Assembly (NCBI GenBank): GCA_016296775.1
Contig: JAEDIE010000002.1
Coordinates: 7,958 to 71,957, forward strand
Direction: 5' to 3'
Source: Bacilli bacterium
GTDB taxonomy: Bacteria; Bacillota_I; Bacilli_A; RFN20; CAG-826
Length of the DNA stretch: 64,000 nucleotides
In this document: positions 1-64,000 of the stretch, piece by piece
How the letters are laid out: every line of letters starts with the position of its first letter
How positions within the stretch are numbered: position 1 is the stretch's first letter
The notes under the pieces: generated by a model
Seen by the model: the letters and a program-made list of their open reading frames with translations, nothing else
What the model was told of the DNA's origin: nothing
Database searches by the model: none
Position numbers and translations under genes: made by a program

Positions 1-33
1 GTAGTCTTTACAAATATTTTTTAATTCAAGCAT
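1..33 (-). CDS. 5' end of a gene running off the left edge (MLELKNICKDY..., resembles the N-terminus of an ABC-type ATPase)
   Basis: ATG at 33-31 on the minus strand, preceded by a GGGAGGAG Shine-Dalgarno (complement of 40-47). Only 11 codons are visible. Confidence 0.35.
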   Translation of the reverse strand, partial: MLELKNICKDY

Positions 34-66
34 AAATAACTCCTCCCTTCAATCAAATTTACATAA

Positions 67-94
67 AGTATAACAAATAACACATCTTTAACAA
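67..94 (-). promoter_or_regulatory. Candidate sigma-70-type promoter for the left-edge gene
   Basis: Minus strand reads TTGTTA (89-94), a 16 nt spacer, then TATACT (67-72), upstream of the SD at 40-47. Confidence 0.3.
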
Positions 95-124
95 TAAATT
101 TTAGAATAGTAAAGAAAATAGAGT

Positions 125-577
125 TTATTTATTTCTTTTTTCTTTGAAAAAAGACTGTATTAAATTCTTAGATTCTTCTAATAAAACGCCTCCATCTACC
201 AAGCATGGAGAATTTTCTAATTTAAAAGCATGTATTCTGCTTAAAGCAGCACCAGTATTGCTCTCGTAAGCGCCAAAAACAACTCTTTTTATTCTGGATT
301 GGATTATTGCACTACTACACATTAAACAAGGTTCTAATGTTACATACATCGTTAAATTATTTAATCGCCAATCACCTATTTTTTTACTAGCTTTTTTTAT
401 ACACAAAATCTCAGCATGACCTGTGACATCATTCAACTTTTCTTTTTTATTATATGCTTTAGCAACTATTTTATTATTTTCATCAACTAAAATACATCCA
501 ACTGGAACTTCTCCAATTTTGTATGCTTTTAGAGCCTCTTTTAAGGCTATTTTCATAAAATAAGCATCATTTTTCAT
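125..577 (-). CDS. tadA: tRNA-specific adenosine deaminase (CMP/dCMP deaminase fold)
   Basis: 150 aa with the zinc motifs HAE and PCLMC. Size and N-terminus are typical of TadA, and it sits next to SRP RNA as in Bacillus. Confidence 0.9.
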   Translation of the reverse strand: MKNDAYFMKIALKEALKAYKIGEVPVGCILVDENNKIVAKAYNKKEKLNDVTGHAEILCIKKASKKIGDWRLNNLTMYVTLEPCLMCSSAIIQSRIKRVVFGAYESNTGAALSRIHAFKLENSPCLVDGGVLLEESKNLIQSFFKEKRNK

Positions 578-581
578 AAAT

Positions 582-668
582 TAAAACCATCGCACAATTA
601 TAATTTTTCTTAAGGCTGCTATGTTCCCATCCTGACCTGGTTCGAAAGTATAAATCGCGATGGCTCTA
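582..668 (-). ncRNA. ffs: Small (4.5S-type) signal recognition particle RNA
   Basis: Minus strand reads ...GAACCAGGUCAGGAUGGGAACAUAGCAGCCUUAAG..., matching the conserved domain IV (CCAGGUCAGG...GGAA tetraloop...AGCAGCC). The terminal stem GCCAUCGCG pairs with UGCGAUGGU, followed by a UUUU tail. An extended -10 (TGATATAAT) lies just upstream. Confidence 0.85.
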
Positions 669-741
669 TTATTATATCATTATTTATTACTTTTTCATAA
701 CAAAACTAATTTATTATTTTCTATTCCATATTATTTGTCGT

Positions 742-790
742 AAATAAAAAAGAGGTGGGATTTCATATGTTTTTTGAAATTTTCACCTCT
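742..790 (-). terminator. Rho-independent terminator after serS
   Basis: Minus strand AGAGGTG..ATTTC / GAAAT..CACCTCT hairpin (751-790) followed by TTTTTATTT. Confidence 0.7.
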
Positions 791-798
791 AAATTTAA

Positions 799-2076
799 TT
801 ATTTAATTGGTTTAAGAACTTTGATTCCACCCATGTATTTTTGTAATACTTCAGGAACAAGAACACTTCCATCTTCTTGTTGATATTGTTCTAATATAGC
901 AGGGAATACACGGCTTGTAGCAAGTCCGCTACCATTTAATGTATGCATAAAGTGCATTTTTCCATCTTTATCTTTATATCTCATCTTTCCTCTTCTAGCT
1001 TGATAGTCTCTAGCATTAGATACTGAGCTAACTTCTTTATAGATTCCTAAAGATGGAAGATAAACTTCGATATCATATGTTCTAGCCATTGAATGAGAAC
1101 AATCTCCAGCAGCTAATTTTGAAATTCTAAAGTGTAATCCTAAACCTTCCATTAAAGTTCTTGCTTTATTTACTAATTCTTCAAAAGCGATATCAGATTC
1201 GTTATCTTTTGTATATTCAACCATTTCAACTTTGTTAAATTGATAGCCTCTGATCATACCTCTTTCTTCACTTCTATATGCTCCAGCTTCTTTTCTATAA
1301 CATGGAGAATATGCAAAGAATTTCTTTGGTAATTGATCTTCGCTTAAAATTTCGTTTCTATAATAATTAACTAAAGCTGTTTCGGCTGTTGGAAGTAAGA
1401 ATTTGAATGGTTCCATGTCTTTTAATACAAAGACATCTTCTTCAAATTTAGGAAATTGACCAGCTGTAAATCCGGACTCGTAATTTAATAAATGAGGAAC
1501 TAACATCATTTCAAATCCATCATTAATGTGAGTTTCAATAAAATAGTTTAATAAAGCCCATTCAAGTCTAGCTCCTAAGTTTGTATAGAACCACTCACCA
1601 TGACCACCAACTTTTGCACCTCTTTCGTAATCTATTAAACCAATGCTTTCAGCTAAATCCACGTGGGATTTAATAGGGAATTTGAAATCTGGCTTTTCCA
1701 AATTGTAATAAATTGGTACGTTGTTTTCTTTTCCACCAGGAAGTAAATCAGGATCTGGAAGATTTGGTAAAGCATTAACAATTGAGTTAATTTGATCAGT
1801 TAAAGTTTTTAATTTTTCTTCAGCAATTTTGTTTTCATTTGCTAATTCTTTAACTGAAGCAAAAATACTAGCAACATCTCCACCTTCTTTTTTTACCATT
1901 GGGACTGATTTTGAAAGTTTATTTTGTTTAGCTTGATTTTCTTCTACTTTTCTTTGAAGATTTCTTTTTTCATTAACTAAAGAACATAAACCATCAATGT
2001 CAGCTTCATATAATTTCTTTTTTAGAGCTTCTTTAACGTACTCTTTATTTTCTAAAATATAATTAATATCAATCAT
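799..2076 (-). CDS. serS: Seryl-tRNA synthetase
   Basis: 425 aa with an N-terminal coiled-coil arm and class II core motifs (FRxE-like YRKEAG, GSGLATSR). A GAGGTG RBS is present. Confidence 0.97.
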   Translation of the reverse strand: MIDINYILENKEYVKEALKKKLYEADIDGLCSLVNEKRNLQRKVEENQAKQNKLSKSVPMVKKEGGDVASIFASVKELANENKIAEEKLKTLTDQINSIVNALPNLPDPDLLPGGKENNVPIYYNLEKPDFKFPIKSHVDLAESIGLIDYERGAKVGGHGEWFYTNLGARLEWALLNYFIETHINDGFEMMLVPHLLNYESGFTAGQFPKFEEDVFVLKDMEPFKFLLPTAETALVNYYRNEILSEDQLPKKFFAYSPCYRKEAGAYRSEERGMIRGYQFNKVEMVEYTKDNESDIAFEELVNKARTLMEGLGLHFRISKLAAGDCSHSMARTYDIEVYLPSLGIYKEVSSVSNARDYQARRGKMRYKDKDGKMHFMHTLNGSGLATSRVFPAILEQYQQEDGSVLVPEVLQKYMGGIKVLKPIK

Positions 2077-3088
2077 TTTTCTTCACCTCTTCTATTGCAT
2101 CATATATTTTAATTAATTCTCTTCCATATGTTAATATGGAAAATTGATTTGCGTATTGTTTTGCCTCTTCTTTTAACGAAGGTAAATTATTATTTAGATA
2201 ATCTTTTATACCTTGAATCAAACTTGTTATATCTTGATAAACGTATCCATTTACTTTATCGATAACAATATCTTCAAAAACACTTCCATTTAGAGCAAAT
2301 ATTTGAGTATTACTAACCATCGATTCCATAATTTCGATTGTGTTTGAATAATAAGAATTAACACTAATAAACATGTCTGAATTATACAAAAGAGAATTAT
2401 ATACATCTTCTTCAAAAATTGGTAAATAATATATGTTTTTCCAATTCTTTTTAAGTTTTTTGAATGTCTTTTTATATAATTTCTTATTATAAACTTTAGC
2501 AAGAACGATAAACTTAATGTTAGGGAAATTTCTAGAAATAGCCATCAATCTTTCAATAGCGTTTGTATCATCTTCCCTTATTAAAGAAGTACATAATAAC
2601 GAATCTTTATTAAATCCCATCAATCTATAAAATATATCTTTAATAGAACTATTTTCTAAGTTAAATTTTGAAAATTTAACTCCAGGATTTAATACAAAAA
2701 TTCGATTTTTTACTCCTTCTTTAATTAAAAATTCTTTAGCTTTATTGCTTGGACAAATAACATAATCGTACATGTTCACAATATCTAAAGCAGGTTTAGA
2801 AATTTGATATACACCTTCCTTAATCTTATAAAACAAGGCACTAGCAATTTCTCCTTCATTAAACAAAACAGAAATAACATTGCTAACGTCCTTTTTCTTT
2901 TCAATTAATTCTAATAAAGTTTGATCGTTAATCGTAAAATATTGAGCAATATTATAAAAACTAGTGCTGTTTTGGATAGTGTAGACCATATTTTGCATCT
3001 CTAATAAACCTTTATAGTTTTTTCTAAGTCTAGATGATTCAAAATTATCGTCTTTTGTATTGTAATCTGTATAAATATAAACCTTCAT
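2069..3088 (-). CDS. GT-B fold (GT4-like) glycosyltransferase, possibly a glycolipid synthase
   Basis: 339 aa. The C-terminal motif NTIEIMESM...FEDIVIDKVNGYVY resembles the GT4 E(x7)E / NG region. It starts 2 nt after the gyrA stop and overlaps the serS start by 8 nt. Confidence 0.55.
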   Translation of the reverse strand: MKVYIYTDYNTKDDNFESSRLRKNYKGLLEMQNMVYTIQNSTSFYNIAQYFTINDQTLLELIEKKKDVSNVISVLFNEGEIASALFYKIKEGVYQISKPALDIVNMYDYVICPSNKAKEFLIKEGVKNRIFVLNPGVKFSKFNLENSSIKDIFYRLMGFNKDSLLCTSLIREDDTNAIERLMAISRNFPNIKFIVLAKVYNKKLYKKTFKKLKKNWKNIYYLPIFEEDVYNSLLYNSDMFISVNSYYSNTIEIMESMVSNTQIFALNGSVFEDIVIDKVNGYVYQDITSLIQGIKDYLNNNLPSLKEEAKQYANQFSILTYGRELIKIYDAIEEVKKND

Positions 3089-3089
3089 T

Positions 3090-5627
3090 TTATTCAGCTT
3101 TTTCTGTTGTTTCTTCTTCAGTTTCTTCTTTTTCTACTTTTTCTAAGCAAGTTAATGATGTGACAATATCTTTTTCTCTTAAATCGATCATTTTAACGCC
3201 GATTGAGTTACGTCCACATTCTCTAACTTGTTCAAGATTACTTCTAACTACTGTTCCATTTAATGTAATAACTAAATAATCTTCATCACCTTTAACAACT
3301 TTCATTGCAACAAGATTACCTGTTTTTTCGTTTATTTTAATAGTTTTTACACCACTACTTCCTCTATGAGTAATTCTGTAATCTTCAATTGAGGATAATT
3401 TCCCTAATCCTTTTTCGCTTAAAACAAGAACCTTATCTCCGTGAGTACTAATATCAACACCAATTACTTCACTTCCTTTAAGATTAATACTTCTAACACC
3501 GCTTGCACTTCTTCCCATAGCTCTAATTTCATCTTCTTTAAACATACATAATTGTCCAGCTTTAGAAGCTACAAGAATATAACTTGTACCATCAGTAATT
3601 TCTACATCAAATAAAGCGTCATCTTCTTTAAAATTAAGAGCACGTTTTCCGTTACAATTAATTCTAATAAATTCTTCAAGTGCAGTACGTTTACAAATAC
3701 CTTGTTTTGTGATGAATAAAAGATATTTTCCTTTATAATCATCAACTGGAAGGACAGAAACAATATTTTCACCTTTTTCTAATTTTAATAAATTAGCTAC
3801 AGGAATACCTTTTGCTTGTCTATTTCCTTCGATAATTTCGTAACCTCTTCTTCTATAAATTTTTCCACTATTAGAGAAGAACAAAATATCTGTGTGTGTT
3901 GAAGCGTTTACTAATTTAGTAACAACGTCTCCAGCGTAAATTGTCATACCTTTTACACCGATTCCACCTCTATTTTGAGTTTTAAATTCTTTACTAGAAA
4001 TACGTTTAATATATCCGTTACTTGTTAAAGTAATAACAATATTATCTCTAGGAATTAAATCTTCATCATCTACATTGGCAATAATTGATGAAATTTCGCT
4101 TCTTCTAGGATTATTGAATTTATTTTTGATTACACTTAATTCTTCAATAACTAAATCACAAATATGAGATTCGTCTTCAAGAAGATAATTGTATCCTTTA
4201 ACATTTTCTTCTAATTGATGTTTTTCATCTGTAATCTTAGTATTTTCTAATCCAGTAAGTCTTCCTAAAGTCATAGCAACAACAGCTTTAGCTTGTTCTT
4301 CATTAAAGTTAAATCTTTCCATTAATTTATCTTTAAATTCGTCGGTAGATTTGCTATTTTTAGCCATTTCAGTTACTTCATTAACGTTATCAGAAACAAT
4401 TAATAAAGCATTTAATATGTTAATTCTTGCTTCATCTTTAGCTTTTAAAAATACTGTTCTTCTTTTTACAACTTCAACTTGGAAATCTAAGTAATTACCA
4501 ATTAATTCTTTCAAAGTTAAGATCTTTGGCGCTCCATCAACAATGCAAAGATTGATAATACCAAAACTAATTTCTAATTGAGTTTCTTTATATAATTTAT
4601 TTAACACGACGCTTGGTTCAACGTCTCTTCTTAATTCGATAACAATATGAACGTTTCCTTTAGAGAAATCTTTAATAGATGTAATTCCATCGATTTTCTT
4701 TTCTCTAGCATATTCACCAATTTTAGCAACTAAATCGCCTTTTCTAACTTGATAAGGAATTTCGGTAATAACAATACGAGATTTACCATTTGGTTCATCT
4801 TCAATGTGAGCTTTTGCTCTAACTTTAAAGGTTCCTCTACCAGTTTCGTAAGCTTGTTTAATGCCGCTTAAACCATAAATAATACCACCTGTTGGGAAAT
4901 CAGGACCTTTAATATGTGTCATTAATTCTTCAACAGAAATATCTTTATTTTTGCTATATGCAATAATTGCATCAATTACTTCACCTAAATTGTGGCTTGG
5001 CATTTTTGTAGCCATACCAACAGCAATACCATCACTACCATTAACTAAAAGATTTGGGAATCTACATGGTAAAACACTTGGTTCTTGTAAACTACCATCA
5101 TAATTATCTACAAAATCAACTGTATTACATTCAATATCTCTAACTAATTCTTTAGCTAATTTATTTAATCTTGATTCAGTGTATCTGTATGCAGCTGCAT
5201 CATCACCATCTAAGTTACCAAAGTTACCATGACCATCAACAAGAGGGTATCTTAAAGAGAAATTTTGAGCCATTCTAACAAGTGTCTCATAAATTGCACT
5301 ATCACCATGTGGGTGATAATTACCCATAACGTCACCAACAACTTTAGCACACTTTACATGTGGTTTTTCAGGCATATAACCTTTTTCATACATTGAATAA
5401 ATAACTCTTCTATGAACAGGTTTAAATCCATCTCTTACATCAGGAATTGCACGTGAAACAATAACCGACATTGCATAGTCAAGAAACGATTGTTTAACTT
5501 CTTCGGTAATTTCGGCATCAGATATTTTTGGTTCTATTCCAGCCTCATAACTTGCATTTTCTTGTTTAATTGAATCTTCTTCAGAAATTTCAGATTCAAT
5601 TAAATCTTTCTTTTCTTCGTTTTCCAT
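3090..5627 (-). CDS. gyrA: DNA gyrase subunit A
   Basis: 845 aa with FLDYAMSVIVSRAIPDVRDGFKPVHRR, the active-site AAYRYTE, C-terminal beta-pinwheel repeats and an acidic tail. Confidence 0.98.
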   Translation of the reverse strand: MENEEKKDLIESEISEEDSIKQENASYEAGIEPKISDAEITEEVKQSFLDYAMSVIVSRAIPDVRDGFKPVHRRVIYSMYEKGYMPEKPHVKCAKVVGDVMGNYHPHGDSAIYETLVRMAQNFSLRYPLVDGHGNFGNLDGDDAAAYRYTESRLNKLAKELVRDIECNTVDFVDNYDGSLQEPSVLPCRFPNLLVNGSDGIAVGMATKMPSHNLGEVIDAIIAYSKNKDISVEELMTHIKGPDFPTGGIIYGLSGIKQAYETGRGTFKVRAKAHIEDEPNGKSRIVITEIPYQVRKGDLVAKIGEYAREKKIDGITSIKDFSKGNVHIVIELRRDVEPSVVLNKLYKETQLEISFGIINLCIVDGAPKILTLKELIGNYLDFQVEVVKRRTVFLKAKDEARINILNALLIVSDNVNEVTEMAKNSKSTDEFKDKLMERFNFNEEQAKAVVAMTLGRLTGLENTKITDEKHQLEENVKGYNYLLEDESHICDLVIEELSVIKNKFNNPRRSEISSIIANVDDEDLIPRDNIVITLTSNGYIKRISSKEFKTQNRGGIGVKGMTIYAGDVVTKLVNASTHTDILFFSNSGKIYRRRGYEIIEGNRQAKGIPVANLLKLEKGENIVSVLPVDDYKGKYLLFITKQGICKRTALEEFIRINCNGKRALNFKEDDALFDVEITDGTSYILVASKAGQLCMFKEDEIRAMGRSASGVRSINLKGSEVIGVDISTHGDKVLVLSEKGLGKLSSIEDYRITHRGSSGVKTIKINEKTGNLVAMKVVKGDEDYLVITLNGTVVRSNLEQVRECGRNSIGVKMIDLREKDIVTSLTCLEKVEKEETEEETTEKAE

Positions 5628-5640
5628 TTAACTACCTCCA

Positions 5641-7707
5641 TTAAATATCTAAATTCTTAACAAATTTGGCATTTGCTTTAATAAATTCACTTCTTGGTTC
5701 AACTTCTTCACCCATTAAATCGTTGAATAACATGTCGGCAGTAGTTGCATCATCAATAGTGACACGTAACATACTTCTATTATTTGGATCCATTGTTGTT
5801 TCTTCAAGTTGTTCAGGATCCATTTCACCAAGACCTTTAAAACGTGAATAAGGATATCCAGGTTTAAGTTCTAATGTTTTCTTTAATATTTCAAGTTGAG
5901 CATCAGAATATGCATAATACTTCTTACCTTTATATACAACTTGATAAAGTGGAGGTTGAGCAATATAAACATATCCGTGTTCAATTAATGGTCTCATAAA
6001 TCTATTAAAGAATGTTAAAAGTAAAATTCTAATATGTGAACCATCGACATCAGCATCGGTCATAATAACAATCTTATGATATCTAGCTTTAGTAATATCA
6101 AAATCATCGTTAATTCCTGTACCAATTGCACTAATAATGTTTCCAATTTCAGCATTTTCAAATATTCTATGAGATTGAGCTTTTTGAACATTAAGTATCT
6201 TACCTCTTAAAGGTAAAATAGCTTGTGTTTTAGCATCTCTTCCTAATTTAGCACTTCCACCTGCAGAATTACCCTCAACAATAAATAATTCACATTCTTC
6301 AGGATTATTTGAAACACAATCAGATAATTTTCCAGGAAGAGTTGTAATTTCAAGACCAGATTTTCTTCTTGTATTTTCTCTTGCTGCAGCAGCGGCTAAT
6401 CTTGAGTTGTAGGCTAATTTAATTTTGTTCATCATTTTGATGGCTTCTTCTCTATTTTCAAGAAGGAACTTTTCAAATCTTTCACCTACAATATTATTAA
6501 CAATCTTTTTAACTTCAGGATTTCCTAACTTACCCTTAGTTTGTCCTTCATATTCAGGATTTGGGTGTTTAACAGAAATAATAGCTGTTAAACCTTCTAA
6601 AATATCACTAATTGTAATCTTTTCTTTATCATTATCTTTTAAAATTTTAGCTTGTCTACAATAGTTATTTACAACTCTTGTTACTGCAAGGTTAAATCCA
6701 TCAAGATGCATACCACCATTGTTGGTGGTAACGTTATTACAATATGTTTGAATAATGCTGTTGTAACCGTTTTTATATTGCATAGCTACTTCAACATATA
6801 TTTTTTCGATCTTATCTTCTGTTTTGAATGTTTGTTCACCATTACAATAGAAGATTGTTTCACTTAATCTATCTGTTTTGTTAATAAATTCAATAAATGA
6901 TTTGATTCCACCTTCAAATTGGAAAGTAGTTTCAAACATAGGTGTTTCTCTTTTATCTTGGAAAACAATCTTAATTCCACCATTTAAGAAAGCCATTTGT
7001 CTTAAACGTTTTTCGATTGTATCTTTATCAAATACAGTTGTTTCTTTAAATATTGTTGGATCAGGTTTAAAAGTAACTGTTGTTCCTGAATCCTCACAAT
7101 CTCCAATTCTTTCTAATTTGCCTATTGGTTTACCGCCGTTTTCAAAACGAATAAAGTATTCTCCACCACCTCTTTTAACTTTGACTTCAAGCCAAGATGA
7201 TAAAGCGTTAACAACACTAGCACCAACACCATGTAAACCACCACTAACTTTATATCCGCCTCCATCGCCAAATTTTCCTCCGGCATGAAGAATTGTATAA
7301 CAAGTTTCAACACCACTGATTCCGGTTTTTGGATGAATATCTACAGGAATTCCTCTACCGTTATCAGAAACAGTAATTGTATTATCTTCATTAATTGTGA
7401 CAACAATTTTATCACAATGACCTGCTAAAGCTTCATCGATTGCGTTATCAACAATTTCCCAAACAAGATGATGTAAACCAGTTGATGAAGTCGAACCAAT
7501 ATACATCCCTGGTCTAACTCTAACAGCCTCTAAGCCTTCTAAAACTTTTAGGTTCTCACTAGAATAATCACCATCAACTTTTTCAAAATCTCTTTCATCG
7601 GTGACATCAATAATTTCGTCACCAATATTCTTGTCGATTTCGTTTTCTTCAACAGTTTCTTCTGTTTCTTTTCCATCGGTAATTACAATTTCTTTTTCTT
7701 CTACCAT
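5641..7707 (-). CDS. gyrB: DNA gyrase subunit B
   Basis: 688 aa with LEGLEAVRVRPGMYIG, the GHKL ATPase, Toprim EGNSAGG, and PLRGKILNV. Confidence 0.98.
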   Translation of the reverse strand: MVEEKEIVITDGKETEETVEENEIDKNIGDEIIDVTDERDFEKVDGDYSSENLKVLEGLEAVRVRPGMYIGSTSSTGLHHLVWEIVDNAIDEALAGHCDKIVVTINEDNTITVSDNGRGIPVDIHPKTGISGVETCYTILHAGGKFGDGGGYKVSGGLHGVGASVVNALSSWLEVKVKRGGGEYFIRFENGGKPIGKLERIGDCEDSGTTVTFKPDPTIFKETTVFDKDTIEKRLRQMAFLNGGIKIVFQDKRETPMFETTFQFEGGIKSFIEFINKTDRLSETIFYCNGEQTFKTEDKIEKIYVEVAMQYKNGYNSIIQTYCNNVTTNNGGMHLDGFNLAVTRVVNNYCRQAKILKDNDKEKITISDILEGLTAIISVKHPNPEYEGQTKGKLGNPEVKKIVNNIVGERFEKFLLENREEAIKMMNKIKLAYNSRLAAAAARENTRRKSGLEITTLPGKLSDCVSNNPEECELFIVEGNSAGGSAKLGRDAKTQAILPLRGKILNVQKAQSHRIFENAEIGNIISAIGTGINDDFDITKARYHKIVIMTDADVDGSHIRILLLTFFNRFMRPLIEHGYVYIAQPPLYQVVYKGKKYYAYSDAQLEILKKTLELKPGYPYSRFKGLGEMDPEQLEETTMDPNNRSMLRVTIDDATTADMLFNDLMGEEVEPRSEFIKANAKFVKNLDI

Positions 7708-7719
7708 CTTGTCTTCCTC

Positions 7720-8766
7720 CTATTTAGTCAAATAACAATAATGACAATTTTGTAAGTTATATTTTTTTGTAGATGTAATAAACACTTGTTCGACTTTAGA
7801 TAAATAATTTAACAGTAAATCCTCGTTATTTTTATCCAATTCGCTTAAAATATCATCAAGAATTAATATAGGTTTATTATCTTCTTTAGATAGAGAATAA
7901 ATAGCTAATTTTAATATTAAACAAGCTATTCTATTTTCACCTTGAGAACCAAATTTCCCTATCTCTTTCCCATTTATTTTTAATATAAAGTCATCTTTTT
8001 GTATTCCGTTTGTTGAATACCCAACTTTTAAATCGTTATCTAAGTTGTCTTCGTATATTTTTATAAATTTTCGAATATAATCACTACTCGAATTAAACGT
8101 TAAATACTCAATATTTACATCTATATCTTTTAAAAATATTTCTTTATAAGTAAGTCTCACACTTTCTTCGATTTTCTTTATAAACTCATTACGAATTTTA
8201 TAAATTTCATATGAAACATTAGCTAATTTAAAAGTAATTACATTTAATAAATTAAAATCTAACGATTCGCTTTTTAATAAACTATTTCTTTCTTTATTAA
8301 GATATTCGTAATCACTCATCAATTTTAAATAACGAGGTTCGTTTTTTAAAATAGTAGTATTTAAGAAGTCTCTTCTTCTTTTTGGAGCATCTTTCAATAA
8401 ATCAACATCACCAGGAATAAAAGAAAGAATATTTATTACATTAGATAACTCACTAACTTTCTTTATACTTTTATCGTTAATGGTTATTTTTTTAACATTC
8501 TTGTCTAGAACGATGTCAATATTGTAATTTCTATTTTGTTTAATAAAAAAGCCTTTTAAATAAAAACTAGAGGCATTTTTATTAATCAACAAACCGTCAT
8601 TATTCGTTCTAAAACTTCTGGTTAAAGAAAAGTAATAAATAGCTTCAACAAGATTAGTTTTTCCAATAGCATTATCTCCATAAATAAAGTTAATACCTTT
8701 TTCAAAATTAAACTCGTTTAGTTCATAGTTTCTAAAATTTACCAACTTAATACTTTTAATTATCAT
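7720..8766 (-). CDS. recF: DNA replication and repair protein RecF
   Basis: 348 aa with the Walker A GDNAIGKTN, an SMC-like signature (GSQGE) and the Walker B ILILDD. It sits in the conserved dnaN-yaaA-recF-gyrB position. Confidence 0.93.
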   Translation of the reverse strand: MIIKSIKLVNFRNYELNEFNFEKGINFIYGDNAIGKTNLVEAIYYFSLTRSFRTNNDGLLINKNASSFYLKGFFIKQNRNYNIDIVLDKNVKKITINDKSIKKVSELSNVINILSFIPGDVDLLKDAPKRRRDFLNTTILKNEPRYLKLMSDYEYLNKERNSLLKSESLDFNLLNVITFKLANVSYEIYKIRNEFIKKIEESVRLTYKEIFLKDIDVNIEYLTFNSSSDYIRKFIKIYEDNLDNDLKVGYSTNGIQKDDFILKINGKEIGKFGSQGENRIACLILKLAIYSLSKEDNKPILILDDILSELDKNNEDLLLNYLSKVEQVFITSTKKYNLQNCHYCYLTK

Positions 8767-8990
8767 TTTGTTATTTCAAAAAACAAAGATCCATTAATTG
8801 AAATTAAAAAACCCGGATAAAGTTTCTTTCCTCTTTGATTACAAATCTCTCCATTAACAAAACATTTATTTTCGTTAACAAAAATTTTAGCTAAAGAACC
8901 ATTATCGATTAAACCAACAAATTTAATCAATTGTCCTAAAGTTATGTACTCTGTAGTAATCTTAACTTTTTCCGGTGTATTTTCTTTCAT
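8763..8990 (-). CDS. yaaA: Small S4-like RNA-binding protein YaaA
   Basis: 75 aa. Sequence and position between dnaN and recF are as in Bacillus. It overlaps the recF start by 4 nt. Confidence 0.8.
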   Translation of the reverse strand: MKENTPEKVKITTEYITLGQLIKFVGLIDNGSLAKIFVNENKCFVNGEICNQRGKKLYPGFLISINGSLFFEITK

Positions 8991-8995
8991 ATGAA

Positions 8996-9020
8996 CCCTT
9001 TAATATTATATATTAAAGGG
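8996..9020 (-). promoter_or_regulatory. Perfect 11-bp-stem hairpin immediately upstream of the yaaA start
   Basis: CCCTTTAATAT-tat-ATATTAAAGGG. On the minus strand the 3' arm contains the only SD-like AAGGG, 5 nt before the ATG. Confidence 0.4.
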
Positions 9021-9118
9021 CCAAATTTTTAAAGAATTTTTATAAAATATTATTTTATAAATGATTTTTGATTTTTGTTTAAATTTTAGCCTTTAAATTA
9101 GGTTTAAATTTATTTTGA

Positions 9119-10252
9119 TTAATGAGTTTTTACAGGTGTTAATAATTGAATAACTGTTGGATCATTTTTACCAACAATTACAAATGGTTTCATCTCGCCT
9201 TGGAAACAAAGGAGAACTTCTGAAGTTTTTAAAGCTTTGATTGCACTTAAAACTGGTTCACATTTAAAACTGATTTCTAATCTTTCACCTGTGTATTTAA
9301 ATAAATTTAATAAAACTGAACTATTACCATTTTGATCAGAGTTACATCTAAACACAACATTGCTTTGAGACATGTAACATCTAATTGTGGTACCTTTTTC
9401 ACCACTACTTGCTGAGAAAACGTTTGCTGTTTCGATTGTTTTAATTAAATCGTTAGCATCAGCTTCTAATGTATAAACAAAATTCTTAGGAATAATATTT
9501 TTAACATTTGGATATGTACCTGGTAATAAAACTGAAGAAATGACAGTATCTTTTAATTCAGCTAAGATTCTCTTGTCATTTACATAAAGATTAATTGTTT
9601 CTTCATCTGTAATAGATTTAGCGATTTCTTGAATTGTTCTAACAGGAACTGTTGTATTAAATACTTCACTTATTTCAGCTTCAATTTCTTTTTTAGCAAG
9701 TCTAGAACTATCTGTAGCTACAAAATTAACTGTAGAGCCGTTTCCTTCGATATTTACACCAGTTAATACAGGTTTTAAATTTTTAACACTTGCTGCAAAA
9801 CAAACTTGTCCAACAACATTAACTACTTCGTTAGCAGGTAAAGTAATTTTTACTCCTTTAAAAGAAAAATCTAAATCAGCATATTCGTTAGCATCAATAC
9901 AATGTAAATTAAAACTTGCTTGGTTATCAACTTCAATTCTAGCTTCATAATCGTCTAAAACATCAAAAGTAACTTCTTCCCCATCGAGTCTTTTAATGAT
10001 ATTACTTAAAATATCACTGTTAGCTAAAATTGCTCCTGGATTTATATCTCTAATAATTTCTTTGTTATCTTTGAAGAATGGAATTGTTGTTGTAATAGAA
10101 ATATCACCGTTAGATCCTATTAAAATTAAATTTTGAGTAGTTAATTCTAGTTTAACATTAACAAAAATTGGATTTGTATGTTTGATAGGAATAATTTTAC
10201 CAACTTGTAATAATGCTTTAAGAAATTCGTTTTTATTAATTTTAAATTTCAT
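9119..10252 (-). CDS. dnaN: DNA polymerase III beta sliding clamp
   Basis: 377 aa. Position after dnaA, three-domain length and an AGGAG RBS all fit. Confidence 0.95.
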   Translation of the reverse strand: MKFKINKNEFLKALLQVGKIIPIKHTNPIFVNVKLELTTQNLILIGSNGDISITTTIPFFKDNKEIIRDINPGAILANSDILSNIIKRLDGEEVTFDVLDDYEARIEVDNQASFNLHCIDANEYADLDFSFKGVKITLPANEVVNVVGQVCFAASVKNLKPVLTGVNIEGNGSTVNFVATDSSRLAKKEIEAEISEVFNTTVPVRTIQEIAKSITDEETINLYVNDKRILAELKDTVISSVLLPGTYPNVKNIIPKNFVYTLEADANDLIKTIETANVFSASSGEKGTTIRCYMSQSNVVFRCNSDQNGNSSVLLNLFKYTGERLEISFKCEPVLSAIKALKTSEVLLCFQGEMKPFVIVGKNDPTVIQLLTPVKTH

Positions 10253-10296
10253 ATATTTATTTCTCCTTTATTTATATTTTTAATAATAATAAATGA

Positions 10297-10314
10297 TGTG
10301 GATATTGTGGAAAT
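10297..10314. other. oriC part 2: two abutting DnaA boxes in the dnaA-dnaN spacer
   Basis: TGTGGATAT (10297-10305) and TGTGGAAAT (10306-10314), the reverse complements of ATATCCACA and ATTTCCACA. Confidence 0.7.
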
Positions 10315-10338
10315 TGTTGATTATTTTTAAAAACCATA

Positions 10339-11703
10339 TCATTTCCCGCTTATTTTGGACTTTAATGTGTCAATTACCTTCTTTGTTTCTGGGTCACTTT
10401 TCAACATTTCATCCACTTTAGAAATGCTATGCATAATTGTTGTATGATCTCTATTAGAGAAAGTCTCACCAATTTTATTTAAAGAAACATCTAACATATT
10501 TCTGATTAAGTAAATAGCTATTTGTCTAGCAATAACTATTTGTCCAGTTCTTAATTTTCCAGTAATTTGAGGAACACTTAGATTGTAATAGAGTGCGACA
10601 GCGTTAAGAATTTTTTGTTCACTTATTGTATTTTGAACATCTTTTACACTAATTAAATCTCCAAGAGCTTCATAAGCTAAATCTAAATCAATTCTTGCAG
10701 AATGGCGTATGTTTTTGATAAAAATTATACGATTTAATGCACCGTTTAACTCTCTAACTGAACTAGTGAATTTTTGAGCCATAAACGAAATAACATCGTT
10801 ATCAAAATCATCAACACTTAGATTTGCACCGATAATTTTCTTTTTTAATATGTTTTCACACATTTCTTGAGTAGGTTTGTTAATTTGAACGGTTAATCCA
10901 TCCATAAAACGAGAAACAAGTCTTGCATCAACTCCACTTAATTCGCTAGGAGTTTTATCGCTTGTAAGAATAATTTGTTTCTTGTTTTGAATAAAATACT
11001 GAAAAATGTTAAAGAAAAATTCTAATGTTTTATCTTTTCCTCTTAACATTTGGATATCATCGACTAAAAAGATATCGTGATCTTTAATAAATTTAGATAA
11101 TTCTTCGTTTTTATCTTGTCCTCTGACAAATTCAACGTATTGATAGAAGAAATCTTGAGCAGTAACGTAAAGAATTTTTAAAGATGGGTTTCTTTCTTTT
11201 AAAAAGTTGCTAATAGCGTTTAAAAGGTGTGTTTTGCCAAGACCACTACTACCATAAATGAATAATGGGTTGTAACATTTACCTGGAGCTGAAGCTACAA
11301 ATAAACTAGCTTGTGTAGCTTCCTTATTGCTAGGACCTGTTACAAAATTATCGAAAGTAAAAGATGGATCAACAGAGCAACCTTTAAAGAAAACCCTATT
11401 ATTTCTCGACTCAATTTCAGAAATTGAACTATCTTTAAGTTCTTCGTGATTAACAAAAATTACTTTAAAGTTGGTACCAGTAATATTGTTTACTACATTA
11501 TTAATTAAGTCTGAATATTGTTGAGATAATATTGTTGCGGCTAAACTTGAGTTACAAGAAACTAAAATTTTATCCGCTTCAACAGAATGAATATAAGATT
11601 CGTTTAAAAAAGAATCACATATTGTTTTATCAATCTCTTTTGATAATTCATATAAAACTTTTTGCCATAGGACGGACATATCATTTAATGTATTTATCTT
11701 CAT
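10339..11703 (-). CDS. dnaA: Chromosomal replication initiator DnaA
   Basis: 454 aa with the AAA+ Walker A GSSGLGKTHL, the Walker B FLVDDIQ and the C-terminal HTH SNRDHTTIMHS. A GGAGG RBS is present. Confidence 0.98.
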   Translation of the reverse strand: MKINTLNDMSVLWQKVLYELSKEIDKTICDSFLNESYIHSVEADKILVSCNSSLAATILSQQYSDLINNVVNNITGTNFKVIFVNHEELKDSSISEIESRNNRVFFKGCSVDPSFTFDNFVTGPSNKEATQASLFVASAPGKCYNPLFIYGSSGLGKTHLLNAISNFLKERNPSLKILYVTAQDFFYQYVEFVRGQDKNEELSKFIKDHDIFLVDDIQMLRGKDKTLEFFFNIFQYFIQNKKQIILTSDKTPSELSGVDARLVSRFMDGLTVQINKPTQEMCENILKKKIIGANLSVDDFDNDVISFMAQKFTSSVRELNGALNRIIFIKNIRHSARIDLDLAYEALGDLISVKDVQNTISEQKILNAVALYYNLSVPQITGKLRTGQIVIARQIAIYLIRNMLDVSLNKIGETFSNRDHTTIMHSISKVDEMLKSDPETKKVIDTLKSKISGK

Positions 11704-11750
11704 AATAATATTTCCTCCCTAATTTAAGTACGAATATTTTATATTAGAAT

Positions 11751-11943
11751 TGTGGATATAAAAAGGTAATTTTTTGGTCAAAATTAGTTTTCCACAAGAG
11801 TAATTATAAGAAATATGCGCTATTATCGGTATTTTATGGATTTCCACAAAATGAAAATGTGGAAAACTATGTGGAAAAGTCCCATATCTGTGGAAATGTG
11901 TGTATTTGTTGATAACATTCCACAAAAAATAATTTTATCCACA
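11751..11943. other. oriC part 1: cluster of 8 DnaA boxes upstream of dnaA
   Basis: Boxes lie at 11751 (rev), 11788, 11840, 11858 (rev), 11870 (rev), 11889 (rev), 11916 and 11935. They follow the form nTnTCCACA: TTTTCCACA x3, ATTTCCACA x2, ATATCCACA, CATTCCACA and the consensus TTATCCACA. Confidence 0.85.
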
Positions 11944-12078
11944 TCTAAAAACTATCGATTGTATCGAAAAAATAGTTAGTTATCTACCACTTTAAATTTA
12001 TTTTTCTACATGATGTTGATAACTAAAAATTGATCATAAAATTTAAGATTTAAAGATATACTATTAATTAATTAAAAA
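11944..12078. other. AT-rich candidate DNA-unwinding region with two degenerate DnaA boxes
   Basis: Very AT-rich stretch between the last strong box and the rpmH promoter, containing TTATCTACC (11980-11988) and TGTTGATAA (12014-12022). Confidence 0.4.
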
Positions 12079-12108
12079 TTGACTTATATGTATAAATACA
12101 TATATAAT
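12079..12108 (+). promoter_or_regulatory. Candidate rpmH promoter
   Basis: TTGACT (12079-12084), an 18 nt spacer, then TATAAT (12103-12108). A GGAGG RBS follows before the ATG at 12138. Confidence 0.55.
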
Positions 12109-12137
12109 TTAAAAGCACATATTGGAGGAATATATTT

Positions 12138-12287
12138 ATGGCTAGTAAAAAAACATATCAACCAAGTAAGGTTCACAAGATTAGAACACATGGTTTCAGA
12201 GAAAGAATGTCTACTGCTAAAGGTAGAAAAGTTTTAGCTTTAAGAAGAGCTAAAGGTAGAAAATCATTAACTGTTAGTGATAGATGA
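12138..12287 (+). CDS. rpmH: 50S ribosomal protein L34 (absent from the ORF track because it is under 60 aa)
   Basis: Hand translation gives [49 protein letters not shown], ending in a TGA stop. The stop overlaps the rnpA ATG (ATGA). Confidence 0.95.
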
Positions 12288-12622
12288 AAAAAGAATTCGT
12301 TATAAAAAAATATCAAGAATATCAAGAAATTATTAAAAAAAGAAAGTTTAAAAAATCTTCAAGTTTTACAATTTATTATCAATTGAGTGAAAATCCATTT
12401 CCTAGAGTTGGATTATTAGTCGGAAAAAAGAATGGCATTGCTGTTATTAGAAATAAAATCAAAAGACAAGTTAGAGTATTTGTAGATAAATATATTGATG
12501 ACGATTTAAATTTAAATTTGATTATAGCGATGACTAAAAATTATGATGTTTCGAAGTTTAATGAAAACGAAGAAGAATTTAAAAAACTAATTAACTCTAT
12601 TAAAGGAGATATAAATGAATAA
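12284..12622 (+). CDS. rnpA: Ribonuclease P protein component
   Basis: 112 aa, basic, with the RNR-like motif [13 protein letters not shown]. It sits in the conserved rpmH-rnpA-yidC order. Confidence 0.9.
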
Positions 12623-14462
12623 AAAATCAAAAATTACACTTGGAATAGCTGCTTTAGTTATATTTGGTGGCTTACTTTCATCATGTAATTCTTTTTGTTC
12701 AAATGTTGATATCTCCCATTTTTTATATGCATATGATCCATTAAATAACGTTTACTTCAACAATACTGAAGATGCATATGATTACATGGAATATACTTTT
12801 AAAGAACAAAAAGATTATTACGAAGGATATTACTATACAAAAGATAGAATTTATTTTATTGGAGAAGACGGAAACGAATATCAAGTTGCTTCAAATGAAG
12901 ATAAAGTATTTAAAAACTATGGAAATTTAACATATATTAAACCAGGAAGTTATTTTTTAAAGAAAGCAAGTTCTACAACTGATATTACAGGAAATAACAA
13001 TAATCTTTCATACGTATTTGGTTTAAATAGCTTTACAAAAACTGTTAACACTACTGCTTCTAGTAGTGGAATAATTTTACCATCATACACATTCTTTGAA
13101 AGAGCTGATCAAATTATCTTAGACACCATGTTAGATAATGTATCAATGTATCAAGAGTTTGGCTTTGATGATCATCTTGATTTAAATGCTGTTAAAGGAA
13201 TTAATAAAGATAATGTTACCTATGAAGATTTATATGGTTACACAGCTAAAGAATATTTAGACTTTACAAAAACTGGTGAAAACGTAGATGTTTTACTTGG
13301 AAAAACTTCTACAAACGAAGGAAGAAAATCTATTGATGGAAACGATGTCTTAATTAAAGTTGGTGGAAGAAACTATTCTTTAACAACAAATCTTGGTTAT
13401 TTAAAATTTTATAACGAAGAAACACCTAAAGATTATTATAAAAACTTAACTATTATTAGCGATAAACTCGCTGCAGAAATTGGTATAGATCAAGTAGTTA
13501 CAGAAAACTATCTTGCTATATATAAACAAAATTTGGATACCAAAGTTGCTTCAATCAAAACGTGTATCACAACTGAACAAGGTTTCTATGGATATATTAA
13601 AGGTAACGACGCTTTAAACGAAACAGTCTCTATTGAAGCTAAGGCTTCTAATTTCTGGGCTGATTGGGGAAACGCTTTCTCTAAACATGGTTTCTTAGAA
13701 GGCTTATTAGTTTACCCAATTTCTTATTTAGTTGATACTTTTGCACATTCATTTGGTATGAATGGTTGGGGACAAATTTTCGCAGTTCTTCTTGTTACAG
13801 TTATTGTTAGACTTATATTTATGGCTGTTACATTACCATCAACAATTTCTCAACAAAAACAACAAGCATTACAACCTGAACTTGCTAAATTACAACAAAA
13901 ATATCCAAATAGTAATACTAATGATTACGAAAAACAAAGACTTGCTCAAGCTCAAATGGCACTTTACAAAAAACATAAAGTCCATCCATTCTTAAGCTTA
14001 CTTGTAATGATCATTCAATTCCCATTATTTATTAGTGTTTGGAACGCTCTTGCAGGATGCGCTGCTTTAAGTAGCGATGCTGTTTTAGGATTAAGACTTT
14101 CAGATACAATATGGAATGTTTTATCTTCATTTAGTGGATGGCCAGGAAATCCTGGGTGGTGGACTGCATTAGTTTTAATTCTTTTAATGAGTGGTGGTCA
14201 AATTTTATCAATGTTAATTCCACAATGGCTCAATAAAAAACGTATGAAAGCCGTTGAAAAAACTCATGCTAATCCAACTGCTGATTCTCAAGCAAAAACA
14301 ATGAAGTACGTTCAATGGTTTATGATCGCCTTCACTATTATCCTTGGATTCACACTTCCAAGTGCTATGGGTGTTTATTGGTTAGCAGGTTCTATCTTTA
14401 ATATTGCTCAATCCGTAATCATGCATTTTATATTTAATAAAAAGAAGAAGGAGAGAAAATAG
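12615..14462 (+). CDS. yidC: YidC/Oxa1-family membrane insertase with a long N-terminal lipoprotein ectodomain
   Basis: 615 aa with a lipobox at LLSSC (Cys24). The conserved core runs from about residue 385 (VRLIFMAVTLPSTISQQKQQALQPELAKLQQKY), and the tail is basic. Confidence 0.9.
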   Translation: MNKKSKITLGIAALVIFGGLLSSCNSFCSNVDISHFLYAYDPLNNVYFNNTEDAYDYMEYTFKEQKDYYEGYYYTKDRIYFIGEDGNEYQVASNEDKVFKNYGNLTYIKPGSYFLKKASSTTDITGNNNNLSYVFGLNSFTKTVNTTASSSGIILPSYTFFERADQIILDTMLDNVSMYQEFGFDDHLDLNAVKGINKDNVTYEDLYGYTAKEYLDFTKTGENVDVLLGKTSTNEGRKSIDGNDVLIKVGGRNYSLTTNLGYLKFYNEETPKDYYKNLTIISDKLAAEIGIDQVVTENYLAIYKQNLDTKVASIKTCITTEQGFYGYIKGNDALNETVSIEAKASNFWADWGNAFSKHGFLEGLLVYPISYLVDTFAHSFGMNGWGQIFAVLLVTVIVRLIFMAVTLPSTISQQKQQALQPELAKLQQKYPNSNTNDYEKQRLAQAQMALYKKHKVHPFLSLLVMIIQFPLFISVWNALAGCAALSSDAVLGLRLSDTIWNVLSSFSGWPGNPGWWTALVLILLMSGGQILSMLIPQWLNKKRMKAVEKTHANPTADSQAKTMKYVQWFMIAFTIILGFTLPSAMGVYWLAGSIFNIAQSVIMHFIFNKKKKERK

Positions 14463-14465
14463 TTT

Positions 14466-15110
14466 ATGAGAGAATATACCGCTAAAACTGTTGATATTTG
14501 TCTTGATAAAGCTAGTAGCGAACTTAATGTAGAAAAAGACAAATTAACATATGAAATTATCGAAGAAAAGAAAGGTTTCTTAGGAATTAATAAAAAAGTA
14601 ACTATTAGAGTCTTTGAATTTATTGATGTTGTTTGTTATGCTGAAGACTATTTAAAAAATGTTTGTAAGACATTAGGTCTTGAAATTTCATTAAAATCTT
14701 TTACTAAAGATGAAATCATTAAGATCTTAATCGAAACAAACGAAAACAATCTTTTAATTGGTTACAAAGGTGCAACACTTCAATCTTTAAATGAATTAGT
14801 TAAACTTGCTGTTAGTAATAAATTTAAGAAAAAATATAGAATTTTATTAGATATTCATGATTACAAGAACAAGAAATATAATATTGTAATTAAAGTTGCT
14901 AAAAATGCTGCTAGAGAAGTTTTAAAAACACATATGGATATTAAATTGAATCCTATGACACCAGATGAAAGAAAGAAAGTTCATAATGCTTTATCAAGCA
15001 TGAAAAACGTTAAAACAGAATCAATTGGTGATGGAAAAGATAGAGCAATCGTTATTAAATATGTAAAAGAAGATGCTCAAGCTGAAAAACCAGGCCAAAA
15101 AGAAGAATAA
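14466..15110 (+). CDS. jag: Jag/KhpB RNA-binding protein (Jag_N, KH, R3H)
   Basis: 214 aa in the conserved position after yidC, with the R3H-type region PMTPDERKKVHNAL. Confidence 0.85.
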   Translation: MREYTAKTVDICLDKASSELNVEKDKLTYEIIEEKKGFLGINKKVTIRVFEFIDVVCYAEDYLKNVCKTLGLEISLKSFTKDEIIKILIETNENNLLIGYKGATLQSLNELVKLAVSNKFKKKYRILLDIHDYKNKKYNIVIKVAKNAAREVLKTHMDIKLNPMTPDERKKVHNALSSMKNVKTESIGDGKDRAIVIKYVKEDAQAEKPGQKEE

Positions 15111-15112
15111 AA

Positions 15113-16432
15113 ATGTTTGAAACAATTGTCGCATTAGCTACTCCACCATTAAAAAGTGCTTTAGCAATTGTCCGTTTAAGCGGAGACAATTGTTTTTTTG
15201 TAGTGAATAATTTCTTTTCTAAAGATTTAAATAAATATACAAAAAACACTATTATTCATGGCCAAATTTTAGATGGTGATGAATTAGTCGATGACGTTGT
15301 TTTACTCCTTTATAAAGACCCAAATTCATTTACAGGAGAAAATAGCGTCGAGATTATTAGTCATGGTTCACCATTAATATTTAATAAAATTATTGAATTA
15401 GCAATTAAACACGGAGCAAAAATGGCTGAAAGAGGAGAATACACTTCTAGAGCTTTTTTGCATAATAAATTAGATTTAATTCAAGCTGAATCTATTAATG
15501 ATTTAATTAATGCTGAAAGTGAAGAAAGCAAAAAATTATCTTTAATGAGCTTGACTGGAAAAACATCTTCTTTAATTGCTCCATTAAAAAAAGATTTCGT
15601 AGATTTATTAAGCAACATTGAGGTCAATATAGATTATCCAGAATATAAAGATATTGAAGAAATTAATAATGAAAAAATAGATAAAATAGTTAAGAAAAAC
15701 ATAGTTTATATTGATAAATTGTTAGCCGATGGAAAGAAGGCAAAAATAATTAAGGATGGCATTAATATCGCTATAGTTGGAAAACCAAATGTAGGTAAGT
15801 CTTCAATTTTAAATGCTTTAATTGGTGAGGATAAAGCCATTGTTACTAATATTAAAGGAACAACAAGAGATGTTGTTGAAGGTAAATTTATTTATAAAGG
15901 AATTGTTGTTAATCTTTTTGATACTGCTGGTATAAGAGAAAGTGATGATGTTATAGAAAGTATTGGAATTAATAAGTCTATTAAAAAGATTGATGAAGCT
16001 GATTTAGTTTTAATGGTTTATGATTCTTCAAATATTAATGAAGAGGATAAAGAAATTGAAGAGTTATTACATAATAAAAATGTTATTTATGTATATAACA
16101 AAGAAGATTTAGTTGATGAAAAAGATAGTGAAAAACTATATGTTTCAACTATAAATAATGACATTGAAATATTAAAAAACACTATTATTTCCCGTTTAAA
16201 TTTAGATAATTCAAATTATTCTAATCCTTCTATCAATAATGCAAGAGAAATAGGAATTTTAGAAAATATAGTTCAAAAACTTAAAGATATTCAAAATCAT
16301 GTTGATTTACCAATTGATTTGTTAGCATCAGAATTAAAAGAGGTACTTAATCTTGTTCTTTCAATTACTGGAGAAGATTATGATTTTGATATGATAAGCG
16401 AGATCTTTTCAAGATTTTGTGTTGGTAAATAA
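15113..16432 (+). CDS. mnmE: tRNA modification GTPase MnmE
   Basis: 439 aa with the N-terminal TIVALATPP, the G-domain GKPNVGKSS and DTAG, and a C-terminal CVGK. Confidence 0.95.
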   Translation: MFETIVALATPPLKSALAIVRLSGDNCFFVVNNFFSKDLNKYTKNTIIHGQILDGDELVDDVVLLLYKDPNSFTGENSVEIISHGSPLIFNKIIELAIKHGAKMAERGEYTSRAFLHNKLDLIQAESINDLINAESEESKKLSLMSLTGKTSSLIAPLKKDFVDLLSNIEVNIDYPEYKDIEEINNEKIDKIVKKNIVYIDKLLADGKKAKIIKDGINIAIVGKPNVGKSSILNALIGEDKAIVTNIKGTTRDVVEGKFIYKGIVVNLFDTAGIRESDDVIESIGINKSIKKIDEADLVLMVYDSSNINEEDKEIEELLHNKNVIYVYNKEDLVDEKDSEKLYVSTINNDIEILKNTIISRLNLDNSNYSNPSINNAREIGILENIVQKLKDIQNHVDLPIDLLASELKEVLNLVLSITGEDYDFDMISEIFSRFCVGK

Positions 16433-16433
16433 A

Positions 16434-17225
16434 ATGATTTTTGATACACATATTCATCTTAATGATGAAAAATATAACGATCTAAATTTAGTAATAAACG
16501 AAGCAAAAGAATTAGGAGTAAATGCCTTTTTATGTATAGGATACGATTTAAAAAGTAGCAAAAAAGCTATTGAAATCGCAACCCTTTTTGATAATGTTTT
16601 TGCTAGTGTTGGAATTATTCCTACAGAGAATAAACAATATAATGACGAATCAATAAATGAATTAAGAAATTTAGCCAAATCAAGTTCAAAAGTTAAAGCA
16701 ATTGGAGAAATTGGTTTAGATTATTATTGGGAAAAAGAAGATAATATTAAAGAAAAACAAAAGAAAATGTTTATTGAACAAATTAATTTAGCTAATGAAT
16801 TGGATCTTCCGGTTTCGATACATGCTAGAGATTCTTTAAATGATACATTAAATATTTTAAAAGAACATAAAGTTAATAAGGCTGGCATTATGCATTGTTA
16901 TTCTGGTTCTTTAGAATTGGCAAAAGAATTTATTAAATTAGGTTATTATATTGCTTTTGGCGGAGTTCTAACCTTCAAAAATTCAAGAGTAACTAAAGAA
17001 GTAATATTAAATATTCCTTTAGAGAGAATTGTTTTTGAAACAGATGCTCCTTATTTAAGTCCTTCACCATTTAGAGGACAAATAAATTTACCAAAATACA
17101 TAGTAAATACCGTGAATTTTGCCAGTGATTTGTTAAATATTGATGAAAAAGAACTTGAGAAAATTGTTTTTAATAATTCTTTAAATATTTTACACGTGGA
17201 AAATTATGAAGGTAAACTTAGATAA
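16434..17225 (+). CDS. tatD: TatD-family metal-dependent DNase/hydrolase
   Basis: Begins MIFDTHIHLND, contains EIGLDYYW, and has a C-terminal ETDAPYL. The ATG at 16434, right after the mnmE stop, is preferred over the GTG at 16419 in the ORF track. Confidence 0.9.
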   Translation: MIFDTHIHLNDEKYNDLNLVINEAKELGVNAFLCIGYDLKSSKKAIEIATLFDNVFASVGIIPTENKQYNDESINELRNLAKSSSKVKAIGEIGLDYYWEKEDNIKEKQKKMFIEQINLANELDLPVSIHARDSLNDTLNILKEHKVNKAGIMHCYSGSLELAKEFIKLGYYIAFGGVLTFKNSRVTKEVILNIPLERIVFETDAPYLSPSPFRGQINLPKYIVNTVNFASDLLNIDEKELEKIVFNNSLNILHVENYEGKLR

Positions 17226-17754
17226 TTCAATTATTGTTGTAGAGGGTACTTCAGATAAAAATTATTTATCTTCTTTTGTTGACTCTTCTTTTTATATTGT
17301 AAATGGATCAGCTATCTCTAGTAAAGATATAGAATTTTTAAAATTAGCATCAAAAAATAAAAATATTATTATATTAACAGATCCTGATTTTCCTGGACTT
17401 CAAATTAGAAATAAAATAAATTCAGAAATTGAAGGATGTTATAATGCTTTTGTAAAAAAAGAATTATCTATAAAACACAATAAAGTTGGGGTTGCTGAAT
17501 GTGATAAACAAGAAGTAATAAGAGCTCTAGAAAATATTAAAGTTTTTAAAAAAAGCAAGGAAAACACTATATTTTTAAAAGATTTGTTTGATTTAGGACT
17601 ATCTGGAAAAGAATATAGCAAAATATTAAGAGATAAAATTTCAGATTATTTAAATATTGGATATTGCAACACTAAACAACTGTTATTTAGAATAAATTGT
17701 TTAGGTATAACTAAAGATCAATTAAAGGAGGTAATTAAACATGTTGGATACTAA
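17206..17754 (+). CDS. rnmV: Ribonuclease M5 (Toprim domain)
   Basis: 182 aa with VVEGTSDK and ILTDPDFPG. It follows the conserved tatD-rnmV-rsmA order. Confidence 0.85.
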   Translation: MKVNLDNSIIVVEGTSDKNYLSSFVDSSFYIVNGSAISSKDIEFLKLASKNKNIIILTDPDFPGLQIRNKINSEIEGCYNAFVKKELSIKHNKVGVAECDKQEVIRALENIKVFKKSKENTIFLKDLFDLGLSGKEYSKILRDKISDYLNIGYCNTKQLLFRINCLGITKDQLKEVIKHVGY

Positions 17755-18562
17755 AGAAATTATAGAATTCTTTAATCTTGAACAATCACATGCAAAAAAA
17801 GAATTAGGTCAAAACTTTTTAATTAACAAAAAAGTATGTGAAAACATAGTTTCATTACTTACTATTAATGATAATGAAAAAGTATTAGAGATTGGTCCAG
17901 GCTTAGGCGCTTTAACAGATATATTGGTTAAAAAAGAAATTGATTTAACTTGTGTCGAATATGATGCAAAGTTTGTTAATTATTTAAATTTAGGATATGG
18001 AAATTATCCTAATATTAAAATAGTCAAAAACAACATTATTAAAGAAAAAGAAGTGGGATTTGATAGGGTTATTGGTAATTTGCCTTATTATATGACTACC
18101 GATATTATTTCATATATAACTATAAAAGATACTAATTTAAAACAATGTGTTTTCATGGTTCAAAAAGAATGTTTCTTTAGAATCACTAGTTTAAGTGGAA
18201 AAGATTTTAATGGTATTAATGTGTATTTACACTATATGTTTGATATTCATAATTGTTTTGAAGTTAAGAAAAACAATTTCTTTCCTGTTCCTAGTGTAGA
18301 TTCGCTAGTATTTGAATTAAATAAAAAAGAATCATCTTCTTTAGAATATGGTTTGAAATTATTTAAAGTAGCAAATTGTTTATTTATTAATAGAAGAAAA
18401 ACTATTTTAAATAATTTAAATATGATAGTAAAAAATAAAGAAAACACTGCTAAAATAATTGGTGATTGTAACTTAAAAGAAAATTTAAGAGCTGAGCAAT
18501 TAACATTAGAAGATTTTAAAAACGTTACTAATGTTCTAATTAGAGATGGTTATATAAAGTGA
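17741..18562 (+). CDS. rsmA: 16S rRNA (adenine1518/1519-N6)-dimethyltransferase
   Basis: 273 aa with LGQNFL, the SAM motif EIGPGLGALT, and NLPYY. Confidence 0.93.
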   Translation: MLDTKEIIEFFNLEQSHAKKELGQNFLINKKVCENIVSLLTINDNEKVLEIGPGLGALTDILVKKEIDLTCVEYDAKFVNYLNLGYGNYPNIKIVKNNIIKEKEVGFDRVIGNLPYYMTTDIISYITIKDTNLKQCVFMVQKECFFRITSLSGKDFNGINVYLHYMFDIHNCFEVKKNNFFPVPSVDSLVFELNKKESSSLEYGLKLFKVANCLFINRRKTILNNLNMIVKNKENTAKIIGDCNLKENLRAEQLTLEDFKNVTNVLIRDGYIK

Positions 18563-18572
18563 GGTATTTAAA

Positions 18573-19421
18573 ATGGTAGAAAAAGCATATGCAAAAATTA
18601 ATCTTTCCTTAGATGTTTTGTCTAATCGTGATGATGGATATCATAATTTAGAAACTATCATGTTACCTCTTGAACTACATGATACATTAGATATTTCGGT
18701 CTTAAAAAATTCTACAGATGACTTTGTTACTTGTGATGATTTTAATCTTCAAATTGGAAAGTATAATTTGTGTCATAAATTAATCGAATGTGCTAGGAAA
18801 AAGTGGGGATTTACTGAGCATTTTAGAATTCATATTCATAAAAATATTTTCCTTCAAGCAGGTTTAGGTGGGGGTAGTGCTGATGCAGCTGCTACTTTAA
18901 GAGGTATTTTAAAATTATTAAAGATAAATGCTACAAGAGAAGAATTAATTGAATTGGCTTCTTCTATTGGATCAGATGTTCCTTGGGCAATTGAAAATAA
19001 GCCTTGTGTTGTAAAATACAAAGGTGAAATTTTAGAACCTTTTGATTTTAATAAAAAAGGATATGTTATATTGGTTAAACCAGAGAGTGGATTATCTACT
19101 CAAGAAATATTTACTAAATTAAATGAACAGGGATATACACCTAATTTAGGAATAAATGAGATAAAAGAAGCATTAGAAAACGATGATATCGAATACTTAA
19201 AAAATAATGTATTTAATTTATTAGAAACACCTGCCATTTCCACTCTTCCTGAAATTCAAGATATTAAAAACATGCTTAAAGAAGATGGGTTTGATGTTGT
19301 GTTAATGAGTGGAGCAGGTAGTACAGTTTTCGCATTAACAAGAGACTTTATATTAGCTAAAAAATCTTTAAATAAATATGAAAAAAAAGGATATCAAGTT
19401 GAATTAACTAAATTTCATTAA
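18573..19421 (+). CDS. ispE: 4-diphosphocytidyl-2-C-methyl-D-erythritol kinase (MEP pathway)
   Basis: 282 aa with AKINLSLDV, the GHMP kinase motif GLGGGSADAAA, and MSGAGSTVF. Confidence 0.9.
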   Translation: MVEKAYAKINLSLDVLSNRDDGYHNLETIMLPLELHDTLDISVLKNSTDDFVTCDDFNLQIGKYNLCHKLIECARKKWGFTEHFRIHIHKNIFLQAGLGGGSADAAATLRGILKLLKINATREELIELASSIGSDVPWAIENKPCVVKYKGEILEPFDFNKKGYVILVKPESGLSTQEIFTKLNEQGYTPNLGINEIKEALENDDIEYLKNNVFNLLETPAISTLPEIQDIKNMLKEDGFDVVLMSGAGSTVFALTRDFILAKKSLNKYEKKGYQVELTKFH

Positions 19422-19441
19422 CAAAGATTAGTCTTAAAATT

Positions 19442-19469
19442 AAGAGTTAACAAAAAGTTAACTCTTTTT
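19442..19469 (+). terminator. Rho-independent terminator after ispE
   Basis: AAGAGTTAAC-aaaaa-GTTAACTCTT followed by TTT. Confidence 0.7.
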
Positions 19470-19473
19470 AAAT

Positions 19474-19504
19474 GAAAAAACCTAAAGAAGGTTTCTTCTC
19501 TAGG
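19474..19504 (-). terminator. Rho-independent terminator after ppdK
   Basis: Minus strand CCTAGAGAAG-aaac-CTTCTTTAGG (one mismatch) followed by TTTTTT. Confidence 0.6.
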
Positions 19505-19528
19505 TCAAGGTTACTATTTAGTTATTAA

Positions 19529-22186
19529 CTATTTAGCTTTTCTTTTTAATAAGATTTCAGCTTGAGCAGCAGCTAATCTAGCGATTGGGACTCTGAATGG
19601 TGAACATGAAACATAATCAAGTCCAACTTCATTGAAGAATTGAATTGATTCTGGATCGCCGCCGTGTTCACCACAAACTCCACAAAGGAGTTCTGGTCTT
19701 GTTGTACGGCCATCTTTAACTGCCATCTTAATTAATTTACCGACACCTTTTTGATCGACGTGTTGGAATGGATCTTCTTCAAAGATCTTGTTGTCATAGT
19801 ATGAACCTAAGAACTTAGAAGCATCATCACGAGAGAATCCAAATGTCATTTGGGTTAAGTCGTTTGTACCAAAGCTGTAGAATTCGGCTTCTTTAGCAAT
19901 TTCACCACTTAATAAAGCAGCTCTTGGAATTTCGATCATTGTACCGACATGGTATTTCATATTAACACCATTTTCAGCGATTACTTTATCAGCTTCAGCT
20001 GTAATGATAGCTTTAACAAACTTAAATTCTTTTAAGTCTAATGTTAATGGAATCATAATTTCTGGTTCGATGTCTTTGCCAGTATCTTTGCTTGCTTTGA
20101 TAGCAGCTTCGATAATAGCTCTTGTTTGCATTCTACCGATTTCTGGATAGGTAACATCAAGTCTACATCCTCTATGTCCCATCATTGGGTTGAATTCGTG
20201 TAAGTATTCGATTCTATCTTTAATTTCTTTGACTGATTTATTTAATGATTTTGCTAATTCTTCAATCTTATCTTCTTCTTGTGGAAGGAATTCGTGAAGA
20301 GGTGGGTCAAGTAAACGAACATTAACATTGATGTGTTTAAGATCTTTCATGGACATATATAATCCATAGAAGTCATCTCTTTGATATGGAAGTAATTCTG
20401 CTAAAGCTTCTTCTCTTTGTTCAAGAGTGTCAGCAAGAATCATTCTTCTCATGTGGAAGATTCTGTCTTTATTGAAGAACATATGTTCTGTTCTACATAA
20501 ACCAATACCATCAGCACCAAATTCAGCAGCTTGAATAGCATCTTTTGGAGTATCAGCATTAGTTCTGATTGATAATCTTCTATATTTATCAGCTAATTTC
20601 ATCATTCTTCCGAAATTACCTGCTTTTGTATCTGCTGGAACAAGTTTCATACTTCCTTCGTAGACGCTTCCGGTGGAACCATCAAGTGAAAGTGTATCGC
20701 CTTTTCCATAGACTTTGCCATTGATTGTAACTGTTTCTTTTTCTTCGTTAACAATAGCAGCACTACAACCTGTGATACAGCATTTACCCATACCACGAGC
20801 AACGACTGCGGCGTGTGATGTCATACCACCACGCATTGTTAAGATACCTTCACTAGCGACCATACCTTCAATATCTTCTGGAGATGTTTCGGCTCTAACA
20901 AGAATAACTTTTTCGCCTTTTGAATGTCTTTCTTCAGCATCTTTAGCATTGAAGCTTAAATGTCCAACACCTGCACCTGGAGAAGCTGGGTTACCAACTC
21001 CAATAGGAGTAGCTTTCTTTAATTCTTTTGTATCGAATGTTGGGTGGAGTAAACTATCTAATAATTTTGGTTCAACTCTTAAGACTGCTTCGTCTTCAGT
21101 AATTTTGCCTTCATCTAATAAATCTAAAGCAATTTGTAAAGCAGCAGCAGCTGTTCTCTTACCGTTTCTTGTTTGTAAGAAGAATAATTTTCCGTTTTCG
21201 ACGGTATATTCCATATCTTGCATATCTTTGTAATGCTCTTCCATAGCTTTAATGGTTCTTTCAAATTGAGCATAGACATCTGGCATTTGATCTTTTAAGT
21301 AATCGATATGGAATGGAGTTCTAATACCTGCAACAACGTCTTCACCTTGAGCTTGTGGAAGGTATTCAGCATAAACTTGTTTTGCACCAGTTGATGGATC
21401 TCTTGAGAAGGCAACACCAGTACCTGAATTTTCGTTTAAGTTTCCGAAAACCATTGATTGAACGTTAACAGCTGTTCCCCATTCATAAGGAATGGAGTTC
21501 ATTTTTCTATAAACGTTGGCTCTTGGATTATCCCATGATCTGAAAACTGCTGTAACAGCTTCATGTAATTGATCATAAGCATTTGTTGGGAATTCTTCGC
21601 CAAATGTTTCTTTATAGTATGCTTTATAATCGCTAACTAATACTTTTAATTGTTCACATGTAACTTCTGTATCAAGTTTGTATCCATTATCTTCTTTAAT
21701 TTTTTCAAGCATAGCATCCATGTTTGTTCTTGGATGACCTTTAGCAATATTTGTGAACATTAAGATAAATCTACGATATGAATCGTAAGCAAATCTTTCA
21801 TTACCGCTTAATTCAGCTAATTTTTTAACTGTAACATCATTTAAACCAAGGTTAAGGATTGTATCCATCATACCTGGCATTGAGACTCTAGCACCACTAC
21901 GAACGGAGACAAGAAGAGGCATTTTTTCTGGATCAGCTCCACCAAATGTTTTTCCTGTTTGTTCTTCAACTGCTCTAATTCCAGCATCGATTTGAGCAAT
22001 GAGTTCTTCTGGCATCATTTTGCCACTATCATAATAAAGAGTGCATGCTTCTGTTGAAACTGTAAATCCTTGTGGAATTGGGACACCAATGTGTGTCATT
22101 TCGGCAAGTCCAGCACCCTTTCCTCCAAGAAGCTCTTTTCCTAATCCATAAGCTTCATTAAAGAGGTAAACATATTTTTTTGACAT
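19529..22186 (-). CDS. ppdK: Pyruvate, phosphate dikinase
   Basis: About 885 aa with GGKGAGLAEM, the phosphohistidine region GGMTSHAAVVARG, and the PEP-utilising C-terminus GLDYVSCSP. The start is set at the second ATG (MSKKYVYLF), which has a GGAGG RBS. Confidence 0.97.
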   Translation of the reverse strand: MSKKYVYLFNEAYGLGKELLGGKGAGLAEMTHIGVPIPQGFTVSTEACTLYYDSGKMMPEELIAQIDAGIRAVEEQTGKTFGGADPEKMPLLVSVRSGARVSMPGMMDTILNLGLNDVTVKKLAELSGNERFAYDSYRRFILMFTNIAKGHPRTNMDAMLEKIKEDNGYKLDTEVTCEQLKVLVSDYKAYYKETFGEEFPTNAYDQLHEAVTAVFRSWDNPRANVYRKMNSIPYEWGTAVNVQSMVFGNLNENSGTGVAFSRDPSTGAKQVYAEYLPQAQGEDVVAGIRTPFHIDYLKDQMPDVYAQFERTIKAMEEHYKDMQDMEYTVENGKLFFLQTRNGKRTAAAALQIALDLLDEGKITEDEAVLRVEPKLLDSLLHPTFDTKELKKATPIGVGNPASPGAGVGHLSFNAKDAEERHSKGEKVILVRAETSPEDIEGMVASEGILTMRGGMTSHAAVVARGMGKCCITGCSAAIVNEEKETVTINGKVYGKGDTLSLDGSTGSVYEGSMKLVPADTKAGNFGRMMKLADKYRRLSIRTNADTPKDAIQAAEFGADGIGLCRTEHMFFNKDRIFHMRRMILADTLEQREEALAELLPYQRDDFYGLYMSMKDLKHINVNVRLLDPPLHEFLPQEEDKIEELAKSLNKSVKEIKDRIEYLHEFNPMMGHRGCRLDVTYPEIGRMQTRAIIEAAIKASKDTGKDIEPEIMIPLTLDLKEFKFVKAIITAEADKVIAENGVNMKYHVGTMIEIPRAALLSGEIAKEAEFYSFGTNDLTQMTFGFSRDDASKFLGSYYDNKIFEEDPFQHVDQKGVGKLIKMAVKDGRTTRPELLCGVCGEHGGDPESIQFFNEVGLDYVSCSPFRVPIARLAAAQAEILLKRKAK

Positions 22187-22355
22187 TTCTTTTCCTCCAA
22201 AAATAAATGTAGTCAAATAACCACGATGTTAGTATATCATTTTATATCTTTGATATAAATAAAAAAATACGTGTAAAAGTTATATTTTTAAATCCAAATA
22301 ATTGCTATATGAACTCATATTTATCTTGAAAATATATGCAAAATATTTGTTTATT

Positions 22356-22384
22356 TTGTGTTTTATTTTTTTTAATTTTATAAT
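22356..22384 (+). promoter_or_regulatory. Candidate promoter giving a leaderless FGGY-kinase mRNA
   Basis: TTGTGT (22356-22361), a 17 nt spacer, then TATAAT (22379-22384). Only 6 nt separate the -10 from the ATG at 22391, and no SD is visible. Confidence 0.35.
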
Positions 22385-22390
22385 ATAAAT

Positions 22391-23962
22391 ATGTATAAAG
22401 ATCCAGTTATTGCAATAGATTTTGGAACACAAAGTGTTAGAGCATCGATAATAAATGATAAAGGTGAATTCCTTGCGTTTGAAAAGGTTGCTTATGAACA
22501 ACCTTATTTTTCAGTTAAACCTGGATATTGTGAACAAGATCCAAATTTCTACTATGAATGTATGTGTAAAGCTACAAAAGCTTTAGTAGAAAAGAATAAG
22601 GATTTAGTAGAGAAATGTAAATATTTTTCGATTACTTCATTTAGAGATACTGCTGCTTATTTAGATGAAAATTACAAGGTCGTTAGGCCTTCTATTATTT
22701 GGTTAGATCAAAGACAAGCTAGATTAGACGAAAAAATGCCTTTCTTATATTCTTTAATTTTTGGTGTTATTGGAATGACTCAAACAGTCTTGTTTAATAG
22801 GAAAAGAACTCCAGCTCATTGGATTAAAGAAAACGAAAAAGAAAATCGGGAAAAGATTAAATATTATGTTCCTTTAACATCATATTTTAATTATAGATTA
22901 ATTGGTGTTTTAGGCGATGGATCTTCAAATATGATAGGTCATTTTCCTATTAATTTCAGAAAAGGGGAATGGTACAAATCAGATAAACATATAAAAGGTT
23001 GTATGTTTGGAATACCTTTAAAAAAATTACCAAAAATATTTAAAACTGGTGAAGTGATTGGCGAAATTACTCCATTAGGACATATGGAATCTGGGTTACC
23101 TGTAGGATTAAAATTTATTACTACAGGAAATGATAAGAGTTGTGAAGCTTTAGGAAGCGGAGCAATTAGTTCAGATTTTGCTCATATTAGTTATGGAACA
23201 GCTAGTTCAATTGCTGTTACAAAACAAAAATATTTTGAACCTGAAAAATTCTTACCAGCGTATACTTGTTGTTACAAGGGATGGTTTACAGGTGAAACGC
23301 AAGTATATAGAGGATATTGGATGTTAACTTGGTTTACAAAAGAATTTGCTAAAAACGAAACAATGGAAGCAACCCTAGAAAGAATAGCTCCAGAAGAACT
23401 TTTGAATAAAAAACTTAGTGAAATCCCACCTGGAAGTGATGGTTTAATTCTTCAACCATATTGGGGACCATCATTAAGCAAACCATTAGCTAAAGGTGCT
23501 ATTATTGGATTCTTTGATGTTCATACAAAGTATCATATTTATAAAGCAATAATTGAAGGTATTGCTTATGAATTAAAAAACGGATTAATTGGAATTCAAA
23601 AGAAAGTTCATAAAAAAGTTAAATATCTTACTATTAGTGGAGGCGGAAGTAAGAGTGATGCTATTTGCCAAATAACATCTGATATATTTAACCTTCCAGT
23701 AATTAAAACTAACACATATGAAACAAGTTCGTTAGGATGTGCTATGGCTCAATATTTAGCTTTAGGAAGATACACTTCTTTAGAAGAACTTAAAGATAAT
23801 ATGGTTAAAGAGAAAATTGTATTTAAACCTAATAAAGAAGCAAGTAAAAAATATGAATATTTGTTTGAAAAAGTTTATACAAATATATATCCAAATTTAA
23901 AGAAAGAATATAAAAAATTAACTGAATATCTTCAAGAAAATAATGAAGGAATAATTAAATAA
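22391..23962 (+). CDS. FGGY-family carbohydrate kinase (substrate unknown)
   Basis: 523 aa with the N-terminal IAIDFGTQSVRASI, plus the FGGY_N and FGGY_C signatures (GTASS, ISGGGSKSD). Confidence 0.85.
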   Translation: MYKDPVIAIDFGTQSVRASIINDKGEFLAFEKVAYEQPYFSVKPGYCEQDPNFYYECMCKATKALVEKNKDLVEKCKYFSITSFRDTAAYLDENYKVVRPSIIWLDQRQARLDEKMPFLYSLIFGVIGMTQTVLFNRKRTPAHWIKENEKENREKIKYYVPLTSYFNYRLIGVLGDGSSNMIGHFPINFRKGEWYKSDKHIKGCMFGIPLKKLPKIFKTGEVIGEITPLGHMESGLPVGLKFITTGNDKSCEALGSGAISSDFAHISYGTASSIAVTKQKYFEPEKFLPAYTCCYKGWFTGETQVYRGYWMLTWFTKEFAKNETMEATLERIAPEELLNKKLSEIPPGSDGLILQPYWGPSLSKPLAKGAIIGFFDVHTKYHIYKAIIEGIAYELKNGLIGIQKKVHKKVKYLTISGGGSKSDAICQITSDIFNLPVIKTNTYETSSLGCAMAQYLALGRYTSLEELKDNMVKEKIVFKPNKEASKKYEYLFEKVYTNIYPNLKKEYKKLTEYLQENNEGIIK

Positions 23963-23964
23963 TA

Positions 23965-23992
23965 AAAAGGTTCATCAAACGATGAACCTTTT
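23965..23992. terminator. Bidirectional terminator shared by the convergent kinase and ABC exporter genes
   Basis: AAAAGGTTCATC-aaac-GATGAACCTTTT, with A and T runs on both sides. Confidence 0.7.
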
Positions 23993-24018
23993 AAAAACCC
24001 TATGTTTTCCTTACTATT

Positions 24019-26076
24019 TTAACTTTCAAGTACGTCATTTTCTTGCTCTTTCATTGGATTAACACCACTAAATTGAGCATTATATAAGTCAGCATAGAAG
24101 CCTTTCTTTTCTAATAATTCTTTATGAGTACCGGTTTCTACAATATGTCCTTTTTTCATAACAATAATTAATTTAGCATTTTTAATTGTTGATAATCTAT
24201 GGGCAATAACGAAACTTGTTTTGTTTTTCATAATTCTATCTAAAGCATCTTGAATTTGAGATTCAGTTCTTGTATCAACAGAACTTGTTGCTTCATCAAG
24301 AATTAAAATTTTAGGTTTAGAAATAATAGCTCTAGCAATTGTTAATAATTGTCTTTGGCCTTGGGAAATATTATTTCCGTCTTCATTTAATACATAATTA
24401 AATTGACCAGGCAATGTTTCAATAAAATGATAAATATGAGCTTCTTTACAAGCTTTAATTATCTCTTCATCTGTAGCGTTTTGATCACCAAATAATAAGT
24501 TATCTTTAATAGTTCCTTTGAATAACCATGTATCTTGAAGAACCATACCAATTGAACCTCTTAAGGTGTCCATTGCATAAGAAGTTGTAGGTAAATCATC
24601 TAATAATATGTTTCCGCTATTTAATTCGTAGAATCTCATAATTAAGTTAACCATTGTTGTTTTTCCAGCTCCAGTTGGTCCAACAATAGCAACCATATCA
24701 CCAGTATTAATTTTTAAATTAAAATCATCTATTAAAGGTTTATTTTTTACATATCTAAATGAAACATCTTTAAATTCAAATTTTCCTTTAATCACTTCTT
24801 CATTAGTTTCAACTTTTTGTTTCTTAAATTCGGTGTATCTATATTCACCAACTTTATCAAAAACATATGTATTTCCTACATGTTTTAATGTTTTGTCTTC
24901 AAATTCGATAGATGTAGAATAATTACCTTTACAGTGAGTATTGAAGGTAATTGAGCTTCCTACTTTAAATTCATTTGGATAGGTTGGTTTTTCGACAATT
25001 TTAATTGTTTTACTATTAACAAATTTGTTATCAAAATAATGACCATCCTTAACAGTTTCTTCTTGATCTAATAATTCATAAATTCTTTCACCACTTGCAA
25101 CTACAGATTGAATAACATTGAATATTTGTCCAATTTGTTGGAATGGTCTACTAAACATATTTAAGAATAAGAAGAAAGTTAACATTGAGACTGGATCATT
25201 AAGTAATCCACCAACAACAGCAATAGCAACATAAGCTACGTTATTAATAAAGATGGTTGATGGGAAAATAAATCCAGATAAGAATTGTGAGAAATAATCG
25301 GCTTTAGCAAGTACTTTATTCTTGTTTTCAAATTGATGAATTGTATCTTCTTCTTTATTAAATAATTTAATTATTTGATAGCCAGCATAACTTTCTTCAA
25401 TTTGTCCATTTAATACACCAAGTTGCTTTCTATAATTAGAGAATTGTTTTCCACTAAATTTAGAAATTCCTAAAACTAATAATAATGTAAATGGTAATGA
25501 GCAAAGAGCAACGAGTGCAAGTTGCCATTTAACAACAAGCATTGCTATTACTGTTCCTATAAATAAGGTAACGCTAACAAATATTTGTGTGATAATTTGA
25601 GTTAAATTTCTTGAAATATTATCTACATCGTTGGTTCCAATAGATAATGTGTCTCCATAAGGTGTTTTATCAAAATAAGAAAGAGGAAGTGTTGAAAGTT
25701 TTCTCTGTACTTTTTCTCTCATTTTGTAGGCGTATCTAGCACTAATTCCTGTAGCTAAATATTGAGAAGCAAATTGACATAATGCTCCAGCAATATAGAA
25801 AAGAAGTAATGTTCCAAAACTACTTAAGAAGACATCCCATTGAACTTTAATAGAGGCTGTTTGCATATCAACAGTAAGAATATTATTTGAACTAATATCC
25901 ATAATTGTTTTCATGAATACAGCTCCAAGAATACTTAATACTGCACTAATCATTGAGAATATAACAACAACAATAATAAGCACTTTTTCGTCTTTAAAAT
26001 CTATAATCATTCTTTTTAAAGACTTTTTAAAATTCTTTGGTTTTGATTTTGCTTGTCTATTTCCATGTGGTGGCAT
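24019..26076 (-). CDS. ABC exporter subunit (fused TMD-NBD, type I exporter) with an extra linker domain
   Basis: 685 aa with six-TM ABC_membrane features, the Walker A GPTGAGKTT, the signature ISQGQRQ and the Walker B ILILDEATS. About 85 extra residues lie between the TMD and NBD. Confidence 0.9.
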   Translation of the reverse strand: MPPHGNRQAKSKPKNFKKSLKRMIIDFKDEKVLIIVVVIFSMISAVLSILGAVFMKTIMDISSNNILTVDMQTASIKVQWDVFLSSFGTLLLFYIAGALCQFASQYLATGISARYAYKMREKVQRKLSTLPLSYFDKTPYGDTLSIGTNDVDNISRNLTQIITQIFVSVTLFIGTVIAMLVVKWQLALVALCSLPFTLLLVLGISKFSGKQFSNYRKQLGVLNGQIEESYAGYQIIKLFNKEEDTIHQFENKNKVLAKADYFSQFLSGFIFPSTIFINNVAYVAIAVVGGLLNDPVSMLTFFLFLNMFSRPFQQIGQIFNVIQSVVASGERIYELLDQEETVKDGHYFDNKFVNSKTIKIVEKPTYPNEFKVGSSITFNTHCKGNYSTSIEFEDKTLKHVGNTYVFDKVGEYRYTEFKKQKVETNEEVIKGKFEFKDVSFRYVKNKPLIDDFNLKINTGDMVAIVGPTGAGKTTMVNLIMRFYELNSGNILLDDLPTTSYAMDTLRGSIGMVLQDTWLFKGTIKDNLLFGDQNATDEEIIKACKEAHIYHFIETLPGQFNYVLNEDGNNISQGQRQLLTIARAIISKPKILILDEATSSVDTRTESQIQDALDRIMKNKTSFVIAHRLSTIKNAKLIIVMKKGHIVETGTHKELLEKKGFYADLYNAQFSGVNPMKEQENDVLES

Positions 26077-26077
26077 A

Positions 26078-27910
26078 TTAATTACCTCCTTCTGATTTGA
26101 TTGAATTTAACATATTAATTGTTTGTTCAACCTCTTCTGGATCTAATTGTGATTTAACAATATCTTGATAGATAGGACAACTCTTAAGAAGTTCAGCATG
26201 AGTTCCTTGGCCAACACATTTGCCTTCATTAAGAACAATAATATTATCTGCATCAAGAATTGAAGAAACTCTTTGAGCAACAATAATAATTGAACTATTA
26301 GTTGTATATTTCTTTAGTGCTTGTCTTAATTTAGCATCAGTTTTAAAGTCTAATGCACTAAAAGAATCGTCAAATACATATATTTCTGGTTTTTTAACTA
26401 AAGCTCTAGCGATGCAAAGTCTTTGTTTTTGTCCTCCACTAAAATTCTTTCCACCTTGAGAAACAAATGTTTTTATTCCTTCTGGAAGTTTAGAAATAAA
26501 GTGTTCGGTTTGAGCAACTGATAAAGCTTCTAAAACTTCTTCTTCAGTTGCATCTTTGTTTCCAAATCTAATATTATCTTCAATTGTTCCACTAAATAAG
26601 AGAGCTTGTTGAGGAACAAAACCAATATTTTCTCTTAATGATTTTTGAGGAATATCTTTAATGTTATATCCATCTAATTTGATCTCTCCTTTTGTAGGAT
26701 CAAAGAATCTGGGAATAAGATTAATTAAAGTTGATTTTCCACTACCAGTTGAACCAATAATAGCTGTAGTTGTACCAGGTTTAGTTTTAAAAGAAATATT
26801 TTCTAAAATTGGAAGTTCAGCATCTGGATAGGCAAAAGATACATTATTGAATTCAATTACACCTCTTTCTCTTTCATTAAATTTGTTTTCATCAAATAAT
26901 GAATGGTCACACTCTTTAACAGTATCTTCACATTTTAGTACTTCATTAATTCTAGACATTGAAGCCATTGTTTGAGGAAGTAAAACAATACAGAAAGCTA
27001 ACATAATGAATGATTGCATAATTTGCATTGAATATTGGCTAACAACAACAATTCCTGAAATTTGATTTGCTAAAGCAGTAGTTTCACGAATTGCTGTTCC
27101 TTCCATTAAAAAATATCCAAAAGCAAAGATAGCAACATAAGCTACATTAAAGAAAATGTTGATGATTGGATCAACTCCAGCCATAATTCGATTGGCTTTT
27201 AATATGGTTTTTGAACCAATAAAGTTAACTTCATCAAATTTTTTGTTTTCTGTTTTTTGTTGATTGTATGCTCTAATAACTCTTATACCTGTTAAATTTT
27301 CTCTTAAGACAATGGTAATGTTATCGATATTAATTTGTAATTGTTTAAATAAAGGTAAAGCTAATATTAAAAGGATAACAAGACATATAGCAATAAGAGG
27401 AATCACAACAGCTAATACTAAAGCTAATTGTGGATTTGTATAATCTTTTGTAAAAATTAAGACTAAAGCAATAACGATGTATGTTGGTGACATAACAAGC
27501 GTTCTAATTGCCATAATTAAGAAGTTTTTAATTTGTTCTATGTCGTTAGTTGTTCTAGTAATAAGAGATGCTGTTCCGAATTTAGAATAGTCAGATAATG
27601 AAAGTGTATTTACTTTCTTAAACATCTCTTCTCTTAAATCTTTAGCAACATGAGCAGATAAATATGTTCCAAAGAAGTTTTGGAAAGCTGCTAAAACAAA
27701 CACTCCTAATGATAAAAGAAGCATGTATCCTCCTTGAACCCAAATTTGAGATATGACATCATCAGGTTGAGGAACTTGAGTAATAATTGATTGAATGGAA
27801 TTCATTCTATCTGGTAATTGTAATTGTAAAAAACATTGAAGAATAATAGCTGCCCATACCAGTAAGACAAGCCACCATTTTTTCATAAGTACTTTGATTA
27901 ATTTTTTCAT
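26078..27910 (-). CDS. ABC exporter subunit (fused TMD-NBD), partner of the downstream gene
   Basis: 610 aa with the Walker A GSTGSGKST, the signature FSGGQKQR and the Walker B IYVFDDSFS. Confidence 0.9.
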   Translation of the reverse strand: MKKLIKVLMKKWWLVLLVWAAIILQCFLQLQLPDRMNSIQSIITQVPQPDDVISQIWVQGGYMLLLSLGVFVLAAFQNFFGTYLSAHVAKDLREEMFKKVNTLSLSDYSKFGTASLITRTTNDIEQIKNFLIMAIRTLVMSPTYIVIALVLIFTKDYTNPQLALVLAVVIPLIAICLVILLILALPLFKQLQINIDNITIVLRENLTGIRVIRAYNQQKTENKKFDEVNFIGSKTILKANRIMAGVDPIINIFFNVAYVAIFAFGYFLMEGTAIRETTALANQISGIVVVSQYSMQIMQSFIMLAFCIVLLPQTMASMSRINEVLKCEDTVKECDHSLFDENKFNERERGVIEFNNVSFAYPDAELPILENISFKTKPGTTTAIIGSTGSGKSTLINLIPRFFDPTKGEIKLDGYNIKDIPQKSLRENIGFVPQQALLFSGTIEDNIRFGNKDATEEEVLEALSVAQTEHFISKLPEGIKTFVSQGGKNFSGGQKQRLCIARALVKKPEIYVFDDSFSALDFKTDAKLRQALKKYTTNSSIIIVAQRVSSILDADNIIVLNEGKCVGQGTHAELLKSCPIYQDIVKSQLDPEEVEQTINMLNSIKSEGGN

Positions 27911-27914
27911 GTAA

Positions 27915-28505
27915 TTACCTCGAAATAATTTTAACTAATTCTTGAATGTTTAAGTTTTTAACCATTTCTGGATATCTAACTGTTGTATATAATAAACCTA
28001 ATAAATAATTTAGGTGTAATATTATTAATTCTTTTGGTTTAATATTTTTAAAATGTCCTTCTTTTTGGCAAAGCTTTATGACATCTTCTAGTTTTTTGTA
28101 CAACTTAAGTGTTGGTTCTGCTAGCTCTTTAGAAAGACTTTTATTTAATGGTAATGTAAAGAATAAGAATAAATAGTATCGCTTATGACTGTTTGAAACT
28201 ATTACGTTTAATAAATTTTCCATTACGTCTTTATATTTTTCATAATAAGAAATATCTAATTCCATAATTGCTTTAAAATCAATACTAATTACATCGTGTG
28301 ATTTAATTACTAGATCTATTAAAATGTCCTTTTTGTTTGTGTAGTAATGATAAATCAATCCATGGGAGCATTTAACTTTATTAGCTATATTATCCATGGA
28401 GACAGAATCAAAACCTTTTTTAACAAAAAGTTCTAACGCAGCATTTAATATTTCGCTTTTTCTTTTATCTTTTATAAGTTTGTTTTGTTGAATTGTTCTT
28501 GGCAT
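27915..28505 (-). CDS. TetR/AcrR-family transcriptional regulator
   Basis: 196 aa with an N-terminal HTH (ILNAALELFVKKGFDSVSMDNIANKVKCSHGLIYHYY). It is the first gene of the exporter operon. Confidence 0.9.
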   Translation of the reverse strand: MPRTIQQNKLIKDKRKSEILNAALELFVKKGFDSVSMDNIANKVKCSHGLIYHYYTNKKDILIDLVIKSHDVISIDFKAIMELDISYYEKYKDVMENLLNVIVSNSHKRYYLFLFFTLPLNKSLSKELAEPTLKLYKKLEDVIKLCQKEGHFKNIKPKELIILHLNYLLGLLYTTVRYPEMVKNLNIQELVKIISR

Positions 28506-28511
28506 ACGATA

Positions 28512-28542
28512 ATATTATTATCTATTGACAAAAGTGTCAATA
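28512..28542 (-). promoter_or_regulatory. TetR-operon promoter overlapped by a perfect inverted repeat (candidate TetR operator)
   Basis: The palindrome TATTGACA-aaag-TGTCAATA spans 28523-28542. The minus strand reads TTGACA, a 17 nt spacer, then TAATAT, leaving only 6 nt to the ATG. Confidence 0.5.
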
Positions 28543-28610
28543 AAAAAACATAAAATATTAATATATTTTAAATCTTTAAAATTGTTAGGCAAAATAGTAT
28601 TATTATTTAC

Positions 28611-29183
28611 ATGAAATTAATAGTTGGTTTAGGTAATCCTGGAAGAGAATATGCTCATACACGTCATAACATGGGATATGACGTAATAGATGCTTTTGCA
28701 TCTTCTTTAGGACACGATATTGATCGTGAAGGATTTAAGGGATTATATACTAGAGTTAAATATTTTAATGAAGATATAATTTTGTTAAAACCTACCACTT
28801 ATATGAATTTGAGTGGGGATTCCATAGTTTTATTGCTAAATTATTTTAAAATTGATGTTGAAGATATGATAGTAATTTATGATGATATGGATACCAAAAT
28901 TGGAAACATTAGACTTAAAATTAAAGGAAGTAGTGGTGGTCATAATGGTATTAAATCTATTATTAATAATTTAAAAACTGAAGAGTTTAAAAGGATAAGA
29001 GTTGGTATTGGAAAACCTGAATTTAATTCAATAGATTTTGTTCTTAGTAAACCTAGTGAAAGTGAACAAGAATTAATTGATAAAGCTATTAAAGATTCTG
29101 TAGATGCATTAAAGATTTCTATTAAAGAATCTTTCAATAAAGCAATGACTATTTATAACAAGGAGAACAAGATATTAAGTTAG
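28611..29183 (+). CDS. pth: Peptidyl-tRNA hydrolase
   Basis: 190 aa with MKLIVGLGNPG, TRHNMG and GGHNGIKS. Confidence 0.95.
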   Translation: MKLIVGLGNPGREYAHTRHNMGYDVIDAFASSLGHDIDREGFKGLYTRVKYFNEDIILLKPTTYMNLSGDSIVLLLNYFKIDVEDMIVIYDDMDTKIGNIRLKIKGSSGGHNGIKSIINNLKTEEFKRIRVGIGKPEFNSIDFVLSKPSESEQELIDKAIKDSVDALKISIKESFNKAMTIYNKENKILS

Positions 29184-29218
29184 TTGATTATTTAGTTTCA
29201 TCTATTAAAAATTACACC

Positions 29219-29248
29219 CCCCCTATTCATGAAAAAATAGGGTTTTTT
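29219..29248 (+). terminator. Terminator-like hairpin after pth, abutting the mfd start
   Basis: CCCTATT-catgaaaa-AATAGGG followed by TTTTTT. The GTG of mfd follows immediately. Confidence 0.5.
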
Positions 29249-32200
29249 GTGTCTGACCAATTAATAGGAACTACTTTATTAGCTTTAGAAAAATATAAAA
29301 ATAGCAAGGAAAACATAGTGATTTTTGTTTCAAATAACTATGAATTAAATAGATTAAAGTCTTCATTAGTCAATTTTATACCAAGTGAAGATTTAATTCT
29401 TTTTGAGTTAGATGAACTTATTAGAGTTGAATATATTTCTAGATCAAAAGAAATGAATGCACAAGAGTTATATTCTTTAAATTCTTTAATAGATGCTAAG
29501 CATAAACTTATTTTGTTAACTCCGGCTTCTATATATAGATTTTATCCAAAAAAAGAGTTATTTATTTCTAATTCTTTTAAAATTAAATTAAATGATTTAG
29601 TAAATATAAATGAATTTATAGATAGATTAGTTAAAGCAGGCTATTCAAAAGTAAATAAGATAGATCAATCTCTTCAATTTGCAAAAAGAGGAGACATCGT
29701 TGATGTATTTCCAATTAATTATAAAAACCCACTTAGAATTGAATTTTTCGATGATGAAGTTGAAAAAATTAAACAATTTGAAATAGCTAATCAATTATCT
29801 TTTAAGAATTTAGATGAGGTTCTAATTTTACCTGCTTCCACATTGATTTTAGATTCAAAAGAAAAGGAAAATAATAAGGATTTAATAGGGAATTTGAAAG
29901 AAAAAGCTATTAAAACACTATCTACAAACAGTAAACTTAACCTCGAAATCGAATGTGATAAATTATTAGAAGAAATTGATAATGGATATTTATCAAGCAA
30001 GAATTATAAATATTACGGATTATTAAACAAAAATTGTGATTCAGTACTTGATTATATATCTAATTATTCTTTAATTGTTTCTAATGAAAAAGAGTTTAAA
30101 TTATGTAAAGAAAGTATATTCAAAGAAGCAGAAGAATTTATGTCTGAACTTTGTTTAAATGGTAAAGCTTTACCTAATATTAAATACTTCTCTTCTAACG
30201 TGAAAGAAGTTGGAAATCCTACTAAAATTGATGTTTTAAACGAGTTTTATATTCATCAAGATTCTATAGAATTACCATTTAAAAAAGTTTCTTTTATAAC
30301 AAAACATATTAAGAATATAAATGCTTTAATTAGTGACTATTTAGATCTTAATTTTAAGATTGTGTGTTGTCTAAATGAAGAATATCAAATAAAGAAGGTT
30401 AAAGAATATCTAGGTTTTTCAGATATAGCATTTAATGAATATGATGAACTTGATTTTTCTACTCTAGGTGATGTCTCTATTTTACATACAAATTTATATG
30501 AAGGATTTGAAAATAGTAAGGAAAACATTGTGTTTTTGAGTTCTAATGAGCTTTTTGGTATTAAACATACAAAGAATAGATTCTTTTCAAAGTTTAAAGA
30601 AGGAACAGTTTTAAATAGTTATTTAGAGTTAAATAATGGAGATTATGTAGTCCATGAAACAAGAGGAATTGGGAAATTTTTAGAAATTACTACAATGCTT
30701 CAAGACGGAAAACATAAAGATTACTTAAAAATTCAATATGCAAACAACGAACACCTTTATGTTCCTTTATATCAATTTGATTTAGTAAGAAAGTATTCAG
30801 GTAAAGACGGTTACACTCCTCAATTATCTAGATTAACATCAAAAGAATGGGAAAAGAAAAAATCAAAAATTAAAGAAAAAATTAATGATTTAAGTGAAAG
30901 ACTCCTTAATCTTTATCAAGAAAGAAAAAATATACAAGGTTTTGCTTTTTCAAAAGATGACGAATTTCAAAAGGAATTTGAAGATAAGTTTGAATTTGAA
31001 TTAACTAATGATCAACTTCAATCTTTAGATGAAATTAAAGCTGATATGGAAGCCCCTTCTCCAATGGATAGATTATTATGTGGAGATGTAGGATTTGGTA
31101 AAACTGAAGTAGCCTTTAGGGCAGCTTTTAAAGCTATTTTAAGTGGGAAACAAGTTTGTTTATTATGTCCTACAACTGTCTTAGCTAAACAACATTTTGA
31201 AGTAGCTTTAGATAGATTTAAAGACTTTGGAGTCAATATAGTTCATTTATCTAGGTTAAATACAAATAAAGAAAACGAAGAATGCAAAAAACAGATTGCT
31301 TCAGGTAGTGCTGATTTTGTTATTGGAACACATAAAGTATTATCAAAATCAGTTCAATTTAAAAATTTAGGATTATTGATTATTGATGAAGAACAAAGAT
31401 TTGGTGTTGAGCAAAAAGAAAAAATAAAAGAACAATATAAAAACTTAGATGTTTTAACTTTATCAGCTACACCAATTCCAAGAACTTTACAATCTTCCTT
31501 GATCGGATTAAAATCCGTCTCCAATATTAAAACTGCTCCAAGAGAAAGAATGCCTATTCAAACATATGTAACTACATATGATCGAAATTTACTTAGAGAC
31601 ATTATTAAAAGAGAACTAGCAAGAGAAGGACAAATTTATTTTGTTTATAATTACATTGACTCTATTTATAACATGGCTTCTATTATTCAACAAATGATAC
31701 CAGGTATAAGAATAGGTGTAATTCATGGAAGATTAGAAAAATCTCAAATTGATGAAGTAATGAATGATTTTTATAATCATGATATAGATTTATTATGTTC
31801 TACATCAATCATTGAAAACGGAATTGATGTTAAAAATGCAAATTTAATTATTGTTTTTGATGCAGATCATTTTGGATTATCTCAGCTTTATCAAATAAAA
31901 GGAAGAGTTGGTAGAGGAGATAGATTAGCTTTCGCTTATTTAATGATTAGAGAAGAAAAACAAATAACAGAGGATGCTAAAAAGAGATTAAAATCAATTC
32001 AAGATTTTACTGAATTAGGAAGCGGATATAAAATTTCTCAAAGAGATTTGTTAATTAGAGGAGCTGGAGATATTTTAGGTCCTCAACAATCCGGTTTTAT
32101 TGATGAAATTGGCATTGATTTATATTTAAAAATATTAAAAGAGACAATTGAAGAAAAAAAGAGTGGTAAACCTGTTTTAGAATATTTACCTATATTTTCT

Positions 32201-32668
32201 AATCTAAATATTGATGCTTATATACCATCAAGTTATGTTAACGACGATAGTAAATTAGAAATTTATCAAAGAATATTAGGAGCTAAAAGTAAATCTGATT
32301 TATTAAAAATTAAAGAAGAAATTAGAGATATTTATGGAGTAATTCCTGAAAGTGTAAATTTATTATTTGAAAAAAGAAAAATTGATATTTCATTAGAAAA
32401 TCAGTGTGTTTTTGAATCTTTAAAAGATGAAGCACAAGTTGTTATTTTAACTTTATCAACATTTTTTAGTTCTATTGATGGAATAGGATCTCAACTATTT
32501 ACTGGTTTAATATCTTTAGTAAATGTTATTAAGATTACATATACCAACAAGAGATTAGTGCTTAGAATTTATAAACGAAATAACTGGGTAAATATATTAA
32601 ATACAGTATTAGAAACTTGTGAAAATTTATATAATAAAAATACTAAGAAGGAAATATATGAGGATTGA
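29249..32668 (+). CDS. mfd: Transcription-repair coupling factor (start uncertain)
   Basis: 1139 aa with a UvrB-like N-terminal region, the RNAP-interacting domain, the SF2 helicase motifs GDVGFGKTEVA, DEEQRFG and QLYQIKGRVGRG, and a TRCF C-terminus. Confidence 0.95.
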   Translation: MSDQLIGTTLLALEKYKNSKENIVIFVSNNYELNRLKSSLVNFIPSEDLILFELDELIRVEYISRSKEMNAQELYSLNSLIDAKHKLILLTPASIYRFYPKKELFISNSFKIKLNDLVNINEFIDRLVKAGYSKVNKIDQSLQFAKRGDIVDVFPINYKNPLRIEFFDDEVEKIKQFEIANQLSFKNLDEVLILPASTLILDSKEKENNKDLIGNLKEKAIKTLSTNSKLNLEIECDKLLEEIDNGYLSSKNYKYYGLLNKNCDSVLDYISNYSLIVSNEKEFKLCKESIFKEAEEFMSELCLNGKALPNIKYFSSNVKEVGNPTKIDVLNEFYIHQDSIELPFKKVSFITKHIKNINALISDYLDLNFKIVCCLNEEYQIKKVKEYLGFSDIAFNEYDELDFSTLGDVSILHTNLYEGFENSKENIVFLSSNELFGIKHTKNRFFSKFKEGTVLNSYLELNNGDYVVHETRGIGKFLEITTMLQDGKHKDYLKIQYANNEHLYVPLYQFDLVRKYSGKDGYTPQLSRLTSKEWEKKKSKIKEKINDLSERLLNLYQERKNIQGFAFSKDDEFQKEFEDKFEFELTNDQLQSLDEIKADMEAPSPMDRLLCGDVGFGKTEVAFRAAFKAILSGKQVCLLCPTTVLAKQHFEVALDRFKDFGVNIVHLSRLNTNKENEECKKQIASGSADFVIGTHKVLSKSVQFKNLGLLIIDEEQRFGVEQKEKIKEQYKNLDVLTLSATPIPRTLQSSLIGLKSVSNIKTAPRERMPIQTYVTTYDRNLLRDIIKRELAREGQIYFVYNYIDSIYNMASIIQQMIPGIRIGVIHGRLEKSQIDEVMNDFYNHDIDLLCSTSIIENGIDVKNANLIIVFDADHFGLSQLYQIKGRVGRGDRLAFAYLMIREEKQITEDAKKRLKSIQDFTELGSGYKISQRDLLIRGAGDILGPQQSGFIDEIGIDLYLKILKETIEEKKSGKPVLEYLPIFSNLNIDAYIPSSYVNDDSKLEIYQRILGAKSKSDLLKIKEEIRDIYGVIPESVNLLFEKRKIDISLENQCVFESLKDEAQVVILTLSTFFSSIDGIGSQLFTGLISLVNVIKITYTNKRLVLRIYKRNNWVNILNTVLETCENLYNKNTKKEIYED

Positions 32669-32933
32669 TAAATATTTAAAAGTTACTAGATTAATTAAAA
32701 GAAGAACTGCAGCTAAAGAATTATTAGATAGAGGTATATTTTCTATTAATGGAAAAGTAGCTAAGCCATCAAGTGAAATTAAGGAAAATGACATTCTAGT
32801 TTTACCTTTAGGAAGACATTTATTAACAGTCAAAGTTTTAAGATGTTTAGAACATGCCAACAAAGAACAAGCAAATGGAATGTATGAAATAATAGAGGAT
32901 AAAATTATTAGTGAAACTGAAATTACCTATTAA
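32658..32933 (+). CDS. rqcP: S4-domain ribosome quality control protein (YabO/RqcP, Hsp15-like)
   Basis: MRIDKYLKVTRLIKRRTAAKELLDRG... closely resembles B. subtilis YabO. The start is set at the internal ATG with an AGAAGGA RBS. Confidence 0.85.
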   Translation: MRIDKYLKVTRLIKRRTAAKELLDRGIFSINGKVAKPSSEIKENDILVLPLGRHLLTVKVLRCLEHANKEQANGMYEIIEDKIISETEITY

Positions 32934-34146
32934 TAAAAAGTATATTGTTGGAGTAAGTTATGGGCCTGATTCAATGGCTCTTTTAAGCATGATGATTCAA
33001 AAAAACTACTGTTTTGCAGTCTCTTTTGTAAATTATCATCTTAGAGACGAATCAAATTTTGAACAAAAAAAGTTAATAGAATTCTTAAAAATAAATAAAA
33101 TTAAGTACTATATAAAAGAAGTAAATTATGATAATGGTAATAAAAATATTGAAGCTTGGGCAAGAGATATTAGATATTCATTTTTTAAGGAAATTTGCAA
33201 AAAAGAATCTACAAACAATATAGTTATTGCTCATAATGAAGATGATTTGATAGAGACCTATTTAATCCAAAAAAAGAGAAACAGCATAGTTTCTCGTTAT
33301 GGTCTTCAATATACATATGAAGAGAATGGATACAATTTTTATAGACCATTATTAGGTTATTCAAAAAAGGAACTTTTAGAATATTGTGGTGAAAACAATA
33401 TTCCTTATAACATTGATAAATCAAATTTTGATACAAAATATTTAAGAAATAAATTGAGAATTAATTATGTTTCAAAGTTATCGAAAGAAGAAAGAGATTT
33501 AATTAAAAAAGAAATTACAAAAGAAAACAATAAACTAAAAAGAACACTTTTAAAAATTAAACCTTTAATAGAAAATACTGTAATTTTACAAAAAGAAATT
33601 CTTAATTTAAAGGTGGATGATTTTAACTTATTGATAGCTCAAAAATTAAAAAGAGTTGAGATTTCATATGGTTTTTCAAAAAAATTTGCCCTGGACATTT
33701 ATGAAAAAATAAAAAATGATATAAATTTTGAATTTAAAAATGAATATTTTTCTATTTGTTATAGCTATAAAAAATTCTTAATTTATCAAAGTTATCCTCT
33801 TGAATACAATTATTTAATTTCAAATTTAAAAGATAATGACGTTTTTAAAATTAATAAAGAATCAAAATACTTTTCGTTGATTAGTGAAAAAGGAGCTTAT
33901 ATTAAAAGCGTATCAAAAGATGATTATTTTTGTTTAAACGGAATTAATAAAAAGGTTTCAAGAATGTTCATAGATCAACATGCTCCAAAATATTTAAGAA
34001 GTATTTGGCCAGGTATTTATGATATTAGTAATAAATTGATTTATACACCTCATTATCAAGAAGGCTTTGAAGGCAAGAAAGAATCAGTCTTAGATTTTGA
34101 CCTTGAAGAACTTATAAAGTGTTTTTTACTTTATAAAATAAAGTAG
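32911..34146 (+). CDS. tilS: tRNA(Ile)-lysidine synthetase
   Basis: 411 aa with the PP-loop VGVSYGPDSMAL. It sits upstream of ftsH as in Firmicutes, and has a GTG start. Confidence 0.88.
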   Translation: MKLKLPINKKYIVGVSYGPDSMALLSMMIQKNYCFAVSFVNYHLRDESNFEQKKLIEFLKINKIKYYIKEVNYDNGNKNIEAWARDIRYSFFKEICKKESTNNIVIAHNEDDLIETYLIQKKRNSIVSRYGLQYTYEENGYNFYRPLLGYSKKELLEYCGENNIPYNIDKSNFDTKYLRNKLRINYVSKLSKEERDLIKKEITKENNKLKRTLLKIKPLIENTVILQKEILNLKVDDFNLLIAQKLKRVEISYGFSKKFALDIYEKIKNDINFEFKNEYFSICYSYKKFLIYQSYPLEYNYLISNLKDNDVFKINKESKYFSLISEKGAYIKSVSKDDYFCLNGINKKVSRMFIDQHAPKYLRSIWPGIYDISNKLIYTPHYQEGFEGKKESVLDFDLEELIKCFLLYKIK

Positions 34147-34185
34147 TTATTGTAAAATTAACGTTAACGAAAGGAGTAGCTGTTT

Positions 34186-36315
34186 ATGAAAGAAAAAAAG
34201 CCTATATGGCGTTCAGTTGTTGTCTGGATTATTATACTCGGTGTCTTGGGTGTAATATCGTTTTTTGTTATTACAAATCTTGTTGATCAAAAATACATTT
34301 CCTTATCTACTTCTCAATTCGAAACAAAACTTTATGAGCCAAGTGCTGGCTTAGAAGATAGTAATGATTTTATCATTTACAATTATTCGACTGTAGAGGA
34401 CGGAAATAAAGTAGATGTAAAAGTTGCAGCTGCATCAAAGCAAAGCGATGATAGTTATAAACTAGAATTTTATGAAATTTCTACAACTCACGATCATTAT
34501 TATGGTGATAATAAAGTTTGGACTAACGGATACGCAAATGCTAGTTTAACTATTGACCAAGCTTTAAGTAAAGAAGTTGTTGCCGCCAAGTCTATTACCG
34601 ATCCTAACTTTGTTGAAAAAATTAATAATAAGAATATTTATGGTAATGTAAGTCAATATCAACAAAACTGGTTTGTTTCTTGGTTACCAACAATTATAAC
34701 TGTTGTTGCTTTTGTTTTACTTGGATTCTTCTTCTTTAGGATGTTATCTTCAGTTGGTGGATCTAATAGTAAAGCTATGGATTTTAATAAATCCACTGCA
34801 AGAAAAGTTGATGATTCAAGAGTTAGATTCTCTGATGTTGCCGGATGTGACGAAGAGAAAGCCGAAATGGTTGAATTAGTTGATTATTTAAAAGATCCTA
34901 AAAAATTCACAAAATTTGGTGCTAAATTACCAAAAGGTGTTTTATTGGTTGGTCCTCCAGGAACTGGTAAAACTTTGCTTGCTAAAGCTGTTGCTGGTGA
35001 AGCGAAAGTACCATTCTTCTCAATTTCAGGTTCTGATTTTGTTGAAATGTTTGTTGGTGTAGGTGCAGGTAGAGTAAGAGACTTATTTAAAAACGCTAAA
35101 CAAAATGCTCCATGCATTGTTTTTATCGATGAAATTGATGCTGTTGGAAGACAAAGAGGCGCTGGATTAGGTGGTGGAAACGACGAAAGAGAACAAACAT
35201 TAAATCAACTTCTTGTTGAATTAGATGGTTTTGAAGAAAATTCTGGAATTATTGTTATTGCTGCTACAAATAGAGACGATGTTCTCGATCCTGCTTTATT
35301 AAGAGCTGGACGTTTTGATAGACAAATTACAGTTAATTTACCTGATAGAAAAGGTAGAGAAGCTATATTAAGAGTTCATGCTAAAAATAAACATCTTGAA
35401 CCTTCAATTGATTTTGCTCAATTGGCAAAAAGAACAGTTGGATTTAGTGGAGCTGATTTAGCAAACATACTTAATGAAGCCGCTATTCTTGCTGTAAGAG
35501 GTAAGAGAGAATTAATTTCAATGGCTGATATTGATGAAGCTATTGATAGAAGAATTGCTGGTCCTGCTAAATCTAGCAAAGGTTTAAATAGCAAAGAAAG
35601 AGAAATGGTAGCTTACCATGAATCTGGACATGCAATTATTGGTTTAACTTTAGAACATGCTGATAAGGTAAGAAAAATCACTATTATTCCTCGTGGAAGA
35701 ACTGGAGGTCACGTCTTAATGGGTCCTGAAGACGACAGATTCTTAGTTACAAAGAACGAATTAGAAGCCGAAATCGTAGGTTTACTTGGTGGTAGAACAA
35801 GTGAAGAAATCTTCTTTGAAGATGTTTCAACTGGTGCAAGTAATGACATTGAACGTGCTACATTAATTGCTCGTAGTATGGTTGTTGAATATGGTATGTC
35901 TAGCTTAGGTCCTATTCAATATGAAAAAGATGCTGGTAGTGTCTTCTTAGGAAGAGATTATACTAATTCACAAAAGAATTTCTCAGCCGGAGTTGCTGAT
36001 GAAATTGATAAAGAAATTAGAAAAATCATTGAAAAAGCACATGATGAAGCAACTAGAATTATTACTGAAAGAAAAGAAGATGTAATTTTAATTGCTAAAA
36101 CTTTACTTGAATACGAAACAATTAATGAAGAAGAAATTGATTATCTTTTAAAGAATAGAGAAATGCCAAAAGAAACTGTAAAACAAAGAGATACAGCTAT
36201 GTCTATGGCAAGTGAAGAAATGAAAAAGAAAATTTCTAGTGATTCATTAATTAATGAAGAAAAGAAAGGCGAAGAAAAGCCTTCAACTGAAGAAGTTGAA
36301 GAAAAGAAAGAATAA
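34186..36315 (+). CDS. ftsH: ATP-dependent zinc metalloprotease FtsH
   Basis: 709 aa with two TM segments, the AAA motif [13 protein letters not shown], the SRH region, and the zinc motif HESGHA. Confidence 0.97.
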
Positions 36316-37292
36316 TGTCTTTCTATATTGGAAACGTATTAATTAATAAGAGAGTTATCCTTGCACCAATGGCAGGGATAACCTCTTTTTCATATCGTAA
36401 ATTCGTGAATAAATTTGGATGCGGTTTAACCTATTCTGAAATGATTAGTGATTGTGGATTAATTTATGGGAATGAAGGAACTTTTGAATTATTAAAGAGT
36501 GATGGAAGCGATAGACCACTTGCTATTCAATTATTTGGAGGAAGCAAAGAGACTATTTTAAAAGGGTTACAAAAATTGAATTCACTTGACATTTCATATG
36601 ATATTTTAGATTTAAACCTTGCTTGTCCTGTACCAAAAGTTACTAAAAATAATGGAGGCAGCAGCTGGTTAAAAGATCAAGAAAAACTTTACGATATGGT
36701 TAAAGCTGTTGTAGAAAATAGTCCTAAACCAGTCTCATGCAAAATAAGATTAGGTTATAACGATGTTAATGTATATGAAACATGTAAGACACTAGAAAAA
36801 GCTGGTTGTAAGTTTATTGCAATTCATTGTAGAACAAAAAAACAATTATATTCAGGTCTTCCAGATTTTACTCAAATTAAAGATTTAAAAAATATTGTAT
36901 CTATTCCTTTTTGTGTAAGCGGCAACATTTATACTGTAAAAGATGCCTTAAATGCTTTAGAAATTACTAACGCTGATGCTGTTATGGTAGCAAGAGGAGG
37001 AATAGGTAACCCAAATTTAATAACAAACATTAATAAAGCTTTAGACAATTTAGAGTATGATGAATCAAAGAATTTAAATGAACAATTAGATTATTTAAAA
37101 GAGTTTTCAACATATTTGATCGAAGAATATGGAGAAATCAAAGCAATTAGAATGTTAAGAGGCATAGGTATTAAATTCTTAGATGGTATACCTGATATGA
37201 AAAAATATAAAAATAAAATTAGTCAAGAAACAGTGACTAAACAAGATTTACACAAAATAATTGAAGAAATTAGACAAAATTATATAAATTAA
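36315..37292 (+). CDS. dusB: tRNA-dihydrouridine synthase
   Basis: 325 aa with LAPMAGIT, DLNLACPV and a TIM-barrel Dus pattern. It sits next to lysS as in Bacillus. Confidence 0.9.
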   Translation: MSFYIGNVLINKRVILAPMAGITSFSYRKFVNKFGCGLTYSEMISDCGLIYGNEGTFELLKSDGSDRPLAIQLFGGSKETILKGLQKLNSLDISYDILDLNLACPVPKVTKNNGGSSWLKDQEKLYDMVKAVVENSPKPVSCKIRLGYNDVNVYETCKTLEKAGCKFIAIHCRTKKQLYSGLPDFTQIKDLKNIVSIPFCVSGNIYTVKDALNALEITNADAVMVARGGIGNPNLITNINKALDNLEYDESKNLNEQLDYLKEFSTYLIEEYGEIKAIRMLRGIGIKFLDGIPDMKKYKNKISQETVTKQDLHKIIEEIRQNYIN

Positions 37293-37349
37293 CTTAAAAA
37301 TATAATGATTTTAATATAGAATATTAAATGCATTTGTGAGGTGATAAAA

Positions 37350-38876
37350 ATGGAAATTAATGAAAACGGCATTATTATTGAAAGATTTAGTGACGAAAAG
37401 TTAACTGATCAAGAATTAGCAAGAAGAGAAAAGCTTAAAAAGTTAGAGGAATTAGGTGTTTATCCTTGGGGAGAAAAGTTTGAACGTACACATAATTCTT
37501 TAACTTGTAGAGAACTTGCTAAAGAAAAAACTGAAGAAGAATTAGAAGCTAACCCTATTAATGTTAAAATTGCAGGAAGAATTTTATTACTTAGAAGAAA
37601 AGGTAAAGCTGCTTTCTTTAACATCAAAGATAAAGAAGGAAATATGCAAGGTTATATTTCTATTGATACTGTTGGCGAAGCTCAATATGAAGTTTTTAAA
37701 TTAACTGATATTGGCGATATCGTAGGTCTTGAAGGAAGATTAATGTTAACAAGAACTGGTGAATTAACAATTAGAGTTGAAAAATTCACTTATTTAACAA
37801 AAGCTTTAAAACCATTACCTGAAAAATATCATGGTTTAACCGATATTGAAGAAAGATATAGACAAAGATATTTAGACTTAATTACAAATGATGAATCAAA
37901 AAGAGTCGCACTTTTAAGACCAAAAATTATTAGAAGTATGCAACATTATTTTGATGAAAAAGGTTTTGTTGAAGTCGAAACAAGTGTCCTTCAACCAATA
38001 CTAGGTGGAGCTAATGCTAGACCATTTATTACTCATCACAATACCTTAAATAAAGATTTCTATCTTAGAATTGCTACAGAGTTACAATTAAAGAGATTAA
38101 TTGTTGGTGGACTTGAAAAAGTATATGAATTCGGCCGTCTTTTTAGAAATGAAGGCATGGATACAAAACATAATCCAGAGTTTACTACAGTTGAATTATA
38201 TGAAGCATATGGCGATTTAGATTCAATGAGACAATTAATAGAAGGATTAATTAGAAATACATGTTTAGAATGTTTAGGTACAACAAAAATTAATTATCAA
38301 GGAATTGATATTGATTTTGGTCCTGAGTTTAAATGGGTTTCAATGGCTGAATTAGTAAAAGAAAAATTAGGAATTGATTTTGAAAGAAATGATTTAACTT
38401 TTGAAGAAGCTAAAGAATTTGCAATTTCAAAAGGTATCAAAGTTGAAACACATTGGACAAGTAATGGTTATATTTTAAATGCTTTATTTGAAGAATTCTG
38501 TGAACAAGATTTAATTCAACCTACATTTGTTCATGGACACCCAATTGAAATTTCTCCATTAACTAAAAAGTCAAAAGACCCAAGATTTACCGAAAGATTT
38601 GAGTTATATATGAATTGCACTGAATATTGCAATGCATACAGTGAGTTAAATGACCCATTCGATCAAAAAGAAAGATTTGAAGCTCAATTGAGAGCAAAAG
38701 AATTGGGTGATGATGAAGCTAATGAAATGGATTATGATTTCTTAAATGCTTTAAATTACGGAATGCCTCCAACTGGTGGTGTAGGTTTAGGTGTAGATAG
38801 ATTTGTTATGCTTTTAACAAACAGCGCATCTATTAGGGATGTAATTTTATTCCCAACAATGAAAGATAGAAAATAA
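37350..38876 (+). CDS. lysS: Lysyl-tRNA synthetase, class II
   Basis: Has an OB-fold N-domain and class II motifs (FRNEG, GGVGLGVDR). The ATG at 37350, with a GAGGTG RBS, is preferred over the GTG at 37341. Confidence 0.96.
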   Translation: MEINENGIIIERFSDEKLTDQELARREKLKKLEELGVYPWGEKFERTHNSLTCRELAKEKTEEELEANPINVKIAGRILLLRRKGKAAFFNIKDKEGNMQGYISIDTVGEAQYEVFKLTDIGDIVGLEGRLMLTRTGELTIRVEKFTYLTKALKPLPEKYHGLTDIEERYRQRYLDLITNDESKRVALLRPKIIRSMQHYFDEKGFVEVETSVLQPILGGANARPFITHHNTLNKDFYLRIATELQLKRLIVGGLEKVYEFGRLFRNEGMDTKHNPEFTTVELYEAYGDLDSMRQLIEGLIRNTCLECLGTTKINYQGIDIDFGPEFKWVSMAELVKEKLGIDFERNDLTFEEAKEFAISKGIKVETHWTSNGYILNALFEEFCEQDLIQPTFVHGHPIEISPLTKKSKDPRFTERFELYMNCTEYCNAYSELNDPFDQKERFEAQLRAKELGDDEANEMDYDFLNALNYGMPPTGGVGLGVDRFVMLLTNSASIRDVILFPTMKDRK

Positions 38877-38906
38877 TATTTTCTAGTTTAAAATTTTTAA
38901 AAAATG

Positions 38907-38933
38907 GCGTCTTGTATAATGAAGACGCTTTTT
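38907..38933 (+). terminator. Rho-independent terminator after lysS
   Basis: GCGTCTT-gtataatg-AAGACGC followed by TTTTT. Confidence 0.75.
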
Positions 38934-38934
38934 C

Positions 38935-38963
38935 TTTACAAATTATATAAATTTCGATAAAAT
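38935..38963 (+). promoter_or_regulatory. Candidate rpsF operon promoter
   Basis: TTTACA (38935-38940), a 17 nt spacer, then TAAAAT (38958-38963). Confidence 0.5.
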
Positions 38964-39041
38964 ATTTGAGCATTAAAGCATTCTTCTCTTCTCAAACAAA
39001 ATTATAGGTTTGAGACGAAGTCCAAAGGGAGGTTAAAAGGT
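38964..39041 (+). promoter_or_regulatory. Structured 5' leader of rpsF-ssb-rpsR (possible S6:S18 autoregulatory element)
   Basis: TTTGAG occurs twice and can pair alternatively with CTCAAA. The 8 bp helix TCTCAAAC/GTTTGAGA is followed by a bulged CG just upstream of the GGGAGG SD. Confidence 0.3.
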
Positions 39042-39332
39042 ATGAAAAAGTACGAAATTATGTACATCTTAAAAGCAGACCTTGATGATGCTTCAAGAAA
39101 AGGTGAAATTGAAAAACTTCACGGATTATTAACAAAGGGTGGTGCTACCATTTCTAACGTTAATGAATGGGGTTTAAGAGATTTAGCTTATCCAATCAAG
39201 AAGCAAACTAAAGGCTACTATGTTGTCATTAAGGTTCAAACAGAATCAGCTGACACATTTAAAGAATTTGATCGTCTTTCAAAAATTGATCCTGCTGTCT
39301 TAAGATATTTACTAACAGTAGATCACGAATAA
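39042..39332 (+). CDS. rpsF: 30S ribosomal protein S6
   Basis: 96 aa beginning MKKYEIMYIL..., a typical S6 sequence. Confidence 0.95.
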   Translation: MKKYEIMYILKADLDDASRKGEIEKLHGLLTKGGATISNVNEWGLRDLAYPIKKQTKGYYVVIKVQTESADTFKEFDRLSKIDPAVLRYLLTVDHE

Positions 39333-39347
39333 TTTGGAGGAAATAAT

Positions 39348-39782
39348 ATGGTAAATCGTGTCGTTTTAGTTGGAAGGTTAACAAAGGATCCTGAATTAAG
39401 AAGGACAAATAGTGGATCTGCAGTTGCTTCATTTACATTAGCTTTTACAAATAGACAAAAAAATGCTGATGGTAGTAATTCTTCAAGTTTTGTAACATGC
39501 ACTGCATGGAATAAAACTGCTGAAGTAATTTCTCAATATTGCAGTAAAGGAAGTCAAATTTGTGTTGATGGTAGATTAGTTGAAACAAGATTCCAACGTA
39601 AAGATGGTACGAATGCTTCACGCATTGAAATTATTGTAGAAAATATTGAATTATTAGGAAGAAAAAATACAACAGAAGATAGGAATGATGGTTATGTTGC
39701 TGACACCAGTTCAGTTGATGTTTACGAGAAGGAAAGTGATAGTGCAGCTGGTGATATAGCAGATGATGATCTTCCATTCTAG
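39348..39782 (+). CDS. ssb: Single-stranded DNA-binding protein
   Basis: 144 aa with an OB fold ([18 protein letters not shown]) and the acidic tail DDDLPF. Confidence 0.95.
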
Positions 39783-39792
39783 AAAGGAAAAT

Positions 39793-40020
39793 ATGGCTTA
39801 TTTAAAGAAAAGAGTAAGAAAAAAGGTTTGTTACTTTACAAAGAACAAAATTAAACATATCGACTATAAGGATGTTGAAACTTTAAGAAAGTTCATTACT
39901 GCTGGCGGAAGAATTTCTCCACGTAGATTAACTGGAACAAGCGCTAAATATCAAAGACAACTTAAAACAGCTATTGAAAGAGCTCGTTTTATGGCCTTAC
40001 TTCCATACGTCGAAGATTAA
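39793..40020 (+). CDS. rpsR: 30S ribosomal protein S18
   Basis: [27 protein letters not shown]...[18 protein letters not shown]. The start is set at the internal ATG with an AAAGGAAA RBS. Confidence 0.95.
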
Positions 40021-40036
40021 TTTTACAAATAATAAG

Positions 40037-40062
40037 AGGTCGCTTAAAAGCGATCTTTTTTA
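40037..40062 (+). terminator. Rho-independent terminator after rpsR
   Basis: AGGTCGCTT/AAGCGATCT hairpin followed by TTTTTT. Confidence 0.65.
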
Positions 40063-40085
40063 TTACTTTAAGCAACATTTTAAGC

Positions 40086-40110
40086 AAGATTTTGGCAAAA
40101 TCTTTTATTA
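40086..40110 (+). terminator. Second, stacked terminator-like hairpin
   Basis: AAGATTTT-ggc-AAAATCTT followed by TTATT. Confidence 0.4.
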
Positions 40111-40115
40111 AGTAA

Positions 40116-40283
40116 ATGGAATATGATATCCCATATACTGCAAACGAATTGCTAGTTTTGCTAAAGATAAAATCAAAAGAGACTCTTAGAGGTAATTATC
40201 TTAATCCAGCCTTGGAGAATGGTTTAATAAAAATGACACTACCTGATAAGCCTAAAAGTAAAAACCAAAAATATATAAAATAA
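40116..40283 (+). pseudogene. Orphan 55-codon ORF resembling only the C-terminal winged-helix tail of Fic / AlbA_2-HATPase_c_4 type regulators (probable gene remnant)
   Basis: Hand translation gives MEYDIPYTANELLVLLKIKSKETLRGNYLNPALENGLIKMTLPDKPKSKNQKYIK. The ...(E/K)MT(I/L)PDKPxSxxQKY ending is characteristic of that family's extreme C-terminus, and no upstream domains are present. Confidence 0.45.
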
Positions 40284-40295
40284 TAGGGATTTCAT

Positions 40296-41105
40296 ATGGA
40301 AATTAAAAAAATACATGATCAACACGTACATACATCCTATTCAGAAGATTCATCAGCTAATTTAGAGAAATATATTCAAATAGCTATAGATTTAGGTTGT
40401 TCTTATTTTGTTATGACTGATCATTTGGATTTTGATATTCCTATGTATCATGAACATTGGATAGCTGATTATGATGAACAAAAGAAAGAAATTATTGAGT
40501 TACAAAAGAAATATAAAAATAAAATAACATTACTTCAAGGAATTGAATGTGGATATAGAGAAGGATATGAAAACAATATAAAAGAGGTAGTATTTCATAG
40601 GGATTTTGATTTAATTAACCTTTCAATACATAACTATTTAGACTTAGATTTTTATTATAAAGAAGATTTTTTAAAGTATGGAATTAATAAAATGGTAAAT
40701 TTATATTTAGAAGCTGCTATTAAAGCACTTGATAGTGATATAGATTTTGATGTTCTTTCTCATATTGATTATGCATTTAAAACAGCTAAACAAATTGATC
40801 CAAATATTAAATTCAATTTATTTGAAAATCAGCTTGTAGTTTTATTAAAAAAATTAATAAATAAAAATAAAACTTTAGAGATAAACACTAAAGTACAAGA
40901 GTCAATAAATGATAAAAACCATACGAAATACTTACTAAATTTATATTATTCACTTGGGGGAAGAAATATCACTATAAGTAGTGATGCCCATGTTGAAAGT
41001 AGATATTTATCAAGATTTGAAGAATATAAACAGATAGCAAAAGAAGAGAATTTTACTTACTTATGCTATTTTATAAAGAGAAAGAAATATTATTTTAATA
41101 TTTAA
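40296..41105 (+). CDS. PHP-domain phosphoesterase (HisJ-family histidinol-phosphatase-like)
   Basis: 269 aa with the N-terminal HDQHVHTSYSEDS, metal-binding His/Asp spaced as in PHP/HisJ, and a C-terminal SSDAH. Confidence 0.8.
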   Translation: MEIKKIHDQHVHTSYSEDSSANLEKYIQIAIDLGCSYFVMTDHLDFDIPMYHEHWIADYDEQKKEIIELQKKYKNKITLLQGIECGYREGYENNIKEVVFHRDFDLINLSIHNYLDLDFYYKEDFLKYGINKMVNLYLEAAIKALDSDIDFDVLSHIDYAFKTAKQIDPNIKFNLFENQLVVLLKKLINKNKTLEINTKVQESINDKNHTKYLLNLYYSLGGRNITISSDAHVESRYLSRFEEYKQIAKEENFTYLCYFIKRKKYYFNI

Positions 41106-41149
41106 AATAAAAAGATAAAAATTTGTTTTAAGTAAAATGAGAAAATTAT

Positions 41150-41169
41150 TTGCTATAACGTTATAGCAA
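41150..41169. promoter_or_regulatory. Perfect 20-bp palindrome, a candidate LacI-family operator overlapping the locus promoter
   Basis: TTGCTATAAC|GTTATAGCAA has a central CG, as in LacI/GalR operators. Its TTGCTA, plus a 17 nt spacer and TATTAT (41173-41178), forms a plausible promoter 19 nt upstream of the GH43 gene. Confidence 0.6.
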
Positions 41170-41196
41170 TGTTATTATGATATTAGGAAATTATAA

Positions 41197-42354
41197 ATGA
41201 GAGACAAAAAATTTATTTTAACTCTTTTAGGCGTTAGTTGTTTTGTTATCACATCTTGTAATGGAATCGATAGCAACTCTTTTTTTCCACCTATCGAAGA
41301 GCAAATAACTAAATCAACTAATAATCCATATTCTAATCCAACTTATCCTCTTTTATTTAACGAAAAGAAACCTACCTATACTGCAGATCCATTTGTAATT
41401 AGAGGAGATGATGGATATTTTTACATGTATTGTACTCAAACTGAAGTATATGCAAATCAAGAATATAAGACTTTTAAAAAAGGACCTGTATTTTCTTCAT
41501 ATGATTTAGTCAATTGGGAGTATGTTTCTGATGTATTTAGTAATTACAATCCAGAATGGGGAACAAGTGGGGCAGGAGTTTGGGCTCCAACTGTTATTAA
41601 AGTAGGAAATAAATATAATTACTACTATTCTCTTTCAGTCGGAGAAGATACAAATCCAGGGATTGGTGTAGCAACAGCTGATTATCCTTATGGTCCATTT
41701 ACTCATTATGGAAAGTTATTTAATAGTAATGAAATTGGAGTTACTAATTCTATAGATCCATTTGTTTTATATGATAACGATAAATTATATATGGCTTTTG
41801 GTTCATATGGAGGATTAATTACTATAGTTGAATTAACAGAAGATGGTTTAGATTTAAAAAAAGGAATTGAATATCAAAAAGAACATAAAGTAGCTATTGC
41901 AGGGTTTGAAATATTTAATGTAGATAATTACGAAGGAACATTCATTTTTAAAGAAAAAGATACATATTATTTATTATTATCAACTGGAACATGTTTAAGT
42001 GGATTAAATTCTACTTATAGAGTTGTTTGTGCAACAAGTGATTCTTTATTTGGACCATATAAAGATTCAAAAGGAAGAGATATGTTTGGTCCTAATAGAG
42101 GAGATGTAGTTGTAGCTCCTTCTTTAAGTACAGCTATGGGTGTAGGGCATTGTGCTGTTATTCAAGATGATGCTTTAAATTATTGGATGATTTATCATGG
42201 ATATGACACTATTGATAATAGTTCTTATCGTTCATTATATTTAGATCAATTATTATTTGATCCTGAAACAAAATTACCTTCAGTAAGTGACCATGTAGCA
42301 AGCAATCACGAAACTAAAAACGGTCCTTACATTAATAGTTTGGAGAATAAATAA
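41197..42354 (+). CDS. Secreted GH43 glycoside hydrolase lipoprotein (arabinanase-like)
   Basis: 385 aa with a lipobox at VITSC. The GH43 triad context is present: TADPFVIR (base), NSIDPFV (pKa modulator) and NYEGTF (acid). Confidence 0.85.
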   Translation: MRDKKFILTLLGVSCFVITSCNGIDSNSFFPPIEEQITKSTNNPYSNPTYPLLFNEKKPTYTADPFVIRGDDGYFYMYCTQTEVYANQEYKTFKKGPVFSSYDLVNWEYVSDVFSNYNPEWGTSGAGVWAPTVIKVGNKYNYYYSLSVGEDTNPGIGVATADYPYGPFTHYGKLFNSNEIGVTNSIDPFVLYDNDKLYMAFGSYGGLITIVELTEDGLDLKKGIEYQKEHKVAIAGFEIFNVDNYEGTFIFKEKDTYYLLLSTGTCLSGLNSTYRVVCATSDSLFGPYKDSKGRDMFGPNRGDVVVAPSLSTAMGVGHCAVIQDDALNYWMIYHGYDTIDNSSYRSLYLDQLLFDPETKLPSVSDHVASNHETKNGPYINSLENK

Positions 42355-43532
42355 TGAAAAAATTAGCTTCTATATTCATGCTTATTTCTGTTCTTTCTTT
42401 ATCATCTTGTCAATCATCAAATAAAAATGATGTGGGAAATGATAGTAATATTACAAAAAAAGAATATATAAGAGAGAAATATTCTAATCCTTTAAATTTC
42501 TATAAAGTTGATGGATCAAAATATGATGTATATTGTGCTGATCCTGATGTTATTAGATGCGATGAAGATAATTATTATTACATGTATTGTACAAATACAG
42601 ATTGTGAAATGGGTGAAAAAGGTATTATGTATGATCGTTCACCCATCTTTAGAAGTAGAAATCTAGTTGATTGGACTTGGTGTGGTAGTGTTTTTGATGG
42701 ATTAGAAAATGCTGCTAATTGGGGAACAAAAGATGCTGGTGTTTGGGGTCCTTCAGTAATTAAAGTCGGTAATAGATATAATTATTACTATGGATTATCA
42801 ACATGGGGCGATCCTAATCCTGGTATTGGAGTAGCAAGTTCTCCAACTCCTTATGGACCATGGGTAGATCATGGAAAAATACTTGATTCAGTTGATAGCG
42901 GAGTTAAAAATTCAATTGACCCTCAAGCATTATATGTTGGAGATAAATTATATTTAGTATGGGGTTCATTCTTTGGAATAGGAATAATTGAACTTACTGA
43001 AGATGGATTGGAACCATATGTAGGTAGTACAAATTTAAAAGAATATACAAAATATATTATTAAAGACAATACAACTGATGGAATAATGGATGTAAATATT
43101 AACTATGAAGGTAGTTATATAGTTCAAAAAGATAATAAATTCTATTATTTTGGTTCACAAGGAACATGTTTAAGCGGAACAAATTCAACTTATAAAGTTA
43201 AAGTCGGAGTCAGTGATTCTATTTTTGGACCATATAAAGGATCAGATAACTTTGAATTAGATGATAAAAACGGTTCATTTGGTGATTTAGTTGTTTCACC
43301 TAGTAGTGAAGTTGCTGGAACTGGACATAATACAATTATTAAGGATTTTGATGGAAGATATTGGATTTTATATCATGGATATCATATTAATGGAAATCTT
43401 CCAGAATATCGTATTCCATTTTTAGATGAACTTACCTGGAGCGAAGAAACATCAATGCCTTTTGTTAAAGGTAATAATGCATCAATTAATGAAGAAAAAT
43501 TGGGACCAACAATTTTAAAATATAAGGAGTAA
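42354..43532 (+). CDS. Secreted GH43 glycoside hydrolase lipoprotein, paralogue of the upstream gene
   Basis: 392 aa with a lipobox at LSSC, plus CADPDVIR, NSIDPQA and NYEGSY. It is collinear with the upstream protein. Confidence 0.85.
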   Translation: MKKLASIFMLISVLSLSSCQSSNKNDVGNDSNITKKEYIREKYSNPLNFYKVDGSKYDVYCADPDVIRCDEDNYYYMYCTNTDCEMGEKGIMYDRSPIFRSRNLVDWTWCGSVFDGLENAANWGTKDAGVWGPSVIKVGNRYNYYYGLSTWGDPNPGIGVASSPTPYGPWVDHGKILDSVDSGVKNSIDPQALYVGDKLYLVWGSFFGIGIIELTEDGLEPYVGSTNLKEYTKYIIKDNTTDGIMDVNINYEGSYIVQKDNKFYYFGSQGTCLSGTNSTYKVKVGVSDSIFGPYKGSDNFELDDKNGSFGDLVVSPSSEVAGTGHNTIIKDFDGRYWILYHGYHINGNLPEYRIPFLDELTWSEETSMPFVKGNNASINEEKLGPTILKYKE

Positions 43533-43536
43533 ATTT

Positions 43537-45024
43537 ATGAAAAGAAGTAAAATTTTAACTGTTTTATCGATCGTTTCATTATTTGGAGGTTTATTTTCTT
43601 GTTCAAGTGGAAGTAACACTGAAGAAGTAAATGACATTGTAAGAGATGGTAATGGATCAATAGTTTATAACAATGTTGAATTAAAGTTATGGAGCGTTAC
43701 AACTGGAGAAGATGCTTCTACTCAAGATGCAATTATTGGTAATTTTAATTCTTTATATGAAGGAATGATTCATGTCACAACAGAACACATTTCTCGTTAT
43801 GATTTAGAATCTAGATTAACTTCTACCATGAGTTTTGATAAGAAAAATGCCCCAGATGCATTATTTACACATGGACATAGAACAAATGAATACATTGGAA
43901 ACGAATGGATTCAACCCATTGAAGATTACTATACAATGAGCGATACTCCTTTAGATAAATCAGATTTTGCTCCAAGTTTATTAAATACAGTTACACATAA
44001 TGGAAAAATGTATTCTACTCCAATTGATGTTCATTCAACAATGATTGAAATTAGAACTGATATTTTAACTAAAAATGGGTTATCAATTCCTTCAAATTAT
44101 AACGAACTTGTTAGTGTTTGTACTCAAGCTACTGAATTAGCAGCTAAAGGTAATTTATGGATTAGAGGTGAAAATAGTGAAGGATATGCTAGTGATGAAT
44201 GGAGAAAAGCTACAACAGCTGAAGCATATACTCCTTTCCCAATCTCATATGGGGATATGTGGGTCCATGAATTTTTAGGATATACTGCTGCTGTTCAAAA
44301 TGGTGGAAAATTTCTTACCGAAGATGGAAAGGGTATGCCAGGATGGAACAGTGATGAAGTTGCTAATGGTTTACAAGTTTTAAGAGGTTGGATTTTCCCA
44401 ACTTCAACTTCTAAAAATAAATATCAATTAAGCTTAGATTATGGATCAGATTATGATGTAGGTATCGAACCATTTAAGAGCGGAAAATCAATATTTAAAT
44501 TAAATGGACCATGGGTCTATAAAACAGATTTAGATTCTTTCTCAACCATGTTAAGAAACGATGGAGGAGATAATAACATTACAACACGTAGTTTATCCAA
44601 TATGTTAACTAGTGATACTTCAACTGAATATGCTTCAAAAATTAAAGGTGAAGGTCATGCAATTATGTTAATGTCAACTGTTGAAAGTGCTACAAAAAAA
44701 TGTGCTGCAAGTGTTTTTGCTGATTATATGGCATATTATTCAGGAATTGAATGGGCAAGAAGAGGACATATTCCTGCAGTAAATTCTGTATTAAATAACA
44801 ATGATTTTAAAGGCGATGCCGACTATACAAAATATATTCAATATTGGGGAACACCAAACGATTATGAAGTTTATGGTCCAACTCAATACTACTCATATAT
44901 TGATACATATTTTAAAAATTCATTACAAAAATCAATAGCTTCTCAATTTAAAAACACTCCAATTAAAGAAATTTTGGATGAACAATATAAAGGATGTAAA
45001 GCATATATAGAACTTTATGCATAA
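43537..45024 (+). CDS. ABC sugar transporter, extracellular solute-binding lipoprotein
   Basis: 495 aa with a lipobox at LFSC. Its position ahead of two permeases and its size and composition fit family-1 SBPs. Confidence 0.8.
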   Translation: MKRSKILTVLSIVSLFGGLFSCSSGSNTEEVNDIVRDGNGSIVYNNVELKLWSVTTGEDASTQDAIIGNFNSLYEGMIHVTTEHISRYDLESRLTSTMSFDKKNAPDALFTHGHRTNEYIGNEWIQPIEDYYTMSDTPLDKSDFAPSLLNTVTHNGKMYSTPIDVHSTMIEIRTDILTKNGLSIPSNYNELVSVCTQATELAAKGNLWIRGENSEGYASDEWRKATTAEAYTPFPISYGDMWVHEFLGYTAAVQNGGKFLTEDGKGMPGWNSDEVANGLQVLRGWIFPTSTSKNKYQLSLDYGSDYDVGIEPFKSGKSIFKLNGPWVYKTDLDSFSTMLRNDGGDNNITTRSLSNMLTSDTSTEYASKIKGEGHAIMLMSTVESATKKCAASVFADYMAYYSGIEWARRGHIPAVNSVLNNNDFKGDADYTKYIQYWGTPNDYEVYGPTQYYSYIDTYFKNSLQKSIASQFKNTPIKEILDEQYKGCKAYIELYA

Positions 45025-46000
45025 AGAAGAAACTAAAAATATTTCAATTGAATTAGTTGCTAGAAGAGAAAAAACAAAAAATAACCTAAGAAAAACAAGT
45101 CTTTTAGGAATGTTCTTAGGTCCATATGGAATTTGTTTCTTATTGTTTTTTGCTTTTCCGTTAGTTTTAGGAATAATAATGTCATTTTCTACTTTTGATG
45201 GAAAATCATTATTTCCTAGTGGATTTGCAGGTTTTGATAATTACATTAAGTTATTTACAAATGAAGTATTATCTAAAGACTTCTGGTCTAGTATTTGGAA
45301 TACAATTAGATTTGCTTTAATTATTGTTCCTTTATCAATTATTATTCCTTTAGGTTTAGCTTTATTAACCAGTTTAAAACCTCCAGGATATAAGTTTTTT
45401 AGAGCTTGTATTTATCTTCCAGGAATCTTTCCTTTAACAGCAACTGGTTTAATTTTATTAAAGATGTTTGCATTTAGAGGTGGATTTATTAATTCAGTAT
45501 TTAATATTTCAATTGACTGGTTTGGTGATGTTGGAGCCTGCTGGTTTATGATTGGTTTATTCTGTTTATGGTGTGGAATTGGTGGCAATTTCATTATTCT
45601 TTGTGCTGGTTTAGAAAACGTTGATAAATCATTATATGAAGCTGTTAATATTGATGGCGGAAATAAAATTCATAGGTTTTTCCACGTTACTTTACCAGGA
45701 ATATCTTCTCAATTATTTTTATGTATTTTTACGACATTTACTGGATATATGAACCTTTATGGTCAAGTGTATATTTTAGGTACAGGTGTAGCTGATCAAG
45801 ACGAGATGATGACTGCAGTTTATAGAATTCAAAACTTCTTACTTGGTAGTTCAAAAAGCTATGGATATGCTGCAGCAATGGGCATTTGTTTAGGTGTTTT
45901 AATTATAATTATTGCCATTATTCAAATGGTTGTTTCAAAAGAAAGAAGAGGAAACGGAAAGCATGCAAAGGCGTTCGAAAAATACAAAAAGAGTAAGTAA
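45017..46000 (+). CDS. ABC sugar transporter permease (MalF/BPD_transp_1 type)
   Basis: 327 aa, multi-TM, with the EAA-loop region YEAVNIDGGNKIHRFFHVTLP. Confidence 0.88.
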   Translation: MHKEETKNISIELVARREKTKNNLRKTSLLGMFLGPYGICFLLFFAFPLVLGIIMSFSTFDGKSLFPSGFAGFDNYIKLFTNEVLSKDFWSSIWNTIRFALIIVPLSIIIPLGLALLTSLKPPGYKFFRACIYLPGIFPLTATGLILLKMFAFRGGFINSVFNISIDWFGDVGACWFMIGLFCLWCGIGGNFIILCAGLENVDKSLYEAVNIDGGNKIHRFFHVTLPGISSQLFLCIFTTFTGYMNLYGQVYILGTGVADQDEMMTAVYRIQNFLLGSSKSYGYAAAMGICLGVLIIIIAIIQMVVSKERRGNGKHAKAFEKYKKSK

Positions 46001-46856
46001 AACTATTGCTTTTATTATTCTTTTAATTGTTTCAATAATAGCATTAATTCCAATTGTTTGGGGTGTTTTTGGTAGTTTTAGAAGTTATGAAGATTTCTTT
46101 ACTAATTCTAGTTCGTTCTTCCCTTCATCTTGGGATAAATTTACATTAGATGGATATAAAGAGTTATTTTCACACACAACATATAATGAAGCTGATGCAA
46201 ATGTTTACTATCCAATTTGGAATTGGTTATTAAATTCTTTAATTGTTTCAATTGGGGGAACATTACTCTATTTAGTTATTGCATCTTTAGCAGCATATGC
46301 TTTTGTCTTTTTAGATTTTAAATATTCTAATGTAATATTCTATTTTCTAATTGGAACCATGACTATTCCAGGAGTTATTTCAACTACTCCTCAATTAATA
46401 AATATGAATATGTTGCATGCATATAAAAATCTTTTAGGTTTAATTATTCCAAGTTTAGGTGGGGTTTACGGGTTATTTTTAATCAGACAATTCTTCTTAT
46501 CTATTCCTAAAGATTTAGTTGAAAATGCAAGAATGGATGGAGCAAGCAATTTTAAAATCTTCTTAACTATCGTTCTTCCTTTAGGAAAATCAGCTTTATT
46601 TGTTCAAGGTTTATTCGGATTTATGGGAGCATGGAATGATGTTCAATGGGCACAACTTATTATTGGAAATGCTCCAAGAACAACTTGGACGTTAGCATAT
46701 GGATTAAAAGTTATAGCAGATAACACAGAAAGCATTGAATCTATTACATTAGCTTTAGCAAGTGCAGTTATTACTATGATTCCTATATTAATTGTGTATT
46801 TATTTGCTCAATCAAAGATTATTGAAGGTGTAGCTAATACTGGTATAAAGAGGTAA
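45963..46856 (+). CDS. ABC sugar transporter permease (MalG type)
   Basis: EAA loop at ENARMDGASNFKIFLTIVLP. The start is set at the internal ATG (MQRRSKNTKR) rather than 45912. Confidence 0.88.
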   Translation: MQRRSKNTKRVSKTIAFIILLIVSIIALIPIVWGVFGSFRSYEDFFTNSSSFFPSSWDKFTLDGYKELFSHTTYNEADANVYYPIWNWLLNSLIVSIGGTLLYLVIASLAAYAFVFLDFKYSNVIFYFLIGTMTIPGVISTTPQLINMNMLHAYKNLLGLIIPSLGGVYGLFLIRQFFLSIPKDLVENARMDGASNFKIFLTIVLPLGKSALFVQGLFGFMGAWNDVQWAQLIIGNAPRTTWTLAYGLKVIADNTESIESITLALASAVITMIPILIVYLFAQSKIIEGVANTGIKR

Positions 46857-46861
46857 GTTTT

Positions 46862-48253
46862 ATGGGTAAAAATAATGATGTTTATATTAATGAAAAAATA
46901 AGTTCATTTATTTGTTTAGAACACGTAGATAAAATTTATGCTAATGGTGTTAAAGCTGTACATGATTTTTGTTTAGATGTTGATAAAAATGAGTTTGTTG
47001 CATTAGTTGGTCCTTCAGGATGTGGTAAATCAACAACATTAAGAATGATTGCTGGATTAGAAGATATAAGTAATGGAAATTTATGGATAAATAAAGCATA
47101 TGCTAACTATTTACCTAGTAAAGATAGGGATATTGCTATGGTTTTCCAAAGCTATGCCCTATATCCAAATAAAAATGTATACGATAATATTTCATTTGGC
47201 TTGAAAATTAGACATGTTGATAAAAAAGAAATTGAACAAAGAGTATTTGAAACAGCCGAAATTTTAGATTTAGGTCACCTTTTAGATAGATTCCCACGTG
47301 AACTTAGTGGAGGTCAAATGCAACGTGTTGCTTTAGGTAGAGCTATTGTTAGAAAAGCTAATATCTTCTTGATGGATGAACCATTATCTAACCTTGATGC
47401 TAAATTAAGAGTTCAAATGAGATGCGAAATCGTTAGAATTCATAGAGAAGTAAAAGCTACAACAATTTATGTTACTCATGATCAAACTGAAGCTATGACT
47501 ATGGCAACAAAAATTGTTGTTATGAATAAAGGATTTATTCAACAAATTGCTAAACCAATGGAAGCTTACTTAAATCCTAATAATTTATTTGTTGCTACAT
47601 TTATTGGTTCACCTTCTATGAACATCTTTGAAGCTAAATATAATAAAGGAAAAATTACTCTTCCAAATGGCACTAGTTTTAAAATTGATGCAGGAATTCA
47701 TAATGAATTTTATACTAAAAGGTTAGAAGAACTTAATAATATTTTAGATAATTTTGATGAATTTGGATTAGAAGAAATGAGAAGAATTGAATCTAATCAA
47801 CCATATATTAAAGGTGAAAAAGTCGTAAAGGTAGAAAAGAAAAAGAAATTCCAATGGTTGATTAATTTAATTAATAAAAAGAAAATTGAAGAAGAAAAAG
47901 TTAGAACTAGAGAAGAAATGAGGAAAAAGATCGAGCTTTATAGGGATAATGCTCTTCATGCTTTAGAAAATGAACATCCTCTTTATATAGGTATTAGACC
48001 AGAACATTTCTTCTTAAATGAAGATTTTAGAGGTTGTAAAAAATCTGATAGCTTTAAAGTCAAAGTTAATATGATTGAGCTATTAGGTAGTGAATATATT
48101 ATTCATACAAATTTAGATGATAAGAAACTTCAAATCAAATTGAATGGACTTGTTAGTGTTAAAGAAGAACAAGACGTAGATGTCTGTTTTGATGAATCAT
48201 TAGTTCAAATATTTGATATTGATAGCGGATTATCGTTAAGGAGGGAAAAATAA
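46862..48253 (+). CDS. ABC sugar transporter ATPase (MsmX/MalK type) with an enlarged C-terminal regulatory region
   Basis: 463 aa with the Walker A GPSGCGKST, the signature LSGGQMQR and the Walker B IFLMDEPLS. The TOBE-like C-terminus is interrupted by a K/E-rich insert of about 90 aa. Confidence 0.92.
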   Translation: MGKNNDVYINEKISSFICLEHVDKIYANGVKAVHDFCLDVDKNEFVALVGPSGCGKSTTLRMIAGLEDISNGNLWINKAYANYLPSKDRDIAMVFQSYALYPNKNVYDNISFGLKIRHVDKKEIEQRVFETAEILDLGHLLDRFPRELSGGQMQRVALGRAIVRKANIFLMDEPLSNLDAKLRVQMRCEIVRIHREVKATTIYVTHDQTEAMTMATKIVVMNKGFIQQIAKPMEAYLNPNNLFVATFIGSPSMNIFEAKYNKGKITLPNGTSFKIDAGIHNEFYTKRLEELNNILDNFDEFGLEEMRRIESNQPYIKGEKVVKVEKKKKFQWLINLINKKKIEEEKVRTREEMRKKIELYRDNALHALENEHPLYIGIRPEHFFLNEDFRGCKKSDSFKVKVNMIELLGSEYIIHTNLDDKKLQIKLNGLVSVKEEQDVDVCFDESLVQIFDIDSGLSLRREK

Positions 48254-50091
48254 TGAGAAAAAACTTCAAAACATGTTTAACCTTAGCAGCTACTTTATTA
48301 GTTGGTTTAGGAAGTATTGCAGTTACAAGCTGTAACGGAAATGGTGATACTAATACTTCTACAAGCCAATATAAGGTTGTAATTAATGCTATTGGTTCAA
48401 CAACAATCAATCAAAGTAAAACTCTTCAATTAAGAGCTAACGTTACCGGAACAACAGACAAAAACGTCACATGGAGTTCAAGCGATGAAACTATCGCTAC
48501 AGTTAATGAAAGAGGTGTTGTAACCGGAGTTAAAGAAGGTAAAGTAAAAATTAGAGCAACATTAAATATCGATTCAAACGCTTATGGAGAAATTGAAGTT
48601 ACTGTTTTAAGAAGTGCTCTTCCTACATCTTTAACAATTCAAGGTATTGAATCAGGATTAAAATGGATCGGTGATAAAGCAACATTATCAATTAAAGTAG
48701 AACCTGAAGATGCAAGTAGTTTAGTTACATGGTCAACATCAAATGATAAAGTTGCAACTATTTCTGAAGCAGGTGAACTTGAATTTATTGGAGAAGGTGA
48801 AGTTAAAATTTCTGCTACAAGTAAAGATGATGCAACAGTTTCAGCATCATTAGATTTTACAGTTAAATTTGGTACATTTAGTGCAACAATGGGTTCTCCA
48901 AACTGGGATATTTCTAAACAAGCAGATGATACAAAGAAGGAAGTTTCTTTATCTGAAGAAGGTGGAAAAGGATATAATACTCTTTACTTTACACATTCAA
49001 AAGGAACAAGATACTATGCTGAAGCTTACTTTAAAGTTCCAACAATTGTTATGGACTATACTTGGGCATGGCAAGGTGTTGGTTTAGGAAGTGGATTAAG
49101 CGATACAAATACAAGATATTTCACATTTAGTCCTCACTCACCAGCTACTCCAGAAAATTCATTTCATAAGACAATTGTTAGAGATAGACCTACAAGCTGG
49201 GACGCTTTAACAACACGTTCTCAAATTTGGGGTGAAAATGGTCTTGATGAAATTGATGTAATTAATACTGGTGTTAAAGTTGGTTTATTAAGAGATGAAA
49301 ATAAATACTATTACCTACTTAATGATCGTTTGTTCTATGTTGATGAAACAACAAAATATGACCAAGTAGAAACATATCCAATTCTTGTAGCTGAAGATTT
49401 ACCTGTTAAAGTTACAGACTTTAGTTCAACTACAGATGAAGAATATATTAATAATTTATTAAATAGCGCTACATTTAAGAAATCATTCTTTGCAAGTAAT
49501 CCTAATATTGTTAACTACGAAAGCGATGCAAGATTCTCATTTGATTCAAATACAGTTTTAAGTAAAGATAATAAAGTTAGATCTTTAGGTGATAAAGCTA
49601 AAGTTACAAGAAATTTTGAAGTTGAATTCGATTTATCATTATTAGACTTTAATAATTCTCATATTTCTAGAGGATTCACTGGTATGACTCTTAACTTCAC
49701 ACGTTATGATTCTGCTGATGCTGTTGAATCTATGATGATTGGAAGAAGCTCGATTCAATCAGAAAATACTAACATTATTGGAAGATATGCAAGTTGGAAT
49801 TATCAAAAATCAATGGATGATCCAACTAGTATTTCTAAATATTTAGAAAGTAGTGCAGCTGTTATGGCTAATCCAAACGATAAAGTACATGTAAAAGTTA
49901 CACGTACTTTAGATGAAAATAATAGAAGTAATTTTGCTTTATATGTTGATGGGGATTTAGTTGAATTAGATGTTAAATCTTCCTCAACAGTTTTAGCTCA
50001 AGAAAGATACACTGGAGCATACCTCATTTGGGTTGGTGGTGAATACACTGCAGGACAAGTTGAAAATTTTGTTTTCAAAAACTTAGATTAA
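48253..50091 (+). CDS. Surface lipoprotein: 2 Big_2 (bacterial Ig-like) domains plus about 400 aa of uncharacterised beta-rich C-terminal region
   Basis: 612 aa with a lipobox at VTSC. Big_2 signatures are present (TLQLRANV...VTWSSSDETIATVNERGVVTGVKEG, VTWSTSNDKVATISEAGELEFIGEG). The C-terminus has no motif I recognise. Confidence 0.7.
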   Translation: MRKNFKTCLTLAATLLVGLGSIAVTSCNGNGDTNTSTSQYKVVINAIGSTTINQSKTLQLRANVTGTTDKNVTWSSSDETIATVNERGVVTGVKEGKVKIRATLNIDSNAYGEIEVTVLRSALPTSLTIQGIESGLKWIGDKATLSIKVEPEDASSLVTWSTSNDKVATISEAGELEFIGEGEVKISATSKDDATVSASLDFTVKFGTFSATMGSPNWDISKQADDTKKEVSLSEEGGKGYNTLYFTHSKGTRYYAEAYFKVPTIVMDYTWAWQGVGLGSGLSDTNTRYFTFSPHSPATPENSFHKTIVRDRPTSWDALTTRSQIWGENGLDEIDVINTGVKVGLLRDENKYYYLLNDRLFYVDETTKYDQVETYPILVAEDLPVKVTDFSSTTDEEYINNLLNSATFKKSFFASNPNIVNYESDARFSFDSNTVLSKDNKVRSLGDKAKVTRNFEVEFDLSLLDFNNSHISRGFTGMTLNFTRYDSADAVESMMIGRSSIQSENTNIIGRYASWNYQKSMDDPTSISKYLESSAAVMANPNDKVHVKVTRTLDENNRSNFALYVDGDLVELDVKSSSTVLAQERYTGAYLIWVGGEYTAGQVENFVFKNLD

Positions 50092-50140
50092 AAATATATA
50101 GGATTTACATATGTTTTTGAAAAAATAATGAGGAAATAAT

Positions 50141-51895
50141 ATGAAAAAATCTAAAATAATTTGGGCTTCTATATTAATAGGAACATTAGGTATTGGATTA
50201 GCTGCATGTAATCCAAGCGGACCTTCTGTTAAGTTAGAAGTTGAAATCGAAATCACTTCTACTACAACGACAGTTATGGCTGGAGAAACTTTACAACTTA
50301 GTGCAGAAGCTAAAAATGGTAAAACAAACGAGGTTTCATGGTCAAGCAGTGATACAAATGTTGCTACAATTGGTGAAGCAACTGGTTTAGTTACAGCTTT
50401 ACGTAGAGGTACAACAACAATTACTGCTACAGCTGTTGATGATTATACAAAAACAGCAACAGTTGTTATTACTGTTAATGATTTAAGCCCTGAATCAATT
50501 ACAATTTCTGGTTATAAATCAACTACTCTTCGTTCACATTCAACACTTCAATTAAGCGCAACTGTTTTGCCAAGTGATAAAATTCAAACTATAAGTTGGA
50601 AAACAAGCGATCCTAATATTGCTACAGTAAGTGAAACAGGCCTTGTTAGTTTTGTTGGTGAAGGTGAAGTTACAATTAGTGCTGTTTCTACAGCTAACGA
50701 CGAAGTTAAAGGTGAAGTTAAGTTTAATCCTTACTATATTGTCTCATCATTCTGGGGAAACGAAAGCTGGGATTTCAGTGGTCTTCATGGAATGGAACCA
50801 ACATTTAAGAGCAAAAATTCATCAATTAATCAAAATGCTGTTTTAAATAATTCAACTGGAAAATACTATGCTTTTGAAGCAACAGCTAAAATCACAGACC
50901 CTTCAACATCTGATACATGGTCAAGAGTAGGATTAGGACATATTCCTACAAATAATAGTGATAAAATCCACGCTTTAATGGTTTCTCCTGGACCAAATTT
51001 TAGTCAAAGAAAAACAGTTGTCATGGATGTTGTTAAAGGCAATGTTCAATGGGGTACAGTAACTGATAGATCTCAAGTATGGGGTCAACATGATCAAAAT
51101 GTAATTGATTATAGTAACGTAAAACTTTCTGCCGTTAGAAACGGAAACGATTACTATTATTTCATTAATAATGAATTATATTGGGTTGAAAAAGATTTTA
51201 ATGAATTTAGTGATGTTGATACATATCCAGCATTCCATACCGGAAATACTAATGTTGAATTTTCTAAAATTAGTGTAGTTACAGGTGAAAAAGAAGTTCA
51301 AACTTATCTTGCAAATAATCCTACTTCTAATAATTATTACTATGCAACTTATAAAGATAATGTTGTAGTAGATAAAACTAATAATACAATTAAGTTTATT
51401 AATTGTGAAAACGGTGTAACCACCAATGTTAAAGATCAAGCTATTAAACCTCTTGGTAGTGCAATGTTATTAAAAGATAAAACAAATACTAAGATTTCAT
51501 TTGATTTTACATTAGATTTAATTGGAAATCGTGATGCAAATCCTGCTTTAGCTATTACTGTTACTAGATATGATTCTTCAACTTGGGAAGCAAGAAGTGG
51601 TGTAATTTGTGAAACAAAAGCTGGATTTACTGGATGGAATTCAAATGGTGATTTAAATGCTGGTATTGGAGATGGTGGAAGAGAATATACTACTCCTTTA
51701 CTTGAAGGTCAAACATATCATGTTGATTTTTATAAATTATCAAGTACATCAACTGGAACAGATACAAGACTTGTAGTTAATGGTGTTGATTATGCTCATG
51801 GTTGGGATGATGGATATCATGGTGCACATACATTTATGATTGGTACACGTGATATGAACGTTACAATCACTAACTTAACAGTTACACAAGAATAG
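50141..51895 (+). CDS. Surface lipoprotein, paralogue of the upstream gene (2 Big_2 domains plus an uncharacterised C-terminal region)
   Basis: 584 aa with a lipobox at LAAC, plus VSWSSSDTNVATIGEATGLVTALRRG and ISWKTSDPNIATVSETGLVSFVGEG. The C-terminus is collinear with the upstream protein (RSQVWG, YYYFINNELYWV, VTRYDSS). Confidence 0.7.
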   Translation: MKKSKIIWASILIGTLGIGLAACNPSGPSVKLEVEIEITSTTTTVMAGETLQLSAEAKNGKTNEVSWSSSDTNVATIGEATGLVTALRRGTTTITATAVDDYTKTATVVITVNDLSPESITISGYKSTTLRSHSTLQLSATVLPSDKIQTISWKTSDPNIATVSETGLVSFVGEGEVTISAVSTANDEVKGEVKFNPYYIVSSFWGNESWDFSGLHGMEPTFKSKNSSINQNAVLNNSTGKYYAFEATAKITDPSTSDTWSRVGLGHIPTNNSDKIHALMVSPGPNFSQRKTVVMDVVKGNVQWGTVTDRSQVWGQHDQNVIDYSNVKLSAVRNGNDYYYFINNELYWVEKDFNEFSDVDTYPAFHTGNTNVEFSKISVVTGEKEVQTYLANNPTSNNYYYATYKDNVVVDKTNNTIKFINCENGVTTNVKDQAIKPLGSAMLLKDKTNTKISFDFTLDLIGNRDANPALAITVTRYDSSTWEARSGVICETKAGFTGWNSNGDLNAGIGDGGREYTTPLLEGQTYHVDFYKLSSTSTGTDTRLVVNGVDYAHGWDDGYHGAHTFMIGTRDMNVTITNLTVTQE

Positions 51896-51905
51896 TTATA
51901 AAGTA

Positions 51906-51937
51906 TATAAGCATTCGGGTTTTTCCGAATGCTTATA
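51906..51937 (+). promoter_or_regulatory. Perfect 13-bp-stem intercistronic hairpin without a U-tract
   Basis: TATAAGCATTCGG-gttttt-CCGAATGCTTATA lies 11 nt after the stop at 51895 and 20 nt before the GH36 start. Confidence 0.5.
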
Positions 51938-51957
51938 ACAATAGGTAGGTAATCTAT

Positions 51958-54144
51958 ATGAAAATTGAATTTAGTAAGGAAAAACATATTTTTTCTATAA
52001 CAACCGAGAATCTAGCTTATTATTTTTCTATTACAAATAAAGGTATTTTAAAGCATCTATATTTTGGAGAATATATTGAAAGTATTGATGATGAATTAAT
52101 AAGTGATATTGGTTTTGATTGGGCTAAAACTTATTTTGATAAAAACGAATTAAAAGAAAAAGAATATGATGATAATTTTTATCATGATAGAAGCTTTTTA
52201 GAAATTGGAACTCACGGATTAAAAGATAATAGACCATCAAGTTTTGAAATTGAAGTTAATGGAAATAATAAGGTAGATTTTCGTTATGTAAATCATCGAA
52301 TTTATAAAGGAAAACCTATGTTAAATGGATTACCTCATTTTAAAGGAGATGAAAAAGATTCATTAACCTTAGAGATTACTTTAAAAGATGTTGTAAAAAA
52401 CATTTATTTAGAATTAAGTTATACAGTTATCGAAGGTATTGATTGTGTTTTAAGAAACTCGAAAATTATTAATAAAGAAAAAGAATGTAAAGTTGAAAGA
52501 GCCATGTCTTTAACTCTAGATTTACCAAGTGATCAATATAATTTAATCTCTTTTCCAGGAGATTGGAGTAATGAAAGAAATATAAATAAAGATAAAATTT
52601 CTTTTGGAATGAAAAGAATTTCTTCTAAATTTGGAAGAAGTGGACACGAACAAAATCCTTTCATGATTTTAGAAAAGAGTGAGGATTTAATAGGGTTTTT
52701 ACCTTCATACATAGGAATTTCATTTGTATATAGCGGTAATTTTGTTGAAGAAGTAAGTGTTGATAAAAATAAAACTACTAGAGTAAATATTGGAATAAAT
52801 GATGAAGATTTTTCATTCACTTTAAAAGAAAATGAAGAATTTGTTCTTCCTGAAGCTTTGTTAGTTTATTCTTCTTCTTTTGATGGATTAACTCAAAATA
52901 TACATGATCTAATTAGAGATCATTTAATTGATAGAAATCATTTAGATACTCAAGACAAGATTTTATTAAATTCTTGGGAAGCTTGTTATATGGATTTTGA
53001 TACTGAAAAAGTTATTAAATACATTAACGAAGCTAAAAAATTAAATGTTGGCTTATTTGTCCTTGATGATGGTTGGTTTGGAACAAGAAATAATGATTTA
53101 TGTTCATTAGGTGATTGGTATATTAATGAAGGTAAAATTAATTTAAGAAAAGTAGTTGATGAATGCCACAAAAACAACATGAAATTTGGTATTTGGTATG
53201 AACCAGAAATGATTAATCCAGATAGCGATTTATTTAGAAAACATCCAGAATTTATTGTTGGTGATATTTCTAAATATGATTTAGGTTTATCGCGTCATCA
53301 ATTAGTATTAGATTTCTCTAATCCTGTCGTTGTTGATAATATTTTTAATCAAATGTGTTCATTATTAGATAAATATGATGTTGATTACATTAAATGGGAT
53401 CACAATAGATGTCTTTATGATGCATATAGTTCATATTTAGGTTATGAAAATATTGGTAAATTCTTCCATGAAAACATTAAAGGAGTATATTCTTTACTTG
53501 CTAGATTAAAAGAAAGATATCCAAATATCTTATTTGAAGGATGTGCAAGTGGAGGAGGAAGATTTGATTTAGGAATGTTATATTACACTCCCCAAATTTG
53601 GACAAGCGATGAAACCGATCCTGTTCAAAGAATGTTTATTCAATATTCAACTAGTTTAATTTATCCTCTTTGTACAATGGGAAGCCATATTTCCAAAAAC
53701 CCAATAACAAACTATTTAACTAAAGGAAATGTTGCTTTATTTGGTACTTTTGGATATGAATTTGATCCTTTAAAAATTAATGAAGAAGAAAGAAAAGAAG
53801 TAATTATTTCTAGTGAAAATTATTTAAAACATCATAAACTTATTAAAAATGGTGATTTATATCATTTATATTCTCCTTTTGATACAAACTTTATGTGTAT
53901 GGAAGTAGTAAGTAAAGATAAGAAAGAGGCTATTGTTTTATTTACTAATTTAATTAAAGTTCGTAATACTTATAGAATGTTAAAACTTAAAGGTTTAGAT
54001 GATAATAAATTATATAGAAATTCATATAATAACAAAGTATTAAAAGGATATTTATATAAAAATGTAGGCATTAATTTAACAAGATGGTTTGATGAATTTT
54101 CATCTTTACTTATCTATTTGGAGGAGGTAAATGATGAAAACTAA
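51958..54144 (+). CDS. GH36 alpha-galactosidase (cytoplasmic)
   Basis: 728 aa with no signal peptide. The GH36 motifs DYIKWDHNR (nucleophile region) and EGCASGGGRFD are present. Confidence 0.88.
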   Translation: MKIEFSKEKHIFSITTENLAYYFSITNKGILKHLYFGEYIESIDDELISDIGFDWAKTYFDKNELKEKEYDDNFYHDRSFLEIGTHGLKDNRPSSFEIEVNGNNKVDFRYVNHRIYKGKPMLNGLPHFKGDEKDSLTLEITLKDVVKNIYLELSYTVIEGIDCVLRNSKIINKEKECKVERAMSLTLDLPSDQYNLISFPGDWSNERNINKDKISFGMKRISSKFGRSGHEQNPFMILEKSEDLIGFLPSYIGISFVYSGNFVEEVSVDKNKTTRVNIGINDEDFSFTLKENEEFVLPEALLVYSSSFDGLTQNIHDLIRDHLIDRNHLDTQDKILLNSWEACYMDFDTEKVIKYINEAKKLNVGLFVLDDGWFGTRNNDLCSLGDWYINEGKINLRKVVDECHKNNMKFGIWYEPEMINPDSDLFRKHPEFIVGDISKYDLGLSRHQLVLDFSNPVVVDNIFNQMCSLLDKYDVDYIKWDHNRCLYDAYSSYLGYENIGKFFHENIKGVYSLLARLKERYPNILFEGCASGGGRFDLGMLYYTPQIWTSDETDPVQRMFIQYSTSLIYPLCTMGSHISKNPITNYLTKGNVALFGTFGYEFDPLKINEEERKEVIISSENYLKHHKLIKNGDLYHLYSPFDTNFMCMEVVSKDKKEAIVLFTNLIKVRNTYRMLKLKGLDDNKLYRNSYNNKVLKGYLYKNVGINLTRWFDEFSSLLIYLEEVNDEN

Positions 54145-54991
54145 TGAAATTGTTTTAAGAGATCCTTTCATTTTATTAGATAAAAAATCTTCTACATACT
54201 ATATGTATGGAACTAATAACGAACTTGAGATTGGTTTTTATTGTTATTATAGTAAGGATTTAAATGAATGGAATGGTCCTGTTAAAGTGTTTTGTCCTCA
54301 AAATAATTTTTGGGGAACACAAGATTTTTGGGCTCCTGAAGTTCATATTTATAAAGATAAATATTATTTAATTGGATCATTTAAAAGTTCTACTAAATGT
54401 AGAGGATGTCAAATTTTAGTTTCTGATAGTCCTCTTGGTCCTTTTAATGTACATAGTGGAGTTGTTACTCCTTCTGAGCGGGAATGTTTAGATGGAACGT
54501 TATATTTTAAAAGTGATAAACCTTATTTAATTTTTGTTCATGAATGGCTTCAAATTAAAGATGGAGAAATTTGTGTTGTTGAATTAAGTAAAGATTTAAC
54601 AAAATATATTGGAACACCAAAAACCTTGTTTAAAGCAAGTGAAGCTAATTGGTCAAAACATCCTGCTTGGTATAAAGAACCAATTAATGTTTGTGATGGA
54701 CCATTTGTAGTTAAAGATCAAAATGATTTCCCGCTTATTTTATGGTCTAGCTTTCTTGAAGATTCTTATGATATTGGATATTCATATAGCGACGTAGATA
54801 TATTTAGCAATAAATATATTCATTCTAAAAATCCTTTACCTATTAAAGATGCAGGACATGGCATGATCTTTGAAGATTTGAACAATAAAAAATATTTAGT
54901 ATTACATGCTAATAATTCAGCTTCAGGTCATGAATACCCTGTCTTAATACCGGTAATTATTAAGGATAAACAGATAATTTTGGAGAATTAA
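54131..54991 (+). CDS. Small cytoplasmic GH43-family protein
   Basis: 286 aa with no signal peptide, plus LRDPFILLD...YYMYGT, FWAPEV and CLDGTLYF. The general-acid position reads CDGPF rather than xEGPx. Confidence 0.7.
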   Translation: MMKTNEIVLRDPFILLDKKSSTYYMYGTNNELEIGFYCYYSKDLNEWNGPVKVFCPQNNFWGTQDFWAPEVHIYKDKYYLIGSFKSSTKCRGCQILVSDSPLGPFNVHSGVVTPSERECLDGTLYFKSDKPYLIFVHEWLQIKDGEICVVELSKDLTKYIGTPKTLFKASEANWSKHPAWYKEPINVCDGPFVVKDQNDFPLILWSSFLEDSYDIGYSYSDVDIFSNKYIHSKNPLPIKDAGHGMIFEDLNNKKYLVLHANNSASGHEYPVLIPVIIKDKQIILEN

Positions 54992-54992
54992 A

Positions 54993-55889
54993 ATGAAAAA
55001 GAAAATTTTTGCATTTATGATTTTGCCTAGTTTATTAATGTCTTGTGGAAGTGCAAATTCAAATGGAAGTAATGATGACCCTCAAGATAATAAAGTTCAA
55101 GTTGTTTTAATGTTAGGCCAATCTAACATGGAAGGTCATACTCATTCACAATATTTATTAAATACTAAGGGCGAAGATAAGTTTAAAGAGTATGGAAAGG
55201 GATATGAAGATATCAAAATTTCATATCGTTGCTCAATTAATTTTAACGATTCAAATGGTCAATTTGTTGATGTTAAATTAGGACAAGGAACGAATATTGA
55301 AAGATTTGGACCAGAAATTGGAATAGCCGAAACATTACATGGAAAAGATTTTAAAAATAAAGTAATGCTTGTTAAGTTTGCTCAAGGAGCAACTTCTTTA
55401 TATAACCATTGGATGTCTCCAACTAGTGGTAGAAGTGGTCAATTATATACTTCATGTTTAGAATACTTCACCATGTGTATGGAAAATCTTGAAAGTCAAG
55501 GTTACTATCCTGAAATTAAGGCTATTTGTTGGATGCAAGGAGAAGATGATTCTAGTAGCTCAGAATATCATAAATATGAAACATTAGAAGAAAACTTTAT
55601 TAATGATTTAAGACAGGATTTAGCATATTATTCAACAAGTGAAGGCATATTTTTTATTGATGCTGGTATTTCAGATTGTGTTGCTTGGACACATCATATA
55701 GAGGTTAATAAAGCTAAATTAAATAATTCTAAAAAGAGTGATTTAAATATGTATTTTTCAACTATTGAAAATGGTTTAAAATATAACTTAGAACCAGTGG
55801 GTTCTCCTGATATATATCATTATGACTCAGATTCAATGATTAAATTAGGTAATTTATTCGGAGAAATGCTGTTAACAATTTTAAAATAA
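54993..55889 (+). CDS. SASA/DUF303-type carbohydrate O-acetylesterase lipoprotein
   Basis: 298 aa with a lipobox at LMSC, the signature VVLMLGQSNMEGH, WMQGEDD, and a C-terminal His (DIYHYDSDS). Confidence 0.75.
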   Translation: MKKKIFAFMILPSLLMSCGSANSNGSNDDPQDNKVQVVLMLGQSNMEGHTHSQYLLNTKGEDKFKEYGKGYEDIKISYRCSINFNDSNGQFVDVKLGQGTNIERFGPEIGIAETLHGKDFKNKVMLVKFAQGATSLYNHWMSPTSGRSGQLYTSCLEYFTMCMENLESQGYYPEIKAICWMQGEDDSSSSEYHKYETLEENFINDLRQDLAYYSTSEGIFFIDAGISDCVAWTHHIEVNKAKLNNSKKSDLNMYFSTIENGLKYNLEPVGSPDIYHYDSDSMIKLGNLFGEMLLTILK

Positions 55890-56866
55890 TGAATAAAAGA
55901 GTATCAATGAAAGACATAGCAACAGAATTAAATATTTCTGTTGATGCAGTTTGTAAAGCTTTAAATGATTCACCAAGAATTAGTAAAAAAACTAAGGAAA
56001 TGGTTAATTTAAAAGCTAAAGAACTTGGATATATTAAAAACACAAGTGCTTCTAATTTAAAGACAGGAAGAACTAATTTTATTGCTGTTTTTATAAACTC
56101 TTTTTTAAATCCTTATTTTGCTGTTGTTACTACTAAGTTGTTTCAACAATTAAAAAAGAAGGGATTTATTGGAATTCTTTGTTTTTGTGATAAGCATGTT
56201 TTAACTGCTGATTATCTTCAACAAGTATTTACTAATAACTGTGAAGCTGTAATTTCTTTGGTTGAACCAGCTGAAGATGTTGTTAGCTTGCTTGATGAAA
56301 ATAACGTCGAACTTTATGTATTGGGTATTAGATGTGAAAATAATAAAGTTAATTATGTAGTTACTGATGATTATGATGGTGGAAGATTAGTTGGAAAAGA
56401 ATTTAAAAAAGGAAATTATAATAAAGCAATGTTTGTTACAGATTCTTTATCTGGAACTAGTGATATTAGAGAAAAAGGATTTCTTGATGAATTAAAAGAT
56501 GTGAGAAATAATAGGGTTTTTGTATTAAAAGACAATCCAGAAACCGATATGTCTAAGGAAGTTATTAAAATGATTGCTAGAGAAAACATTGATTTTATTT
56601 TCTGTTTTAGTGATTATTTAGCTAATAAAGTTAGAAGATGGATCCTTTCATTTGATAATATTATTTATAAACGTACAAAAATTGTTGGATATGATTATAT
56701 TTATCATTATTCAGATTCTTATGAAGAAATTAGTTCAGTTGGTTATAGCATTAAAGAGCTTTGTAATAGTGCTTTAGATGATTTTATTGAGAAAAGAAAC
56801 AATAATATTTCTAGAGAGAATAAGATTAAAAAAGTCATTCCGGTTAAATATTATAACGTTCAATAA
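55889..56866 (+). CDS. LacI-family transcriptional regulator
   Basis: 325 aa with the N-terminal HTH VSMKDIATELNISVDAVCKALNDSPRISKKTKEMVNLKAKELGY and a periplasmic-binding-protein-like C-domain. Confidence 0.9.
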   Translation: MNKRVSMKDIATELNISVDAVCKALNDSPRISKKTKEMVNLKAKELGYIKNTSASNLKTGRTNFIAVFINSFLNPYFAVVTTKLFQQLKKKGFIGILCFCDKHVLTADYLQQVFTNNCEAVISLVEPAEDVVSLLDENNVELYVLGIRCENNKVNYVVTDDYDGGRLVGKEFKKGNYNKAMFVTDSLSGTSDIREKGFLDELKDVRNNRVFVLKDNPETDMSKEVIKMIARENIDFIFCFSDYLANKVRRWILSFDNIIYKRTKIVGYDYIYHYSDSYEEISSVGYSIKELCNSALDDFIEKRNNNISRENKIKKVIPVKYYNVQ

Positions 56867-56898
56867 AGACAAAAATAATAAAAAACCATATGATTTCC

Positions 56899-56928
56899 CA
56901 CTTATTTTTTAAAAATAAGTGTTTTTTT
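56899..56928 (+). terminator. Rho-independent terminator closing the glycan locus
   Basis: CACTTATTTTT/AAAAATAAGTG hairpin followed by TTTTTTT. Confidence 0.75.
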
Positions 56929-56967
56929 CTTTATTTATATATTTATGAGAAAAAATGATTATTTTAT

Positions 56968-56975
56968 TGTATAAT
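56968..56975 (+). promoter_or_regulatory. Extended -10 promoter element for gdpP-rplI-dnaB
   Basis: TGTATAAT lies 19 nt upstream of the ATG at 56995. No good -35 is visible. Confidence 0.4.
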
Positions 56976-56994
56976 AAAATAAGAGCGAAAATTT

Positions 56995-59022
56995 ATGAAT
57001 AAAAAGTTAACGAAATTAAAGATAGCAGCCTTAATTATAACAATGGTCCAAGTAATATTAATTGGAGTATTTTTAACTCTTTATATTCTTGATGTTTGGG
57101 GTTTAAGTCAATTAGTAAAAGTAGATTATATTGTATATGGTTGTTTTGGATTAGCTGTAATTAACGGAATTATTATTTGGTGTATGATCTATACATTCCA
57201 TAAGATTTCTAAAGTTAATGATACAAAAACAAAAGATATAATTGGAACAGACATCAATGAAGCATATTTATTTGGAAAAGTAGGTGCTTTTCTTTGTGAT
57301 GAAAACGGTATTATTCTTTGGGTTAGTGATTTATTTTTAGAAAGACAAATGAATTATATTAATTTAGACATTTATACTTGTTTTCCTAAATTAAAAGAAT
57401 TTAATGAAAATTTAAATGTTGAAACTTTAAATATTAAAACAGATTCATATGATTACTCAGTTAAGTTTTTAAAATCGTCTAATTTATTTATATTTAAAGA
57501 TGTTACTGAATATGAAAATCTTTCTAGATATTCTCGCGCTCATGCTATCGTTTTAGGAAGTATCACTATTGATAATTATGATGATATTGCTAAAAAAGAT
57601 GCAGATAATAACGAATTAATTTTAAAAATTAGAAATGAAGTATCTGAGTATTTTAAACAATTTGATGTAACTATAAGACATACTGAAAATGATACATATT
57701 TTGCAGTATGTAATTACGAATCATTAGAAAGAATGGAAAAAGATAAGTTTTCTATTCTTGATGCAGTTAAACAATGTGGAAAAGGTGAACCAATTACACC
57801 TACATTATCCATCTGTTTTGCTTATGAATTTCCTAATATTACTAAATTAAATGAAAATGTTAGTAATGGTTTACGTGTTGCTTTAGCTCGTGGAGGAGAT
57901 CAAGTTGTTGTTTCTAAATTCGGAAGTGAACTTAAGTTTTATGGAGGAAGAACTGAAGCTATTGAAAGCAAGAATAAAGTTAAAGTTAGAGTTTTAGCAA
58001 GTTCTTTGAAAACTTTAATAAATGGTGCAGATCATGTTATTTTGATGGGACATACTGATATGGATATGGATGCTCTTGGAGCATGTATAGGTATGAAAGC
58101 TATCTGCGAAACATTAAATAAGAAAGCTTATATCGTTTATGAACTTGAATTAACTGAAAGAAAAACACGTAGTGCGTTAACATCTTTATATACACGTGAT
58201 CAATTAAATAAGTTTGTTGTTTCAAGGAAAAAAGCTGAAGATATCATAACTCCTTCAACACTTGTTTTGGTTCTTGATGTAAGTAAACCTGCTAATACAA
58301 TGTGCCCAAAAGTATTGGAATTAACTGACAAAGTTGTTGTTATAGACCATCATAGAAGAGGTGAACAATTCATTGATAATCCTGTTATTTCATATGTTGA
58401 ACCTAGTGCTTCTTCAACTTGTGAAATTATTGCTGAATTTATTAAGTATGGTTCATTTACTGAAGACGTTAAGTTAAGTTCTATTGATGCTACAATTATG
58501 CTTTCTGGTATTTTCCTTGATACTACATTCTTCAAAAATAAAGCTGTTGGATTAAGAGCTTTTGAAGGAAGCATGGTTTTAAAAGAATATGGAGCAGATA
58601 ATGCTCTTGCTACAGAATTATTAAAAGACGAATATGAAGAATACGAATTAATTACAAAAATCATTGCAAATAAGGTGACTCCAAATGTTGGAATAATTTA
58701 TAGTGTTGCTGCAAGTAATGAAATTCTAGATAATTCAATATTAGCTAAAGCTGCCAATAAATGTATGGAATTAAAAGGTATTAGAGCTGCATTTATCATA
58801 GGAAAAACAGGTGAAAACGAATATAGAATTAGTGCTAGAAGCGATGGAACAATTAATGTTCAAATTATATGTGAAAGATTAGGCGGAGGTGGCCACTTTA
58901 ATGTAGCAGCTGTTACATTTAAAAATCCATCCTACAACTTAAAGACTGTTGAAGATTTGTTTGTTGAAGTTTTAAAAGAAAATTTAGATGATATAAAAAT
59001 CGAAAATGAGAAAGGAGATTAA
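56995..59022 (+). CDS. gdpP: Cyclic-di-AMP phosphodiesterase GdpP (YybT)
   Basis: 675 aa with 2 N-terminal TM segments, PAS-like and degenerate GGDEF regions, the DHH motifs (GHTDMDMDALGA, VIDHHRRG) and the DHHA1 motif GGGGH. It sits upstream of rplI-dnaB as in Firmicutes. Confidence 0.9.
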   Translation: MNKKLTKLKIAALIITMVQVILIGVFLTLYILDVWGLSQLVKVDYIVYGCFGLAVINGIIIWCMIYTFHKISKVNDTKTKDIIGTDINEAYLFGKVGAFLCDENGIILWVSDLFLERQMNYINLDIYTCFPKLKEFNENLNVETLNIKTDSYDYSVKFLKSSNLFIFKDVTEYENLSRYSRAHAIVLGSITIDNYDDIAKKDADNNELILKIRNEVSEYFKQFDVTIRHTENDTYFAVCNYESLERMEKDKFSILDAVKQCGKGEPITPTLSICFAYEFPNITKLNENVSNGLRVALARGGDQVVVSKFGSELKFYGGRTEAIESKNKVKVRVLASSLKTLINGADHVILMGHTDMDMDALGACIGMKAICETLNKKAYIVYELELTERKTRSALTSLYTRDQLNKFVVSRKKAEDIITPSTLVLVLDVSKPANTMCPKVLELTDKVVVIDHHRRGEQFIDNPVISYVEPSASSTCEIIAEFIKYGSFTEDVKLSSIDATIMLSGIFLDTTFFKNKAVGLRAFEGSMVLKEYGADNALATELLKDEYEEYELITKIIANKVTPNVGIIYSVAASNEILDNSILAKAANKCMELKGIRAAFIIGKTGENEYRISARSDGTINVQIICERLGGGGHFNVAAVTFKNPSYNLKTVEDLFVEVLKENLDDIKIENEKGD

Positions 59023-59024
59023 TT

Positions 59025-59471
59025 ATGGAAGTTATTTTACTTGTAGATGTTAAAGGTATTGGCAAAAAGGGAGAAACCAAAAAAGTTAGTGATGGTTATG
59101 CTTCTAATTATTTAATCCCAAGAAAATTAGCTGTTAGAAAAACAGAAGGAAGTGTTCAAGTTTTAAATAAACAAAATGAAGATGAAAGAATCAGACAAGA
59201 AAAGTTAAAGAACACAGCTTTAGAAATTAAAGCTAAACTTGAAACAATTACATTAGAATTCAAAGCTAAACCACAAGCTGATGGAAGTTTATCAAAGAAC
59301 GTTTCTTTCAAAGAAGTAGAAAATAAGTTAAAAACTGAATTTAACATTATTGTAGATAAAAGAAAGATTATTGATAAGTTCTTAATTAATGCTTTTGGTT
59401 ATACAAAATTAAGAATTGAATTATATAAGGGAGTCATTGGCATTATAAATGTCCATGTAAGTGAAGAATAA
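59025..59471 (+). CDS. rplI: 50S ribosomal protein L9
   Basis: 148 aa beginning MEVILLVDVKGIGKKGETKKVSDGYASNYLIPRKLA. Confidence 0.95.
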   Translation: MEVILLVDVKGIGKKGETKKVSDGYASNYLIPRKLAVRKTEGSVQVLNKQNEDERIRQEKLKNTALEIKAKLETITLEFKAKPQADGSLSKNVSFKEVENKLKTEFNIIVDKRKIIDKFLINAFGYTKLRIELYKGVIGIINVHVSEE

Positions 59472-60907
59472 TGGAAAAATCAAAATATCCTGTAGATGAG
59501 ATCAGTGAAAAGACTATATTAGGCGTTATTTTACTTAAGCCTAAAGAAAATTTATCAGTAATTAACGAACTTACTGAAGATGATTTTTATTGGAATAATG
59601 GACAGAATAGATATCTTTTTATTGCCATTAAAGCTCTTGCTTTAAATAATTTGCCAATTGATATGACAAGTGTTTATAACTTTTTAAATGAAAAGAAAAC
59701 ACTTAATATTGTTGGAGGAATTGAATACATTAGTTCATTATGTGAATTAGTTACAACATTTAACAATGTAGAATTTTATTTAGATACTTTAAAGAAAACA
59801 ACATTATTACGTAAGTTTTTTATGACAATGGATAATGCTGAAGAAGAGTATTTAAATAGACCAATGGAAGATGTTCCTACGTTTGTTCAAAAATATCAAA
59901 ACATTATTAATGATGTTGCTAATTCAAGAAAAGAAACTGATTTTAGTTCCTTAAGAGATGTTGCCCTTGAACTTGATCAAAGAATTAAAAGTAGTATCGG
60001 TGGAGATTCTACAATTACTGGATATTCAACTGGATATAAATATTTTGATAGAAAGATCAATGGTTTAAATAAAGGTAGTATGATTGTTATTGCTGGTCGT
60101 CCAGGTATGGGTAAATCAACATTAGCATTAAATATTGCTTATAACGTTGCTAAAAAAATACAAAAACCAGTTGCTTACTTCTCATTAGAAGTTGAAGCTG
60201 ACAAGTTAGTTATTAAACTTTATGCTTGTGAAGCTGGAGTTAACTCAAGAAATATTGAAACAGGTTATTTAACTACTGATGAAAGAGCAAGACTTTCTGA
60301 AGCTAAAGACAGATTATTAGAAGTACCACTTCATATTGATGAAAATAGAAGCAATTCAGTTGGTGATATCTTTATTAAATCAAGAAAATTAAAAGAACAA
60401 TATGGTGATTTAGGACTTATTATTATTGACCATATTGGAATTACTGATAAAGAAAAAGATATGAAATTTAGTAGTGAAGTTGCTGAACTTTCATATAAAG
60501 CAAGACAAGTTAAAAAGATTGCTGGTGAATTAGATGTACCAATTATTTGTGTTACGCAGTTAAATAGACAAGTTGAACTTCGTGACAATAAAATTCCTCA
60601 AATGGCTGACCTTAGAGGCAGTGGTGAATTTGAACAATCAGCAGACCAAATTGTTCTTCTTTATCGTGAAAAATATTACACTCAAACAGGAAATGTTGCA
60701 AATAATAAAAAAGAAGATAATAACGAAGAAACAAAAACAAACGAGCTTAATTTGGCTGAAGGTTGGCAAATTGTTGAACTTAATGTTGCTAAAAATAGAG
60801 CTGGTGAACCAGGAAAAACATATCTTTTATTCAATCCTGCCTTAAGTAGATTCGATACTCCAAGTTTAGAAACTTTAAAAGTAATAGAAAGTTGTAAAAA
60901 AAACTAA
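59471..60907 (+). CDS. dnaB: Replicative DNA helicase (DnaB family; called DnaC in B. subtilis)
   Basis: 478 aa with the Walker A GRPGMGKST, the Walker B IIIDH, and QLNRQVELR. Confidence 0.96.
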   Translation: MEKSKYPVDEISEKTILGVILLKPKENLSVINELTEDDFYWNNGQNRYLFIAIKALALNNLPIDMTSVYNFLNEKKTLNIVGGIEYISSLCELVTTFNNVEFYLDTLKKTTLLRKFFMTMDNAEEEYLNRPMEDVPTFVQKYQNIINDVANSRKETDFSSLRDVALELDQRIKSSIGGDSTITGYSTGYKYFDRKINGLNKGSMIVIAGRPGMGKSTLALNIAYNVAKKIQKPVAYFSLEVEADKLVIKLYACEAGVNSRNIETGYLTTDERARLSEAKDRLLEVPLHIDENRSNSVGDIFIKSRKLKEQYGDLGLIIIDHIGITDKEKDMKFSSEVAELSYKARQVKKIAGELDVPIICVTQLNRQVELRDNKIPQMADLRGSGEFEQSADQIVLLYREKYYTQTGNVANNKKEDNNEETKTNELNLAEGWQIVELNVAKNRAGEPGKTYLLFNPALSRFDTPSLETLKVIESCKKN

Positions 60908-60908
60908 T

Positions 60909-61658
60909 ATGAAATTCATTAATGTTGGTAGTGGATCAAAGGGAAATTCCACGATTATTTATAATGAAGAAACAACCATTTTAGTTGATGCGGGAATTTC
61001 AAAAAGAAGATTAGTTACAGCTTTAAGAACTATTAATAGAAAATTAGAAGATATTCGATTTGTTTTGTTAACTCATGCTCATAATGATCATGTTTCTAAT
61101 ATTGATATTTTTAATCCAAAAATTGTTTATACTGTTGAAAACGAGTTAACAAATGATAGTGATTTTAATATTATAGAACATTTTAAAGAGTATAAATTAA
61201 ATACCATAAATGTAACTGTTTTAAAGACAAGTCATGATGTTAAAGGAAGTTCGGGATTTCTATTTAAAGATAGTAAAAATGAATTAGTATATATTACTGA
61301 TACTGGTTATATTCCTTTAGAAACATTAAATATTATTAAGAATAAAGAAATATATATTATGGAATCAAATCATGATATATCTATGCTTTTAAATAGTGCT
61401 AGACCTATTATTTTAAAAACTAGAATTCTTTCTAGTGTAGGACATTTATCTAATGATTTATGTGGAAAATATTTAAGTGAAGTAGTAGGAGATAAAACTA
61501 AAGCTATATTTTTAGCTCACTTAAGTGAAGAATGCAATTTAGATGGTATAGCTATAGATACAGTTTATGAACTGATAACTAAGAAAATTAAAAATAATAA
61601 ATATTTATTATTTGATACATTAAAACAAAGAGAGTCTACTATATATGACAAAGATTAA
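60909..61658 (+). CDS. MBL-fold metallo-hydrolase (YycJ/WalJ-like)
   Basis: 249 aa with LLTHAHNDHVSN. Its position before rlmH matches the Firmicute yycJ...rlmH region. Confidence 0.8.
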   Translation: MKFINVGSGSKGNSTIIYNEETTILVDAGISKRRLVTALRTINRKLEDIRFVLLTHAHNDHVSNIDIFNPKIVYTVENELTNDSDFNIIEHFKEYKLNTINVTVLKTSHDVKGSSGFLFKDSKNELVYITDTGYIPLETLNIIKNKEIYIMESNHDISMLLNSARPIILKTRILSSVGHLSNDLCGKYLSEVVGDKTKAIFLAHLSEECNLDGIAIDTVYELITKKIKNNKYLLFDTLKQRESTIYDKD

Positions 61659-62115
61659 TATTTATTGTATAGGTAAAATTAAAGAAAAATATTTAAATGA
61701 TGCAATAAATGAATATTCTAAAAGAATATCTAAATATGCAAAATTAAATATTATTGAATTAGAAGATGAAAAAGTTCAAAACAACAATCCATCTAATATT
61801 AAAGATATTGAATCAAGAAAAATATTATCCAAATTAAAAGATAATGATTACTTAATTATACTTGATTTAAAGGGTGAAGAATTAAGTAGTGAATCTCTTG
61901 CTTCGTTCTTTCAAACTTTAGAAGATAGAGGAATTGGAAATATCAATATAGCTATAGGCGGATCACTAGGATTTAACGAAGAAATTAAAAAAAGAGCCAA
62001 TAAATCACTATGTTTTTCACACTTAACATTCCCTCACCAACTAATAAGAGTGTTCTTACTTGAACAACTATATAGATGTTATAAAATAAATAGGAACGAA
62101 AGTTACCATCACTAG
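61645..62115 (+). CDS. rlmH: 23S rRNA (pseudouridine1915-N3)-methyltransferase (SPOUT)
   Basis: 156 aa. The length and the C-terminal motifs (IAIGGSLG, LTFPHQLIRVFLLEQLYR) are typical of RlmH/YbeA. Confidence 0.9.
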   Translation: MTKINIYCIGKIKEKYLNDAINEYSKRISKYAKLNIIELEDEKVQNNNPSNIKDIESRKILSKLKDNDYLIILDLKGEELSSESLASFFQTLEDRGIGNINIAIGGSLGFNEEIKKRANKSLCFSHLTFPHQLIRVFLLEQLYRCYKINRNESYHH

Positions 62116-62123
62116 GAGATAAT

Positions 62124-62462
62124 ATGGAATATATTGAATTTAATGATTTAATTAAAATTAAAGATGAAGAATATAAGTATATTAATGCTTATAAAATTGA
62201 TGATTCTATCTTTTATGTAGAACCTAATTTTTATACTCAATTAATTTATTTTAAAGAATATTATAAAGATAAATATTTAGAAATTATTGAAGCTATAAAA
62301 GATACAGCAAAAACAAATAAGAAAGTTGTATTTACAGGAGATTTTGAAAATCCTATTATTCATAAAGATGATTTCATTTATCGAGAAATTGATGATGTAT
62401 TAGCTAAAGTTAAATTAACTTTTGATAATAAATCTAATCCAGATAGTGATTGGAAAGATTAA
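62124..62462 (+). CDS. Hypothetical small acidic protein
   Basis: 112 aa with an AGGAG RBS and a terminator downstream. No recognisable motif. Confidence 0.5.
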   Translation: MEYIEFNDLIKIKDEEYKYINAYKIDDSIFYVEPNFYTQLIYFKEYYKDKYLEIIEAIKDTAKTNKKVVFTGDFENPIIHKDDFIYREIDDVLAKVKLTFDNKSNPDSDWKD

Positions 62463-62473
62463 AAAAATTAAGT

Positions 62474-62515
62474 AATAAAAATGGGAAAACGATATGTTTT
62501 CCCATTTATTTTATT
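62474..62515. terminator. Bidirectional terminator between convergent hypothetical genes
   Basis: AAATGGGAAAAC-gatat-GTTTTCCCATTT (62479-62507), flanked by A and T runs. Confidence 0.7.
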
Positions 62516-62524
62516 TAATTAAAC

Positions 62525-63565
62525 TTATTTATTTTCTTGATATTGAGGTCTTAAATTCTTCATTGATAACCACATACATCTTACACCAAATGTAAGGATG
62601 TAGATCATTAATGCGAAGTTAGAGAACATGAATCCAACAATTAATGAAAGTAATGCGGGAGTCATACTTAACCAAGTTGAAATACCAAATCCATGGTACC
62701 ATTTAATAGTTGATTTAAGAGGATTTGTTTTACCTCTAGTAAGTAAGAAGATAAGTAATCCCATTAAAAGAGTAATACCACAATTTAAGCCCATAGCAAT
62801 TCCAAATTGAACTAAGATTAATCTATTTTTGTTATTGGTATAAACTTTATCAACAAATGGAGAATAGTTAGATAAAACCATTGATGGAGTTAATTTAGTT
62901 TCACCTTCTTTAATGGTAGAAAGAATTGTTTTGAATGAACTATTTTCAAATTGTTTTCCTAAGTTTTTGTAATCTCCGCTAACACCACTTAATTTGCTCT
63001 TAGTATTTACATTGTATAATTGAGATTCAAAGTAAGTTGGAGTAAAGATAATGTAACTTGTTGAACGGAAATTTTCAGTAGTAAGCTCATTATCATTTCT
63101 AATCGTTTCAAGTGTTGAATCATATAAAGCATCTTCTTTAGCTAAATTAACATAGTAAATGTCTAATAATTTTTGGTATGTGGCAGTATATTCATCAAAT
63201 CTTGAATATGTATAAATAGGAGTATTTGCTTTTGGTGGTAAATATGAAGAGTCAATTTTAGCTTCTTTTTCTTCAAATCTAATATCAGGAGTTGTTGAAT
63301 CAGTTGCATAGCTATATAAAGCTAAAGCAATTGGATCATTTCCTGAAGAAAGATATTGAGAGCCTTTAGTATTGCTAGCTGCAACTACTTGAGGAATAAC
63401 TGAAATGGCCATTGAAAAAATGAAAATAATGAGTGTTACATACCATTTTTTCTTCATACCACAATCCATAGCGATTGTGTTGTTAAATAACGATTTAATA
63501 TAGTACCAAATTTTTCCCCATGGGAATTTTTTCTTTTCTTTTACGATTTTTGCTTTCTTTGCCAT
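62525..63565 (-). CDS. Hypothetical multi-pass membrane protein with a roughly 200-aa extracytoplasmic loop
   Basis: 346 aa with a basic N-terminus, one TM segment (VTLIIFIFSMAISVIPQVV), a long hydrophilic region and 3-4 C-terminal TM segments. An AAGGAAG RBS is present. The topology is reminiscent of DUF1189-like proteins, but this is unverified. Confidence 0.55.
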   Translation of the reverse strand: MAKKAKIVKEKKKFPWGKIWYYIKSLFNNTIAMDCGMKKKWYVTLIIFIFSMAISVIPQVVAASNTKGSQYLSSGNDPIALALYSYATDSTTPDIRFEEKEAKIDSSYLPPKANTPIYTYSRFDEYTATYQKLLDIYYVNLAKEDALYDSTLETIRNDNELTTENFRSTSYIIFTPTYFESQLYNVNTKSKLSGVSGDYKNLGKQFENSSFKTILSTIKEGETKLTPSMVLSNYSPFVDKVYTNNKNRLILVQFGIAMGLNCGITLLMGLLIFLLTRGKTNPLKSTIKWYHGFGISTWLSMTPALLSLIVGFMFSNFALMIYILTFGVRCMWLSMKNLRPQYQENK

Positions 63566-63650
63566 AAATAAATTAGACCACTTCCTTTCGTATGCTTAGA
63601 AATTATATACTAATTTTGCTTATTATACAAATAAGTATATTTGTATATAC

Positions 63651-63679
63651 TTGAAATTTCTATTAAAAGTGGCTAAAAT
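63651..63679 (+). promoter_or_regulatory. Candidate ssrA promoter
   Basis: TTGAAA (63651-63656), a 17 nt spacer, then TAAAAT (63674-63679), about 11 nt before the GGGG 5' end. Confidence 0.55.
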
Positions 63680-63690
63680 AACCACCACTG

Positions 63691-64000
63691 GGGGATGTCT
63701 TAGTTTCGACATTTATGGATTGGCAAAGATTGCAGTCGGATAGCTCCGTTAAAGGCTAAACAAAAATATCTGGCAACAGAAATTTAAACCTTGCTTTTGC
63801 TGCTTAGTAGCCTCGTAGCATAAATTTTGCTAGAAAGCACGAGTCTTAAGGGTACATCTTCTTACACTTAATAAACTTGTCATAAAGAGAAGATAGGCTG
63901 TAGCAATGTTCGTAGCTATGGATGAAAATCATACGAAATAGTGGTGTAAAGTTCTTAAGAGTTGATAAGCCATGAAACTTAAACTCTTAATAAACTGTAG
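63691..64000 (+). ncRNA. ssrA: tmRNA (SsrA), 5' about 310 nt; the 3' end lies beyond the window
   Basis: The 5' end GGGGAUGUCUUAGUUUCGACA is a typical acceptor/D-loop analogue. The tag reading frame is GGC AAC AGA AAT TTA AAC CTT GCT TTT GCT GCT TAG TAG (63772-63810), giving (A)GNRNLNLAFAA in a context like B. subtilis AUAACUGGCAAA. No T-arm or CCA end is visible before position 64000. Confidence 0.9.

Follow-up and report, generated by a model that had tools for sequence, protein, structure and literature searches.

Two adjacent genes in the stretch of DNA analysed here (the window, 64,000 nucleotides) encode paralogous lipoproteins, Lp1 and Lp2, which are probably (about 0.6) non-catalytic, SusE/SusF-like surface glycan-binding lipoproteins of an ABC-type polysaccharide locus. 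Their architecture, their paralogy and their fixed place in a conserved cassette carry this proposal, together with the occurrence of one of their domains on carbohydrate-active enzymes.

Lp1 and Lp2 are paralogous lipoproteins

The original prediction described two open reading frames of 612 and 584 aa at 48253 and 50141, each with a lipobox Cys and two Big_2 domains. The coordinates were exact, the lipoboxes could be read in the translations, and Pfam recovered the Big_2 domains. The features of the two genes are as follows.

48253..50091, + strand: Lp1 gene, a lipoprotein of 612 aa with two Big_2 domains followed by D1 and D2 (ORF; Pfam)
48253..48333, + strand: Lp1 signal peptide and lipobox AVTS-C27 (...SIAVTS-C27; sequence reading, Cys column conservation)
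48364..48864, + strand: two Big_2 domains forming the Ig-like spacer of Lp1 (PF02368 in two stretches, E 7e-22; about aa 38-204)
48865..49440, + strand: Lp1 D1, predicted ConA-like/CBM66-like beta-sandwich, aa 205-396 (AlphaFold2, Foldseek, conservation, galectin-3 mapping)
49480..50088, + strand: Lp1 D2, predicted second beta-sandwich, aa ~410-612 (AlphaFold2 two-domain model, tandem LamG/galectin matches, distribution)
50141..51895, + strand: Lp2 gene, 584 aa, paralogous to Lp1 and built on the same domain plan (ORF; BLASTP; two Big_2, E 5e-24)
50141..50209, + strand: Lp2 signal peptide and lipobox GLAA-C23 (sequence reading)
50729..51280, + strand: Lp2 D1, aa 197-380 (alignments A2 and A4; same invariant residues as Lp1 D1)
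51323..51892, + strand: Lp2 D2, limits approximate, much diverged from its Lp1 counterpart (alignment A2; fading BLAST similarity)

Both proteins begin with the signal peptide ending in a lipobox, of the form [LVI..][AST..][GAS]-Cys, that defines bacterial lipoproteins (Lgt/LspA substrates), and both are predicted to be lipid-anchored through the N-terminal Cys. In an alignment of 92 homologues (A1), conservation of the Cys column is 90% or higher, and 164/188 Lp homologues have a lipobox-like motif within the first 45 aa. The Big_2 (PF02368) scores of Lp1 and Lp2 are 77.6 and 84.5 bits against a gathering cut-off of 22.8, with two matching stretches per protein. Since the divergent homologue P0188 has no Big_2 match, the spacer is variable.

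Lp1 and Lp2 are 28% identical over 497 aa by BLASTP (E 3e-41), which is far beyond chance. The C-terminal parts are collinear, as proposed originally, through D1 and into D2, and the alignment peters out beyond Lp1 residue 488. The translations contain all four motif pairs quoted in support of this collinearity. Natural Lp1-like::Lp2-like fusions (P0191 and P0192) contain no internal signal peptide. The two paralogues arose long ago, are invariably inherited together and in some cases have become fused. Record names of the homologues are nearly all missing or "hypothetical protein".

The C-terminal regions, about 390-410 residues each, had been described as unassigned, and the searches agreed. 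Pfam has no match past approximately residue 200 of Lp1 or Lp2 at E<=1, nor any in the C-terminal regions of 22 Lp-family members at E<=10. NCBIfam has no match to these regions, and comparison with PDB sequences by phmmer and by the family profile returned nothing, or spurious matches at E>1. No description of the Lp family was found in the literature around CBM66, GH43, lipoproteins and ABC importers.

Fold, relatives and putative ligand site of D1 and D2

The C-terminal region was modelled with AlphaFold2 as two concanavalin-A-like beta-sandwiches (pLDDT 96.2, pTM 0.93), consistent with the two concanavalin-like modules foreseen in the original prediction; D1 modelled alone has a pLDDT of 95.9. 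Foldseek neighbours of D1-D2 include LamG pairs and tandem galectins. An internal duplication relating D1 to D2 was rejected (hhalign probability 4%).

CBM66 (4b1m/4b1l/4azz) ranks first among the Foldseek matches of D1, with TMt 0.62-0.71 (normalised by target), 10-12% identity and an rmsd of ~4.7-5 Å over ~165-195 columns. Other structural neighbours are the L-type lectins VIP36 and ERGIC-53, calreticulin, galectins and the beta-sandwich domains of GH43 and GH32 enzymes. CBM66 (PDB 4AZZ/4B1L/4B1M) is the levan-binding module at the C-terminus of SacC, an exo-levanase from Bacillus subtilis, and binds terminal fructosyl residues. Like CBM66, D1 has a superimposable ConA-like fold and is also appended to glycoside hydrolases. 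It differs in showing no family-level sequence similarity to CBM66 members, in lying in an arabinan/GH43-type rather than a fructan/GH32 context, and in standing alone on a lipoprotein, paired with an unrelated second sandwich, D2. Because the locus contains GH43, GH36 and SASA genes and no GH32, the context argues for a ligand other than the fructosyl ends of levan.

Similarity at the sequence level is faint. An Lp-family profile (A2) matched no CBM66 chain in the PDB at E<=10. A broadened D1 profile (A4) matched the galectin-3 CRD best, at E 7e-6 over ~85 residues spanning strands S4-S6, and CBM66 at E ~6e-3 (~20 bits, 135 residues); both matches appear marginal and of superfamily level. No characterised CBM or GH family claimed the C-terminal regions at family level in the Pfam, PDB and Foldseek searches, where the similarity was that of the superfamily only. 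Judged by comparison with Pfam, NCBIfam and the PDB, D1 is a candidate uncatalogued CBM-like module.

The galectin-3 CRD contacts sugar through H158, N160, R162, N174, W181, E184 and R186. D1 shares its superfold, and a profile-mediated mapping places the sugar-stacking W181 on the invariant W112 of D1, and N160-P161 on S89-P90 (D1 and D2 residues are counted within the C-terminal region). Only the Trp, which is identical, and the S/N-P pair of the seven contacts have a counterpart in D1. His158, Arg162, Asn174, Glu184 and Arg186 are not conserved, and D1 has a family-specific T-x-R-S-Q-x-W loop instead. Pfam Gal-bind_lectin matched neither the Lp family nor the solo D1 modules. The residues conserved across the family are W69, S89-P90, K102, W112, T116-x-R-S-Q-x-W122 and also Y149. 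W69, S89, K102 and T116-x-R-S-Q-x-W122 are retained by the two paralogue lineages alike and are not conserved in solo D1 copies, a pattern that fits a family-specific ligand site better than the fold core. The conserved residues of D1 may cluster on one exposed face.

Solo D1 modules occur in 1-9 copies in large Firmicute surface lipoproteins of up to 4795 aa. Among these proteins are three GH43 enzymes, a SASA, a GDSL and two PF00756 esterases, and a CBM9-like protein; most solo-D1 proteins scanned have Ig-like spacers only, with no CAZyme domain. D1 is repeated and appended to GH43 and CE enzymes and thus behaves like a carbohydrate-binding module. D2 was found solely alongside D1.

ConA-like jelly rolls can be catalytic, as in GH16, PL7 and DUF1080. 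Lp1 and/or Lp2 might therefore be non-canonical enzymes making the first extracellular cut in the polysaccharide, with a new lyase or glycoside hydrolase, or a hydrolase of the 3-keto-glycoside type, on a ConA-like scaffold. The top Foldseek match of the two-domain model, BT3469 (PDB 4JQT, E 1.6e-9), is deposited as a "putative glycosyl hydrolase", and a GH16 porphyranase is among the D1 matches. However, BT3469 is an uncharacterised hypothetical protein (PMC6560043). Like Lp1 and Lp2 it is a gut-bacterial protein with tandem ConA-like sandwiches, but its TM score of only 0.27 indicates a different domain arrangement, and this structural-genomics entry was set aside as a guide to function. Its own family, DUF1080/3keto-disac_hyd (PF06439), was found neither in Lp1 or Lp2 (E<=1) nor in 22 family members (E<=10), and matched 1/41 solo D1 modules (E 0.021).

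Conserved residues bear on the same question. D1 keeps R118, Q120, K102 and Y149, but the family alignments contain no invariant or near-invariant Asp/Glu in D1 and no ExDxxE-type motif, and the invariant catalytic acidics on a concave sheet that mark GH16-type ConA-like hydrolases were not found. D2 keeps D235 and D256, its only near-invariant Asp residues, on different structural elements; these could be catalytic or calcium-binding. Furthermore, D1 is a CBM-like domain present in up to nine copies and joined to true catalytic domains of GH43 and CE type, and two GH43s and an esterase from the cassette are already placed at the surface. An enzymatic role for Lp1 or Lp2 is accordingly rather unlikely, and the earlier preference for capture proteins over enzymes is upheld by the distribution of D1 and by its lack of an invariant acidic residue.

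The cassette around Lp1 and Lp2

Lp1 and Lp2 lie within a run of carbohydrate genes whose other features are as follows.

41197..43532, + strand: GH43a and GH43b, surface-lipoprotein enzymes (Pfam; lipoboxes VITS-C and LSS-C)
43537..48253, + strand: ABC importer, comprising a lipoprotein SBP, two permeases and a MalK-like ATPase (SBP_bac_8, two BPD_transp_1, ABC_tran with OB_MalK and TOBE_2)
51906..51937, + strand: perfect 13-bp hairpin with no U-tract, directly 3' of Lp2 (RNA dG -22.7 kcal/mol, z -6.0)
51958..56866, + strand: GH36, GH43c, SASA esterase and LacI regulator, 3' of Lp2 (Pfam)

GH43a and GH43b are distant arabinanase relatives whose best PDB matches are endo-1,5-alpha-L-arabinanases (E 1e-17 to 1e-23). 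The cytoplasmic GH36 alpha-galactosidase matches AgaA/AgaB at E 1e-144, and the cytoplasmic GH43c matches 5c0p, an "endo-arabinase", at E 3e-61; no paper describing 5C0P was found in the literature. Neither the SBP nor the SASA esterase has a close solved relative pointing to a ligand. Six products of the operon are lipoproteins: GH43a, GH43b, the SBP (lipobox LFS-C), Lp1, Lp2 and the SASA esterase (LMS-C). A lipoprotein signal peptide is missing only from GH36, GH43c and a PHP protein. The original placement of Lp1 and Lp2 between the ABC importer and cytoplasmic hydrolases is confirmed with one correction: "cytoplasmic" applies to GH36 and GH43c only, the two upstream GH43s and the SASA esterase being surface lipoproteins. 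The PHP gene, at 40296, was rejected as a member of the locus, being absent from 31/31 related loci.

The order GH43-GH43-SBP-permease-permease-ATPase-Lp1-Lp2-GH36-GH43-SASA is collinear in ~25/31 species-level genomes of uncultured gut bacteria of Bacilli/Mollicutes type, and also around the most divergent homologues. NCBI taxonomy lists the named host genera as "incertae sedis". In all 31 genomes and around those homologues the genes accompany GH43 and ABC genes, the association that the original prediction proposed to survey. No Lp copy was found outside the cassette in the genomes examined, and the pair always has the ATPase on one side and the cytoplasmic glycosidases on the other. The start codon of Lp1 shares 1 nt with the stop codon of the ATPase gene, and an AAGGAGG ribosome-binding site precedes it. 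A hairpin occurs at the same position in 24/27 related loci, with unrelated sequences, and parts Lp2 from the cytoplasmic genes.

This arrangement bears on two further explanations. Lp1 and Lp2 might belong to the ABC importer as structural or accessory subunits that, for instance, dock or stabilise the SBP or the surface enzymes, using their lectin folds for protein-protein contacts in place of sugar binding. Lp1 is translationally coupled to the ATPase gene, D2 is confined to the Lp family and diverged between the paralogues, and ConA-like/LamG/SPRY folds often bind proteins, with Gas6-Axl, neurexin and TRIM SPRY among the structure matches. Against this, D1 is common to multidomain CAZymes that have no such transporter, and its conserved Trp corresponds in alignment to one that stacks on sugar. 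A scaffolding role would moreover be compatible with glycan binding, as in the Bacteroides utilisome, and a purely structural role is unlikely. A role as adhesins, fixing the cell to plant particles, mucus or host cells without feeding the transporter, is similarly improbable: the Big_2 repeats and distal lectin fold resemble intimin/invasin, a weak intimin match arises via Big_2 and the giant solo-D1 surface proteins, up to 4795 aa, are adhesin-like, but the genes are strictly embedded between ATPase and cytoplasmic glycosidases in every genome examined, coupled to the ATPase and found nowhere else, and adhesion to plant glycan is in any case compatible with nutrient capture.

Proposed function and significance

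SusE and SusF of the Bacteroidota are non-catalytic, lipid-anchored proteins in which Ig-like spacers precede tandem CBM-like beta-sandwiches, and they are encoded by adjacent genes near a transporter. Lp1 and Lp2 appear analogous in each respect, with a lipid anchor, an Ig-like spacer, tandem CBM-like domains, adjacent paralogous genes beside a transporter and no apparent catalytic site. The likeness is one of architecture: no SusE/SusF Pfam match was found in the Lp family, even at E<=10. Two further differences are the host, a single-membrane Bacillota/Mollicutes-type lineage, and the partner, where an ABC importer bringing its own SBP stands in place of the TonB-dependent SusC/D. The order RFN20, including the family CAG-449 (one host lineage), has no sortases (PMC10868615), so lipid anchoring is the available display route.

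We propose that Lp1 and Lp2 serve as surface glycan-binding lipoproteins in the following way. The two Big_2 spacers would hold the lectin folds off the membrane, and each protein is predicted to present two of them, D1 and D2. D1 may bind glycan on the face equivalent to the sugar site of galectin and CBM66, with W112, S89-P90, K102 and the T116-x-R-S-Q-x-W122 loop as putative site residues. The two proteins, in keeping with the natural fusions, may act jointly, each recognising different features of one plant glycan, and the neighbouring enzymes suggest a candidate that contains arabinose and is probably alpha-galactosylated and acetylated. Lp1 and Lp2 would concentrate this glycan at the cell surface, where the lipoproteins GH43a and GH43b and the SASA esterase would cut and deacetylate it. 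Uptake of the oligosaccharides would follow through the lipoprotein SBP and the ABC permease, with degradation completed in the cytoplasm by GH36 and GH43c. The operon already has a canonical SBP, a point against the proposal, which presumes a need for extra binders.

An extended form of this proposal, somewhat speculative and on present evidence unlikely, is a heteromeric Lp1-Lp2 platform in which D1 holds the polysaccharide and D2 docks the lipoprotein GH43s and/or the SBP. It would constitute a "utilisome" for a single membrane and an ABC importer, comparable to the SusCD-SGBP-enzyme complexes of Bacteroides yet assembled from unrelated components, in gut Bacilli that have a reduced wall and no sortases. 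In a sub-variant, D2 itself would be a new catalytic domain. If either were true, D1 would found a new CBM family that is widespread in Firmicute surface proteins.

For the Sus-like systems of Bacteroidota, the capture of glycans at the surface is well understood; it is much less so in Gram-positive or wall-less gut bacteria that use ABC importers. With no Pfam, NCBIfam or PDB representative, D1 currently escapes the automated annotation of CAZymes in gut metagenomes; by the same comparison it is a candidate new carbohydrate-binding module family. Testing the hypothesis would cost little, since Lp1 and Lp2 are small, their models are confident and, without the anchor, they are soluble. If the hypothesis is true, Lp1 and Lp2 would clearly exemplify stand-alone lipoproteins dedicated to glycan binding in an ABC-importer system, as a pair conserved across an entire uncultured gut lineage.

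The Lp1 and Lp2 gene pair and its locus

Lp1 and Lp2 were originally predicted to be adjacent paralogous lipoproteins with a lipobox cysteine, two Big_2 domains and a C-terminal region belonging to no assignable family. Translation of the window recovered both ORFs with exactly the claimed coordinates and lengths, and every quoted pair of shared motifs was found in the translations. The lipobox cysteine is C27 in Lp1 (...SIAVTS-C) and C23 in Lp2 (...GLAA-C). Its column is at least 90% conserved in an alignment of 92 sequences, and 164/188 homologues have a lipobox-like motif within the first 45 residues. Pfam matched Big_2 over two stretches of Lp1 (E 7e-22) and two of Lp2 (5e-24), and the two proteins are indeed paralogous (28% identity over 497 residues, E 3e-41).

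Features of the locus
41197-56866, + strand: whole locus, in the order GH43a, GH43b, solute-binding protein (SBP), two permeases, ATPase, Lp1, Lp2, GH36, GH43c, SASA, LacI
41197-43532: GH43a and GH43b, lipoprotein signal peptides with lipoboxes VITS-C and LSS-C
43537-45024: solute-binding protein, lipoprotein signal peptide with lipobox LFS-C
48253..50091, + strand: Lp1, ORF of 612 aa
50141..51895, + strand: Lp2, ORF of 584 aa
54993-55889: SASA esterase, lipoprotein signal peptide with lipobox LMS-C

The solute-binding protein is of the SBP_bac_8 type, the ATPase of the MalK type, the esterase of the SASA family and the regulator of the LacI type. The hydrolases had been described as cytoplasmic, which holds for GH36 and GH43c but not for GH43a, GH43b and SASA. 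A lipoprotein signal peptide is missing only from GH36, GH43c and an upstream PHP protein. Together with Lp1 and Lp2, the signal peptides on GH43a, GH43b, the SBP and SASA predict six surface-displayed lipoproteins for the operon. GH43a and GH43b are distant kin of endo-1,5-alpha-L-arabinanases (E 1e-17 to 1e-23), GH43c is near PDB 5c0p, deposited as 'endo-arabinase' (E 3e-61), and GH36 is a canonical alpha-galactosidase of the AgaA/AgaB/AgaSK type (E 1e-144).

The Lp1 start codon, preceded by a good ribosome-binding site, shares one base with the ATPase stop codon, suggesting that Lp1 is translationally coupled to the importer genes. Directly after the Lp2 stop codon lies a perfect 13 bp hairpin without a U-tract (51906-51937; RNA dG -22.7 kcal/mol, z -6). 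A strong GC-rich hairpin of unrelated sequence occupies the same position in 24/27 related loci. The hairpin may set the surface/uptake genes apart from the cytoplasmic ones, by a transcript boundary or a difference in stability.

Several other features of the window were recorded. The ATPase (46862-48253) is unusually long at 463 aa, with a Lys/Glu-rich insertion of ~95 aa between OB_MalK and TOBE_2 (about aa 280-375). Its homologues in two related loci, L033 and L035, are similarly long (469 and 486 aa); the cassette thus conserves the extra length. As listed, the second permease ORF (45912-46856) begins at a TTG and shares 89 nt with the first permease; its true start probably lies farther downstream. 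The PHP-domain gene just upstream (40296-41105) is absent from 31/31 related loci, which rules it out as a member of the conserved cassette. At the Rfam gathering threshold the window has a single hit, a bacterial small SRP RNA (576-671, - strand; RF00169, 66.8 bits). Its G+C content is 28%, and genetic code 11 reads the window cleanly.

Word-indexed searches with the C-terminal regions of Lp1 and Lp2 returned 112 and 76 clusters, nearly all of them lipoproteins of ~520-670 aa that share this architecture; the sole informative source name was 'Mollicutes bacterium'. A scan of species-representative genomes located 31 Lp loci, all in uncultured gut MAGs with labels that include Bacilli, Mollicutes, Firmicutes CAG:449, Ca. 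Alloenteromonas and Ca. Limadaptatus, a few bins being evidently mislabelled. When co-occurrence with GH43 and ABC genes was surveyed, the same cassette surrounded the loci with enough flank, essentially every one in the collinear order GH43a-GH43b-SBP-perm-perm-ATPase-Lp1-Lp2-(GH36)-GH43c-SASA-(LacI). One Lp1-type gene is always followed by one Lp2-type gene; therefore the duplication is older than the divergence of these species. Even the most divergent Lp2 homologues, P0187 and P0188 (~31% identity), lie in this cassette. Big_2 is not detectable in P0188, so the stalk varies and the C-terminal region is what stays constant.

Fold and distribution of the C-terminal domains

The C-terminal regions (408 aa in Lp1, 388 aa in Lp2) proved as unassignable as first supposed. 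Pfam gave nothing past ~residue 200 of either protein at E<=1 and nothing there for 22 family members at E<=10. NCBIfam gave no match, nor did PDB sequences by single-sequence or family-profile search. AlphaFold2 modeling of Lp1 residues 205-612 with the 92-sequence alignment (mean pLDDT 96.2, pTM 0.93) produced an all-beta structure of two blocks linked by short helices, D1 (~1-190) and D2 (~206-408), numbered here within the C-terminal region. Foldseek against PDB returned 285 matches at E<=1e-3, all concanavalin-A-like folds, bearing out the initial guess of two jelly-roll or ConA-like modules. They include the two-domain BT3469, CBM66, tandem galectins, clostridial neurotoxin binding domains and the LamG pairs of Gas6, laminin and neurexin. 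For D1 modeled alone (pLDDT 95.9) the nearest fold is CBM66 of Bacillus subtilis levanase (TM 0.62-0.71, rmsd ~5 A, 10-12% identity), followed by the L-type lectins VIP36 and ERGIC-53, calreticulin and GH43/GH32 beta-sandwich domains. Comparison by hhalign detected no relation between D1 and D2 (probability 4%).

When 1.84 billion representatives were searched exhaustively with a profile of the D1-D2 alignment, 221 proteins matched (E<=1e-3). Among the matches listed, local domain mapping placed the D1-D2 pair in the lipoprotein family and otherwise only in a few fused doubles. Solo D1 belongs to large proteins (up to 4795 aa), mostly lipoproteins, which have 1-9 copies of it. Pfam scans of 24 solo-D1 proteins identified a GH43 catalytic domain in 3/24, a PF00756 esterase in 2/24, and SASA, a GDSL esterase and a CBM9-like module in 1/24 each; the remainder have Ig-like spacers only or no Pfam domain. 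The enzyme partners belong to families also present in the Lp1/Lp2 operon. Non-catalytic carbohydrate-binding modules are classically distributed in this way. P0226, P0233, P0236, P0242 and others are giant surface proteins (up to 4795 aa, up to nine tandem D1) without Pfam-recognizable domains, an unannotated repeat-protein class in Firmicute metagenomes.

A candidate sugar site and the question of catalysis

Only G73, W112, R143, G145, Y149 and N153 are conserved in all 183 D1 copies. These residues are the fold core, including an R-x-G-x-x-Y-x-x-x-N hairpin typical of ConA-like and LamG domains. A second set, W69, S89-P90, K102 and the loop T116-x-R118-S119-Q120-x-W122, is invariant or nearly so in the Lp1 and Lp2 lineages and variable in solo D1. 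A broadened D1 profile built from 41 modules gave no more than marginal matches, to the galectin-3 CRD (E 7e-6 to 1e-4, ~85 residues), CBM66 (E ~6e-3, ~135 residues) and GH32 beta-sandwich domains (E 0.06); Pfam gave nothing consistent on this set. Profile-mediated mapping placed galectin-3 W181, the sugar-stacking residue, on invariant W112. N160-P161 fell on S89-P90 and the E184-R186 segment on L115 to T117, from which the conserved T116 to W122 loop runs straight on; the remaining galectin contact residues are not conserved in D1. From this mapping we infer that the family-specific patch sits on the canonical sugar-binding face with a chemistry of its own.

Whether Lp1 and Lp2 might instead be enzymes was weighed against the same alignments, in which no acidic residue of D1 is invariant. 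Near-invariant acids are confined to D2, where D235 and D256 occupy different structural elements and might just as well form a structural calcium site. PF06439 (DUF1080) matched neither Lp1/Lp2 nor other family members, and BT3469, the top two-domain Foldseek match, is an uncharacterized hypothetical protein (PMC6560043). The cassette already provides two surface GH43s and a surface esterase. Taken together, these observations favor a non-catalytic role for Lp1 and Lp2, with a probability of about 0.6, and make an enzymatic role improbable.

Proposed joint action and relation to known systems

Lp1 and Lp2 are always adjacent and co-inherited in the related loci. Five metagenomic representatives, P0189-P0193, are natural double-length lipoproteins arranged D1-D2-spacer-D1-D2. 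P0191 and P0192 are single lipoproteins in which an Lp1-like D1-D2 is followed by Ig-like spacers and an Lp2-like D1-D2; P0189 and P0190 are Lp2-like twice. No internal signal peptide was found in P0189-P0193, so P0191 and P0192 are genuine fusions. The D1 motif is kept in both lineages and D2 has strongly diverged, suggesting a common primary site with a differentiated second module. Adjacency, fusion and the shared motif all point toward joint action.

Order-level relatives (RFN20) are without sortases (PMC10868615), which suggests surface display by lipid anchors. Lp1 and Lp2, extended on Big_2 stalks, would catch an arabinose-containing plant glycan, probably alpha-galactosylated and acetylated. 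Lipoproteins GH43a, GH43b and SASA would fragment and deacetylate it at the surface, the lipoprotein SBP and ABC permease would import the oligosaccharides, and GH36 and GH43c would complete degradation in the cytoplasm under LacI regulation of the operon.

The closest functional analogue is SusE/SusF of Bacteroides, a pair of neighboring paralogues that are lipid-anchored, start with an Ig-like domain, go on to tandem CBM-like domains and have their genes next to the transporter. They share no sequence homology with Lp1/Lp2 and differ in envelope type and transporter class. CBM66 is the closest structural relative of D1 at the fold level only, and family-level sequence membership failed for CBM66, galectins and DUF1080. 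Judged against Pfam, NCBIfam and PDB, D1 appears to be an undescribed CBM-like family. D2 is its private second sandwich, and an ABC-type polysaccharide locus deploys the two domains on paired, stand-alone surface lipoproteins. The finding is not conceptually surprising; it is of use for annotating CAZymes and for work on how uncultured gut Bacilli capture glycans.
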